Part shown: positions 1 through 64,000 of the stretch, piece after piece | Position numbering within the stretch: position 1 is the stretch's first letter | Layout: every line of letters starts with the position of its first letter | Assembly: GCA_037447605.1 (NCBI GenBank) | Contig: CM074815.1 | Location: forward strand, 372,001 to 436,000 | From: Zygnema circumcarinatum SAG 698-1b | Lineage: Eukaryota; Plantae; Zygnematophyceae | Direction: 5' to 3' | Length of the DNA: 64,000 nt | Notes under the pieces: model-generated | The model's input: the letters and a program-made list of their open reading frames with translations, nothing else | Database searches by the model: none | What the model was told of the DNA's origin: nothing | Program-made: the position numbers and the translations under genes

Positions 1-360
1 ACAGTTTTACCGTACACAAGATGGTACAAAAACCCGACCGTACCGTACGAATAAGTCGGTTCACCACCTGCGCGCCCATCTCCGTACAAATGTACTATAC
101 GACATGGTACGAATCAGTGTACTGTAACCGTACATTATATGGTACAGTACGGTCAATCGAGCGTACCGTACGTTTTATGTCGGTGGCTCCGCCCTCATCT
201 TGAGTCGGTCGGTCCGGCCGAGAGCGGAGCCGTCCGTCGGCCTGTGCGGCGGCGACGGCCGGCGGCCCTTGCAGGCTGCGATGCGACCCACGCCGACTGG
301 CCCGACCGCCAGAGGGGCGGCCCCCGCCGACTGCGAGCGACTCCTGGCTGTGCTCTCCAT

Positions 361-1215
361 CTCCTCTCCCTCTCCCTCTCCCTCTCCCTCTGCTTCTCCC
401 CAATTTCCCCTCTCTCCCTTTCCCCCATTTGTCCCTCCCCCTTCCTCTTCCTCTCCCTCTCCCGCTCCCTCTCCCTCTGCTTCTCCCCATTTCCCCCTCT
501 CCCTTTCCCCCATTTCTCCCTCCCTCTTCCTCTTCCTCTCCATCTCCCTCTCCCCCTCTCCCCCATTTCCCCCCCTCCCTTTCCCCCATTTCTCCCTCCC
601 TCTTACTCTTCCTCTCCCTCTCCCTCTCCCTCTGCTTCTCCCCCATTTCCCCCTCCCCCTTTCCCCCATTACTCCCTCCCTCTTCCTCTTCCTCTCTATC
701 TCCCTCTCCCCCATTTCCCCCCCTCCCTTTCCCCCATTTCTCCCTCCCTCTTGCTCTTCCTCTCCCTCTCCCTCTGCTTCCTCCCCCATTCCCCCCCTCC
801 CTTTCCCCCATTTCTCCCTCCCTCTTCCTCTTCCTCTCCCTCTCCCTCTCCCTCTACTTCTTCCCCATTTCCCCCTTTCCCTTTCCCCCATTTCTCCCTC
901 CCTCTTCCTCTTCCTCTTCCTCTCCCTCTCCCTCTGCTACTCCCCCATTTGCCCTCTCTCCCTTTCCCCCATTTCTCCCTCCCTCTTCCTCTTCCTCTCC
1001 CTCTCCCTCTCCCTCTGCTTCTCCCCCATTTCCCCCTCTCCCTTTCCCCCATTTCTCCCTCCCTCTTCCTCTTCCTCTCCCTCTCCCTCTCCCTCTCCCT
1101 CTGCTTCTCCCCCATTGCCCCCTCTCCCTTTCCCCCATTTCTCCCTCTCCCTTTCCCTCTCTCTCTCCCTCTCCCTCTCCCTCTCCCTTTCCCTCTCTCT
1201 CTTCCTCTCCCTCTC
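361..1215. repeat. CT-rich minisatellite (~70-80 bp unit, ~11 copies) upstream of the BOR-like start codon
   Basis: Recurrent unit ccctctgcttctcccccatttccccctctccctttcccccatttctccctccctcttcctcttcctctc; explains the spurious Pro/Ser- and Gly/Glu/Arg-rich ORFs here. Confidence 0.9.
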
Positions 1216-1241
1216 TCCCCCACTCGCCCACTGCCCTGAAA

Positions 1242-2377
1242 ATGTCGACTAGGACAAGCTCCCCTATAGTCACCTACGACGAAGCAGCTCCAAGTGACAA
1301 CGACCAGCCCTCTCCCTGCTGCTGCACCACCCTCTTCTCACACGTGCAGGAAGACATAGAACAGATCTGGGTCAACCGAACTCGGCAATGGGAAATCTCA
1401 AATACCACCGTCTACATGTCTCCGTTGCTTGCTGCTTACTGCGTAATCTTAACCCTAATCTTTGGACTTGACATGGAAACCGCCACAATGGGGCAGATTG
1501 GACCAACTGAGACCCTACTAGCCACAGCTATTGGGGGCGCAGTCTACTCCCTTTTTGGGTCCATCCCTTCCGCCATCATAGGCTTGAACGGTTCCATGGC
1601 TCTGTTTCTGGTTGCGGTTCACAGAACGGCGCAGCATGTGAAGATCCCCTTTCTGCCGTGGTTAGGTTGGATAGGAATATGGTGCTCAGTGTTCTTATTT
1701 TGTGCAGGAGCAGCTAATTTGGGACGCTTCTTTAGAGAGATTCGGAGGTTTGGATTTGAGGTTCAGACCATCCTTACATGGATGGCTTTAATATGGGACG
1801 CCGGGTCTCTTCTTAAAGATGTGATTGGGGAGTATCCATTGGCTACAGGGTTGGCTGCCCTTTGGTTGGCTACTATGGCATTGGTAGTAGGGGGGCTGCT
1901 CTCCCGCACTAAGGGAGGGGGCTTTTTCAGTGACTCGTGGAGCACCTTCTTTGCGGAAAATAGCTTGGTGATAGCTTTTCTGCTGCTTACTGGTAAGGAG
2001 GGTTTGAGAGGAGAGGTTTTGGATGAGGGAAGGGAGATGTGAGTGAGACGACTCGACTCTCGACTACACGAGAGGGAGAAAAGGGGAGAGGGACAAGGGG
2101 GAGAGAGAAAGAGAGGGGGGGGGGGGGGGAGGGGGAAAGGAGGCGAGGGAGAGAGATACAATGAGGAGAGAGACGGGGAGAGCAGGAGAGGGATGGGGAT
2201 GGCGTGAGAGAGATAGAGCAGGAGAGGGAGAGGGAGAGGGAGAGGGAGAGGGAAAGGGAGAGAGGTGATGAAAAGGGAGAGGGAAAGGGAGAGAGGTGAT
2301 GAAAAGGGAGAGGGAAAGGGAGAGGGGTGATGAAAAGGGAGAGGGAGAGGGATAGGGGAAGAGAAAAGTGGGTAAGG

Positions 2378-2409
<32 letters not shown>

Positions 2410-5400
2410 GAGAGGGAGAGACGATGCTTCACCTCCACTTCCTAACAAAGCACGTCACTTTGGGCGGATCTTCCAGCTTTACAGGGCGTACCCTTCTCTC
2501 CCTCCCCTCCCTCCGCCCGCCTGGAAATGCCCTCTCCCGGCCTGCACTCCGATAACCGCACAAGCCTCGGAAAGGTGGTGGAGCTAGCGCATGTCCCCGG
2601 CTGGGCGGCCCTCCTTGCTGCCGTTCCGGGCACAGCCCTCGCCTGCTTAATACTCATCTCCCATTCAGCTTCCGCCGCTCTCCTTGAGGCAGGTTTGCTG
2701 CCTCCGCTTCCTCAATAATCACTTTCAGATAAGAAAAGTGACTTTATTACGCTGGATAATTATAAATTTTACCAATGTGTTTGATGATCGTGAACAGATT
2801 TTTTTTGATTTTTCGATTTTGATGGTTTAAGTAAGTAGGGGGGCAGATAATCTCAGAGGTTTAGGGTTTTGGATGAATGCAGGAGGCAGGTGGATATGAG
2901 CAGAAATGGAGCAGGGGAAGCTGGGATCTGCTTGTGATTGGCTCCCTTGTAATAGTTTGCAGCCTGCTCCGCCTTCCTTTTGTATGCAGCCTTTCCCAAA
3001 CGGTAAGCAGATGATGATCATTAATAACCCTAAAACTCAGTCACTGCAAACATGTATGATGCAAATACATATATATTCATATAGGGAGTAAGACATTTGA
3101 CTAATACAAGGGAGGGTTTGCAGAGTGTAAGGCACCTTAAGGCTCTGAAGAGGTCAAAAGCTTCATCGACTGATGAAGAGAGCCAGCATCTGCGAGAGAG
3201 GGAGAGAGGAGGAGAGGAGAGGAGGGAGGGTGGGAGAGCTACCTCTCTTCTTACCGCTCTCTTAGTGGGAGTTTTCCTTTTGCCCGGACCTGCAAAACTA
3301 GTGAAGTTAGCACCCAAAGGAGTGCTCATTGGACTTCTTGCCCTGGTCAGTATTCAAAGGTCCAAATTTCCCATAATGAAGCCCTTCATATTGTATTGTA
3401 CCCCTCCATATAAAACAGCTCAGCTTAGGGTTTCTAGCCTGCCAAATCTGACTAAACTTTTTGACCGACTTTTGGCTAAAGCAGGTCGCCTTCAGATCAC
3501 TTGCTGGACTCGATTTTATTCGATATATTCAGTATTTGACAGCATATGGAAGCAGAAGAAAGTTTCCTTCTCAAGGGCAAAGCCTGCAAGACCTACCCAA
3601 ACGCCATATATCAACTTATATCCTCCTACAATTTGGGTTCTCTATTGCTCTTTTAGCCCTTCTCCGCAGCCCTGGAGGACCCCTCTTTCCCATATTGATC
3701 ATTCTTTTTACTTTTCTTGCTTCATCTGCATTCCAAAACCTAATTCCTGAGGAATCTCTCGAAGTTCTCAACAGAAAACTTCCTGGAGATATCACAGATC
3801 CTTCATCACTTGTTCCATATATCTCCCCTCCCTCTCCCACTTCTCCTCCCACTCCCCCTCCTGCTGCTGGTCAAAACCCACATGAATCCTCACTGGAAAA
3901 CGAGGAGAAATTGCTCCTTCAAGCAACTCCAGTCTACAAAAGGATTGACACAAAATCGGTAGAAGACCCTTCTCCTGTACATCACTCAATTTTTTTGGGG
4001 CAGAAGCTTCCGGAATCTCAAGCCTTTGAAGATTCTGAAAGTCTGACAGATACAGATTCTATGAAAGCAGAAGCTCCGGATAGCGACTCTAAGGCCTCTG
4101 CAACTTTTACTGAATATCCCAAAAACCCTAAAAATCCTCTTCTGGAGAGGGCTGCACGTCCCCCTATACATCTTTACAATAATGCTCTTTTCTATTTGGA
4201 AAATCGTCACAAGAATTTAGACTCTTTCAAATTCAACTCTAGTCGATTTCCTTCCCGCTCAAAAAGCACTTCTATAATCAATCCCAAGGACTTGCCTTCT
4301 GCTTCAGAAAACTTATTCAGAGCTAAGACCTTATCCACTTCAAGGGATCACATAGATCATTATAATGCTTTTCTTTATAATGATATCGATAATGATCATG
4401 ATAATCTTTTCAATGATCTAAAGAGTGAAAAAGAGCCCTCTGAGGAGATAAGGAGAGTCCGGCCGCGGACTACTCCTTCAGTTACTTCTGAAAGCTTGGA
4501 ATCCAGTCCAACTTTTAGGGCAAACCTTCCATCTGACTCCTCTCTCTCGTCGATCACTCCCTCCTCCCTCCCTCTCCTCTCTCCTTCTCTCCATAGTAAC
4601 AGGAACAGGGAGCCTCTGCCAAGCTGCAGCTCTCAAGTAGCAAGAGAAATTGAGCGGCAAATGGCAGCTTCGAACCAAGACCTTGGAAACGAAGAAGTGG
4701 ACCTCTTCCCTATGGCTTCTCTGAAACAAGGAGAGACTACTGATGTTCTACAACGATTGAAGGAAGAGGAAAAAGTTGGGACTTCAAATGTAACTCTGGA
4801 AGACCATGGATTGGGGGAATTCCGACCTGTCGAAGTAATTTCAGAGGGCAAAAGAACTTATAAAACTGATGGATTGGAAGTGGCTTTTGATCCCTTGAAA
4901 GAAGTTTCTAAGGGAAGAGAAGTTGGGCAAACACTTTCTGAAGGAACACGTAAAAGCGGGGGAATTGGGCTCACTTTGGAAGCTTCAAAGCAGCAAATGA
5001 GCAGGATTCAAAGCTTTGAAGCAGGCTCTACAGTACGGAAAGAAACATTGGGTGTAAAAAGAGGGTCCCTTGCAGAACAGGAGGGTGACAGGTTCATCAA
5101 AGAGAAGGAGCAGAGAGATGGAGATTCAAAACAAAAAACAGGAGACGAACTTGCCCACCTGACAGCAGCAAAGGACAGCCGAAAAGCAGCGACTGATGTA
5201 AGGCAGGAATTACAGAGAGCAGGAAATTCCAAGAATTCGGGAACGTTGCATGTTCCTGCAGGAGTTGAGACAAAGAACCGCAGTACAGTTACTCTAGAAA
5301 TTGATCGAAACGGGAAAAGTATGAGGGATAGCAAATCGAATGCAAGTCAAGTCATTTCGAAAGTCTGGGAAAGAAAGGAGGAGCCTGCAGGAAGTGGCTA

Positions 5401-6049
5401 CTCTCAAGCAGCTAAAGCATTAACAAATGCAGGTCAAACATCGACTGTGATTGAGCGAAAGGATGACGAGACACAAGGGATTCAGCACTCCGAAGAGAAT
5501 ATCAAGAAAGGAAATGCAGCGAAGTTTTCTGATAAGCCTCATGGAGAGAGCAGCTTGAGGGCATCCAAGTTTAAGGGCCCATCAAACTCAGCTTCAAAAA
5601 TCGACCAAGTCAGAAACCGGCATCGAGTGGGTCCTCCAAACGTGCTACCATTGAAGCGTTCAAGCAGTGAATCTTCGTTAGTAGCAGAGTCAGCAAGAGT
5701 GGTTGAAAAAATAAGTCAACCAAAACCGGCAGTTGTATCTGAGACAGCGCAGCAAATGCATATGGGATCTCAAGGAAGCGGAGAAAAGAAACAATTCCGG
5801 CAAGCAAGCAGTTCACGCGGAGATCATTCAAGCCAGCAAAGAACATCAAGTAGCAGAGCACAGAGAAGGAAAGGCAGTTTCAACCCTAAATTAGATAAAA
5901 GACAAGCGAATGTAGTGAAGATTAAGCATTATGATTCCTCTGACGGAGAGCCGAAAAATGTCTCCCTGCTTTTCCTGGCGAGTCGTGAATCTGCGGCTTG
6001 GAAAGGAGAGAACAACCGCTCTCTATCTGCAAACAGCAAGGTTTGTTGA
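1242..6049 (+). CDS. Divergent borate/bicarbonate transporter (BOR/SLC4 family) with a very long hydrophilic C-terminal tail, ~1288 aa
   Basis: Phase-consistent GT-AG exons 1242-1992, 2477-2692, 2890-3002, 3124-3345, 3485-6049. BOR-like motifs: GQIGPTETLLATAIGGAVYSLFG, IPFLPWLGWIGIW, WDLLVIGSLVIVCSLLRLP, RATSLLTALLVG, GVLIGL, GPLFPILII. Confidence 0.8.
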
Positions 6050-6445
6050 AAGCCCCATCCATGTGCAGCACATAAAGCAATTGGGCCCTTTCGTTGGGTT
6101 TGGGAGTGTTTCGATTCATTTCAGAAACAAGAAATACATAAACGGAATCATCGCTAATTCTCGCATACTTTTGGCATGCTGACAGGTCGCCTGGCGGAGG
6201 TAAACTTTTCTACGGGCTGGAGCTATACATTGGGGATGCAGCAAGCAGAAGCATGCTTAGAGCTTATCTGAGCCAGCAAAAATGTCAGAATTGTACAAAG
6301 GGAGACTGAAAAATCATCTACTGATGATACAAAGAGAGATTAATAATGTGACTTAGTGCCGAAAAAAAATATTGAATCGCTACTCGTTTCCTGTCTGAAT
6401 CTGCTGATGATCGAGAGACCATCGAAAAGAGGATTGCTTCAGGTC

Positions 6446-7206
6446 TTAAGGCCCTCCAAGAATGGCGTTTTCCAAATCTTGCCGACTTAGGGCATAGCTG
6501 AACTTGCGCTCCACGTCTCGCTGCAGATTTCCCGGTCCGCTTTTCAGGTATCTGCCTCAGCAAAAAAATGAAAAATAAGTATAATAATACCACAAAAGCA
6601 GAGGAAAAAATGATCAACAAGGCAAGGACAAATGCAAAAATATTCAGATCGAGTCTCTGCTTCCCAGCAAGCTTGAGCAATTTCTGGAAGAAAAGACCTA
6701 ATCAAGCAAGCAAGCAAGAGAAAGAACCTTACCATTCCAACACTGCAATCATTAAACTATCAAACTTTTGCAAACAAAAATGACATCAAACGTGCAAAAA
6801 TGTTGAAGATGAGCACCCACCTCACTGCTAGCTCAGTGACGTCCATTGAAAGCTCTGCATGCCAGTCAGGGCGGCGGAGCAGCCATAGCTCCAAGGTCGA
6901 AGAGTTCTGCTCAAACCCTAGACTCCGGAGCCATGCCTCTATGCAGGGAAGGCTGTGCGCATAGAGGGCAGATGTGCAGGCAGGCAGCTGCTGCAGCCAC
7001 GTGTCATCCACAGAGGCGTTTTCATCGCCAGAGATGGATGCAGAAGCTCTGCAGGTCCGGGAGCCATGGCGGAGGGAAGGGAGGGGCCTCCATGGTTGGA
7101 GAGTCAACGAGAGAGATGAGGGAGAGAGAGAGGGGGAGAGGGAGGGGGAGAGGGAGACAGATCTCTGCAGCAGGAAGTGTTGGTGAGATGCGGAGAGAAG
7201 CGCCAT
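6446..7206 (-). CDS. DUF3143 family plastid protein of cyanobacterial type
   Basis: Exons 7206-6821 and 6551-6446. LYAHSLPCIEAWLRSLGF, WLLRRPDWHAELSMDVTELAVR|YLKSGPGNLQRDVERKFSYALSRQDLENAILGGP*; Ser-rich transit-peptide-like N-terminus. Confidence 0.85.
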
Positions 7207-8311
7207 AGATTGAATTTATGGAGCTTTTGAGAAGAAGGATATGCAGCTTTTGATCATTTACTTGCTTCTTTCTATGAAATTCTTTCTTGCAGAATTTTCA
7301 GAACCTGGAGTTTCGGCTTCTTGAAGGCCTGCAAAGGGCAGGGCAGGGCAGGAAATGGAAGCACAGCAGAGTGCCACGTGTTCCATTTCTTCCGTATGGC
7401 ACTTTTAGGGTTCAGACTTTCGGATGTAGGGTTTACGGTTTTGGTCGCCTCATGAGTCTCATGTTGTTGTTGAACATGAAAGCTCATGTGAAGGATCGAA
7501 ACTATTTATTCCATTCCACACCTAATGTATTCTGTTCTTAAAAAATGTTGTTGATGTTGAGAAATGTGATGATGGTAGGACATGGATCCAACATTGGTCG
7601 CTCCATGGCCATGCCATGAAAAGGTACATGTTCAACAACAACATGGGGAACCACGAGGAACCAACCGCTGACAAAGGATCTAAGGCCGAAAGAAAAAGGG
7701 GCAGCTCTGCTTCTTTCCTTCGTAATTTTTCATACTTTTTTTTTTTTTTTTTGATACAAGCGCTAGTCCCCCCTTCCATTCTTTTCGGTGCAAATTTGAA
7801 AAAACTTGAGGAGAGCTTCCAGCTTTGTTGTTCTACAAAGGGAAATACTTTTATGCTTTTGCAATTCTTGAAGTTTTCATTCAACTGATTCTCCCTGCTT
7901 ACTGTTTGATGGTTCAACTGCCAGGAAACGGAACATGGAACTGAACGGAACGGAAACTGAGCGGGACAAAAAGTAGATGGACATAAAAACACAAAAAAAA
8001 CGCTTTGGAGCTTTTTCATTCAAACAGAACATTCTAAAGTGAATGGTACAGCGCTGTGCAAATAAAAATAAGAAAAAAGGGGTCAACTGCAGCTACAAGA
8101 ACAATCTTGAAATTCGAAAAAAATAGTTTGAAATAAAACACTAAAGTCACAAGGAGCATATATCAATATTCAAAACCAATTTCCAGCCAAACCTAATCCT
8201 AAGTTTTGAAAAAAAAAAAAGTCGTTCTGACGCCCTCTGAGTGGGAACTGTCCCTCGGGGGATCGCAGCGAATCGGAGCCTTTGTGGTGCTTTTAAGCAG
8301 AGGGGGTTGGA

Positions 8312-10546
8312 TTACATTCGCCGCGAGTAGCCCGTCCCGCTGCACTTCTTGCATAGGACCAGGCCTGCAAGGACGGAGGGAGGGAGGGAGGAGGGGAGGG
8401 GAGGGGGAGGGGGAGGGGAGGAGGGGAGGGGGAGGGGGAGGGGGAGGGGGAGGGGGAGGGGAGGGGGGAGGGGGAGGGGAGGGGGGAGGGAGAGGGAGGG
8501 GGAGGGGAGGGGGGAGGGGAGGGGAGGGGGAGGGGGAGGGGAGGGGGAGGGGGGAGGGGGAGGGGGGAGGGGGAGGGGGAGGGGAGGGGGAGGGGGAGGG
8601 GAGGGGAGGGGGAGGGGGAGGGAGAGGGGAGGGGGAGGGGAGGGGAGGGGGAGGGGAGGGGGAGGGGAGGGGGAGGGGAGGGGGAGGGGGAGGGGGAGGG
8701 GGAGGGGAGGAGGGAGGGGAGGGGAGGGGGAGGGGGGAGGGGGTAGGAAGGAGCGGGAGGGGAAATGACAGAGAGAGGGAGGGAGGGAGAGGGAGGGAAG
8801 AGAGCAAGAGAGAGAGCGAGAGAGTAACGGGAGAGGGAGGGGGAGAGAGGGAGGAGGAAGGGGGAGAGAGAGAGTGGGAGGACGAGAGAGAAGGGGAGAG
8901 AGAAAGGGAGATAAGAGATACTTTTGCAGTGGAATGGATGTGCATTGCCATAAAACACAGCACTTGCAAGTAGAAGGGGATGACGGAGTGAGGAAGGGAG
9001 GGACCACAAACGGAGACGGGAGGCGAAGTGCTCGCTTGCGAGAGAGAGAGAGAGAAGTTAAGAGATGGATTGGGGGGGACTGACGAAGAATTGGAAGGAA
9101 AATGTGAGTGGAGCAAAAGCGAAGAATGCGGAATGGAGCCCTTCAAACTTCAGAGAATGGACAGCAAACTATGCCTCATGAATCGAAACATAGCAGAAAA
9201 GTATGCAGATGAGTGGATCCATAGTTTAAGAGAGAGAGAGAGAAGGAGGGCGAAAAGGAGAGAAAGGAGCTAAGGGTGGAATGCGCTGAAAGACGAACCT
9301 GCTCCTCTGCACACGCGGCACTCCACTCTGTTGTTGTTGACAACCATCTTCCCCTCGTCGCAAAAGACACACTTTGTGCCGCCTGCAGGGTCATCCATCG
9401 CCCGCGATGCATGGGTCAACATGCAATGCATGCACACCATGGAGGGCATTGGCATGCAGAATGCAGAAAGGATGGCACATGCCATGATGCCAGACATCCT
9501 CTGGCTGTGAATGGGATGTAGAATGCATGGCATGCCATGCTGCTTGGCATGTGATGACATGACATGGATGTGAAATGCCGCCTGGCATGAGGCATGTCAA
9601 GAGCCATGAATTATGAAATGCCCGGGGTTGCATGAGTCATGGCATGTGGGATGGACATGGCAGCATGGCTCAATGCATGAGTAACTGCACGCCGTGAAAG
9701 TGCGAGGCAGCATGAATATGAAGGATGGCAGTTTAGGGTTTAAGGGCCGGCAGAGCCCACCGTTACCGCCGCAGCGATCACATGGAATAGGGTCTCCCTG
9801 CAGCGCCATCCTCCCCACCGCCATTTCCCGCCTCAGTTGTCCATGGCTGCCTCCTCCCTCCCTTCTACCGTCCTTCACTTCACTAAAATCATCCATTTCG
9901 CGCTAGTCTCTCTCTCTCCCTCTCTCTCCTCCTCCCCCCTTCCCCTTTTCTTTGCCTCTCATCCTCTCACTACTGTTGCTCTTGTCTCCATGAATGCATC
10001 TCCCTCTCGCTCCCTCTCTCCCTCCCTCTCGACAACTTCCATCCTCTCCTGCACTTACTACTCACACATTCCCAATTCCTGGTCGCCTCTATTTCTGTCT
10101 CTTTCTCTCTCGTTCTCTCTATCTCTCCCTATCTCACTCACTCCCTCTCGCGTCGTCCCATCCCTCTCGCCCTACTCTGCCCTCTCCCTCTCTCCCCTCC
10201 CCTCTCCCCCCTCTTTCTCTCTCTCCCTCTCCTTCTCACTCTCTCAGCTAGACCAAGGCCATGGCAGACACACCTTGAGCCCAAAAATAAGCGAAGCCGC
10301 AGTCGCAGTAAACGCTCCCGCAGCCAAAATGACGACCTGCAAATTCGGCGGCTCGAACTCCGCCTTGGCTACCAGCCGCCATGGCTCCCTCCCCCTAACC
10401 CTCTCCCTCTCCCTTCCCCTCCAACCGCTCCTCCTCAGCACGCTCTCGTTCCGCGGAACGGGTGCAACTGCACACACTTCCGTTCCTCGAAACGGGGAGT
10501 TCAGCAGGACGGGCCTGAGTCCGCCTCCCTGCGGAAAAGCCGCCAT
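8312..10546 (-). CDS. DnaJ-like zinc-finger protein (CxxCxGxG repeats) with one TM helix and a probable transit peptide; resembles Arabidopsis At1g22630
   Basis: Phase-consistent exons 10546-10274, 9797-9761, 9382-9299, 8364-8312 give [54 protein letters not shown]. Confidence 0.85.
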
Positions 10547-11169
10547 GGCGCGGAGCTTTCAGTACTTCCTCGAGCGCGGGGAGGAGGCCGCCATGGCTGC
10601 CCCGCTGAGAGCTTTGCAGAGAGGGGGCTGCCAGGGGGCTGTGGCTGGGGGGAGTGACGCCACGTGGCAGTCTCGCAGGATGCCACGTGACCCTCGGAAC
10701 GCTACAAGCACCTCGATGTGGATATAGCGTACGGTAAACAAATTGCCAATCAGAGAACGCCACGTCAGAAAATTTATACATGGCAAGCTGGGATTGGTTT
10801 TCCATGACAGGTACCTTCGGCGACCCGTCAACCGTACGTTTGTTCGTACAGTATGTACGGCACGGCCGTGTTGCTGCGCGGTTCACTGCATGGTTTAACT
10901 TCAAAGGAGAACCCGTGAGTGTAACCGCGCGGTCGAATCGAGTGTCGGGTTTCGCACGTGTGAATGGAGTCCGCGCGGTTCTGCGCCACAAGAAACCGCG
11001 CGGTAAAAAACCGCGTGGTTCTACGGCCACAAGGAGAAGGGCTGGGAGAAGGGTTCCGGCATTGCAAAAATTGACAGCGGTCTGCCGAAGGGAAGGAGGA
11101 GGAGGAAAGGGTTTGGAACGTCAATATTTTAACTTTTAGGTTGCATATACCCCTTGTTTAGGAGCAGGA

Positions 11170-11679
11170 ATGGCCGCCATGGCTGCCGCCGTTCATTTGG
11201 CGACCGCAGCGAGCTCCCTTGTGATGGTGAGAGTGCCTACGAAGGCGCCTGCTTGCGCAGAGAGCAGCTCCATGCTTGCGGGAGGAAGGTCCATGGCTGC
11301 TTCGTGCCAGGTTTCAGAGGAGCCGAGCAGCAGTGGAAACAGGGAAGGAAGCGCTGGGAGAGGGAGAAGAGTGTTGCTTTCTGGCGCCATGGCTGCCACT
11401 CTCGCAGCTATCTCTCTTTCTGCAGGATCAGCTGCTGAAGCGAAGGATATTCCGATTTTTGGAATCAAGAAGGTGAAGGAGGCGGCTACCTCAGCTGTTG
11501 AATCAGTTGAAAGCGCGGTTGAATCTGTTGAAAGCGCGGTGGAATCTGCTGCTGAGAGTCTGCCTGACCTCCCTGCAGCTCCAGCGCTTGCGGCTCCTGT
11601 TCAAGCAGGGATAGTGCTCGCCGCAGATGTCGCTGCATTTGGGATCGCATCTGCTGTTGTTGGATCACTCATTAAGTAG
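11170..11679 (+). CDS. Small thylakoid protein resembling the plant 'YCF37 homolog' (At2g23670-like)
   Basis: Single-exon 169 aa ORF with transit peptide, GRR-hydrophobic-AEA signal, KDIPIFGIKK, heptad repeats (SAVESVE x3) and C-terminal QAGIVLAADV..ASAVVGSL helix. Confidence 0.65.
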   Translation: MAAMAAAVHLATAASSLVMVRVPTKAPACAESSSMLAGGRSMAASCQVSEEPSSSGNREGSAGRGRRVLLSGAMAATLAAISLSAGSAAEAKDIPIFGIKKVKEAATSAVESVESAVESVESAVESAAESLPDLPAAPALAAPVQAGIVLAADVAAFGIASAVVGSLIK

Positions 11680-12842
11680 ATATTGTACGAGCAGGAGAGC
11701 GAGCAGGATGTGGTAGGGATATATGCATTATTTATCAGAGAGAAAGAGGAAAAAATGAAGCAGTTTTTGCTTGAACTTAGTCAATGGAGAAGGCGTCGTG
11801 ATTGCCGAGGAGATCCAGTTGCAGCGCGTCAGTCAGATTAGGAGTAGAAAGTTAGCACCTATCTTTACTTGTTCCCGATCTCCTCAGTTTTTGTTAGGTC
11901 AGCGAAAGCTTCGGATATTGTTTAGAGCACTTTGCTATGCTCAGGACCTGCATGCCTCTTCTGATCTTGAAGGAAACCTTCATTTTTGCTCTTCTCAGGG
12001 TTTGTTTGTGTGTAATCTTTCTTCTTGTTTCACTCACCTTCTGCCACAAATATACCACAACAACAAGGGCATTCGCAGCAATGCAACTCTTGTAGACTGT
12101 TCCCTTTTCTTTTTGACTCTTATGATGATGCATACCTGCAATTGCTTGGTCTCGGATCTGATGCTCTGGTTGCCTACTACATACTTGCACGATATTTGAA
12201 GATCGAGGAATCTGCAGTTACCTCCCTGGTCTGATAAGCCGATGTGATGCACTCAGGTGAAGATTAAACTGCTCAAGAAAGCCCTTCCAGCCGAACAGGT
12301 CAAAGATTTAAGCAAATTAGGGTGTAGTGGTGCCTTAGGATGTACATGTGTGATCAAGGGGAACTTTTGCAGGTGAGGGGCTTTATCGATGGGATGTTTT
12401 TACATGTAATGTCGTTATATCCTGATGTGATGTGATTAGGAAAATAGGACATAATAATTCCTTATTAACTTGCTAATCCAAATCGTTCTTCACCCAACGA
12501 TCCATGCTTTTGAACCTCATCAACGAACCACACTGCTTGCAGCAATGCAGGACCTTCTCTGAACACTACACCTTTAGATCTTAAACCCTTCCAAGCATGC
12601 ATGCATGCCTGCATCACATTCCACATGCCACACATACCATAAAACAAAACAAATGGGTCCTTCCTTACATTCTCAAAAAAATTACACCTTGCCTCCCCAT
12701 CTTCACCAGCCATCTTTACAATAGGGAGCCTCCCACTAGACACATTCGACCCTCCGTTAACTACCAAGGGGGAGAGAATGGGGGAGAGAGGGACAAGCAG
12801 ACGGAGTGAATCGTCAGGAACAGAGTTTGGGTTAAAGAGTTC

Positions 12843-12875
<33 letters not shown>

Positions 12876-12909
12876 GATTAAGAATTCTAGGTTTAGGGTT
12901 TAAGGGCTA

Positions 12910-15900
12910 TTATTTCTTTGTAAGAAGGCGCCCCTCTCCTGGAAGGTCCGTCCTCTCCCTCCCCTCCTTCGTGGTCCACGCCTCCCACACCTTCGACTTT
13001 GGCGGCGCTTTCACCTCTCCCAAGGGCGCTACAAGGCCCAGTTTTCCGTCGTCTATAACGGCATCTACCAGTCCGTACTCCACAGCCTCCCATGGGTTCA
13101 AAAAGTAATCTCTGTCGGTGTCCACCTCCACCTGCACACCTTTCGGTCCCCCCTTCAGAACACTTTTGCATGCCAAAAGTCACTTGTAATGCTAGGGTTG
13201 AGGGACTAAGGTTGAAGGGTGTAGGGTTTTGAAGGGCTCAGGGTTTAAGGATGTAGGGTTGTAGGGTGTAGGGTTTTGTGGTCCCAGAAGCTTTAGGGTT
13301 ACATGGTTTTAGGATTTTCAGATGGTTAGGGATCCAAGTTTAGGGTTAAGGGTCCTCAGGTTCTGAAGCATTCGAGTTTCAAATTCTTCGGGGTCGGTAG
13401 TCAGGGTTCCATGCAGTCGTTGAAGTTCAAAATAAGCCTTGAATGCATTGTAAAGCTAAAAAGAAAGAACTATGCATCATTACTCAAGCAATTATAAGGT
13501 TTTTAAAGTAAATATGTTCAGGATTTTAAGGAATTTGCGGCGACCTGCTTCTCATCTTTGCCGGTGATTCTCGACAAGATCTTGTTCAGCTTCACTTTGT
13601 GGTACATCATTTCGCGAACTTGCAGGCCGACATCAATGGCCTGCAGTCCGCCCCCCTCCAAATGGGTTTTTAGGGTTTTTAGGGTTCAAAGGGATGCAAA
13701 GAGAAGCAGCAGAAGCAAAAAAGCAGAAAGGGAAAGGGCACATCGCTTTACCCTATCTCAAAACAGACCAGTTTCCAAACCTTCTCGTTTCCAGACCGAC
13801 CTCACAAAGAACCCTCGCGGCGACTCTGAACACTCCTAGTAACCCCAAAGCAACCTAAACACCCTCAATTACCCTCTTACAACCCTAAAAACCTCTCACA
13901 TCTTTTTAACCTAAACGCAACCCTAAAACACCGTACATAACAATCCGACAACCCTAAAGCCATCCCAAACAACTTCATGTTGTTGTTGTTCTAGCAAGTT
14001 GTCCTCCTAGCAAGTTGTTGTTAGGGTTCCGCGCGACCCACCGACCCCCCCGCCCCTCCCAGCGGCTGATGGATCATGACCCGCGCGTTGGGCATGCAGT
14101 AGCGCTTCCCCTTCACGCCCGCCGCGAGCAGGAACGCGCCCATGGATGCCGCCAACCCGAAGCAGACCGTCGATACGTCCGCGCGGCAGAGCTTCATCGC
14201 GTCGTAGATGCCCATGCCTGCGCCAAGGCGGGATTGCAAGGTTTAGGGTTCGGGGTTTAGGGTTTAGGGTGTAGGGTTTAGGGTTTAGGGTTTAGGGTTT
14301 AGGGGTTTAGGAATTAGGGTTTAAGGTTTAGGGTTTAAGATTTAAGGTTTAGGGTTTAGGGTTTAAGATTTAAGGTTTAGGGTTTAGGGAAAAGGTTGCC
14401 GGTTTAGGGTTTTGGGTTTAGAGTTTAAGGTTTAGGGTTTAGGGTTTAGGGTTTAGGGCTTTAGGGGTTTAAGGGTTTAGGGTTTAGGGTTTAGGGTTTT
14501 GGGTTTAGGAATTAGGCTTTATGGTTTAGGGTTTAAGGTTTTAGGAAGGCGAGGTTAGGGTTAGGGCTGGTGGGGCTCTGGGGGGTGGTGGGGTTTGGGG
14601 GAAATTGAGGGGTTTTGGGGGTTTGTGGAGGTTTGTGAGTTGTGGGTTTTAGGACTTGTGAGATTTGGGGGTTTGTGGGGGTTTGTGAGTTGTGGGTTTT
14701 AGGATTTGTGAGATTTGGGGGTTTGTGGGGGTTTGTGAGTTGTGGGTTTTAGGATTTGTGAGATTTGGGGGTTGTCGGTTTTGGGGGGAGGAGGGAGGGG
14801 GGGGATGTGATGGAGGGAGAGAGAGAGGGGGAACAGCAATTGTGGAGGAAGGAGGGGAGATGGGGGAGGTGAAAGAGGGAGTGGGAGAGAAGGGAAAAAC
14901 CGAGAGGGTGGGGGGGGAGAGAGAAGAGGGGGGATGAAGCCAGAGAGGAGAAGCGAACGGGAGAGCGAGAGACAAAGCAGCGGTGGGGGAAGGGAAGTGG
15001 GATTAAGTGTGGGGAGAGAGAGGGGGGAGTGGCGCGAGGGAGATAGGGAGACAGAGAGAGGCGTCAAGGGACCTGGGGCAGAGGGAGAGGGACGAAGGAG
15101 AGGGAAGGGTATAGAGAGGGAGAGAGAGAGAGAGAGGGGGGCACGTGATAGCAACAGCAGTCTGTCTGTGCTCCCAACTCACCAATGACATCGTCTCTAA
15201 GTTGCTGCTGATAACTCGTTGCTCTGTTAAATCTAATTTTTCAACATGCATGGTCATCAGTTTCAGTTCAGTTTTCAGGACTAATTTGGGAATTGATTAT
15301 GCACCTGCGGTGACGGAACCGCCGGGAGAATTAATAAACAATTTAATGTCGGTGGTGGGGTCTTGCGCATCGAGGAGGAGCAGCTGACTGATGATTGCGT
15401 CAGCGCTGACATCATCAACCTGTTGCTCTCACAACTTCCCTAATCAGTAACCCTAAAACCCCAAAACTTGAAACGGCCTAATGACAACACCACCATGTAA
15501 AAAAAAAGCGTCCCCTCTAAAAATTTAGAACCCCAAATCCTCTAAACCCTCTGACATTCCAGAACCCCGAATGCCGAACCCATTTGAAAAAAAAAATCCC
15601 AAATCCCAAAACCCAAAAAATATTCACATTATATTTAGGATTAAAAAAGAAAGCATTTTCCAACCTGCCCCGCCAAAAAAACGATCCTCTGCCGCAGCAA
15701 CATAGCGTTGGGGTCCCACTCCATCCCAGGTTCTCCACCGCCCGAACCTTCCAGGAAGTTTCCTCCCCACGCTGCCCTGCAAATTCCCGCTGACCCTGAA
15801 ACCCTTCTCTCTCTGCAAAGCCCCTCCGCCTGCTCTGAACCCTTCCCAATTCTCCGCGCTGCTGCTAACCCCCTCCCCGTCCTCCAGAACTGAGAAGGAA

Positions 15901-15997
15901 GTGCTGAACCCTTGCAAGGCAGACATGCCTTATCCCCGTTCTCTGGAGAGAGGAGAAGGCGGGGAGCTCCGAGGCAGGAGCTGGAAGCCATGGCCAT
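12910..15997 (-). CDS. CLPP3: Plastid Clp protease proteolytic subunit ClpP3
   Basis: In-phase exons 15997-15665, 15419-15305, 14217-14042, 13640-13545, 13131-12910. [37 protein letters not shown] and ClpP3-type tail [17 protein letters not shown]. Confidence 0.92.
14240..14565. repeat. Interstitial telomere-like (TTTAGGG)n array in ClpP3 intron 2
   Basis: Tandem ggtttag with variants; followed by a ~49 bp GT-rich tandem repeat at ~14610-14770. Confidence 0.9.
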
Positions 15998-16927
15998 GGC
16001 TGCGGGAGAGGGAGGAACGGGGGGGGGGGGGAGGGAGAGGGAGGGAGGGAGGGTCGGAGGGGAGGAGTCGAAAGAACTTGGAAGTGGGCCTTGGCACGTG
16101 TGAACACCCTCGTTGGGATTGTAAGAGCTACACTGCTTCAGTACAGGAGCGTACCAGCGTGTTACGTCACGTCACGTCACGTCGTGTCACGTCACGTCGT
16201 GTTACGTCGTGTCACGTCACAACAAGTACATATACTGTACTGAATGTACAATACGGTAAAAAAGAGACGACGGAAAATGGTAAAAAAGATAGCTTTTGAA
16301 AGAAACGTTCAGGCAAAAACGCAAATAATATTAAAAGAAAAAGAAGAAAATGAAGGGGAAGCAGGGGAATCTCCAACCAGAATTTTCTGCATGCTTTTGA
16401 ACCTGGAAAGTAAACAAGTATTGGAGTAAGAAATAAGTAAATAGTAGAGTATAGCAATATTCCAAGTTCAAAAAAGCATGCAGAAAATATTTCATGAGCT
16501 CCGAAGATCGGGAACTCTTCTCTGGCGATGAAGCGACGAAAGGGTAGGGCCGCGTACAATCACCGGTCAAGTTTGCTTCTTTACCAAAAGTTTCTAGGAT
16601 TTTTAGGGTTTTTATGATTTTTATGGATTTTCGGGTTTGTTTGAACGAAAGCGTGGGAAAGCTCGGCACTTCGCAAATAGATGATGGCAGAAACTTGACC
16701 AAAACAAACTTGCAAACAAAAAAACAGCTTGCAAAAGACCGCCGGATATTATTGCATGTAACACTAGCGACTAGCGACCCTCTGTAGCTTCAAGTTGCTT
16801 CCCACATGGGGATTGCTCCAAGTCTTTTGAATTAAGATTGGGTTTCCGACTTTGCAAAAGTACTGGAAACCAATCTTGAAACATGACAAGGCACACACTT
16901 AGTCCTGCATCTTTTCTATATCTATTA

Positions 16928-17131
16928 GGGGGAGTCAGACTTAGCCCGGAGTGTGCTAAATTCCCGAATTTAGTATACTAAAGTCAAAGTTTCGTGTACG
17001 AATTCCGGGTCGGGATCCGCGGCTCTGCCGAACCCAACTGTACTGAAATGCGTATCTAGCCCATGCTTAGATCCCCCGACAGGCTTACTAAATTGATTTG
17101 GCCATGTATTAAGTCTGACTCTGACTCCCCC
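16928..17131. mobile_element. MITE, 'GGGGGAGTCAGAC' terminal-inverted-repeat (TIR) family, copy 1
   Basis: Imperfect TIRs gggggagtcagactta ... taagtctgactctgactccccc; internal sequence is the reverse complement of the copies at 38500-38887. Confidence 0.75.
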
Positions 17132-17580
17132 TTTCGGTGTTTATTTTCAACGGAGAAGAAATTGATCCGCATCACCTTCTCCCCCTCGATGGTCTCCATC
17201 AACTGCAGCCGTTAGGCTTTTCGAGCCTTCGTTTTCCCCTTCACCTCTGTAATGAATCCCAACGACGAAACTATGAAGAAATTAGCATTGATAATAAACT
17301 TAACTTCCTTGGTACTCAGCTTTGGAGATGCATCATCAATCTTTTCAGATTTTTGAAACTTTCATGAAACGAACAGCAAGTTGTTATTCGAACCGGGAAA
17401 GTATGAAGCAAGTTAGCACTCCTGCTTTGCTAATCTGTGCTTATGCAGGCCTTGTTATGGCGAATGGCGATTAGAATTCTAAGTGCTGCCATCCTTACTG
17501 AAGGAAAAGAGCAGCTCTTAACCCTTAACTGCATGTAAACTCTTCAGCAACCTCTCACGATTGAGAGTGGGAGAAGGCTC

Positions 17581-19053
17581 CTAACCAGCACGAAGCTGCT
17601 CTGCAAATGATTGGAATTCTTCCCTGCACTCATTCACCCCCACACTCTGAAAGAAGTCAGCTCAAGCTCAAGGTCTTTTCACAGTACTCCCTCTTAAAGG
17701 ATCAACAAACATAGGCAATTCCAGCATGCTGTTTCACAAGCACTCCTTGGATAAAAAAATGAGATAGTATGCCCATTTTCCGCTGCCATCTCACATAAAT
17801 TAGTCATTTCAACTGGCAGTGCTTAAAGCATAATCCCTCACAGACACGCCAACTTTTATCCAAAAGAACCCCCAAAGTCTGAGTTCCGATGTTCACCATC
17901 TGCCGCATCAAAAAAGAATGAAAGTCCTCTAATCTTTGGACCTAATGTCACTCCCTTCAAGTGCCAAAAACTCTTTCTGATTTCGAATTCTGTTGGGGAG
18001 AATATTGATGTCAACTATTCTCACCCTTTGAAGAGGCTCCCTCCGCGCTCGTCCTGGAAGAGAGGCAAATGCATCAAGAAAACAGCATCCTGAAGGAGCA
18101 CAATTGCAAGGTACTGAAATAGCTCCAAAAGGTTTTCCGCCGCCATCTGCTGCTCCCTTGAAATACGTTTGTTCTCGATCTGCAAAGGACAATGACAGAA
18201 TTACACCATATAACGTGGCCCTCCCTCTCCCTCTCCCTCTCCCCTCCTCCCCTCCTCCCCTCCTCCCCTCCTCCNNNNNNNNNNCTCCCCTCTCTCCTCT
18301 CCCCTCTCCCCTCTCTCCTCTCCCCTCTCCCTCTCCCACTCCCTCTCTCTCTCTCTCTCTATCTCTCTTTCTCCTCCGCATCAGAAACTTTAACAGTTCA
18401 CGTACTCTAACAAGCCTGTGCTACCACAAGTGAAGCTTCATCAGATAGAATAACTCAAAGAAAGAGAGAGGCTTATCACTCCCCTTGTTTCCTTCACTTT
18501 CTGCTGAACTTACTCACATTAGCAACGCTTGCCCGCAGTTGCGGCAAGAACGGAAACACAGACTCCATGAGAGATGGTGAAGGGTCGACCCTTGTTCTCT
18601 CCAAAGGGTTTACTCTTGCACACGAAACATCAAAACCTGCAGACTTTTCTTGTGCTCTGCCACCCAGATCGTCTATGAACAACTGTGCAATCTCTTCCAT
18701 TGGAGTTTCATGGGGAGGTCGAATAAGATGAAACTGAAAGAAACTGTCCATGGAAGTGAAGGGTGCAAACACGGCCAAAATTGAGGAGCAGTGGACATTA
18801 ATCGCACCGACCACACTCTTAATGAAGGCGAGTTGCTCTCCAAATGAAGTTTCCTTTGTGAGGGACTTTTCAGAGGGCCACATCATCACCTTATCCCTGC
18901 CAAAGTAAAGTAAAGAAACTTCCCAACCGTGAGGAAGGAGAAAGAACAAAGAGCAGCTTTCTTTCCTTAACATCAGAACTTTACTTTGACACATGCCATG
19001 CTTTAGCATGATGCCTCCCTCATTCGAATCAAGTATGATGTGAATGAGTTCGA

Positions 19054-19117
<64 letters not shown>

Positions 19118-20964
19118 CGAGAGAGAGAGAGAGAGAGAAAGAATTATTACCCCGGAATGGCTGAGAAGGAGGACAACTTACCAAGTGTCAGAGACAAAGG
19201 GTACAGGTGGGGATTCATTACAGTACTGATATCGAAAAAAAAGATACCGTGCAAGCCAACCATGTGGACACAGAGCTGCATCTTTATGCCGGGCAATAAA
19301 CCCATATACTGGTTTCCTTTTGCCTCCTTTTCTCCTTTTGCAAGAGAGAAGTACTATGGGGACCCCATCACTGGGTTTTACTTGCACAGGGAGAAATTCG
19401 CAGAGTCTTGCATAGCGACCATCATCTTCTCTAAAGAACATTTGTACTCCGGCTGCAACTCTTGATGCAAATTTCAAACATTCAGCATTGACTTTCGTGG
19501 AGAGATGAAGGATGAGGTTGCATGGACCAGGATCGAGGTATTCAGTAGTACGGTCGCGAGTATCACTGCAAAGGAAAGGAGAAAGTTTTTTTGAGATGTT
19601 TTCGCAGTTCTGCAAAGGAAAGGAGAAAGAAAGGTCTCCTTGAAGTTGATGTTTTCGCAGTTCCATTATCAGCCGAGAACTACAGAAAGTTTCTTGAGTG
19701 AAGTAGTAGAAAGCAATTCAAAACTGCGAGACTAGGGGCACACGCAAAGGAGAAGGAGAAGGTAAGGGCACCTACTCAGCCCACTGATTCTGCCTATGAT
19801 ACCATGCAAAGTTCACCATCGTTCGAAGCAAATCCTCTTTGTATATGTTTCCGCCACAACTGAGACCTGTAGCTTTGCGAACCTTGTACTGAGCATCTTG
19901 GAAAGCAAAAATATACAATCTCAAGGAATGGAGTTTCACCTGCAAGCCATTTGGAACATTCACAGGATTCAGATTCTAAAAAGACGAGTTAGAAGAGAGG
20001 TGGAAGCAAAACAAATTAACAAAGTAATGGGCATAGAATGGGGCTTCTGTGAATAAGACTCAAAGGAACATCACATTATTTTTCTCCAGTGTATAGGAAA
20101 TGAGCTCTACTTTCCTTGAAACTTTTTGGGAAGTGGCGGTATTACCTGGTTTTCAGGTATACTGAAGAATTTGTCAAAAAGAAAGGCTCCCACTCGTGAG
20201 GGGTGCGGAATTGGCCGACAACCCAATTCATTGCACCATAGAATGAATTGGCGCACACGGTAATAGTGAGCAGCAGACGTTGCTTCCTCAAAACTTTTCA
20301 ATTCTATTTCCCTACAGGCCCGGTCCATCTGCTGAAGGATGATCCTGTAAGCATACAGAGAGAATGAAACGGCTCCATGCATCAAATAAAGAGAAAGAGA
20401 AAAGACAACTATTCTTGATTGAATCCAAGAGAAAATAAAGAAAAAAAAACACAAATAACTTACATAACAGGTGTCAAAAGGTCTCTAGTCTTGATTGTTT
20501 AAATTAAGAGAAAATAAAGAATAAAGCACAAATAACTTACATAACAGGTGTCAACAAGCCTCTATTCTTGATTGTTTAAATTAAGAGAAAATAAAGAATA
20601 AAGAAAGCACAAATAACTTACATAACAGGTGTCAACAAGCCTCTATTCTTGATTGTTTAAACTAAGAGAAAATAAAGAAAAAAGGACAAATAACTGACAT
20701 AACAGGTGTTATTGGATGGTCCGGATCATCATCACTGTCCTCCGGATTGGATAGCCCCTCTCCCTCAGGGCACATAAGATTGATGACGTCAGCATCAGTC
20801 ATCACTCCTCCATTGAGCCTCTTGATGCCGTCAGGCTTGTCCCATTGGTCAAGAGAGTCGCCCTCCCCCTCACTGATTGGTGAACTTGAAGTTGAAGCAG
20901 GACCATTAGAATTCTCGGTTGCATCTACAAACATCCTGACAGAGATCGAAGTGTTGGGAGCCAT
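17581..20964 (-). CDS. Crypton/Ndc10-II-like tyrosine-recombinase-fold protein, ~541 aa, probably catalytically inactive
   Basis: Seven GT-AG exons in phase with no internal stop: 20964-20699, 20344-20146, 19975-19776, 19565-19182, 18896-18518, 18179-18025, 17623-17581 (3' end tentative). Motifs YGFIARHKDAALCPHGWLARYLFFRY, SAGF..LERTRVDPSPSLMESVFPF, AAENLLELFQYLAIVLLQDA, EEFQSFA. Confidence 0.75.
20385..20710. repeat. ~70-80 bp tandem repeat (~4 copies) spanning the exon 1/intron 1 boundary of the Crypton-like gene
   Basis: aagagaaaataaagaa..cacaaataacttacataacaggtgtcaa..ctattcttgattgtttaaa repeated. Confidence 0.85.
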
Positions 20965-22848
20965 ATCGCCACCCTTAAGAATTTTTTTACCACCTGCATG
21001 TTGGCAGGTTGCAAAACAGCACGAGGAAAAGGGATAAGGATAGAAAAATGATGATTTCACAAACCAAAAACAGAAACAGAAAAACAAACACAAAAAATGA
21101 TGATGATGAATGATGAAATGAAATGATTTATGTTATTCAACGATTGGCTCTTACTCTTGCCCTTGACCTAGCCGTTTTGTTTTTGTCCTCAAATCATCTG
21201 CTCAACTTGTCAAGCCGACAAACAACAAGTAGATACCTATTATTTCACTATTGTTTGATATAATTAAAACCGAGGAACCATGGAATCGTGAAACAAGTCA
21301 AGTCAAGGCAAGAGCCTCTGACGAGGACCACGAGAACGTGCAACGATAACTTGCCATGACCAAAATTTGATTGATCTCATATTCGTTTTAAAACAAAAAT
21401 TTGAGAGGATCATGATACTCAGCCACACGTATTTCAGAATCCGAAAGAGTGTGCCGAAAGAGTCTTCAAATGATGAAGAAATGGAGCAGACATGCAAGTG
21501 AGGCAGTAGCAAACTTCAGCTAAGAAACAAAACCCAATAAAGCCAGACAGTCACCTTGAAGCTCTTTTCTGCACTGAAAATGGACCCCTTCACTGCACCC
21601 TCTCCTGTTGCAGCTATCAAAATCAGGTGAATGCAGGTCTGTCTGTAGGTCTGACAGTTTTTGACTGCATGTCATTCACATGACCTGCAGTCAAAAACAA
21701 TCATATGCTTGCATGCCCTTCCTTTCATGCTTAGTTTTAGATTCAGTTCAGAAGTATCTTTCTTTCTTTTTGAACTGCATTGACGCCTTCTTTGGCAATT
21801 CACTGTAATGCAGGACGCCGCGGAAGCCGCTTTCAATACAGGTGGCAGGCAATAGCAGCTGACAACAGGTAGCGGCGAAGGAGACGGCGCCAATGGAGCG
21901 ACCAAATGAGTGCAAACGCTGCGAGAACACAGTAAAAAGATGGCTTTACGAAAGACTAACTGTTTCTGATACTCGGCCCAATTTTTTATTTGGGATGACC
22001 AAAAAAAAAGGGGATGTGGGGGCATATGGAACACCTTCAGAAGGAGTTTGAGGGGGTACTATGGGTGAACGATGATATGTGATGTGCCCTGTTATGCGTG
22101 ATAATGGAGAACAGGATAGATTGGAATCGCGCTTTGCTGAGAGAGATTGAGATTTTGAGAGAGAGAGAGAGAGAGAGAGAGTGAGAGAGATTGTGAGTGA
22201 GATTGTCAGTACTAGGATAGGGAAGAGTTTGTAACGTGTGAAAATTAAAATTAGGTTTAGATACGAGCTTCCCTTGCTCCGTCGCTATGATCCTTCACTT
22301 CTTCTGATGAATTTGACAACTTTTAGGGTAAATTGAAAGCAGTTTCTATTGGCGTAGACTTTGACGAATGCTTGTCGCTTGCTGCTGCAGATTATTCGCA
22401 GATTAAAGGACGCTCCTTTCTTGCATCTAATCGGTCTCAATGGCAATATGGGCCAGAAAGGATATTGTGGAAACTGGTTAAGTAGCTTCTTGTGAATCCC
22501 AACGCATGGACCTCTCTCAGAGATGCTGTCATGGAAAGCTCTCAGGCCATGGAGGATGCGGAGCGAGCAACAGTTTTTAGGGGACTCGTCATTCAAGAAA
22601 GGAAGAGTAAGAGGCACGCGTGCTACATGTTGAAAACGACTAAATTTGAAAGCATTTTGAATAAGTAAGGATTCGAACATCTACAAAAAGTCATCTCAGA
22701 CATAGTTTCTAGAGAATTTCAAAATCTTCTTCCTATCAAGAACTTCAATCAGGATGAGTTTCTCGATCCAATTTTGAAATGCAGGGACTGTTCGGGGAAA
22801 GCTGCTAGCTGTGCCCATTCAAGACGCAACATCACAAGGTACTAAAGA

Positions 22849-22910
<62 letters not shown>

Positions 22911-23020
22911 TGCTAAGAGCGAGACACCCATTCGTACCAAGTCGTCAAAGCCAAACCAACATTCAGCAACCCTAAATTCCGAACAACCCTAAAAACTCTG
23001 CACTCTCAACAGCAAAAACC

Positions 23021-26000
23021 CTACTTCAAACTCTCCGAAACGACCACGCCAAGCTCATCGACCCCCTCCTCTTCCTCCTCCTCGCTCCCACTCCACACCT
23101 CATCACTCTCACTTCCACTCTCCCCCCACTCCTGCCTGCTCTCCCCCACCTCCCCTACCCCCCCCTCTCCCCCTCCCCCACCCTCTCCCCCTCCCTCTCC
23201 CTCTCCCTCCCCCCCTCCCTCCCTCCACCCCTCCGGAAACAACGGCTCCAACGCCTTCATCAAAACCTCCGCCTGCCTCTCCATCTGCCCCACACACTTC
23301 CCCCAATGCTTTGCCGTCTTCCTATCCACCTTAAACCCTCCCTCCTTCATCTCCGCCGCCACGCTCAATATGGCGATTTGGAGAGTGTCCGGGGAGACCG
23401 CCGCCCTTGAGAGGAGGCCCGAAAGGAGGCAGTGGAAGACGGGGAGGTCCGGGCGGAGGCCCTGGGCAAGGAGGCGTCCGTACAGTTCGAGGGCCTTCTC
23501 GGGGTAGGAGGCCCAGGCCCAGCCCTGCATGAGGGCGGTGAAGGTGCGGAGGTTGGGGGGGACGCCGGAAAGCTGCATCTCCTCAAGGACGTCCATGGCG
23601 CGCTGCGAGGGAGGGAGGGNNNNNNNNNNGAGGGAGGGAGGGAGGGAGGGAGGGAGGGAGGGAGGTAGGGAGGGAGGTAGGGAGGGAGGGAGGGAGGCAG
23701 GGAGGGAGAGTGGGAGGGAGGGAGGGAAGGAGGGAGGTGAGAAAGAGGGAGAGAGGGAGGGACGTGAGAGTGAGGGGGAGAGCGGCGGAGGAGAGGGAGG
23801 GAGGGAGGGAGGAGGGTGAGGAATACAGGGAGGGAGGAGGGTGAGGAATAGGAGGGCGAGAGGATGGTGAGGGAGGGGGCTGGGAGATGGGGGGGGAAGG
23901 ACAGAGGATGGAGGGAAGGAGGGAGGAAAGAGACAGGCAGGGAAGAGAGGGTCGGAGGGAGGCAGGAAAGAGGCGGGAGGGAGGGAAGGATGGACGAGAG
24001 AGAGGAAGGGAGAGAGAGAGAGAGAGGGGTTTAGGGTTTTTCCATGGTTGAGACCTGCATATCCCCTGCCCTGCAGCAGGCCGCTATGAGCGCAGTGAAG
24101 GTGTACACGTCCGGTTGAATGCCCTCCGCCTTCATCTCCTTCACGAGGTCTGCTGCCTCCCACATGTCCCCTCGCCGAGCCCACCTGCAGGACAAGGGCT
24201 TGTTTGGTCACGTAAGATGACTAAACAAGGGTTGGTTAGCAAAAGATAGGGAGGGTTTGGCCAAAGCTACGGTTTAGCCAAAGTTCAGTTTTAGTCAAAG
24301 TTAGGGTTTGGAAAAGGTAGGGTTTAACTGAAGCTAGTCAAAGGGTGTAATTAACACTCGTACTCTAATGAGGTTTCTGGCCCCGACTTCCTTCCCACAC
24401 GCTCCCTATCCCTAAACCCTGAACCACAGCACCCAGATCCTAAACTCTAAAACTCTTATTTTAACCCATCATCCTGAACCCTAAACGGAAAACTCGAAAC
24501 ACACTCCGTACTCCCTACTCCCTCTACGCTCCCCTCTTCTACCCCCACCCCCTACACCCATCACCCCTCGTCCCCCAACCCCCCTCTCTCTCGTCACCCA
24601 CCACCTCCCCCCCCACCTCCCTCCTTCCCCCTCCCCCCTTCCGGCCCCCCCTGTTTCTCCCCCCCCCCCCCCCTTTTCTCCACCCCACTCCCTTTTCCCC
24701 CCTCCTCTCTCTTCCCCCTGCTCCCTCCCTCCCTCCCTCCCTCCCTCCCCCTCCCTCCCCTCCCCTCCCTCCCTCCCTCCCTCCCTCCCTCCCTCCCTCC
24801 CTCCCTCCCCCCTCCCTCCTCCCTCCCTCCCTCCCTCCTCCCTCCCCTCCCCTCCCTCCCTCCTCCCTCCCTCTCCCTCCCTCCCTCCCCCTCTCACCCG
24901 TCCACTAGGCAGTTATACAGTCTCCTCGTCGGCGGTCCCCCCCCCTCCTCCCTCATCGCCCTCACTGTCCCCAGCGCCGCCTGCATCCGTCCCCTCCCCG
25001 CGGCCGCCCTCGCGAGCGCCCCAAAGGCCGCCGCGTCCGCTTTAAGGCCCTGCCGCCTTAGTAGGCGGAACTGGGCCGCGGCGGCGGGGAGGTCCCCCGC
25101 ACGTGCGAACCCCGCGACAAGGACCGTGTGGGACCGGACGTCGGGGACCAGTCCCGCGCGGGGGAGGGCGGAGAACACGGCGGAGGCGGCGGACATCTGG
25201 GAAGGGGGAAAGGAGGGGGGGGAGGGGGGGGGGAGGGGTTTAGGGTGAGGGTTTAAGGTTTAGGGTTTAGGGGGAAGGGTTTAAGGTTTAGGGTTTTAGG
25301 GGACTAAGGGTAGGGTTTAGGGGTAGGGGTTTAGGGTGAGGGTTTAGGGTGAGGGTTTAGGGTGAGGGTTTAGGGGTAGGGTTTAGGGGTAGGGTTTAGG
25401 GGTAGGGTTTAGGGGTAGGGTTTAGGGGAGGGTTTAGAGTTAAGGGATTAAGGGATAGAGTTTAGAGTGAGGGTGCTGGTGAAGGTTTAGATTTTAAGGT
25501 TTAATGGTTTAGGGTTTCAGCATTAGGGTTTCAGCATTAGGGTTTCAGCATTAGGGTTTCAACATTAGGGTTTCAACGTTAGGGTTTTATCATTAGGCCT
25601 TCAGCATTAGGGTTTCAACATCAGGGTTTTCCGCCGGGTCATCGCACCTCTCCCCGCATGACATAGCCGTGCATGAGCGTGTTGTAGACGGGCGTGGTGA
25701 CGGGGCAGCCCTTGGCCCTCATCTTCTCCATCACCTCCACGGCCTGTTCCATGCTTCCGTTCCGTGCCCATCCCGCCACGAGAATGCTCATAGTGTACGG
25801 AGTGGGGCCCTCCTTGGCCGTTTCCATGCGGTCCAGTACGGCCATGGCCTGTTCCATGCGGCCGCAACGGCAGAGCACATGGAGAAGGCTGTTGAACACG
25901 GTGGCGTCGGGTTCTATGCCCTCAGTTTTCATTTGTTGGAAGAGCCGTTCAGCAGAACTGGCGTCACATGTTCTCGCATATCCGCTGATGAGCATTCCGT

Positions 26001-27756
26001 ACATGTGACGGTTGAGAGAGACTCCGCTCCGTTCCATGTCGGAAACGAGCTCGAGAGCTTTTCCCATGTTGCCCTCCTGCAGAAAAATTTCAGTTGAAAT
26101 CTGTTGAATACTGTGAATATCTGTCAAGTCTGCCGTCTGAAGGTTCGAAGAAGGCTTTTTCTCATCGGTTATTCTTTCTCTCCTCCCTCTCCCTCTCCCT
26201 CTCCCTCGCTCCTTCCCTCTCCCTCTCGATCTCCTGCTCCCTCTCTTCCTGCTTCTCCCTCTCCGCTCCCTCTCCCTCCGTCACCCTCTTTCCCTCCCCC
26301 TCCCACTTCTCCTCGCTCTCTCCCTCCCTCAACCTCTCTCCTTCCCCCTCTTCCGCTTCCTCTCCCTCTCCCTCTCTTCCTCTCCGTCCCCTTCTCCTGC
26401 ACTCTTCCCCTCTCCCTCTCTTTCCCTTTCTCCCTCTCCATCTCTCCCTCTCCCTCTCCCTCTCTCCACCTTTCCCTCCCTCTCCCTCTCTCTTGCCCAG
26501 CAAAGGCGAGAAAGAGGAGATACCTGCGTGTACATGCTGAGGAGGGAGCCGAATGTTCGATCGGAAGGAGCGAGTCCCATGGCCTGAAAAAAATATTACA
26601 AAAAAACTATCAGAACTGTTCAAACGGACATAGAACACCCCGTGGAGACTGTGACTTACTTCTCAGCTCCATTCTTCAAAAAGTATCGGAGGGATTACCC
26701 TCTTTCTTCTTTCATTCGGAAAAATTAGGGTTTAGGGTTAGGGTTTCAGGCTAATTTTCAGGGAAAGCAAATTCAAGAACCTTGTTTTGAGTTTCCAGTT
26801 TTTTAAGTCTAGGGTTAGTTTAGAACTACAGGTTCAGGCTTAGGATTTCAGCTCTATGGTTGGACACCCTTATACTCCATAACTCCGAGGTATTTGAACA
26901 CTGTACGGAGGTTTAGAATTAGGGTTTAGCGTTCAGGGTTTAGGGTTTACGATTTAGGGTTTCGGGATTAAGGTTTAGGCTTCAGAGTTTAAGGTTTAGG
27001 GTTCAGAGCTTAAGGTTTAGGGTCAAGGATTTAAGGCTTAGGGTCTAAGGTTTAAGGCTCGGGGTCTAGGGTTTAAGGATTAAAGTTCAGGGTTTAAGAT
27101 TTAGGGTTTAGGGTTTAGGGTTTAGGGTTGCGGTTTAGGGGTCAGGGTTGAGGGTTTAAGGTTTAGGGTATAGGGTTGAAGGTTTAAGGTTTAGGGTTTA
27201 AAGTTTAGGGTTTAGGGTTGGAGTTTAGGGTCAGGGTTGAGGGTTTAGGGTTAAGGATTTAGGGTTTAGGGTTGGGGTTTAGGGGTCAGGGTTGAGGGCT
27301 TAAGGTTCAGGGTTGAGGGATAGGGTTTAGGGTTTAAGGTTCAGGCTTTAGGGTTCAGGGTTCAGGCTTTAGGGTTTAGGCTTGAGGGTTTAGGGTTTTG
27401 TCGGCGACCCTGATGCGCGCGAGCAGCGCCGCGGCCCGCGCCCCCTCCCCCTTCCGGCAGTGCGCCGCGAGGAGCGCGTTGAAGGCGCTCAGCGGCGCCT
27501 GCAGACCCTCCCGCTGCGCCGCCGCCAGGACCTCCTCCGCGCGCGCCACCTGGCCCACCTTGCTGCCACCCCCCCCCCGTGCTTCTGCCACGTGTCACCC
27601 TCTCATGCTTCTGCCACGTGTCAGACTCGTGATTGTGCCACGTGTCAACACATCTTCAACCGAAAGCATTGCAACCTGAGGAAGGACAATTGTTGCGCTC
27701 GCCGCCCCCCTCCCCCCTCTCCTTATCTCTCACTCTTTCCCCCTCACACTGCCGCC

Positions 27757-27791
<35 letters not shown>

Positions 27792-29419
27792 ATCTCTCTC
27801 TCGTCCCCTCCCTCCCCCTCAGCGAGAGTACCAGAAAGCATCGACGAGATTGCCCGCCACAAAGGCGGAGGGCGGCAGACCGGAGCTCCGGAAACGCTTG
27901 TACCACTCCTCAGCTGCCCTGAAAAAAAAAACACGCCAAAAAGAAAAAAGAAACGTAGTTCATAAACTTTTTTCAAGAAAAGAAAAGTACGAAAAGTCAC
28001 ATCACATCCAATCGACTCCAACAACGCAAGAAAATGACAAGAAATAAAGAGACCAAGAGTCCCAAAGGTAAACCAAAATGGGGTTCGGGATGACTGTAAG
28101 AAAAAGGAAATTTTGGGGCCTGCTATAATGGGGGCTAAATGGGGCATACACGGGGTCCTGCCGCCGCGCGTATCCTGAAATGAGAGTGCTGTAGGAGCCC
28201 TCCGTGAGGGCGAGGCCGTCGCGTTCCATGTCAGTTACGCACGCCTCCGCTCCGTGCATGTCGTCCGCCATCACATACGAATGCATCAACCTGCACACAT
28301 GGAACGGGGAGGGGGGGGGGGGGGGGGNNNNNNNNNNAGGGGGGGGAGGGGGGGGGGAAGAGTCGGGGGAGAGAGCGGGGAGGAGGGGAGGAGAGGGGGG
28401 GGGAGAGTGGGGGGAGAGAGTGAGGGGGAGGGGAGGAGAGGGTGGGGGGAGAGTGGGAGGAGGGTAGTGAGGGAGTGGCGGGGAGGAATGAGGGGGGGGG
28501 AGAGTGGGAGGGAGGGAAGTGAGTGAGTGGTTGGGGGGGGAGAGTGGGGGGGGAGAGTGGGGGGGGAGGAGTGGGGGGGGACAATGGGGAGAAGGGGAGT
28601 GAGGGAGTGGTGGGGGGGGGGTTGTGAGAGTGGAGGGAGGGAGAGAGTGTGGGGGAGGGGTAGTGGGGGAGGGAGAGAGAGTGTGGGACGGGCGGGAGAG
28701 TGCGGGGGGATGAGTGCTGGGGGAGGCAGAGAGTGGAGAGAAAGAGAGAGAGAAAGAAAGAAAGAGAGAGAGAGAGATTGAGAGGGAAAGTGGCAGAGAG
28801 AGATAGAGAGTTGAGAAAACGACGAGAGTTGTGGCAAAGGGAGAGAGTACTCTAAACCCTAATCCCACAAACATTCACCCTACACCATATACTGTGAACC
28901 CTAACTCCTCAGCCCAAAACCGGAATCCTAACCCTTGACCCCTTATCCTAAACCAATCCTAACCCAACACCCTAAACCTTCAACCCGCACTCCTCACCTA
29001 AACCTAAACCCTAAACCCTCAACCCTCAATCCTCAACCCTCCCCCTACACCCTCTCCCCCTACACCGCCTCCCCCTCTCCCTTCACCCCATCCCCAATTC
29101 CTCTTAAACCGTAAACCCTGAACCCTAACCCCTAAACCCTAAACCCTAAACTCTAAACCCTAAACCCTAAACCCTAAACTCTAAACTCTAAACCCTAAAC
29201 CCTAAACCCTAAACCCTAAACCCTAAACCCTAAACCCTAAACCCTAGGCAGAGGGCCGCCCAGAGGCGTGCACGCACGCGGTGTAGGAGTAGGTCGTGGG
29301 TTCGATCCCGAGCGCGCGCATGGCCTCGAAGGCGCTGCGCGCTCTGTGCTTGTCGCGGCGCCGCGCGTGGAAGCGGACGAGGAGGGAGAAGTCCCCGCGC
29401 TTGGGCTGCCCGGGGAGAA

Positions 29420-29466
<47 letters not shown>

Positions 29467-30656
29467 AAAGGGTATGTGGGGTGCAGAGAAGCCCAGACCA
29501 AATAGATGGTTAGACGAGCTTAACGGAAATTTTGACTAATGTAAGGAAAATTTCAAAGCCCAAAACCCGAGACCCTACACCCTTAAACAATTAAACCCTG
29601 ACCCCCAGATACTGCATTTTGAAGTTTGAACCCTAAGCCCTAAAACTTCACCTTCTCAATGGCTGCAAATGCCGCCATAACCCTCGGCAGGCTCCCCCCC
29701 TCCCCTCCCCTCTCTTCCAGCACCCTCCTAAAGGCCAGCCGCGCCTCGTAACGCTTTTCATGCCATGGAGAACGGTGGGAGGGAGAGAAAGCCTTTTCCC
29801 GCCCTCCTCTCCCTCCCTCTCTCCCTCCCTCTCCCTCCCCTCCTCCCTCTCCCACTCCCTCTCCCACTCCCTCCCTCAACCTCCTCTCCATAGTCGCCTG
29901 CATTTCCCTCTCCCGTCGCCCGTCGTCCAGCTTGACGCGCAGCGGGCGGCCCTGCCACGTGGCGCCATGTAATTCGCGGACGGCGCGGCAGGCTGCCACG
30001 TGGCGCTCTTCGGGAGTGCCCCCCCCGAAGAAGGCGAAGGCGAAGCCGTTGTTGCGTTCCGGGTGGGTGTGCGAGCCCACGAGGATGAGCTGCTGTACGG
30101 ATCCGTACGGCCGCAGGAGGGCAAGGAGGGCGGGCTTGGAGGCGGAGAAGGGGAAGTTGGAAAGGACGAGCTTGCCGGGGTGGCCCTGGTGGGGGAGGGA
30201 GGGGGAGGGGGAGGGGGACGGAGAGAGGGAGGGGGAGGGGGACGGAGAGGGAGAGAGGGAGGGGGAGGGGGAGGGAGAGGGATTGCGAGATGCAGAGGTA
30301 AAAGGGGAGGGAGTGGGAGAGAGAGAGGGGGAGGGGGAGGCAGAGGGAGGGAAAGAGGCAGAGGGAGGGAGAGTGGCAGAGGTAAAGGGGGAGGAAGAGG
30401 GAGAGAGGGAGACTTTGGCACGTTCTCTCTTATTTTCAAGCCTCTCCGTCTGTGGGGTTTTTGGGAGGTGAGTTTCTATGGGGGGGGTTAAGGAGGAAGG
30501 GGGAGGGAGGGAGCGGCGGAGAGAGGGAGGCCAAGTCTGTCGCTTTGGGAGAGGGAGATAGAGGGATAGGGAGGAAGAGTGGGAGAGAGAGAGGGAGGGG
30601 AGGAGAGGGAGGCGGGGGAGGAGGGGGGAGGGGGAGTGAGGCGCTGAGAGGGACAT
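23021..30656 (-). CDS. PPR4: RRM + pentatricopeptide-repeat protein, PPR4 ortholog (plastid rps12 intron 1 trans-splicing factor in land plants)
   Basis: Exons ~30656-29652, 29405-29278, 28290-28153, 27913-27829, 27549-27409, 26583-26524, 26077-25648, 25197-24898, 24184-24055, 23604-23021 (internal bounds approximate). RRM ERNNGFAF..LHGATWQGRPLRVKLDDGRR, WHEKR, P-type PPRs, GWAWASYPEKAL, FHCLLSGLLSRA, TAKHWGKC. Confidence 0.88.
25238..25630. repeat. Telomere-like (TTTAGGG and variants) intronic array in PPR4
   Basis: ggtttag, ggggtagggttta and cagcattagggttt sub-repeats. Confidence 0.85.
26725..27400. repeat. Degenerate (TTTAGGG)n intronic array in PPR4
   Basis: Several hundred bp of 7-bp periodic ggtttag/ggttcag/ggtttaa. 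Confidence 0.85.
28850..29247. repeat. (CCCTAAA)n intronic array in PPR4, opposite orientation to the other two
   Basis: Near-perfect aaaccct tandem at 29130-29247. Confidence 0.9.
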
Positions 30657-31283
30657 GGAACTTAGGGTTTAGAGTGTCAAATCGGGATGGATTCGGGTTT
30701 TTAATGAGGTTTAAGAATTAGGGTTTGGGGCTGCAAAGAGTACAGGCTTCATTCGTATGATATGGGGCGGTTTAGGGTTTGCAATAAGGTTTTAAAATTA
30801 GGGTTGGAGCGGTTCATGGTTTGGAGTTAGGGTTCAGAATGGTTTAGGGATTGGATAAGTTAGGGTTCAGAGCGGTTTGGGGTTTGAGAGTAGAGTCTAC
30901 CATCAGGGTTTAGGGTTTAAGGTCTAGAATTAGGGCTTTTAAGGCCCCAATGCAGAGGGGCCCCCCCTTACTAATTCCAGGATCCATCTAGACCTCTGTG
31001 AAGGTCCGCTAGTTTTGACTGGGGCTCTGACCTGTCCGTACAATTGGGCCGTACGAAGGTGTCCGAAAGGTACAGTACTACAGTACTGTACAGTACTTTA
31101 CTGTACTTGTACTGTACAGTAATCTCCCCTTTACCAGTTACTCGATGCAATGTAAGGTATCCCGATATATCGGAAACACGATACATCACGATATATCCCG
31201 AAATGTGTGATTCTGAGCGTCGATTTCTCAACCCTAACTTTTGGCCTTTGGTTTCAGTTTGGAGCAGCGTACGGAAATGTGTA

Positions 31284-31474
31284 CAGTAGACCCCCCCAAT
31301 ATTTTCGCCCCTCTTATTTTCGCTCCCCAATATTTTCGCCCTGAATTTGCCAAAACCACTTTTTAATATAATACTGCCCGCCTATTGTTAACACGCAACC
31401 TTATATTTTCGCTACCCAATATTTTCGCCCAATATTTGCCGAAACCATGGCGAAAATATTGGGGGGGTCTACTG
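31284..31474. mobile_element. Tc1/mariner-type MITE, 191 bp, TA TSD
   Basis: ta|CAGTAGACCCCCCCAATATTTTCGCC ... GGCGAAAATATTGGGGGGGTCTACTG|ta; perfect 26 bp TIRs and internal subrepeats atattttcgc. Confidence 0.9.
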
Positions 31475-31790
31475 TACATAACCGTACGGTACCGCCAACT
31501 TTTGCCGTACAGTTGTTGGCACGTGGCGTCGTGCCAGCCGTCGGATTCCGAGATCCAGGGCTGCCCGTACGACTCCGAGCGCCACGAGCAGCGGATATGG
31601 CTAAACCCTAAAGTTGTCTCTGGAGGCGGAGGGGAGGAGAGGAAGAGGGAGAGAGGGAGCGAGGCCTCGAAGCAGGCAGTGGAGGGAGAGAAAGCAGAAG
31701 GAGAGAGGTAGAGGGAGAGGTAGGAGGGAGTGGGAAGGGGAAGAGGGGAAAGAGAGAGGGAGAGGGAGAGGAGAGGGAGGGAGAGCAGCC

Positions 31791-34700
31791 ATGGACGCGC
31801 TTGCAGTGTCGGTGGCGGGAGGAGTGCCCCATGTGGCGTGCCAGAAGAGGTCTCTGTTGCACAGGCGGACCTTCCCTACCTCCCCCATTCTATGCGTTTT
31901 AGGGTTTGCAGGGGAATGCCATCTCTGTACTTCTCTGAGTGCTGCCAGGGTTCGGAGATTTTAGGGTTTTAGTTAGTTTTAGGGTTCAGAGCCTCCACAT
32001 TTTGAATTTTAGGTTTCCCAAACTTTTGGGTTTCTATGCTGCTCGTGCTCCGTTCCCCGTTTCCGTACAACTGTCCCCCCCCCCCCCCCCACATGGAACC
32101 TGTGTCGCGCTTGGCTACAATTTACTGAAACTGACTCGAATTCGCACTTGTTGCTATTTCTTCAAATTCCGAATTGAGAAATGACGAATTCTGAATTCCT
32201 CATTTTCGAAATTTTCTGCAATGCAGCGTTTCTATGCACACAAATCTGCGAAATGAGTTTTACGGATCTCAGTTGCACATGGAGACTCCGCGGCGCTTCG
32301 GAGGTCACGTGAAGCAGCAATCTTCCTTCCTCAAGGTCAGCAAATTTATCTTATTCTATCTTGTCGTATTCTCTTTATCCGCGTGTTTGTGTATGTATTT
32401 TATTTGTTTGCTGATTCACTTATTTGCTCACCTGCACATCGGTTTTCCTTTACCAAATGTGACCCAATTCGTGCTCATTATTATTTTTTTTTTTTTTGCT
32501 TTTTACTCGACTCTCAATTCACGCACTACAATGATTGTAATGTGAAAGAAAAGAAATAAAAATTTCGGAAATTGTTTGTGTTTGTGACCTGTGCTTCAAT
32601 CGCTGGTCCTTTTTTAGGGTTCAGAGTCGTGCATCTTTGTTCTCCCTCTTCCCTCCTCCATTTCGTCCCTCCTCGCTCCCTCTTAGGGCCTCCATCTTCC
32701 TTGCTTCCCCACTCTCATCCCTTCCATCCTTCACTCTCCTCCCATGGCTTCCTCCACTCCTCCCTCGCATCTGCCTCCTCTCTCTTCCTCTCCTTCTTCA
32801 ATTCTGCAGTGCCCTACCTACCCTACGTTTCTACCTCGCCCTCCCACTCTCCCTCTCCACTATGCCCTCCTCCTTGCTTCTTCCCACCGGTTACATCTCC
32901 CTCTCTCTCTCCCCCCCTCCCCCTCTCTCTCGTCTCTTCTTACATATCACTTCTGTTCCCCCCAATCTGCACCGCCTTTCCTCTCCTTCACCATCTCTCT
33001 CCCTTCTCTCTTCCCTCTCCTCTCATTTCTCCGACTTTCAGCATCCGGCCTCCCTCCTCCCTGTCTTCGTCCTTCATTCCCTCACTCTTCCCATCCCTCC
33101 TACCTCTGCTGTCTTCATTCAATCCCGCAGCCACTCTCACCATGCCTTGTCTTCCCCTCGCTCGTTTCTATCGTCTCCTCCCGTGTCTTGCCTCCTCCCC
33201 TCTCACTCCTCTCCCACCCTCCCCTCGCTTGTTAGGGATTTCCCTACTTCTCCTCCCCTCTCTTCCCTTCTCCCTCTCTCTCGCTCTCTCCCACCTCCCT
33301 CTTGCTTGTTAGAGTTCAGAGAACTGAACTTCCTCCAATTCGACCATTTTTAAAAAGTTTTGATTGCGATGTTTTTTTGTCAGGTTGCCCTCTCTGTCTT
33401 TATTGTGAAGGTTACGACCGGATCCATGACCTCTTTTTCAACTGTCTAAGTTAACATCGATGGTTCCATGTATTTCCGTTGCAGATCGAGATGGCGATTT
33501 CAAAAGAAAAGAAGGCGTTGACCATAGAACGGGCCAAGCAGGAGCTCGAAAACTGCACACTCATCGCCAGCATTAACTACAAGCGGTTCACGGTAAACTA
33601 CTGCCTCCAGTTACTCCTTGTCTATATTTACGTTTTTCTATTTATCTTTTTTATCCTCGTCTTGTTTCAAATTTACGTTTTGCTTTATCAAACTGAAGGT
33701 GTCTGGAAAAGGGAAGTTTGGATTTTTTTTCTGGTTTTTTTTGGGTATGTCAAGTAGTAGCACCTAGATTGTTTTGTGTTAGTCATTTAGATGGGTTTCA
33801 CGCACCCCCCCTCCCCTCTCCCCCCCTCTCTCTCCCCCCCTTCCTCTCTCCCCCCTCGTGCCTTCTCTCTCTCTGCCTCCCCCAATGCAGCTCCCTGCAC
33901 ATTGTGTCTCTCCCTCTGAGCCCTCTCGCTTTCTAGTTTTTCTCTCCCTGCCCTCGCTCTCTCCGCCTCCCCGCCATCTGTATCTCCACCGTTTCCCACC
34001 TCCTTCCCTTCCCTTTGTTATCCCTCTCCCTTCTCTTCCAGCCCTNNNNNNNNNNCCCCCCCCCCCCCCCCCCCCCCCCCCTCTCTCTTCCCCCAAACCT
34101 CTCCTTTCTCTAACGCAGACAATTGTCTCTTTCAGGTGAAGCAATTCCAAGATTTCCGCCGGAAGCTTCCGGAAACCACCACTCTCTATGTCTGCAAGAA
34201 CAAACTTTTGGGAAAAGCTATTGAAGGGACTCCCTTCGCTGCTTTGAGCCCCGCCATGAAGGGAATGAACGCCTTCCTTTTTGTTCACACGGAGGAAATT
34301 CCCGCCGCGTTGAAGCCGTACAGGTACGGAAAATGCTGAAAGGGGACTCAGTAGTTTAGGAAGATAAGTTTCGATAGGAGATTTAGTGTCGATGAGAAAA
34401 CATATTTCTGTAGAAGGACTAGATTGAAAGATGTGGTGAAGAGGTGGTTCGTTTGGGAATGGGTGAGGCGGAGGGGAGATGGAGGGAGTGGGAAAAGGAA
34501 TGAGGGAGAGGGAGAGAGGGAGGGAGGGGGCAGGGGTGATGGAGGGGGAGAGGATCGGGAAGAGAGAAGGGAGAAGAGAAGGGACAAGATGGGAATGTGG
34601 GAGTGGGATGGAGGAGGCAAGGTGAAGTAGAAAATATTAGGTAAGGGAAGGACTCAAAGATAAAGGTAAATGTCGGAAGGAGAGGGGAGAGAGAGGTAAA

Positions 34701-35497
34701 AAGGGAGAAAAATGTAGTAAGGATCTTTACTCTTTCTATGTGCTGCTTGTGATGAGTATTGGCCTGCAGAGACCTGCAGAAGGAGCTGAAGCTCGAGGAT
34801 AATGACTTTACCGGAGCAGTTTTTGAGGGCAAATTTTATTCTCCAGAGGAGTTCATAGTGCTGGAGAGCATGCCCACCAGATTGGAGCTGTATGCGAAGC
34901 TTCTGGGAACCTTCAAGGCCCCTGCAACCAACCTTGTATCTACGCTCCAGGTACGGAGAGGACAGAGGAGAGGGGGGGGGAGAGGGAGAGGAGAGAGGAA
35001 GGGGGGAGAGGAAAAGGAGAGAGGGTGGGGGAGAGGAGAGAGGAAGGGGGGAGAGGAAAAGGAGAGAGGGTGGGGGAGAGGCGAGAGGGAGGGGGAGAGG
35101 GAGAGGGAGAGGAAAGAGGAGGGAGGTTGGAGCGAAGGGGGGAGAGGGAGAGGAGAGAAGAGGGAGGTTGTAGAGAAGGGAGGAGGGAGATGTGGGGAGA
35201 GGAGAGAGGAGGGAGAGGAGAAAGGGAGGGAAAGTGAGAGAAGAGAGGGGGGAGAAAGGGGAGAGAGTGGGGGACACGAGCGGGAGGGGAGCCGAGAGTG
35301 GGAGGGGGGAAACAGAGAGGAGAAAGCGGGGGTGAGAGGAAGTACTTCAGTTACTTTGTTTCTTTATTTGATTGTGTATTCTTTTTCCGTTATGTAAACT
35401 TGGCGGGTTTTGTGGGCAGGCGCCGGCTCGGGACCTTGTGTTCACACTGAAGGCGTATGTGAAGAAGCTCGAGGAGGAGGAGGGAGGCAGCTCCTAA
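31791..35497 (+). CDS. RPL10: Plastid 50S ribosomal protein L10 (uL10c)
   Basis: Exons ~31791-31849, 32227-32335, 33485-33592, 34136-34323, 34770-34950, 35421-35497. AISKEKK..INYKRFTVKQFQDFRRKLPE..KNKLLGKAIEGT..KGMNAFLFVHTEEIPAALKPYR..NDFTGAVFEGKFY. Confidence 0.93.
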
Positions 35498-35892
35498 GGA
35501 AAGGATAAAAAATAGGATCTTGTACCCCATTTGTACCCCATTTTCTGAGAAATTCCCTTTATTGTAGAAGTAGAATAGTGGTCTAAAAGAGGGGCAAGGT
35601 TTCAAGGTATGAAAGCTGGTAGCGATTTTTTCAGAAACGCCGCAGGATGTGTGACATTGTCACGCTCAAATTTCACCTTTTTTAATTTCTCGTAGAAACC
35701 CTAAAACTCTAAACCCTGATTCCCCTTAACCCTAAACCCTAAACCCTAAATTCTAAATCCTGAGCCCTAAACCTTAAACCGACTGACAGCATTGCCATTG
35801 CCAAACATACAAAAAAAAAAGAAAAAAAAGAAAAAAAAAGTCTTTTGGCCTCACAATGCTCTTTAAGCACACGTTCAAACCACAGCTCCATC

Positions 35893-37077
35893 TTATATCT
35901 GTTGCGGTATTAAGTGCACTTTAAACTTGGCCATAAAAGCAGCGTCCGTACTTTTGAACAAGGAATACAGCGCATACTCCTTGTGATCAATTCCTGCCTC
36001 CACCAGTGCCCTATGCCTCAGCTTCAGCCGCTTTTCAAGGGAGAGATTAAGTAACTCCGGATAGTTGAGAATCTCCTCTTTGCTACGGCCCATCTCAGTC
36101 AATAAGAAGTCAAGCTTGGACTTAACAGTATCCCAAGAGCTGCTAAGCATTAAGGGCCTCGATTTCACCATTTTCAAGGCAGGAAGGTCCCCGAAGTGCT
36201 GCTCCAGCTGCCTGTACGTGTTATCCATTGTGTTTCGTGGTGCTAATAAAATCGTTCGGTGATTCTGCAGCACTTTCTGAGCTCTATCGGGCCCGAAAAT
36301 CGCCTCTAATCCCGCCACAACATCCTTGAAGTGATGGCCCTTTCTTCTAACGATGTTAGGGAAAAGAAAGAGCAAATCCTTTCTTGCGTCAGGGAAGGTT
36401 GACCTCACAGCTTCAACTCCCTCCTTTATTGTTTCAGGACTGCAGGAGAAAATGGTTGGGTAGTTTTCCAGCATAGTGCCTGTGAGAGGGACGCCTAACT
36501 CCTTCCATAGACGAACCTTCGCCTCAAGAGTCTGCACACGGTTTCCCAAAATTCCCGGCGTTTTTCTTATCACCTTCCCTAAGTTCGTCACCTTCAAGGT
36601 GTTCAGAAGGAACTCGATCACGCCTTCCTGCCTCGCATCTGGAGCGAGGAGGAAGTTTGTGGTCAAGGAAGTGCGCTTTAAGGCGCTGAAAAAGTCGTGG
36701 GAGTTGACCCCATGGCTCTTGAAGAAAGCTGCTTTAGGAAGGATATGCTTATAGCCCCTTATAAGGACACTCTTCTTCTTATAAACAAGGCGGTGGACAT
36801 CCTGCTGCGTGCATGCTAAGCTCAGGAGAGCGTCCACTGCTTCTTGGAGAGCCCTCGTCGAAACCGCAGTTTCTTCCTCAGCCACGGTGGCTATGCCTGC
36901 ACTCGCTTTTTCAAGTTTTTTTCCCTCCTTGCTGCTGCTGCTGCTGCAGTATCCATGGCGCCCTTGAAGGGACTGAGTGTAAATGATCTGTTCAAGGGAT
37001 GGATGGTACCATGGTAGGCGGAACGGAGATCCGTTCCAGACGGTCCGGCGAAAAAAAGGAAGAAAGGAAGCCGCCAT
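35893..37077 (-). CDS. mTERF family protein, intronless, organelle-targeted
   Basis: ORF with mTERF-like repeats (VIRKTPGILG, MLENYPTIFS, VKSKLDFLLTEMG, EILNYPELLNLSLEKRLKLRH, LFKSTDAAF); first ATG at 37077. Confidence 0.85.
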   Translation of the reverse strand: MAASFLPFFRRTVWNGSPFRLPWYHPSLEQIIYTQSLQGRHGYCSSSSSKEGKKLEKASAGIATVAEEETAVSTRALQEAVDALLSLACTQQDVHRLVYKKKSVLIRGYKHILPKAAFFKSHGVNSHDFFSALKRTSLTTNFLLAPDARQEGVIEFLLNTLKVTNLGKVIRKTPGILGNRVQTLEAKVRLWKELGVPLTGTMLENYPTIFSCSPETIKEGVEAVRSTFPDARKDLLFLFPNIVRRKGHHFKDVVAGLEAIFGPDRAQKVLQNHRTILLAPRNTMDNTYRQLEQHFGDLPALKMVKSRPLMLSSSWDTVKSKLDFLLTEMGRSKEEILNYPELLNLSLEKRLKLRHRALVEAGIDHKEYALYSLFKSTDAAFMAKFKVHLIPQQI

Positions 37078-38043
37078 GGCGCGGACTTCTGAAGCATGCG
37101 GCCGCTGATAGAGAGTCACTTCCTCATTTCTTGTCGCAGAAGGCTTCCAGCACTCAACCCTAATCTCTTGGACCCAACTCTGACCCTAACCCTTACCCTA
37201 GTGCTAACCCTAAAGCAAACCCTAAACCTAACGCAAACCCTAACCCTAACCTTAACCTTAAACATAAGCATGCATGCATTTGGCATTCCATGGTGATATT
37301 AATGCACATTTCTCCCCCATAATCACCAAATGAACTCTTATCATTACTATCAAAAAGGGAAGTTAGAGGCGCACTGAGGAATGCGAGGCTGCAGAAGTGC
37401 AGAAGCTCCGGCTTACTGTTCTTCCCTCAATTACATATGTAAACAGTTAACAGTTCCAGTTTCAGTAAACAGTCGCAGTTCCATGTTTCCAAAACACGGA
37501 ACTGTTACCGTACTGTGCAAAGACGACACTCCGGCACTAGAACGGAACTGAAACTGGAACACTAACTGCCCGTATACTATGCGATTGCATGGAACGGGCC
37601 ACACGTGCCGCGCCCTTCAAACGAGCGCCTGGAAAGGCTCCCCCTTGGAGCAATTTGAACTTTCTTGGGTCATGTTTTGATGAGTGCAACGGAAACTGAA
37701 CACACACAGAACACGGCAGTGCGAGATGTACGGAAAAAACTGCATGTCACGGTCACGGTCATTTTCAGTGAAATTTCGATTTTTTGTACGAGAATCGAAC
37801 AAACAAAGACAAACCAAAAGAACTTTTGGATATACAAACGGTAACAATGTTCAATCTGCCTTAGAATCAATACTGCCCTCCCTCCCTGGTCTGCTGTCCA
37901 AGCACAGACTCTCCCTTTCTTATCACCTTATTCTTACCAGCATCAACGTTTTCATCTCTGTAATGTTTCGCTCCATTTACAGGGATGCTCTTTCTTAACA
38001 GTTCGCCCTCTCTCTCTCTGATTTTCGAGGGAAGAAAATGGCA

Positions 38044-38092
38044 TTGAACATGAACATGAACATGAACATGAACATGAACATGAACATGAACA
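38044..38092. repeat. (TGAACA)n microsatellite
   Basis: About 8 perfect hexamer copies. Confidence 0.9.
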
Positions 38093-38499
38093 TTGGCATT
38101 GATTGGCACTCTCTCGTTCTCTATGTCGATTGTACTGTAATGTCGGATATTCAAGGTCGTACGGTGGAACTGTACGATCAGGGCTAGCGCAATTCAAGTT
38201 TGCAGGCGTTCATATTCGATGGTCGTAGGGTCTTTTTAACAGTGATCTAAAACTTGGAAATTTTTAGATAGTAGAACGTTCTAATTCTGAAATCTAGAAC
38301 GCTAGAAGTCGCTTGTACGGACAGGTCTACAGTACATCCTTCCAGTACAGTACAGTACCGCAAAGTCCAAAAAAACACAAGCTACAAAAGGAATTTGGTA
38401 CACCCTATGAAAATCAACCAATGAGTCTGTGCCAGGTGTCCAATCGTACTCGTGTCGATTGTTCGGCTTTACGACCAAGCGCCAGCGCCAGCACCAATA

Positions 38500-38887
38500 G
38501 GGGGAGTCAGACATTGACCATGGTCAGGCGAATTAACCATTGGCTACGTACGCACTTCGGTACGGCAGTGTACGGCGGAGCCGCAAATCCCGACCCAGAA
38601 TTCGTCCCCGAAGCTTTGACTTCTAGTATACTGTAATGTACTAAATTCGGGAATTTCGTACGGCCATGGTCAATGTAATTCCCCCCTATTAGGGGGAGTC
38701 AGACCTTGACCATCGCCAAATCAATTTCGTAAGCCTGTCCAGCGAATTAAGAATTGGCTAGGTACTTATTTCGGTAGGGCTGTGAACGGCGGAGCCGCGG
38801 ATCCCGATCCGGAATTCGTACACGAAAGAAGTGACTTTTAGTATCAGGAATTCGGGAATTTCGTAAGCGATGGTCAAGGTCTGACCC
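38500..38887. mobile_element. Two adjacent MITEs of the 'GGGGGAGTCAGAC' family (38500-38686 and 38692-~38887)
   Basis: TIRs gggggagtcagacattgaccatgg/ccatggtcaatgtaattcccccc and gggggagtcagaccttgaccatcgc/gcgatggtcaaggtctgaccc; shared core ggagccgc..atcccga..gaattcgt..aattcgggaatttcgta. Confidence 0.8.
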
Positions 38888-39337
38888 TTGTCCATCGCCA
38901 AACCAATTCCGAGAGCCCGTCGGGCCAATTCCGCGTTGTACGGAAGGCCTTTTCCGCCAAAAGTGGACGTTCGACAGGCTCGGGCGCCGAGCCTGTACCT
39001 CATTTTTGTAACCCACTTGTTTAAAGGTTTTCAGGTTTTTAGTTAAAATTCAAAAGTTCAAAGTTTTTTGAGTTGCAGAGGTTTTAGGGTTCAGCAACTG
39101 AAACTAAAAAACTTCAGACGAGGAGGCACACATGCAACCCAGCTCGATTCCGTTCAAAAAAAGAAAAAACCACCATCGTTTAACCTCATCATAATTATCA
39201 GCAATGCTCCCCCCCCTCCCTTTTTCTTCTTTGTCGCAAAATCGAAACTTTACATGATGCACGAGCAGTCAGTGTATTTAAACAGCGAGACGAACAAAAT
39301 TAAAATTAACAAAAAGGAGTATAGGGTTCAAGGACTA

Positions 39338-42300
39338 TTATAGAGTGAGCCCCTCCTTTGGATCCGAAGTCAAATCGTTAAAAGTTTCAACTTTATGCGG
39401 AGCCAACCACGCCACGATGTCCTCCACAATGCCCTGCAAAAGCAAAAACAGAACAGGAAGGAAAAATAGGGTCTAAAAATTAGGGTTTAAGGGTTGAAGG
39501 GTTGAACGGTTGAAGGGTTGAAGGGTTGAAGGGTTGAAGGGTTGAAGGGTGGAACGGTTGAAGGGTTGAAGGGTTGAAGGGTTAAAGGGTTGAAGGGTTG
39601 AAGGGTTGAAGGGTTGAAGGGTTGAAGGGTTGAAGGGTTGAAGGGTTGAAGGGTTGAAGGGTTGAAGGGTTGAAGGGTTGAAGGGTTGAAGGGTTGAAGG
39701 GTTGAAGGGTTGAAGGGTTGAAGAGTTGAAAGGTTGAAGGGATTAAAGGTTTTAGGGTTTAAGAGTATTAGGGTTTAAGGGTTGGAGCTAAAGGGGAGGG
39801 AGATGAGGTTTGGATTCGGGGTTCAGAGTAACGCGGATCATGATTTTGAGGATTTTAAGGTTCAGAGCTTGGAATAGATGCAGGGTTTAGGGTTCAGAGG
39901 CTCTTATTCAGGGTTCAGAGTTCAGGAACACAGTTCCGAGCTTTAAGCCCAGGGTTCAAGGGTTCAAAATTTCAGAGTTCCGAGATTCCGGATCAGGGTT
40001 CAGAGTTCCAGGATCCAAATTTCAGAGATTTAGGATTAGGATTAGGATTAGGGTTCAGAGTTCAGGATCCACAGTTCAGAGGTTCCAGTTCAGGGTTCAA
40101 CGGTTCAGATTCCACAGCTCCGAGATTTAGGATTAGGGTTCAGGGTTCAGCCCCCCCAAGGTTCCCCCCCCCCNNNNNNNNNNCCTCCCCTCCCTCCCCT
40201 CCTTCCCTCCAGCCCTCCCTCCCTTCCCTTCGTCCCCTCCCTCCCTCTCCCTCCCTCCCTCTCTCTCCCTCCGCGCGAGAACTGAGAAAACTGAGGGAGG
40301 CAGAGTGAGAGTGCTCGTGCTCACTGCGCGGGCCGCGTGTCGTCGTCGAGGTTTGGCCACTTCGCCCTATTTTCGGGCAAAACCCTAAACCCTCGCTCGA
40401 TGTGGAGAGATACAAAACTCTCCGGGAGAGTAGAACGGATCTTCTCCGCCAAATGCGTCAGCGGGGGGGCATACTTGAAACTGTCCCAATGCCTCGAAAT
40501 TTTCTGAACCAAAGAAAAGAAAAAGAAAGAAAGGCAGGGATTAGAAACACCTTTCACGCCTCCACTACTTTCAGGGTTTTAGTGTTCAGGGTTTAGGGTT
40601 TAGGGTTTAGACTTAGGGTGTTCGCGAGCTCACATTGGTGTTTTCGCAAACTTGGGAAGCACGCTGTTCTTTTGTCGAATAGACCTTTCGGATGATGGCA
40701 GCATTGCTTTTTTTGAGGTCAGAAAGAGAGAGCTCTCCCTCTATGGGAGAGTCCAAAACTGTGAGAGGGCTCTCGGGGTGGGACTGATTCCACTCCGACC
40801 AACCGGAGGTGAAATTTTCCATCAAAATAAAGGGAAATTCCCTGCAAAAATCGGCCAACATAAGTAATAAGTAGACAAGCATAAACAAAAATAATTAATA
40901 ATTAATTAATTAATTTACGCTAAGGACTCAACAAGGCACCAAGGAAACAAGTAAGCATGTGAAGGTAGAGAAGAGAAAGATTTAAAATTAAGAAAATTTG
41001 GAAGAATTTTCTCACTATAAAATTGATTTAAACTCAAAAGTGGTCCTACCGCCCCTCCATTAGAAGACCCAGAAAAGGACAAATTTACATGCTGGTTTTC
41101 TAGGGTTCGTAGGCTTTCAGACTTAATATTTGGGATTTCGAAATTTTGAGTTTCTGGATTTTTCGCTCCTACAAAATAAGCCTTCGATTTTTTTGGGGTT
41201 TTGGGTCGTTCCGTATTTTAAGTTTTCAGTTTCCTTTCAACACTGAGAATTCTGAAATTCTAAGTTCCTTTTTCCCGTATTTTTGGGTTTTTGAGATTCA
41301 GATTCTTGAGTGATTCCGTGAAGGATAGAGCAGAGATCAGTACTTGCGAAGAAGCCAAAAGTCAAAATATTGCTCGAATTTGTTGATCCGACTCTCCCCT
41401 TCGTTGTATTCCGGAGGCACAAAAATTTCCGCATCCAAAACCAGTATTCTCTGAAGAGCAATGGCCTCCCCCGCCATGCAAGTCAAGCTCCGCCTCCTCT
41501 CGATAAAGTTAACTTCAAAGTCAGCCTTGTTCCTTGGATAGAAGAGGTACCGATCTTCCGAACTGAGGGAGTACTCTCCGTTCCAAGTTCTCCACCACAT
41601 TGTGGCGGGTGGTGGCTCTATCAGTAAGATTCCACCCGGAGGACTGGCTACAGGCACATCCGTGGGTTTCTCAGCACTCTCTTTCTTCTCTTCCGACTCC
41701 TCCCCCACTTTCTCTCCCTCCTTCTCTCCCACCTCCTCCCCCACCTTCTCTCCCTCCTTCTCCCCCACCTCCTCCCCCACCTTCTCTCCCTCCCCTTTCT
41801 CCTTTACTACTTTCACTCCCTCTATCTCCTCTGTTACCAATTTCTGCCCATATTCAGGGGGGGCACCCACGGCCATGGCTTCCGCTCCCTTCTGCTCTCC
41901 CTTTGCTCCTCCCTCGCCTTCCATTCCTTCCTTTCCTCTCTCCTCTCGACTTCCCACTTTCTCTCCCTCCTCTCGTTTCCCTCCGCTGTCCCTTTCCAAT
42001 TTTCCCCCCTTCTCTTTTCTACCCGCCTCTCCTCCCTTCGCCTCCGCCCCCTTCTTGTCGCCCCACTTCTTCGCTCCTGCTTTCCATTTTCCTGATCCTT
42101 CTCCTCCCTTTCCCTGCCCCCCTCCCTTACCTCCACCCCCTTTCCCTCCCTTCCCCTTCCCCTCCTCTTCCCTTCCTCCTCCCCCTCCCCCTCCCTCCAC
42201 CCCTTCCCCCCTCCCCCCCTTACTCCCTCCCTTACTCCCTCCCCCTCCCCCTCCGTCCACCCCTCCCTCCCTCCCTCCCTTACTCCCCNNNNNNNNNNCC

Positions 42301-42549
42301 TCCCCCTCCCCCTCCCTCTCTTTCTCCCTCCCTCTCCGAACTCTTCTGCAAGAAGCCCACCACCCCCACCCTCCCCACACTCTCCACGAGTGCGGGCCGC
42401 AGAAAGATCGGCTCCTCCGCCAATAGGAGGTGCGCGAACACGAGCACCGACAGGGCCACAAAGACCGCCACTTGGCGCCGCCACAGGACGCGAGAGGCTC
42501 TGTGGGGGGGCTGAGGGGGGGGGGAGGGAGAGGGCTGCGAGGAGCCCAT
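39338..42549 (-). CDS. SUB1/SUL-like type II membrane protein (O-fucosyltransferase-like fold inferred); at least one exon probably lost in a gap
   Basis: N-terminal TM helix and G/E/K-rich stem, then RYLFY..SLTCMAGEAIALQRILVLD..FEQYFDF, VCE, SLHIERG..KWPNLDDDTRP, KVETFNDLTSDPKEG, paralleling Arabidopsis SUB1. Exons ~42549-41344, 40842-40634, 40503-40325, [gap 40174], 39433-39338. Confidence 0.8.
39490..39740. repeat. (TTGAAGGG)n 8-mer telomere-variant array in an intron
   Basis: About 30 near-perfect gggttgaa copies flanked by ttagggttt. Confidence 0.92.
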
Positions 42550-42876
42550 GGAGGCCGGCTCTCTCTCACGGAGCATCTCTACCTCTCTCTCTCTCTCTCG
42601 CTCTCTCTCCCTCTCACTCGCGCGGATCGCCCCCTCTCACGCGGATCTACTTCCTATTCTCATTTTTTCTCTCTCTCCTTGTCGCTTTCCCTCTCTCTCG
42701 AATCCCCATCTCCCTCTTTCCTTCGCATATGCACTTCTCTCTCCCTCTCTCTCCCTCTCTCTCCCTCCCGCTCTCTCCCCCTCCCACTCTCTCTCTCGCT
42801 CTCCCGCTCTCCTCTCTCCGATCCCGCGACGAGAACGGGAAGGTACGGCCGTTGTACGGAACCTTCAATTCTGATG

Positions 42877-44848
42877 GGAAAATTCTATTCTCACACCTTT
42901 TTTGTCTACACACAGACCTCTTTTCGCCGGGCAGATTTTAAAATAGACAAAAAAGGAACACACCTTTCACACCTTTTTTTCTCTCACCTTTTTTTTCACA
43001 TCTTTTTGGAATCGATACACGCTACTACTGAGCGGCCGAGCGCCGTGAGCACCATTTCTGTCGGGCAGATTTTACTCCTTATCATTTATTTTCAGAGAGA
43101 AAAATATCTGCCTGCCCGAATCCGCGCGGAGGGAAAGATCCGTCCGCCACGAGATCGTTCGCGGATGGCCGTCATTTACACGTGCAATAATTTCCGCCGT
43201 CGATATTCACTCAGATCGCACCTTGGCAGATCACCGTTCGATCAGCAGCCAGGCTCTGTCCCACGTGTCCCACCCAAGCCGGCTCAAAGGACCGTACAAA
43301 AGGCGTACGTCCGCAGCTTCGAGGAAAGTCAAAAAACGTAATAAAAAGTTCAGTGCCTGTACCAATCACAGTTTGCCACGTCCAAAAATAACACGCGGCA
43401 GATGGTGATTGGTACAAGCTCTCAATGTAAGGAATTTAGACTTTCCTCGAAGCTGCGACCGTACGAATAGTGTACGGACCTCAAGCCGGCTTGGGTGGGA
43501 CACGTGGGCGTGTGCCATTCGCTGGGACCGAGCCCGGCTGCCGATCGAACGGCGATCTGCCGTGGTGTGATCTGCGCTAGAATCGACGGTGTATGGTTTC
43601 TGCACGTGTGAAGGACGGCCACCCGCGAACGATCTCGTGGCGGACGGAACTTCTGCTCCGAGAGGATTCGGGCAGGCCGATATTTTTTTCTCTGAAAAAA
43701 ACAAGAAGGGGTAAAATCTGCCCGATGGAGAAAGGTGTGTCGATTTCAAAAAGGTGTGAAAAAAAAGGTGAAAAAAAAAAGGTGAAAAAAAAAAGGGTAG
43801 TGATATTTCCACCCCTTTTTTGGATCCAAACACCCCTTCCCGGCCGGGCAGATTTCAAAAGGGATTAAAAACGGAAAATGCTTTTTTCACACCTTTTTGG
43901 AATCGATACCCACCTTCTTCCGTCGGCTGATTTTATTTTTGCTAACCAAGGCAAATGATACTCCGTCACCGCATTTTGAATACTGTATCCCGCCTCCCTG
44001 AATTTTTTTTTGAGGAAAAGAAATATCTGCCTGCCCGAATCCGCTCGGAGCGGAAGATCCGTCCGCCAAGAGATCGTTCGCGGGTGTCCGTCCTTCACAC
44101 GTGTATGTCAATCGCAGCTGTCGATTCCCTCGCAGATCGCACCACTGCAGATCACCGTTCGGTTTGCAGCCGGGCTCGATCTCAGCGAATGGAAAGCGCC
44201 CACGAGTCCCGTCAAAGCCAGATCGCTCGTGCGAGTGCGCGCGTCCCTCGGCCCGAGATCTCGTTCATTGTCAGCTATCAGCCAATCAACATTTGCCACG
44301 TGTTACATTTTTGACGTGGAAATTTTTGATTGGTCTCAATGTACGAAATTTTGGGTTTCTCAAGTTGCGACCGTACGAAATTTGTACGCAAATATTTTTG
44401 AGAGGACTTTGGCGGGATACGTGGGCACGTGCCATTCACTGTGACCGAGCCCGGCTGCAGATCAAATAGTGATCTGCCGTGTTGCGATCTGCGAGGGAAT
44501 CGACGGCTGCGATTGACCGCAGGCGTGAAAAAAAATCAGGTAGGTGGGATATTCAAAATGGGGTGACGGGTTATCATTTTCCTTGTTTCGCAAAAATAAA
44601 ATCTGCCGATGGAGGGTGGGTATCGATTCCAAAAAGGTGTGAAAAAGCATTTTCCGTTTTTAATCCTTTTTGAAATCTGCCCGGCCGGGAAGGGGTGTTT
44701 GGATCCAAAAAAGGGGTGGAAATATCACTACCCAAAAAAAAAGGTGAGAAGGTGTGAAAGGTGTGTTCTTTTTTTGCGCTATTCTAAAATCTGCCCGGCG
44801 AAAAGAGGCCTGTGTGTAGACAAAAAAGGTGTGAGAATAGAATTTTCC
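42877..44848. mobile_element. Non-autonomous foldback (MULE-like) DNA transposon with 8 bp TSD TTCTGATG
   Basis: ttctgatg|GGAAAATTCTATTCTCACACC ... GGTGTGAGAATAGAATTTTCC|ttctgatg; long inverted arms; no convincing ORF. Confidence 0.85.
43795..44733. mobile_element. Related foldback element nested in the right arm of the element above, flanked by A runs (probable A9 TSD)
   Basis: aaaaaaaaa|GGGTAGTGATATTTCCACCCC ... GGGGTGGAAATATCACTACCC|aaaaaaaaa; TIRs ~190 bp. Confidence 0.8.
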
Positions 44849-46382
44849 TTCTGATGACGTCACGCATCAGGACAAATGCGATGGTCCCAAAACGACCACA
44901 TGGAACGGATCTGTTCCGTGACGGACTGTACATTTTTTACGCTGTTGCGTGCAGAGCCACGACAAATTGGACAGAGAGAGTCGTAGTTTTGTTACAGTAA
45001 AGCGTTGAATCCCGCTGTAACTGGGAGCATGGAAGGGGCGCCCGGCCACCGAGGACTTTAGGCAAAATGGAAAAAAAAAAAAGTCTTCAGCCGCAAGAGC
45101 CTTTCAACTATAACTTTGGCCTTTTTCTTCAAAAAAATTTTTTTTTGGGGACAGGTTCAACGTGGGCGGTGGGCCTCCTCGTGTTGAACCGGTTCATCAG
45201 TTTGTCGAAACGACAAAATTACGTTTTCCGTACGCCAGAAACGACGAAAGGTTTGTGGCGTTCGATATTGTGCCGGTCGTTCCGGCGAGCATCGGACGGC
45301 TCAGATCGATCCGATCGCGGGCAGACCTAAAGCATTTCGGCTAAGAAAAGACAAAAGAAGTGGCCAGTTTGGTAAAAAGTTCACTCTGCAAAACTGAACT
45401 GAACTTATATTTTTTATATACCAAAAAAAGCGAATGAAGGTGTCGGTAATTTACCGCAAACTCCGAGAAACTACTTTTCTAAAATCTACCTTAAAATTGA
45501 ACAGGTTGAGAAATTGAGAAACCAGTTTACTTGATTTTCAATTCTCAATAGGGTTGAACTGTGAACACTCGAGGTCGAAACTTTTGGGATCCGGTTCGCC
45601 ATTAAATTTTGGCCGTACGACTCTTCTGGCGAGTTGATCAACAATTTCTGTACGGACCTCCGGGTCCACGCTAAAATTTCATTGTTGATAAGTGGATCCA
45701 AGGAAAACTCAAATTGAACATGAACTGTGATTAACTGTTCAATGTTGTTCAATTGGTTCTCCATAAAACTTGTATTGAGACCAATATTTAGGAAATCAAT
45801 TCTCATTTCTCAACATGAATCGTGTTCACAAATATTACGTTTCTTCTTTTTGGAGAAACTGGTTTTGAAAGTTTTATTTTTGAGAAGCCAAAATCTTTAA
45901 TTTCCTTTTTTTTCTCAACGTGTTCAGTTTTACGGTAGTACTTTTTTCTCAATTGTTGACGTTCTCTCGCCGTAAAATAAAGCCAGAAAAAAAGATGAAA
46001 AACGACAAAACCTAGTGCGCGACCGTTAACGATTTTTTTCAATTTTGGCATTTAGCGCGAATCTGCCGTGGTGGACCATACGGTAAGTCTTAACTTCCCG
46101 GAATATTCCCAACTTTGATTTAATTTTTTTTTCCACGCCGAAATGGGTTCGGGCAGGAGCGAGTGTTGACCATAAAGCGGTTAGAAAAAAAAAATTGGCC
46201 AATCGAAGGCTAAAACGCTCTGCAGATGCGTCCAAGAAATTGCGGCGCGGTGGGACCCATCGAAGCAATCAGGCAAAATAGAAGATTCGAGGGTGTCAGA
46301 GGTCATAAGGATCCCGTCTTTTATAAAATAAGTACACATAAGGTCCTGTACGAAAAGGATCGTTTGTTCTCAGTTTCACCAT

Positions 46383-49300
46383 TGTAGCGTAACGGAGCTG
46401 CGTTCGGCGGATCCGCGTCCGTTCAGTTGTACTTGACGTATGCCTCTTCCGTGTCACGGATCAACGGAATCCAGGAGCTGCCAACGGAGATTGAGAGAAG
46501 GCGGCGCCATGCGTTGGCGGCCCACGGAACAGCACACCATCTAGCAAGGCGCACTCGGGAACACCGCCTGAGGCCGCCGATTATCATTCGTTGACCTATC
46601 CGAAGGCTCCACNNNNNNNNNNTACCCTCATGATCCGGCGCATCCCATTGAGCCGGCGGTGAATCCTCACATACCAGATGTTTCTCGTCCAGGATATCGG
46701 GCTCCTTATTCCGATCGCACACCCGAAGAGAGAGAAGCTGCCAGGGCCGATCTGCGCCGTCGGATGACAGAGGCAGGGGTTCCAGAGGGCGTCTGTCTTG
46801 CCTGCGGCCTGAATCATAATCCGCGGCTGCGTTGCGGACCATGGACCTGCACCTTCTGCCAAATCACGGGACATGATGCCCGTGTGTGCATGCGGAGACT
46901 CTCAAGTGAGAAGGCCCGAAAAGGGAAAGAGGCAGCTGCAGGGAGCTCACCTGCAGAGATCACCTTCATGGACATGCTCCCGGCTACTCCCACACCACCG
47001 AGAACTCCGGCTCCCTTTCGCCCGCCTCCACCTCCTTCACCCGCTTACACCATCCTGCAACGACCACCTATCCATCTGCACCCCATGGACTCCCCCTCCC
47101 TGTCAAACGTATTGGGTGCTGAGCCCGATCCTGCTGCCCGATCACGCACTGCCCAGGTTGCCGCGGCATTTCAACCGGCTTTGTCAGAATCCCCCATCAC
47201 TTCTGAAGCTGATGCTCAGGCCCGGATCGCCGAGATTGCAACTGCCTTGCGCAGGCTCCCTGTCAACCGAAGCGATCCTCATTCTCATCCCCTGCCATTC
47301 CTCCCTGCCAATGTTAACGGCGCCAGTTCCTCGGGCACGGCTCCACCGGTCGCCACCCCTGTCCGAAGAACTTCAGTCATCCCTCCCTCCACGGGTCATC
47401 CCTTGGGATCCCTGCCTGAGGAGGAAATTGAAGATCTCAATGAAGAGGAGCCGACAGCGGCGCAGCCAGAGCCGACGCCACCGGCGACCGAAGAGATGCA
47501 CGTCAACCCTCCACATCGCCCTCGGGCAGCCCGTTTCTACCCCCAAGCAGCCGATCGTCGACCACCCCGTGAGGCGGCTATCACGATTGAGCGCATGGTT
47601 CATCAACTCATGAGGGAACAAGGCTAAGATCGGCGTACCTTGTCACGGTTGATGCAGCTTACAGCGCGGGTGCTGCGGCGTGGTTATGCCGACAGTCTGA
47701 GAGAGAGGAGGCCACCTCACGGCCTCCCGGTTCTATGGCATCTCCTCGGACGTCCCCTGCGCCAGCCGATATCCACCACACATGGCGTGGCGCCTCCCTC
47801 GGACCCGATTTACGGCTCTCCCGCCATCCTCCTCACCATGGGATTCAGATGCCACTCTAGTCCCCACACTGCTTGTCGCGTGTTGTCCAATGTAGCCTTG
47901 GCTCCGGGTATCCAGCAAAGCCACTTGATAGAGCACAGGAGCCATGCGCACAGTTCTGTCCAAGCCTGTGATGAAGGCTGCAGGGGTTAAGTTGGACAAG
48001 ACACTTGAGCCCATTCCCCGATATGTGGGGGTTGAAGGGAGCTTACATGAAGGATTGGGCAGCGCCCAAGTGGTCATCAGTCTTGGCGAGATGGGAGCCA
48101 CAGTGAATGCAGTCATCACGGCCGCTGAACACTATTCTATCCTGCTGGGCTCAGATTGGCTCATCGCGATGGGAGCACAAATCGACTTTGCTTCGCCTCG
48201 AAATTTGCACTTGTCTGGCGGCGGGGCCGGACTGCTCCTTACATCATCCCACCGAGTCCCGCACCTCGCCTTCCCCAAAGCGCCCGCCGCGGCGCGGGTC
48301 TCCACCGAGGAGATCACCATGTACCATTCGGTCGGCAGCCCCCATTCTTCTTATGGATCGGCCAATTCTGATACCGATGACGAGACTCCCCCTCCTGCTC
48401 CTCCGAGTCCAGCTCTCGGTGCGCCGACGGAAGAACTGTTGCCGCCAGTGATACCTGCACCCAGCTTTCCCCCACATGAGACCATCGGTGATGAGGAGTG
48501 GTTGGAAATAGAGGGGCAGATGCGATTAGGGCCTGCAGTCCTCTCAGACCCGATCAAGCATTCTCAACTACGCCAAGTGCTGCGCCGAAATCACCTAGTT
48601 TTCGCACGACATTCACTCGACATCGGCAAGACTCACTTGATTGAGCACCACATCGATACGGGGGATGCGCCTCCCGTGATGACCCTGACTCCCTACCGCT
48701 TTTCCGCCGCGCAGCAGGCCGATGTCGAACGACAGATCGACGAGAACGTGGCTGCCGGATTGATGGAACCTGGAGAAGGGCCGTGGGCCAGCCCGGCCGT
48801 TCTGCCCCCAAAGCCGGATGGCACACTCCGCTTCTGTGGGGACTACCGAAAACTGAATGCAATAACGAAGTGGGATCCCTACACATTACCGGATGTGGAC
48901 CTGATTCCTCCCTGATCTCCCGATGGCCGGTGGTTCGGCATGACATGCAATCACTTACATGGGGTGTCCCCTACTTGGCCGAGCCTTGTCGCTGCAAAGA
49001 CAGGGCTGCCACCGTAGCGCTTTGTCGCGATGGGCAGTGCTTCACGTGAGCCTGAAATTCCAGTGGGGCTCACCAGCGCGGCAACGGGTGTTCGGCCTAT
49101 GGTACCTTCTACGGAAGCCTGCGTGGATGATGCCGATCCCACAGCAGGACTGGTCCTCCCACCTGCAGCTGCACCGTGACCAAGTCTGCAACGCTTATCA
49201 GTCTTGGCGTCGAGATTGCACCCAAAATTACAAATGGGGCCACGGGGAATCCCCTCATCTGGGCACTTTCGGCATCAATGGCCTGAAACCATCACTCGAC

Positions 49301-52300
49301 AAGATTGAAGCGATTGACCTTATGCCGATTCCACAGAACCTCACTCAGCTCAAGTCTTTCTTGGGACTCACCTCATTCTATCGCCGGTTCATCAAGGGCT
49401 ATGCCGCTTATCGCCGCGTCCCTACATGCCTTGGAAGCCGCGAGGTCCAATGCGAATGGAGCGGCGCGGGATTTGGCTTCCGCGGCTCAGGTGCCCTCGC
49501 CAGGCTCCTTGCACATCAGCTGACCCCACCCTTTACACCATTATTGGCGCCCGGCCCGGAGTCAGGCGGGCTTTGGGGGCGTGGCGACCAAAGCGCATTC
49601 TCGAGATGATAGAACACCGGTGATTTTGCAAGCGAGGGTCTGTTGAGAAACGAGACCAAGTATAGCCCTACTGAGGGAGAGGCCGCGGCTATCCTCTGGG
49701 CACTCGAGAAGTTCAAGCTCTTCACGGCCTACCAGCCCGTTATCATCCGGACTGACCACATGCCCCTCACTTGGCTGCACATCATGGCTACCCTAAACTC
49801 AAGTTTGCTGCGATGGTGATGAAGTTGAATGCTTATACTGTGCTACGGTCCTGCGTCCGGCGTAATCCGCGGCAATGCTGGCGCTTTCAGAATTACGCGA
49901 AATCAACCGGCTCCCTCCTCTATCCCGCGATCCGGCGTTCACGAACCCATCCCTCCACCCACCCTCTTGAACCCTGAGCATCTTCCCCTTGAGATTTTTA
50001 TTTGCCCCTCAAGCACTTCATGATGTCCTATTAAGGTGGGCGCAGATATTCGAGCCGCCCACCCTCCATCGCTGGGAGGACCCTGACTTCACCCACGGAC
50101 ACCCCCATGCGGATCCGTGGGAACTCCTCATAGATGACGATGGCTACGCTCCCTTACTTCCTCCCCATCTCCCCAGCGCCAATGACGTCCATTCAGACTC
50201 CTCCCTTCTGCTTCACGTCATGACCGCGTACCCCCCCTTTGTCCACGCAATGGATACCGAGAGGGCTGGGCTGCTCCGCCCGGAACTAACTGTCGATGAT
50301 AGCGGACAATTCTCTACATTCCCTTCAGGGCCTTCCAGGTCCCACATTTCCCTAGCGGCGTCTACCCAAATCCTGGGCGTCGCCCACGATGCCCAACCTG
50401 CGGGCTTCCACCTCGGCAAGAAGATGGTGGCTACCTGCTGCGAGAGCGCTACTGGCCCGGCCTCCAGCATGGCCCGTGAACACATACATCAGCAGAGCAC
50501 GCACCCAGCTACCCAGCGGCAAGCGCTCACCCCGACGCCAACCCCACGGAGATGGGTGAGATCCCGATACGAGGCGTTGCAGAAGATTGGAACATTGACA
50601 CCTTTTCTATCCCCCAGCTCGGCACCCCCTCTGGCTACATTCGGTCTTCCTAGCCGTGGACAGATACACCAAGTGGGTAGAAGTTCATACGACAGAATCT
50701 AAGCATTCCATCCACTCTGCTCGCCTCCTGACGGCCATCATTCACCGCCACTCTCTACCCTACTCTGTCCACTCTGACAACGGCACCGAATACAAGGGGG
50801 CATTTGCCAAGCTCATGCAGGACTTCCGCATCATTCACCACACCTCCGGCCCTACCACGAGAATGGGCTTGCAGAAGCGTACCATTCAGGCGGTCGGATG
50901 CGTGCGTCATTTCTGCCTTGAACTGGAAGCTGAGGCCAGCGGCGAGGTATCCCTCCGCGTGCTTCACGTATAACACCTCCGTCCACTCCTCCCGCAGACT
51001 TCTCTCCCTCTGTGAGCTCCTCTATAGCCGTAGCCCGCGTCCCCTTGACCTCCTCTGCTGAGCCCTCTTCTCTGATGTGCGCCTCCCGGTCGAGATTAAG
51101 CCCAGCTTCAGCTCACAGCCCTCTAAGCTTCCAAACCTCAGATTCCATGGCCTCCCCACCACCCCTCGAGCAGTAGCACAGGCGACAACTCACCCGACTT
51201 TGGGGCCCGACCGTGATCTCCATGTCAGGTAGCGCCATCAGCTCCCATTTGGCTCCGGGGAATACCATGAGCCGGAAGCTCACATGAGGCTTTTCCGTGG
51301 GGTTTGGGCCCCTTCATTTGTGTCGGTCCATTCGGAGATCCCAGGTTGGGCCATCATTTCGGAGGCTCCTGACTCTAGTGGGCACGCCCGGCGCTGGCGT
51401 TCACACTGGATCGACATTCGTGCCGCCACGTCAGCGGTTCCTCCCCCCCGCGATGGCTGAGCGTTTGCGACCGACAGCGCGGTCTCCTCGTACCCCCTCT
51501 GCCATGACGACTCCTCATTGGTCCATTTCTAATTCCCGCCACTTTTTGCCGCTTCGCCAACATTGCGCCTGTCGGCCGTAACTTTCGATTTCGAATTTGT
51601 CTTACTCCCTCCTCCACCTCCGATCCGGCCGAAGGCCCTCCCCATTTCGAATATGCAGGAAGCTTCTCCAAAGCGACGCGACTCGCCTCGCGGCCCCGTC
51701 CACGTCATCGCAATTACTCCTGCACGCCTGCGCCGCTTCGCGTGCAGCGCGGCGTCGCTTCTTTATTTCCCCGGCGCATTGCGCTGCGGGTAGCGGCGTT
51801 GAAGCGGACAAAATCGTACGATTGCGGCATTGCTCGTGTCCGCGGATCGCGGAATCCAGGGCTGCCAGCGGAGGGTGAGAGAAAGCGGCGCCATGCGTTA
51901 GCGGCCGCGAACAACACACCATCTAGCAAAGCGCGCACCGAGAACACCGCCTGAGAGACGCCGATTACTATCGTCGTTGACCTATCCGAGCTCAAAGCGT
52001 GGAATTAAGGCCTCGGTGGGCGGTTGGCCAATGAAGGCCCATCACTGCTAAGACTCAAGATCTATTGTCAGTGTCAAGTAGATGGGATGTCAGTGATGCT
52101 TTTTTGTCTTTTAGTGCTGGGCTTAGTATTTGTATTTGCTGTGTGGTTTGTTGTCTTGTTCTTCTTTCTTCTTTTCCTTCCTCTTCAGTTACAGCAACAG
52201 ATGCTAAGTAAGAGAGAGAGAGAGAGAGAGTTCCATGCCATAGATAGAGAGAGAGAGAGAGAGAGAAAGAGTCTTCTTGCTGATAGCATTTAGACGTCCC

Positions 52301-52615
52301 ACTCAGCCCAGTTAGACAAAGATTTCAGTGAGAAGACAATTTCATTGTAATGACATTCCCCAGCCAACCGCTGGCTGGGGTGAGNNNNNNNNNNCTTTGC
52401 GCATCAAGTCCAGCCGCCGGTGGGAACGTCTTCAGAATCCCTACGTCTTCCGCTGCGCGTACCTCTGAATCCCCCGGATCCTGGCTCTATGCTGCAGGCA
52501 GACCCACAGAACCAACCCAACCCTTCATTAGTTTCAGCACGGACGCGCGAGTGGCCGTACAGCACCTGCAGCTAGCTCAGCAGTCTTTGTTTAACCCCAC
52601 TTATCTTGTGCTACA
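46383..52615 (+). mobile_element. Ty3/gypsy LTR retrotransposon; frames broken, 5' LTR truncated by a gap
   Basis: TGTAGC...GCTACA termini with CCAT TSD; LTR similarity 46450-46610 vs 51830-51995. Gag CCHC (CTFCQITGHDARVC), protease (ILLGSDWL), RT (PWASPAV..KPDGTLRFCGDYRKLN), RNase H (YSPTEGEAAAILWALEKF..RTDH), integrase (DRYTKW..HSDNGTEY) in gypsy order. Confidence 0.92.
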
Positions 52616-55383
52616 CCATTGAGAGTACGGATTCTGAGTCGAAGTGTACGATCAGCTCTCAAGTACTGTACTCCACGGTCTTCATTTTGGACCGCCTTTA
52701 TTACCGCGCCGACGAAACGTCGGCATCGATACGCCAAACTGTCAGAAGCCACCGCCCGCCGACAGTTTTTACCAGCGCAGGTGGCATCTGGCAATACTTT
52801 GTCGGTCAATACGGTAGCCCGTTTTGTCGTTTTTATGACATCGTGAGACAGCGTGATATTGCCCGCGTATCGGTTGTAAACGTTCGCCGGCGAGTGAATT
52901 AGCCGTCCAAAATCGTCTGGAGCAAAGTTGCCGGTGTCGGCACTTTTTCTGTCGGCCAGATCCGATACAACGGCGATGCCGCGATATGTGTCGGCTTCCC
53001 CCCAAAGGACAAGTTGGTGCTCGCCACAAGTGGCCGACATTTTTGCAAATTGTCGGTGGCTCCGGATTGGCCGGCAGAGACCGTACCGGCATAATCCGAC
53101 AAAATTTGTACATACAGTACAGTATTAAGAAGCAGCCACCACGTCAGCCGCTTAGGAGGTGACTGACCTTCCAGAGATGCCGGAGCCGTATGGTCATAGG
53201 GCAAGTCCCGACAAAATGCGCTTGGCTGGAGGGTGGGGCTAGATCCGCGGAATCGTACGGCCGTGTGTGAATGGGTCACCGACAATTCAAGGAACTTTGT
53301 TGACGTGTTAAACGGGACATTTTTGGTCGTGTACAAGTACACGACTCTAGCGATGCCCAAGAGGCATCAACCGTACATTATGACGTACACTTGTGTACGT
53401 CATAATGTACGGCTGATTCGGTACATTCTGCTGTCCGATGTCGATATGACGTTTCTCGATATGCCGATATTCAATATGAAGATATTCGATATGCGGTCGT
53501 CTTCTTTGTCGTCTTGCGACGCCCATTGACAAATGTCCAATGCGACAAATCGTGCCATTCGTCTTCCTTCTGATTGGCCAAAGGTTTTCGTACGGCTCTA
53601 CGGACATTCCCTCAGGTACACTAAATCCAGCCAGCATCCTGAAATTGACTCACCGACATTCATATGTTGTCGTTTAGCAACGTCCGGTCCGCCTCCAGAT
53701 TCTGGGATGGATTAGTTACGATTATATATTATATATTATATTATACAACTGTGACGAATAGATAACGGCGGATATATATTAATTTACAACGCCTTTACAA
53801 CATGTACGTTCATACGGTCGTACGACTGTACGGTATTATGCGGCCCGAGCACGAGCAGACAGAAAACCAGACGAACGCATTTCGCAACGCCAACGCCAAA
53901 ACGACCTAATTTTGGTATGGTACGACCGTACGACCGTACAGTAGTACGGTCGATAATTGTTCAAAACAAGTGGGTATAATATATGTAATAAACTGTTTTA
54001 CTTTGTAATATATTACTAATATGCCGTTGTAAATTATATAATATATTCGGAATTTATAACGCGGGCCATCCCTACTCCAGAACCACTCCATGCCTAAGCT
54101 TGCAAAATAAGACAAAACCTGCCGCCCTGGTGCACATGGCCCAAGTGGCCCAGCTTTGGGGGGACGTGCCACGTGGCAGTCAAACAAGGTGGTCACTGGC
54201 CTCTGATTGGCCGCAGCTTTTTGGCGGACGCGCCCGAATCCGACACGGCCGGACCCACCATTTTTGTTTTTCTCTATCCACGTGGCTTACTCTCATTGGT
54301 GTGAACCCCTTCGAAATTTCCAGTCCAGCGAAATTTCGAAGTTGAAACTTGGTTTTTCTGAGAACCGCAGGTTTGCAAACTTGGCTCGTCCGGTTTCCCA
54401 CTCCGGAGATTTCAGGGTTTTTAGGGATTTACGGATTTAGGGGTTTTTCGGGTTAGGGATTTAGGGTTTTAGAGTTTTTAGGGTTTTCAGTTAAGAAGGC
54501 AGAGCAGGAAAGACGACGTGATTTTTCTTTTTCCTTTTTGCTCAAAGCAGCTTTTTCCTTTGATTCTGGATTATTGATGATGGAAAAGGTCATACTTGAG
54601 CATATTTTTCAACAGCAACTTACCCGAAAAACCCTAAAAATCCTAAAAACCCTAAAAACCTTAAAAATCCTAAAAACCCTAGAAACCCTAAAAACCCTCA
54701 GAGAAAAAACTGATCTTGATTTCTTATTAAAGAAATACAATTGCACGCCCATCGATTTTCACACCTGCTGTTAAAGAGACTTCGCTACCCCCACGTCCTT
54801 TTTCTTTTTGGAAAAAATGGCCAATGGTCCCCTTTCCCTTTTATGGGGAGGGAGGGAGAGAGAGAGAGTGAGAGAGAGGGAGAAAGAGGATGGAGAGAAG
54901 GGGAGCGAGAGTGAGAGGGAGAGGAAGAGAGCGAGTGACAGAGAGAGAGGGAGAGAGAGCGGGAGAGAGAGAGGGGGGGAAAGATGGAGAGGGAGAGAGA
55001 GAGATGGACAGAGAGAGATGGACAGTAAGAGTGGGGAGAGAGTGAGTGAGAGAGAGAGAAAACGGCAGAGAGAGAGAAAGAGAGTGAGAATGGGGCTGAG
55101 GAAGGAGAGGGAGAGAAGGAGACGAGAGAGAGAGAGTCATCACCCTTATTCTTCTTTTTTCTTTAAGGTTCAAATGTTTGTATTAGCCATACCAATAATG
55201 AATGAAAAGTTACCCCCCTCCAGTTTCCTTCCTTTGAGAGGGAGAGAGAGCCCTTTGACCTTTTGACCTTTGCTAAAACGAACCCTAAACATCACAATGA
55301 AGAGTTTAAATTAAGGCTTTTGGTGTCCCCATCTTTGGTGTGTTTTTTGGGGGGAGGGGGGGGGAGGGGGAAATGAGAGCAAG

Positions 55384-55444
<61 letters not shown>

Positions 55445-55800
55445 GACAGGGAGACTGAAAGGGAGAGAGGCGGCGAGGGAGAGGGAGAGCGAGAGTGAGA
55501 GAGAGGGAGGGAGAGGGAGAGAGGCAGAGGGAGAAATGGAGAGAGAGAGTCTACGAGGGAGAGAGGAAGAGTGAGAGAGAGAGAGATGGAGAGAGACTGA
55601 GAAGGAGCGACTGAGACGGAGAGAGGCAGAGCGAGATCGCGACAAAGAGAGAAAGAGAGAGAGAGAGAGACAGAGAGAGAGATACTGAGAGAGGGAGAGA
55701 GGCAGAGAGAGAGCGCGACAGAGACATAAAGAGAGTGAGTGAGAGAAACAGAGAGAGAGAGATACTGAGAGAGGGAGAGAGGCAGAGAGAGAGATGGGGC

Positions 55801-58800
55801 CTATTTTCCTTTGAGGTCGCTCTTTGGAGGCCATAGGAAGCATCCGAGAAGGTTCCCGAGCCCTCTCCCTCGGTCCACGAGGGAGTGGCCGTACAGCGTT
55901 CGAACCAACGCTTGCTGAAATCGATACCCCGCGGGGGAGACCGGGTACTGCCACCACACACGGCCCAATACCCCGCAATTGACTTGACGTAAATAGCAAA
56001 TCGGGACACGTCTCACTCTCTCTCTCACTCTCTCTCTCACCCTCTCTCTCTCTCTCTCTCTGTCTGTGTCTCTCTCTCTCTCTCACTCTCTCTCTCTCAC
56101 TCTCACGTTCTCTCTCTCTTTCTCTCTCACTCTCTCTCTCTCTTTCTCTCTCACTCTCTCTCTTTTTCTCTCGGCCAGCCTATACCCCACTCGCTCTCCC
56201 TCCCCTCACCCACTCTCTCTCCCTCTCCCTCACCATCTCCTACTCCCAATTCCTCGCTCCCCCCACACTACCTCTCCTCTACTTATCTTCTTCAACGCTC
56301 TCTCTCTCACAGCCTCTCTCCCTCTCTCCCACTCTCTCTCTCTCCCTCTCTCTCTCGTCTCCCCTCGTCCCCTTCTGTCCTACTCTCGACCATAGAATAG
56401 CAATCAACCAAACATGCAGACCCTGTCGAATCAGTTTCCTGTAAACAAACTTCTACCCCATTTGTACCCCATCTCCACCCACTTTAACCCAAATTTCTAC
56501 CCCAAATAGACCCTACTTGTACCCTATAAGCACACAATTCCAACTTTCCATTTGAACCCAACTCATACCCCATTCGAACCCTTCCGTTTGTACCCCTTTT
56601 TAACCCCCCTTCGATCCAAACGACTACATTAGAACATAATATAGAACACACATTCTATTTTTCATTCTTATTTATTCCTTTTATATATATATATATATAT
56701 ATATACATATATATATACATATAACCCTAAACCCTGAACCCTGAAACCTGAACCCTAAACCCTAGCCCTAAACCCTAAACCCTAAACCCTAAACCCTAAA
56801 ACCCTAAAAACCCTAAAAACACACATATATATATTATAATGTATATATTCACCTGCAAGATTTTAGGAATGTGGGTTTTAAGAAAGGTCCATTTGTCCTC
56901 CTGTACGGCCTTCACATAGCAGCACCCGCGCAGCCCCTCTACGCCGCCGAACCTTCCAAACCCGCTCTCCTTCACTCCGCCGAACGGCAGAGACTGAAAA
57001 AAAATGTACACATAGAAACGCAGTTAATGGCAGTTAATGGCAGTTAATGGGAAACACTAATTTCGTACCTTTGTTTTTAACATTTCCAGTCTGGAAATTG
57101 TGCTGTTTTTCGCACACTTTCCTGCAAACCGAAAGGGATATCCGATGCATGCATTCCTTTCAAAGGGAGTTTTTGGAAACTGAGAATGAGATGGAATGGG
57201 CCGCCTCTCTCTGCCTTCCACACACCTTCGTCTTCTTCTACAACTCCATCTCCCTGCCTACCAGCCCCTCCTCTCTCCATCAACAACTCCCCCTCTCCTC
57301 TCTGCCTTTCTCCCTCTCCCTCACCCTACCCCTCCTTCCTCTGTCCATCTCCCCCCTCTCCCCTCCTCTCTCCCCTCCCCTCTCCCCTCCCCACTCCCTC
57401 TCGCTCCCTCTCCCTCCCTCTCCCTCTCCCTCCTCTCTCCCTCCCTCCCTCTCCCTCCCTCCCTCCCTCTCCCTCCCCTCTCCTCCCTCTCCCTCTCTCT
57501 CCCTCCCTCTCCCTCCCTCTCCCTCCTCTCCCTCTCCCTCCCTCTCCCTCCCTCCCTCTCCCTCCCTCCCTCTCCCTCTCCCTCCCTCTCCCTCCCTCCC
57601 TCCCTCTCCCTCTCCCTCTCCCGCTCCCTCTTTCCCTCTCCTCCCTGTCCCTCTCCCTCCCCTCTCCCTCTCCCTCCCCCCCTCTCCCTCCCCTCTCCCT
57701 CCCCTCCATCCGACCCCTTACTTGGCTCATATACGTAGTCGCAAAGTCATTAATCGACACCATTCCGCAGTGCAGAGCCGCCGCGATCTGATTGGCTCGT
57801 TTCGGGCTGCCCGAAAAAACCGACGCCCCGAGGCCAAACGCGCTCTCATTGGCCAATCGGACGGCCTCCTCGTCGCTCTCCACACGTGTGATCGCCATGA
57901 TTGGCCCAAAGACCTGCCCGAAAAAATAGGGCAGAAACGAAAAAATAANNNNNNNNNNNNNNNNNNNNNNNNNNNNNNNNNNNNNNNNNNNNNNNNNNNN
58001 NNNNNNNNNNNNNNNNNNNNNNNNNNNNNNNNNNNNNNNNNNNNNNNNGGAGGGAGGGAGGAGGAGGGAGAAAGAGAGGGAGGGGGGGGGTGGAGGGAGG
58101 GGTCTCTGTCAGACTCTCTCCCTCTCTCTCTCGATCTGTGCATCAGTGAAACCACAAACGCCAAAAAGCTCTTGCGAAGCACAAAGGTCCTCCATGTCGG
58201 ACAAATATGGACGATACAAGCACAACAAGTCTTATTTATTTATTTATTTTTTATTTTTTGTTTCTCCTTACCTGCTCCAAATCCGCATCTTCGCAGACAA
58301 TGAAGGCGTCCTTCCCTCCGAGCTCCAACACGACAGGTGTCAGCGTCCTAGAGGCTGCCTCCATCACCTGCTTGCAATCGCCGCTCAGGGATTGGTTGGG
58401 TGTGAGAGAGGCAGAGAAGAGAAAGAGGGAGAGAGAACTTACGGAAAAGGGGGAAGGAGAGAAGGAAAGGGGGTGAAACGGGAAATGGGGGAGAGGGAGA
58501 GAGAGTTTGAGAGAGAGTTAGAGATAGAGAAAGAGAGTGTGTGTGAGAGAGTAAACACAGGACAAAACTCTACCGTTCAAATTTTAAACGATTAGTAATA
58601 CCCAAGAAGAAATCGATGGATGTAAGAGTGGGAAGGAATTGAACCTTTCTTCCGACCGCCGTTGAGCCCACAAAAGTGAGTTTATCGATGCCGCTGTTCA
58701 CAAGGGCTTCTCCTGTTTCTCCGTACCTGGATTTACCAAAAAAAAAAAAAAACCATATAATGTCTATACATGAAATAAGAAAAGGCAAAATCAAATAACG

Positions 58801-61800
58801 TTCAAAGTCGATTAGGATCGAAGAAGTTGGAATGGTAAATGGAATGAAATGGAATATAATGGAATGGAAATGAAATACAAGGAATGGAATGAAATATAAT
58901 GGAATGGAAATGGAATATGAAGGGAATGGCAATGGAATATAATGGAATGGAAATGGAATGAAGGAATGGAATGGAAATATAATGGAATGGAAATGGAAAT
59001 ATGAAGGGAATGGAATGGAACAGGAATGAACGGAACTGAACAGAATGGAACGGAAACGGAGCAGAATGGAACGGAAACGGAACGGAACGGAAAGGAAACG
59101 GAACAGAATGGAACGGCAACGGAACAGAACGGAACGGAAACGGAACGGAAACGGAACGGAAACGGAACGGAAACGGAAGGAAACGAAACAGAACGGAACG
59201 GAAACGGAACGGAAATGGAAGGAAACGGAACAGAACGGAACGGAAACGGGAACGGAACGAGAACGGAGGACGGAACGGAAAACGGAGCGGAGCCGCATGG
59301 ACCCACCCAGTAATGATGAGAACGAGATTTTCCGGCGCCCCCGCCAGTCTCAGCGCCTCCTTTATTATGAGACGGAAATAAATGGCTGACCAGCTCGCAT
59401 GCTCCGATACCTGGAAAGATCGGAAAATTAGGTTAAGGAAAGAATGCAGATGAATAAGAAAAAGGAAAAGTTGGGGCACTTTACTAAGACAAAAATGATG
59501 ATAAGAAAGGCTGGCAAGAAGGGTGAGTGGCGAGACAGGACTCCGAATCGCAGTGCATGTGAGTTCCCTCCCCGTCCTCCCTCCCTCTCCCTCGCTCTCT
59601 CTATCGCCCTTCCACTTCTCTCTCTCTCACAAGTCTCCTTTGCACCCTCTCTCTCCCTCTCCGCTCTCTGACCCTCCCCTCTCTCTCTCCCACAAGTCTC
59701 CTTTGCAGTCTCCTCTCTCCCTCTCCTCTCTCTGTCCCTCCCCTCTCTCTCTCTCCCTCTCGCTCTCTCTCTCTCTCTCTCTCCCCCACCTTGATGACAA
59801 TGGCGTTCCCTGCGAAGACGGCGGCGAGCATGGGGTTGAATACGTTGTGGAAGGGGTAGTTCCACGGCACAACGGCGGCAGTTACGCCCAACGGATGGAA
59901 CTCCACGCGCGCCCTCTTGTGGGCCATCATCCGCCCGACCGACCTGCGCGGTAACGGAACACGGGAACGGAAACAGTAACGGGACACAGGAACGGAAAGG
60001 GTCAAACGGAAACAGTAACGGGACACAGGAACGAAAAGGGTCAAACGGAAACAGTAACGGAACACGGGAACGGAAAGGGTCAAACGGAAACAGGGTCAAA
60101 CGGAAACAGTAACGGAACACAGGAACGGAAAGGGTCAAACGGAAACAGTAACGGAACACAGGAACGGAAAGGGTCAAACGGAAACAGTAACGGAACACAG
60201 TAACGGAAAGGGTCAAACGGAAACAGTAACGGAACACAGGAACGGAAAGGGTCAAACGGAAACAGTAACGGAACACAGTAACGGAAAGGGTCAAACGGAA
60301 ACAGTAACGGAACAGAACGGAACACAGGAAACAGAAAGGGTCAAACGGAAACAGTAACGGAACACAGGAACGGAAAGGGTCAAACGGAAACAGTAACGGG
60401 ACACAGTAACGGAAAGGGTCAAACGGAAACAGTAACGGAACACAGGAACGGAAAGGGTCAAACGGAAACAGTTACGGAACACAGGAACGGAAAGGGTCAA
60501 ACGGAAACAGTAACGGGACACAGTAACGGAAAGGGTCAAACGGAAACAGTAACGGAACACAGTAATGGAAAGGGTCAAACGGAAACAGTAACGGAAACAG
60601 TAACGGAAATAGTAACGGAAACAGTAACGGAAAAGGGTCAAATGGAAACAGTAACGGAACACAGTAACGGAACACAGGAACGGAAAGGGTCAAACGGAAA
60701 CAGTAACGGAACACAGTAATGGAAAGGGTCAAACGGAAACAGTAACGGAAACAGTAACGGAAATAGTAACGGAAACAGTAACGGAAAAGGGTCAAATGGA
60801 AACAGTAACGGAACACAGTAACGGAAAGGGTCAAACGGAAACAGTAACGGAACACGGGAACGGAAAGGGTCAAACAGAAACAGTAACGGAACACAATAAC
60901 GGAAAGGGTCAAACGGAAACAGTAACGGGACACAGGAACGAAAAGGGTCAAACGGAAACAGTAACGGAACACAATAACGGAAAGGGTCAAACGGAAACAG
61001 TAACGGAACACAGGAACGGAAAGGGTCAAAAACGGAACACAGGAACGGAAAGGGTCAAACGGAAACAGTAACGGAACACAGGAACGGAAAGGGTCAAACG
61101 GAAACAGTAACGGAACACAGGAACGGAAAGGGTCAAACGGAAACAGTAACGGAACACAGGAACGGAAAGGGTCAAACGGAAACAGTAACGGGACACAGTA
61201 ACGGAAAGGGTCAAACGGAAACAGTAACGGAAACAGTAACGGAAATAGTAACGGAAACAGTAACGGAAAAGGGTCAAATGGAAACAGTAACGGAACACAG
61301 TAACGGAAAGGGTCAAACGGAAACAGTAACGGAAACAGTAACGGGAAGGGTCAAACGGAAACAGTAACGGAACACAGTAACGGAAAGGGGAAACAGTAAC
61401 GGAAACAGTAACGGAAACAGTAGTTACGGAAACAGTAACGGAAAGGGTCAAACGGAAACAGTAACGGAACACAGTAACGGGAAGGGTCAAACGGAAACAG
61501 TAACGGAAACAGTAACGGAAAGGGTCAAACGGAAACAGAAACGGAAACAGAAACGGAAACAGTAACGGGACACAGGAACAGAAAGGGTCAAACGGAAACA
61601 GTAACGGGACACAGGAACGGAAAGGGTCAAACGGAAACAGTAACGGAACACAGTAACGGAAAGGGTCAAACAGAAACAGTAACGGAACACGGGAACGGAA
61701 AGGGTCAAACGGAAACAGTAACGGGACACAGGAATGGAAAGGGTCAAACGGAAACAGTAACGGAACACAAGAACGGAAAGGGTCAAACGGAAACAGTAAC

Positions 61801-63826
61801 GGAACACAGGAACGGAAAGGGTCAAACGGAAACAGTAACGGAACACAGGAACGGAAAGGGTCAAACGGAAACAGTAACGGGACACAGTAACGGAAAGGGT
61901 CAAACGGAAACAGTAACGGAACACAGTAACGGAAAGGGTCAACGGAAACAGTAACGGAACACAGTAACGGGAAGGGTCAAACGGAAACAGTAACGGAACA
62001 CAGGAACGGAAAGGGTCAAACGGAAACAGTAACGGAACACAGTAATGGAAAGGGTCAAACGGAAACAGTAACGGAAACAGTAACGGAAATAGTAACGGAA
62101 ACAGTAACGGAAAGTAACGGAACACAGTAACGGAAAGGGTCAAACGGAAACAGTAACGGAAACAGTAACGGGAAGGGTCAAACGGAAACAGTAACGGAAC
62201 ACAGTAACGGAAAGGGTCAAACGGAAACAGTAACGGAAACAGTAACGGGAAGGGTCAAACGGAAACAGTTACGGAACACAGTAACGGAAAGGGTCAAACG
62301 GAAACAGTAATGGAACACAGTAACGGGAAGGGTCAAACGGAAACAGTAACGGAAACAGTAACGGAAAGGGTCAAACGGAAACAGTAACGGAACACAATAA
62401 CGGGAAGGGTCAAACGGAAACAGTAACGGAAACAGTAACAGAACACAGTAACGGAAAGGGTCAAACGGAAACAGTAACGGAAACAGTAACGGAAACAGTA
62501 ACGGAAACAGTAACGGAAATAGTAACGGAACACAGTAACGGGAACAGTAACGGAAATAGTAACGGAAACGGTAACGGAGAGGGTCAAACGGAAACAGTAA
62601 CGGAAATAGTAACGGAACACAGTAACGGAAAGGGTCAAACGGAAACAGTAACGGAAACAGTAACGGAAATAGTAACGGAAACAGTAACGGAAAGGGTCAA
62701 ACGGAAACAGAAACGGAAACAGTAACGGAAACAGTAACGGAAAGGGTCAAACGGAAACAGTAACGGAAATAGTAACGGAAACAGTAACGGCGAGGGTCAA
62801 ACGGAAACAGAAACGGAAACAGTAACGGAAAGGGTCATAGGAGATTGTGGCGTTATAAGGTCTTTATGGTTTGCTTTGGACCAAAAAAAATCGCTTTCTT
62901 GTTTTATTTATTTTTTTTTCTGAAAAAAAAAAAAGAACTCGTTTACCTGCGTTCCGGTCGGAGCCACTTCTCTCCCTCGCTGAGAAGCCACGAAATCTTT
63001 TCGCAGGTCGTGAAAATTTCTCCGAATTCGGCATCAATTTTTGTTTTTCCCGAGTCCTGGGCAGCCACACTGCAACTCGAAAAAAAAAAAAAAAGCAACA
63101 ACAACGTAAAACATTGACATTTTAAAACCCTAAAGTTAATCCCACTGTTGGGAGTTTAGGGTTTCAAAAACCCTAACACCCTGAAATCCCAATTAAGCTC
63201 GATCCCTACAAAAACCCAATAGACTCCAGAATTTAAAACCCTAATTTTGAATGTACGGCCAAAACCCAAAATCTGACGCATCAGATGTTGACCTAAAACT
63301 CTAAAATCGGTATCTCCCAAACAAGGAGTATATATATATATACATATATAAATAAACGTATAATGTATGAAGGGAACCGGGGGGGGGGGGGGGGGGGGGG
63401 NNNNNNNNNNACCGTACTGGCAAATAGTCTCCTGATTGTTGACAATATACTTTTGAAGAATTTTTAAAAATTTTCTCCGCTGCGAAAATGGGCTCAAAGC
63501 CCAAATTTTCTGCGCCTCTCGAGCCAGCCGCACGTGCTCCCTCACCTGCCCGCCCGGAAAAACAAAAAAAATAAAAAACATCGCAGAAATAATTACTTTC
63601 ACGCCCTTCCCCTCAATTGAAAAGGAAAAAACGAAACTCCACCTTCGGTTTGTCAATTTCCTGCAAGTCCCACTTTCCATCAACACACATTCTTGCTTCT
63701 GACTGACTGACTGACTGACTGACTAACTTGGTCGGGTGCGAGCGCGGGCACGAATCCGAGGTAGCGCATCGACGCGGGGTCGTAGCACTGCACGCGGTCG
63801 CCCAATAGGGGGCCGCGCCGGGGGAT
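55801..63826 (-). CDS. ALDH22A1: Aldehyde dehydrogenase family 22; 5' end outside the window, middle exons in the N gap
   Basis: Exons ~63826-63728, 63546-63416, 63069-62947, 59944-59790, 59411-59307, 58727-58645, 58368-58272, [gap], 57913-57722, 56994-56854, 55947-55801. [75 protein letters not shown]. Confidence 0.92.
56723..56820. repeat. (CCCTAAA)n array next to a (TA)n tract in the last ALDH22 intron
   Basis: aaccctaaaccctgaaccct...; ~30 nt from the donor site. Confidence 0.85.
58828..59292. repeat. (GGAAT)n grading into (GGAAC)n satellite in an ALDH22 intron
   Basis: Pentamer periodicity with a T-to-C shift near 59025. Confidence 0.9.
59950..62837. repeat. 2.9 kb intronic minisatellite, ~39 bp unit built from 12-14 bp modules
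   Basis: ggaaagggtcaaac + ggaaacagtaac + ggaacacag(g/t)aac repeated in variable order. Confidence 0.95.
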
Positions 63827-63847
63827 CTGGACACAACACACAAGGTA

Positions 63848-64000
63848 TATATACACCCCATTTGTACCCGATTAGGGGAGGGAGGGCCAATTGCACTATA
63901 CTATACACCCCATTTGTACCCAATTAGGGGAGGGAGGGCCAATTGCACTATACTATACACCCCATTTGTACCCAATTAGGGGAGGGAGGGCCAATTGCAC
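63848..64000. repeat. ~52 bp tandem repeat (3 or more copies, runs off the window)
   Basis: tatacaccccatttgtacccaattaggggagggagggccaattgcactatac. Confidence 0.9.

Follow-up and report, generated by a model that had tools for sequence, protein, structure and literature searches.

A candidate domesticated Crypton recombinase gene with a dead catalytic centre in a conjugating green alga

Cases of Crypton domestication have already been reported from yeasts as well as from animals (PMC3212892, PMC13465315). The closest described system is Ndc10/Cbf2 of the yeast CBF3 complex, whose domains 1-2 (PDB 4aco, 3sqi; PF16787) have a CryptonF-type fold with the catalytic site lost, a combination that the algal gene described here appears to share. 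Ndc10 contacts DNA mainly, and largely without sequence specificity, through domain 2, while domain 1 serves to bind partner proteins; the CBF3 partners and the point centromere are known only in budding yeasts (PMC6077249). The yeast proteins Gcr1, Msn1, Hot1 and Cdg1 were also domesticated from CryptonF-type elements, and GCR1_C is the sole domain common to these four proteins and CryptonF (PMC3212892). The animal DUF3504 genes (QRICH1, ZMYM2-4, WOC, KCTD1 and KIAA1958) represent a further case, in which hosts have retained a Crypton recombinase domain that is dead. In a literature search of incomplete coverage, no publication was found that reports Cryptons, or genes derived from them, in streptophyte algae, nor one that reports a tamed, non-cutting Crypton recombinase in green plants or algae. 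Here we describe a candidate for such a gene in Zygnema circumcarinatum, located in a 64-kb window that comprises the whole stretch of DNA analysed.

Family, fold and relatives

An earlier note on this DNA had assigned the gene to the Crypton/Ndc10 family on the basis of short motifs, all of which are present. Exons were searched singly (Table 1), and a homolog, P0001, was used in place of the joined protein for full-length searches and folding. Pfam analysis exon by exon revealed weak matches of exons 4 and 6 to NDC10_II and of exon 2 to an integrase SAM domain, and P0001 exceeded the NDC10_II cut-off. When a profile of 104 Crypton proteins was used, P0001 matched with an E-value of 3.5e-44, and exons 4, 5 and 6 each scored separately. 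The AlphaFold model of P0001 (pLDDT 68) had Ndc10 (4aco) as its best fold match (E 3e-7; Z 22.8, rmsd 3.8 over 301 residues), a match that was obtained with the homolog's model, folded with a Crypton alignment, and hence is not independent of the sequence match. After Ndc10, the next fold matches were to Flp, XerH and Cre. In the Atlas shape search, the best match was an NDC10_II cluster in which Streptophyta is the phylum recorded most often, so such sequences are already in databases. Pfam, the Crypton profile and the P0001 fold all agree with the family assignment of the earlier note. No match to GCR1_C was detected in the six frames of the window or in the P0001 transcript.

An exhaustive search with exon 4 revealed one close relative, P0001 (about 65-66%, E 1e-48), alongside fragments of Cryptons at about 32%. 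The P0001 frame, 526 aa long and carried by transcript-like contigs of runs SRR8128904/5/8, matches exons 1-6 in order with about 57% amino-acid identity; because it was found only on these three consecutive runs, it would appear to be the gene of another organism and not a paralog. Word-index protein searches, which were length-limited, revealed no second close homolog, metagenome scans found no loci and PDB sequence searches with single exons gave no matches. The Atlas feature search was blank with exon 5 and gave only matches below 0.9 with P0001. Two further candidates, P0003 and P0004, were discarded as spurious matches. The nearest intact relative of the gene was an intron-split Crypton with the full catalytic set on L007, a glacier-metagenome scaffold (sample GROS21, positions 1-2081, GC 0.39) that carries P0002 and possibly comes from an ice alga. 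L007 was 23-35% identical to the gene over exons 2-6, with introns 4, 5 and 6 sharing codon and phase, and it continues into a longer C-terminal part, whereas the gene and P0001 both stop soon after the last conserved helix. P0008 (L004 187-1869), a transcript from runs SRR221002xx, represents another RGDD-type-clade Crypton with His, Trp and Tyr in place.

Phylogenetic trees were built per exon with a subset of fungal rows and a midpoint root. The gene and P0001 paired together (100/100, 100/99) on a long stem with short tips (stem lengths 1.34 and 2.83 in the exon 4 and exon 5 trees), and in two exon trees the terminal branch of the gene was about twice that of P0001 (0.38 versus 0.19 and 0.69 versus 0.27). 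In the exon 4 tree the pair shared a clade with the L007 protein and with further Cryptons of non-fungal type, separate from fungal CryptonF (100/100); the same grouping with the L007 clade was weak in the exon 5 tree (81/93).

Gene structure, transcription and genomic setting

The earlier note had described seven canonical GT-AG exons joining in phase into a stop-free product of about 541 aa, and the coordinates, phases and frames determined here agree with that description. The splice-site listing in combination with phase arithmetic gave seven coding exons on the minus strand, with a length of 1626 nt (541 codons plus stop). All introns were GT-AG with phases 2, 0, 2, 2, 0 and 2, and every exon was stop-free in its own frame. 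Exon joins 1-5 rest on the listing and the phase arithmetic, and the read evidence covers the 3' junctions. A strong acceptor was identified at 20993, which precedes the ATG by 29 nt with the frame open between, and a further exon probably lies upstream of the exon 1 ATG. For exon 4, an acceptor at 19609 creates a stop, so 19565 was preferred; the exon 4 acceptor is duplicated exactly over 20 nt, with only the downstream copy in frame. A 77-bp tandem repeat of 3.6 copies spans the exon 1 donor and intron 1 and has multiplied the exon 1 donor region. Each of its copies carries a donor-like site, and the GTAAGT of the inner copies is stronger than the in-frame donor.

Table 1. Coordinates of the gene, its lost catalytic residues and neighbouring features in the window
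Feature	Position	Strand	Remarks
Exon 1	20964-20699	minus	counted from first ATG; variable start, then acidic motif kept in P0001; 59% identity over 51 codons
77-bp tandem repeat	20427-20709		3.6 copies
Exon 2	20344-20146	minus	core-binding (SAM-like) domain; weak Phage_int_SAM_4 match, E 0.021; 51% to P0001, 35% to L007
Exon 3	19975-19776	minus	remainder of core-binding domain and linker
Exon 4 acceptor, duplicated	19585-19566, 19629-19610		20 nt each
Exon 4	19565-19182	minus	first half of tyrosine-recombinase catalytic fold; NDC10_II E 6e-4; Crypton profile E 5e-17
Arg-I codon, kept	19432-19430	minus	exon 4
Exon 5	18896-18518	minus	dead catalytic centre
His to Ala	18775-18773	minus	exon 5
Arg-II to Ala	18766-18764	minus	exon 5
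Trp to Glu	18709-18707	minus	exon 5
Tyr to Phe	18679-18677	minus	exon 5
Intron 5	18180-18517	minus	contains N gap 18275-18284 in CT-rich repeat
Exon 6	18179-18025	minus	Crypton/Ndc10 C-terminal helices, LLQDA motif; NDC10_II E 0.0098; profile E 4e-8; spliced contigs
Exon 7	17623-17530	minus	final 13 codons, stop 17583-17581, 51 nt UTR; coding part 17623-17581
Exon 7 joints	17622/18024, 17246/17530, 17246/17586		from spliced contigs
Exon 8	17246-17075	minus	3' UTR in main form; short basic tail in 551-aa form
MITE-like repeat	16920-17120		related copies near 38500-38860
ACGTC/CACGT (G-box-like) tandem array	16158-16220		about 160 nt upstream of ClpP start
ClpP gene, intron region	14240-14541		43 copies of telomere-like 7-mer
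PPR gene	23021-30656		long, RRM-like N-terminal part; upstream of Crypton-derived gene
mTERF gene	35893-37119		single exon
LTR-retrotransposon-like frames	46659-49609		decayed gag/protease/reverse-transcriptase, by eye

Transcription was examined with reads over 16300-18215. Runs X7, X8 and X18, from three studies, skipped 17624-18024 with GT-AG ends, and DNA run X2 did not; these three runs have no RNA label on record, and we infer from the precise GT-AG skips that they are RNA. The 3'-UTR intron (17247-17529) was also skipped in all three runs, with X18 additionally containing it unspliced. A second form in X8 used a donor after 17586 that bypasses the stop and gives a short basic tail and a product of 551 aa. 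Both spliced 3' forms end no more than 23 codons past exon 6. The spliced contigs set the exon 7 acceptor at 17623, a weak site without a pyrimidine tract, and ruled out 17644 and 17646. Over exons 2-4 the non-DNA runs contained 0.54-0.74 of words, which lies near the exonic share of 61%. As judged at its 3' junctions the gene is transcribed and spliced, and the exon 6-7 joint was present in spliced contigs from all three studies and absent from the DNA run. DNA depth was flat at 36.5 over exons 6-7, with one contig and no variants at 90% likeness; at that likeness, and over these exons, the gene is single copy, and dispersed near-identical copies were not found. The transcript ends, in exon 8, inside a MITE-like repeat of high copy number. 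This repeat has short inverted ends of the GGGGGAGTCAGAC type and is bordered by TTA/TAA-like flanks; by eye we take it to be Tourist/Harbinger-like. DNA depth reached 19,000 over this repeat compared with 36 for single copy.

Intron 5 contains an assembly gap, the length of which cannot shift the frame because it lies inside the intron. A single DNA contig stops at 18208, short of the gap. The two sides of the gap would nevertheless belong to one gene, because P0001 is collinear across the exon 5/6 joint (exon 5 aligns up to residue 446 of P0001, exon 6 from residue 449), the intact Crypton of L007 is interrupted by an intron at that codon and in that phase, and spliced contigs from three runs depart from the window exactly at acceptor 18179 with 350 further letters.

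Ordinary host genes, ClpP and PPR, lie on either side of the gene, and no second Crypton frame was identified in the 64-kb window. A window repeat search for terminal repeats gave no telling result, 6-bp repeats being unrecognisable from a single copy. No Pfam match was found for the frames at 21675-22680, nor, at E 0.05, for the protease-region frame of the retrotransposon-like segment.

Catalytic residues and selection

Each of the residues Arg-I, Lys, His, Arg-II, Trp and Tyr was kept in 96-100% of those Crypton rows that have a residue at the position, and His, Arg-II and Trp were conserved in 96-98 of about 100 Cryptons. Catalytic residues were read against L007 in an alignment without gaps. 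This analysis revealed Arg-I in both the gene and P0001. The H-x-x-R box reads HLFR in L007, AVFA in the gene and DVFA in P0001, and Trp is replaced by Glu in both the gene and P0001. The nucleophile Tyr is Phe in the gene and is kept in P0001. The position of the catalytic Lys falls in a basic hairpin of exon 4 and is ambiguous. A profile alignment moved the His box by one residue, and there was still no His or Arg there. The earlier note had read a retained Arg-I, AVFA at H-x-x-R and Phe in place of Tyr; comparison with L007 bore this out residue by residue and supports a dead catalytic centre.

Selection was estimated from 463 aligned codons of the gene and P0001, giving a pS of 0.75 (95% 0.68-0.81, saturated), a pN of 0.28 and a dN/dS of at most 0.23, not near 1; the comparison is of one pair, with P0001 represented by transcript contigs. 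The chance of a neutral frame staying stop-free was at most 3e-5 at d=0.25. Identity peaked at 73-80% near Arg-I, the RH..CP helix and the old His box, which are the former DNA-facing active-site segments, and exons 3-4 were basic. Because both genes are truncated and both carry the changes at Arg-II and Trp, the enzyme would have been dead before the gene and P0001 split, so that selection cannot serve self-transposition. Taken together, the data from this pair support purifying selection on the protein after catalytic loss. The earlier note had left domestication and recent inactivation side by side; the shared losses in P0001, the saturated silent sites and the protein identity of about 57% support domestication.

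Possible functions and comparison with known systems

With moderate confidence, we favour a domesticated Crypton recombinase that would act as a non-cutting DNA clamp or a chromatin/transcription cofactor placed by partners. An intron-rich Crypton of an alga-associated clade would have lost H-x-x-R, Trp and the GCR1_C tail, evolved fast for a while and then been fixed as a single-copy host gene, the protein of which would retain the core-binding domain and the catalytic-domain fold. In tyrosine recombinases and in Ndc10 D1-2, duplex DNA is enclosed between the core-binding domain and the catalytic domain. The most likely mode of action would be a backbone grip by Arg-I together with the basic hairpin, largely independent of sequence and not followed by cutting. 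Partner proteins, possibly via the conserved acidic N-terminal motif, would place the clamp, which may act as a chromatin or transcription cofactor. We infer a non-cutting clamp because conservation peaks at Arg-I, the RH..CP helix and the His box, because exons 3-4 are basic, and because Ndc10 and the recombinases provide a precedent; DNA binding, nuclear location, partners and role are all predicted properties of the protein. The main stop, 51 nt upstream of the UTR intron and close to the usual decay threshold, counts against this explanation, as do the longer terminal branch of the gene and its additional loss of Tyr.

Several other explanations were weighed against the same evidence. Dead or repurposed tyrosine-recombinase folds (MrpR/YopR and SroF, which act as phage regulators) among the fold matches are consistent with a host-kept Crypton repressor, a dead protein that would bind Crypton ends or join active tetramers and thereby block excision or integration. 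We consider this doubtful, since the per-exon identity of about 23-35% to L007 and the missing GCR1_C make shared ends or interfaces questionable, and steady conservation in the face of saturated divergence is more in keeping with a stable function in the host than with an arms race. It is unlikely that the gene was once domesticated and is now decaying or under relaxed selection in this lineage: its longer terminal branch, the additional loss of Tyr, the weak exon 7 acceptor, the UTR intron and the absence of the gene from three 2017 runs would fit such a course, but the frame is open over all of its 541 codons, and three studies show precise splicing at the weak acceptor. Residual non-standard activity, such as a Tyr donated in trans or a topoisomerase-like reaction, is extremely improbable. 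Flp, the next fold match after Ndc10, donates its Tyr in trans, and P0001 keeps both Tyr and Arg-I; however, the nucleophile position here is Phe, and His, Arg-II and Trp are missing from both proteins. If the gene were instead an accessory component of an element that is still mobile, with an active Crypton moving it in trans and selection working on the element, this would account for intron positions inherited from an intact Crypton, and the terminal direct repeats of Cryptons, at only 6 bp (PMC3212892), would be unrecognisable in one copy. That origin is highly improbable given the single-copy DNA depth, the lack of variant contigs at 90% likeness, the lack of another Crypton frame in the 64 kb and the host genes on both flanks.

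The favoured domesticated recombinase is probably a tamed DNA-binding protein resembling yeast Ndc10, and the gene is similar in size to the Ndc10 N-terminal domain. The two share only 13% identity, however, and the gene keeps Arg-I and lacks both GCR1_C and Ndc10 domains 3-5. It ends after the D2-equivalent at 541 or 551 aa, whereas Ndc10 has about 950 aa with dimerisation and Scm3-binding domains 3-5. An Ndc10 ortholog was rejected because the gene falls in a separate intron-rich Crypton clade and GCR1_C is missing; by its sequence, the gene would have originated independently of Ndc10 from the alga-associated Crypton clade. It is very unlikely that conjugating green algae arrived independently at an Ndc10-like chromosome factor, acting as a clamp at the centromere, at the kinetochore or in DNA looping, in convergence with budding yeast.

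Compared with CryptonF transposons, the gene shares a recombinase domain of the NDC10_II type and introns, with introns 4-6 placed as in L007, but it lacks H-x-x-R, Trp, Tyr and GCR1_C, is single copy and has termini that were not found in the window. An active CryptonF element was rejected on the loss of the catalytic set save Arg-I, the missing GCR1_C and the lack of dispersed copies at 90% likeness. The animal DUF3504 genes differ in being CryptonA-derived, in belonging to another Pfam family and in that most of them are fusions with other domains; the P0001 model gave a weak fold match (Z 6.5) to QRICH1 from structure 9hjt, the Zincore-ZFP91-DNA complex. Gcr1, Msn1, Hot1 and Cdg1 share GCR1_C, whereas the algal gene dropped GCR1_C and kept the recombinase fold. 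Crypton domestication itself being known, the new parts are the algal host and the GCR1_C-less form, which, if true, would amount to an independent Crypton domestication in the green lineage. Because the gene keeps the recombinase fold while lacking the GCR1_C domain common to the yeast cases, it would offer a natural test of whether a dead recombinase fold alone is a useful module, as has been proposed for DUF3504 and Ndc10 D1-2.
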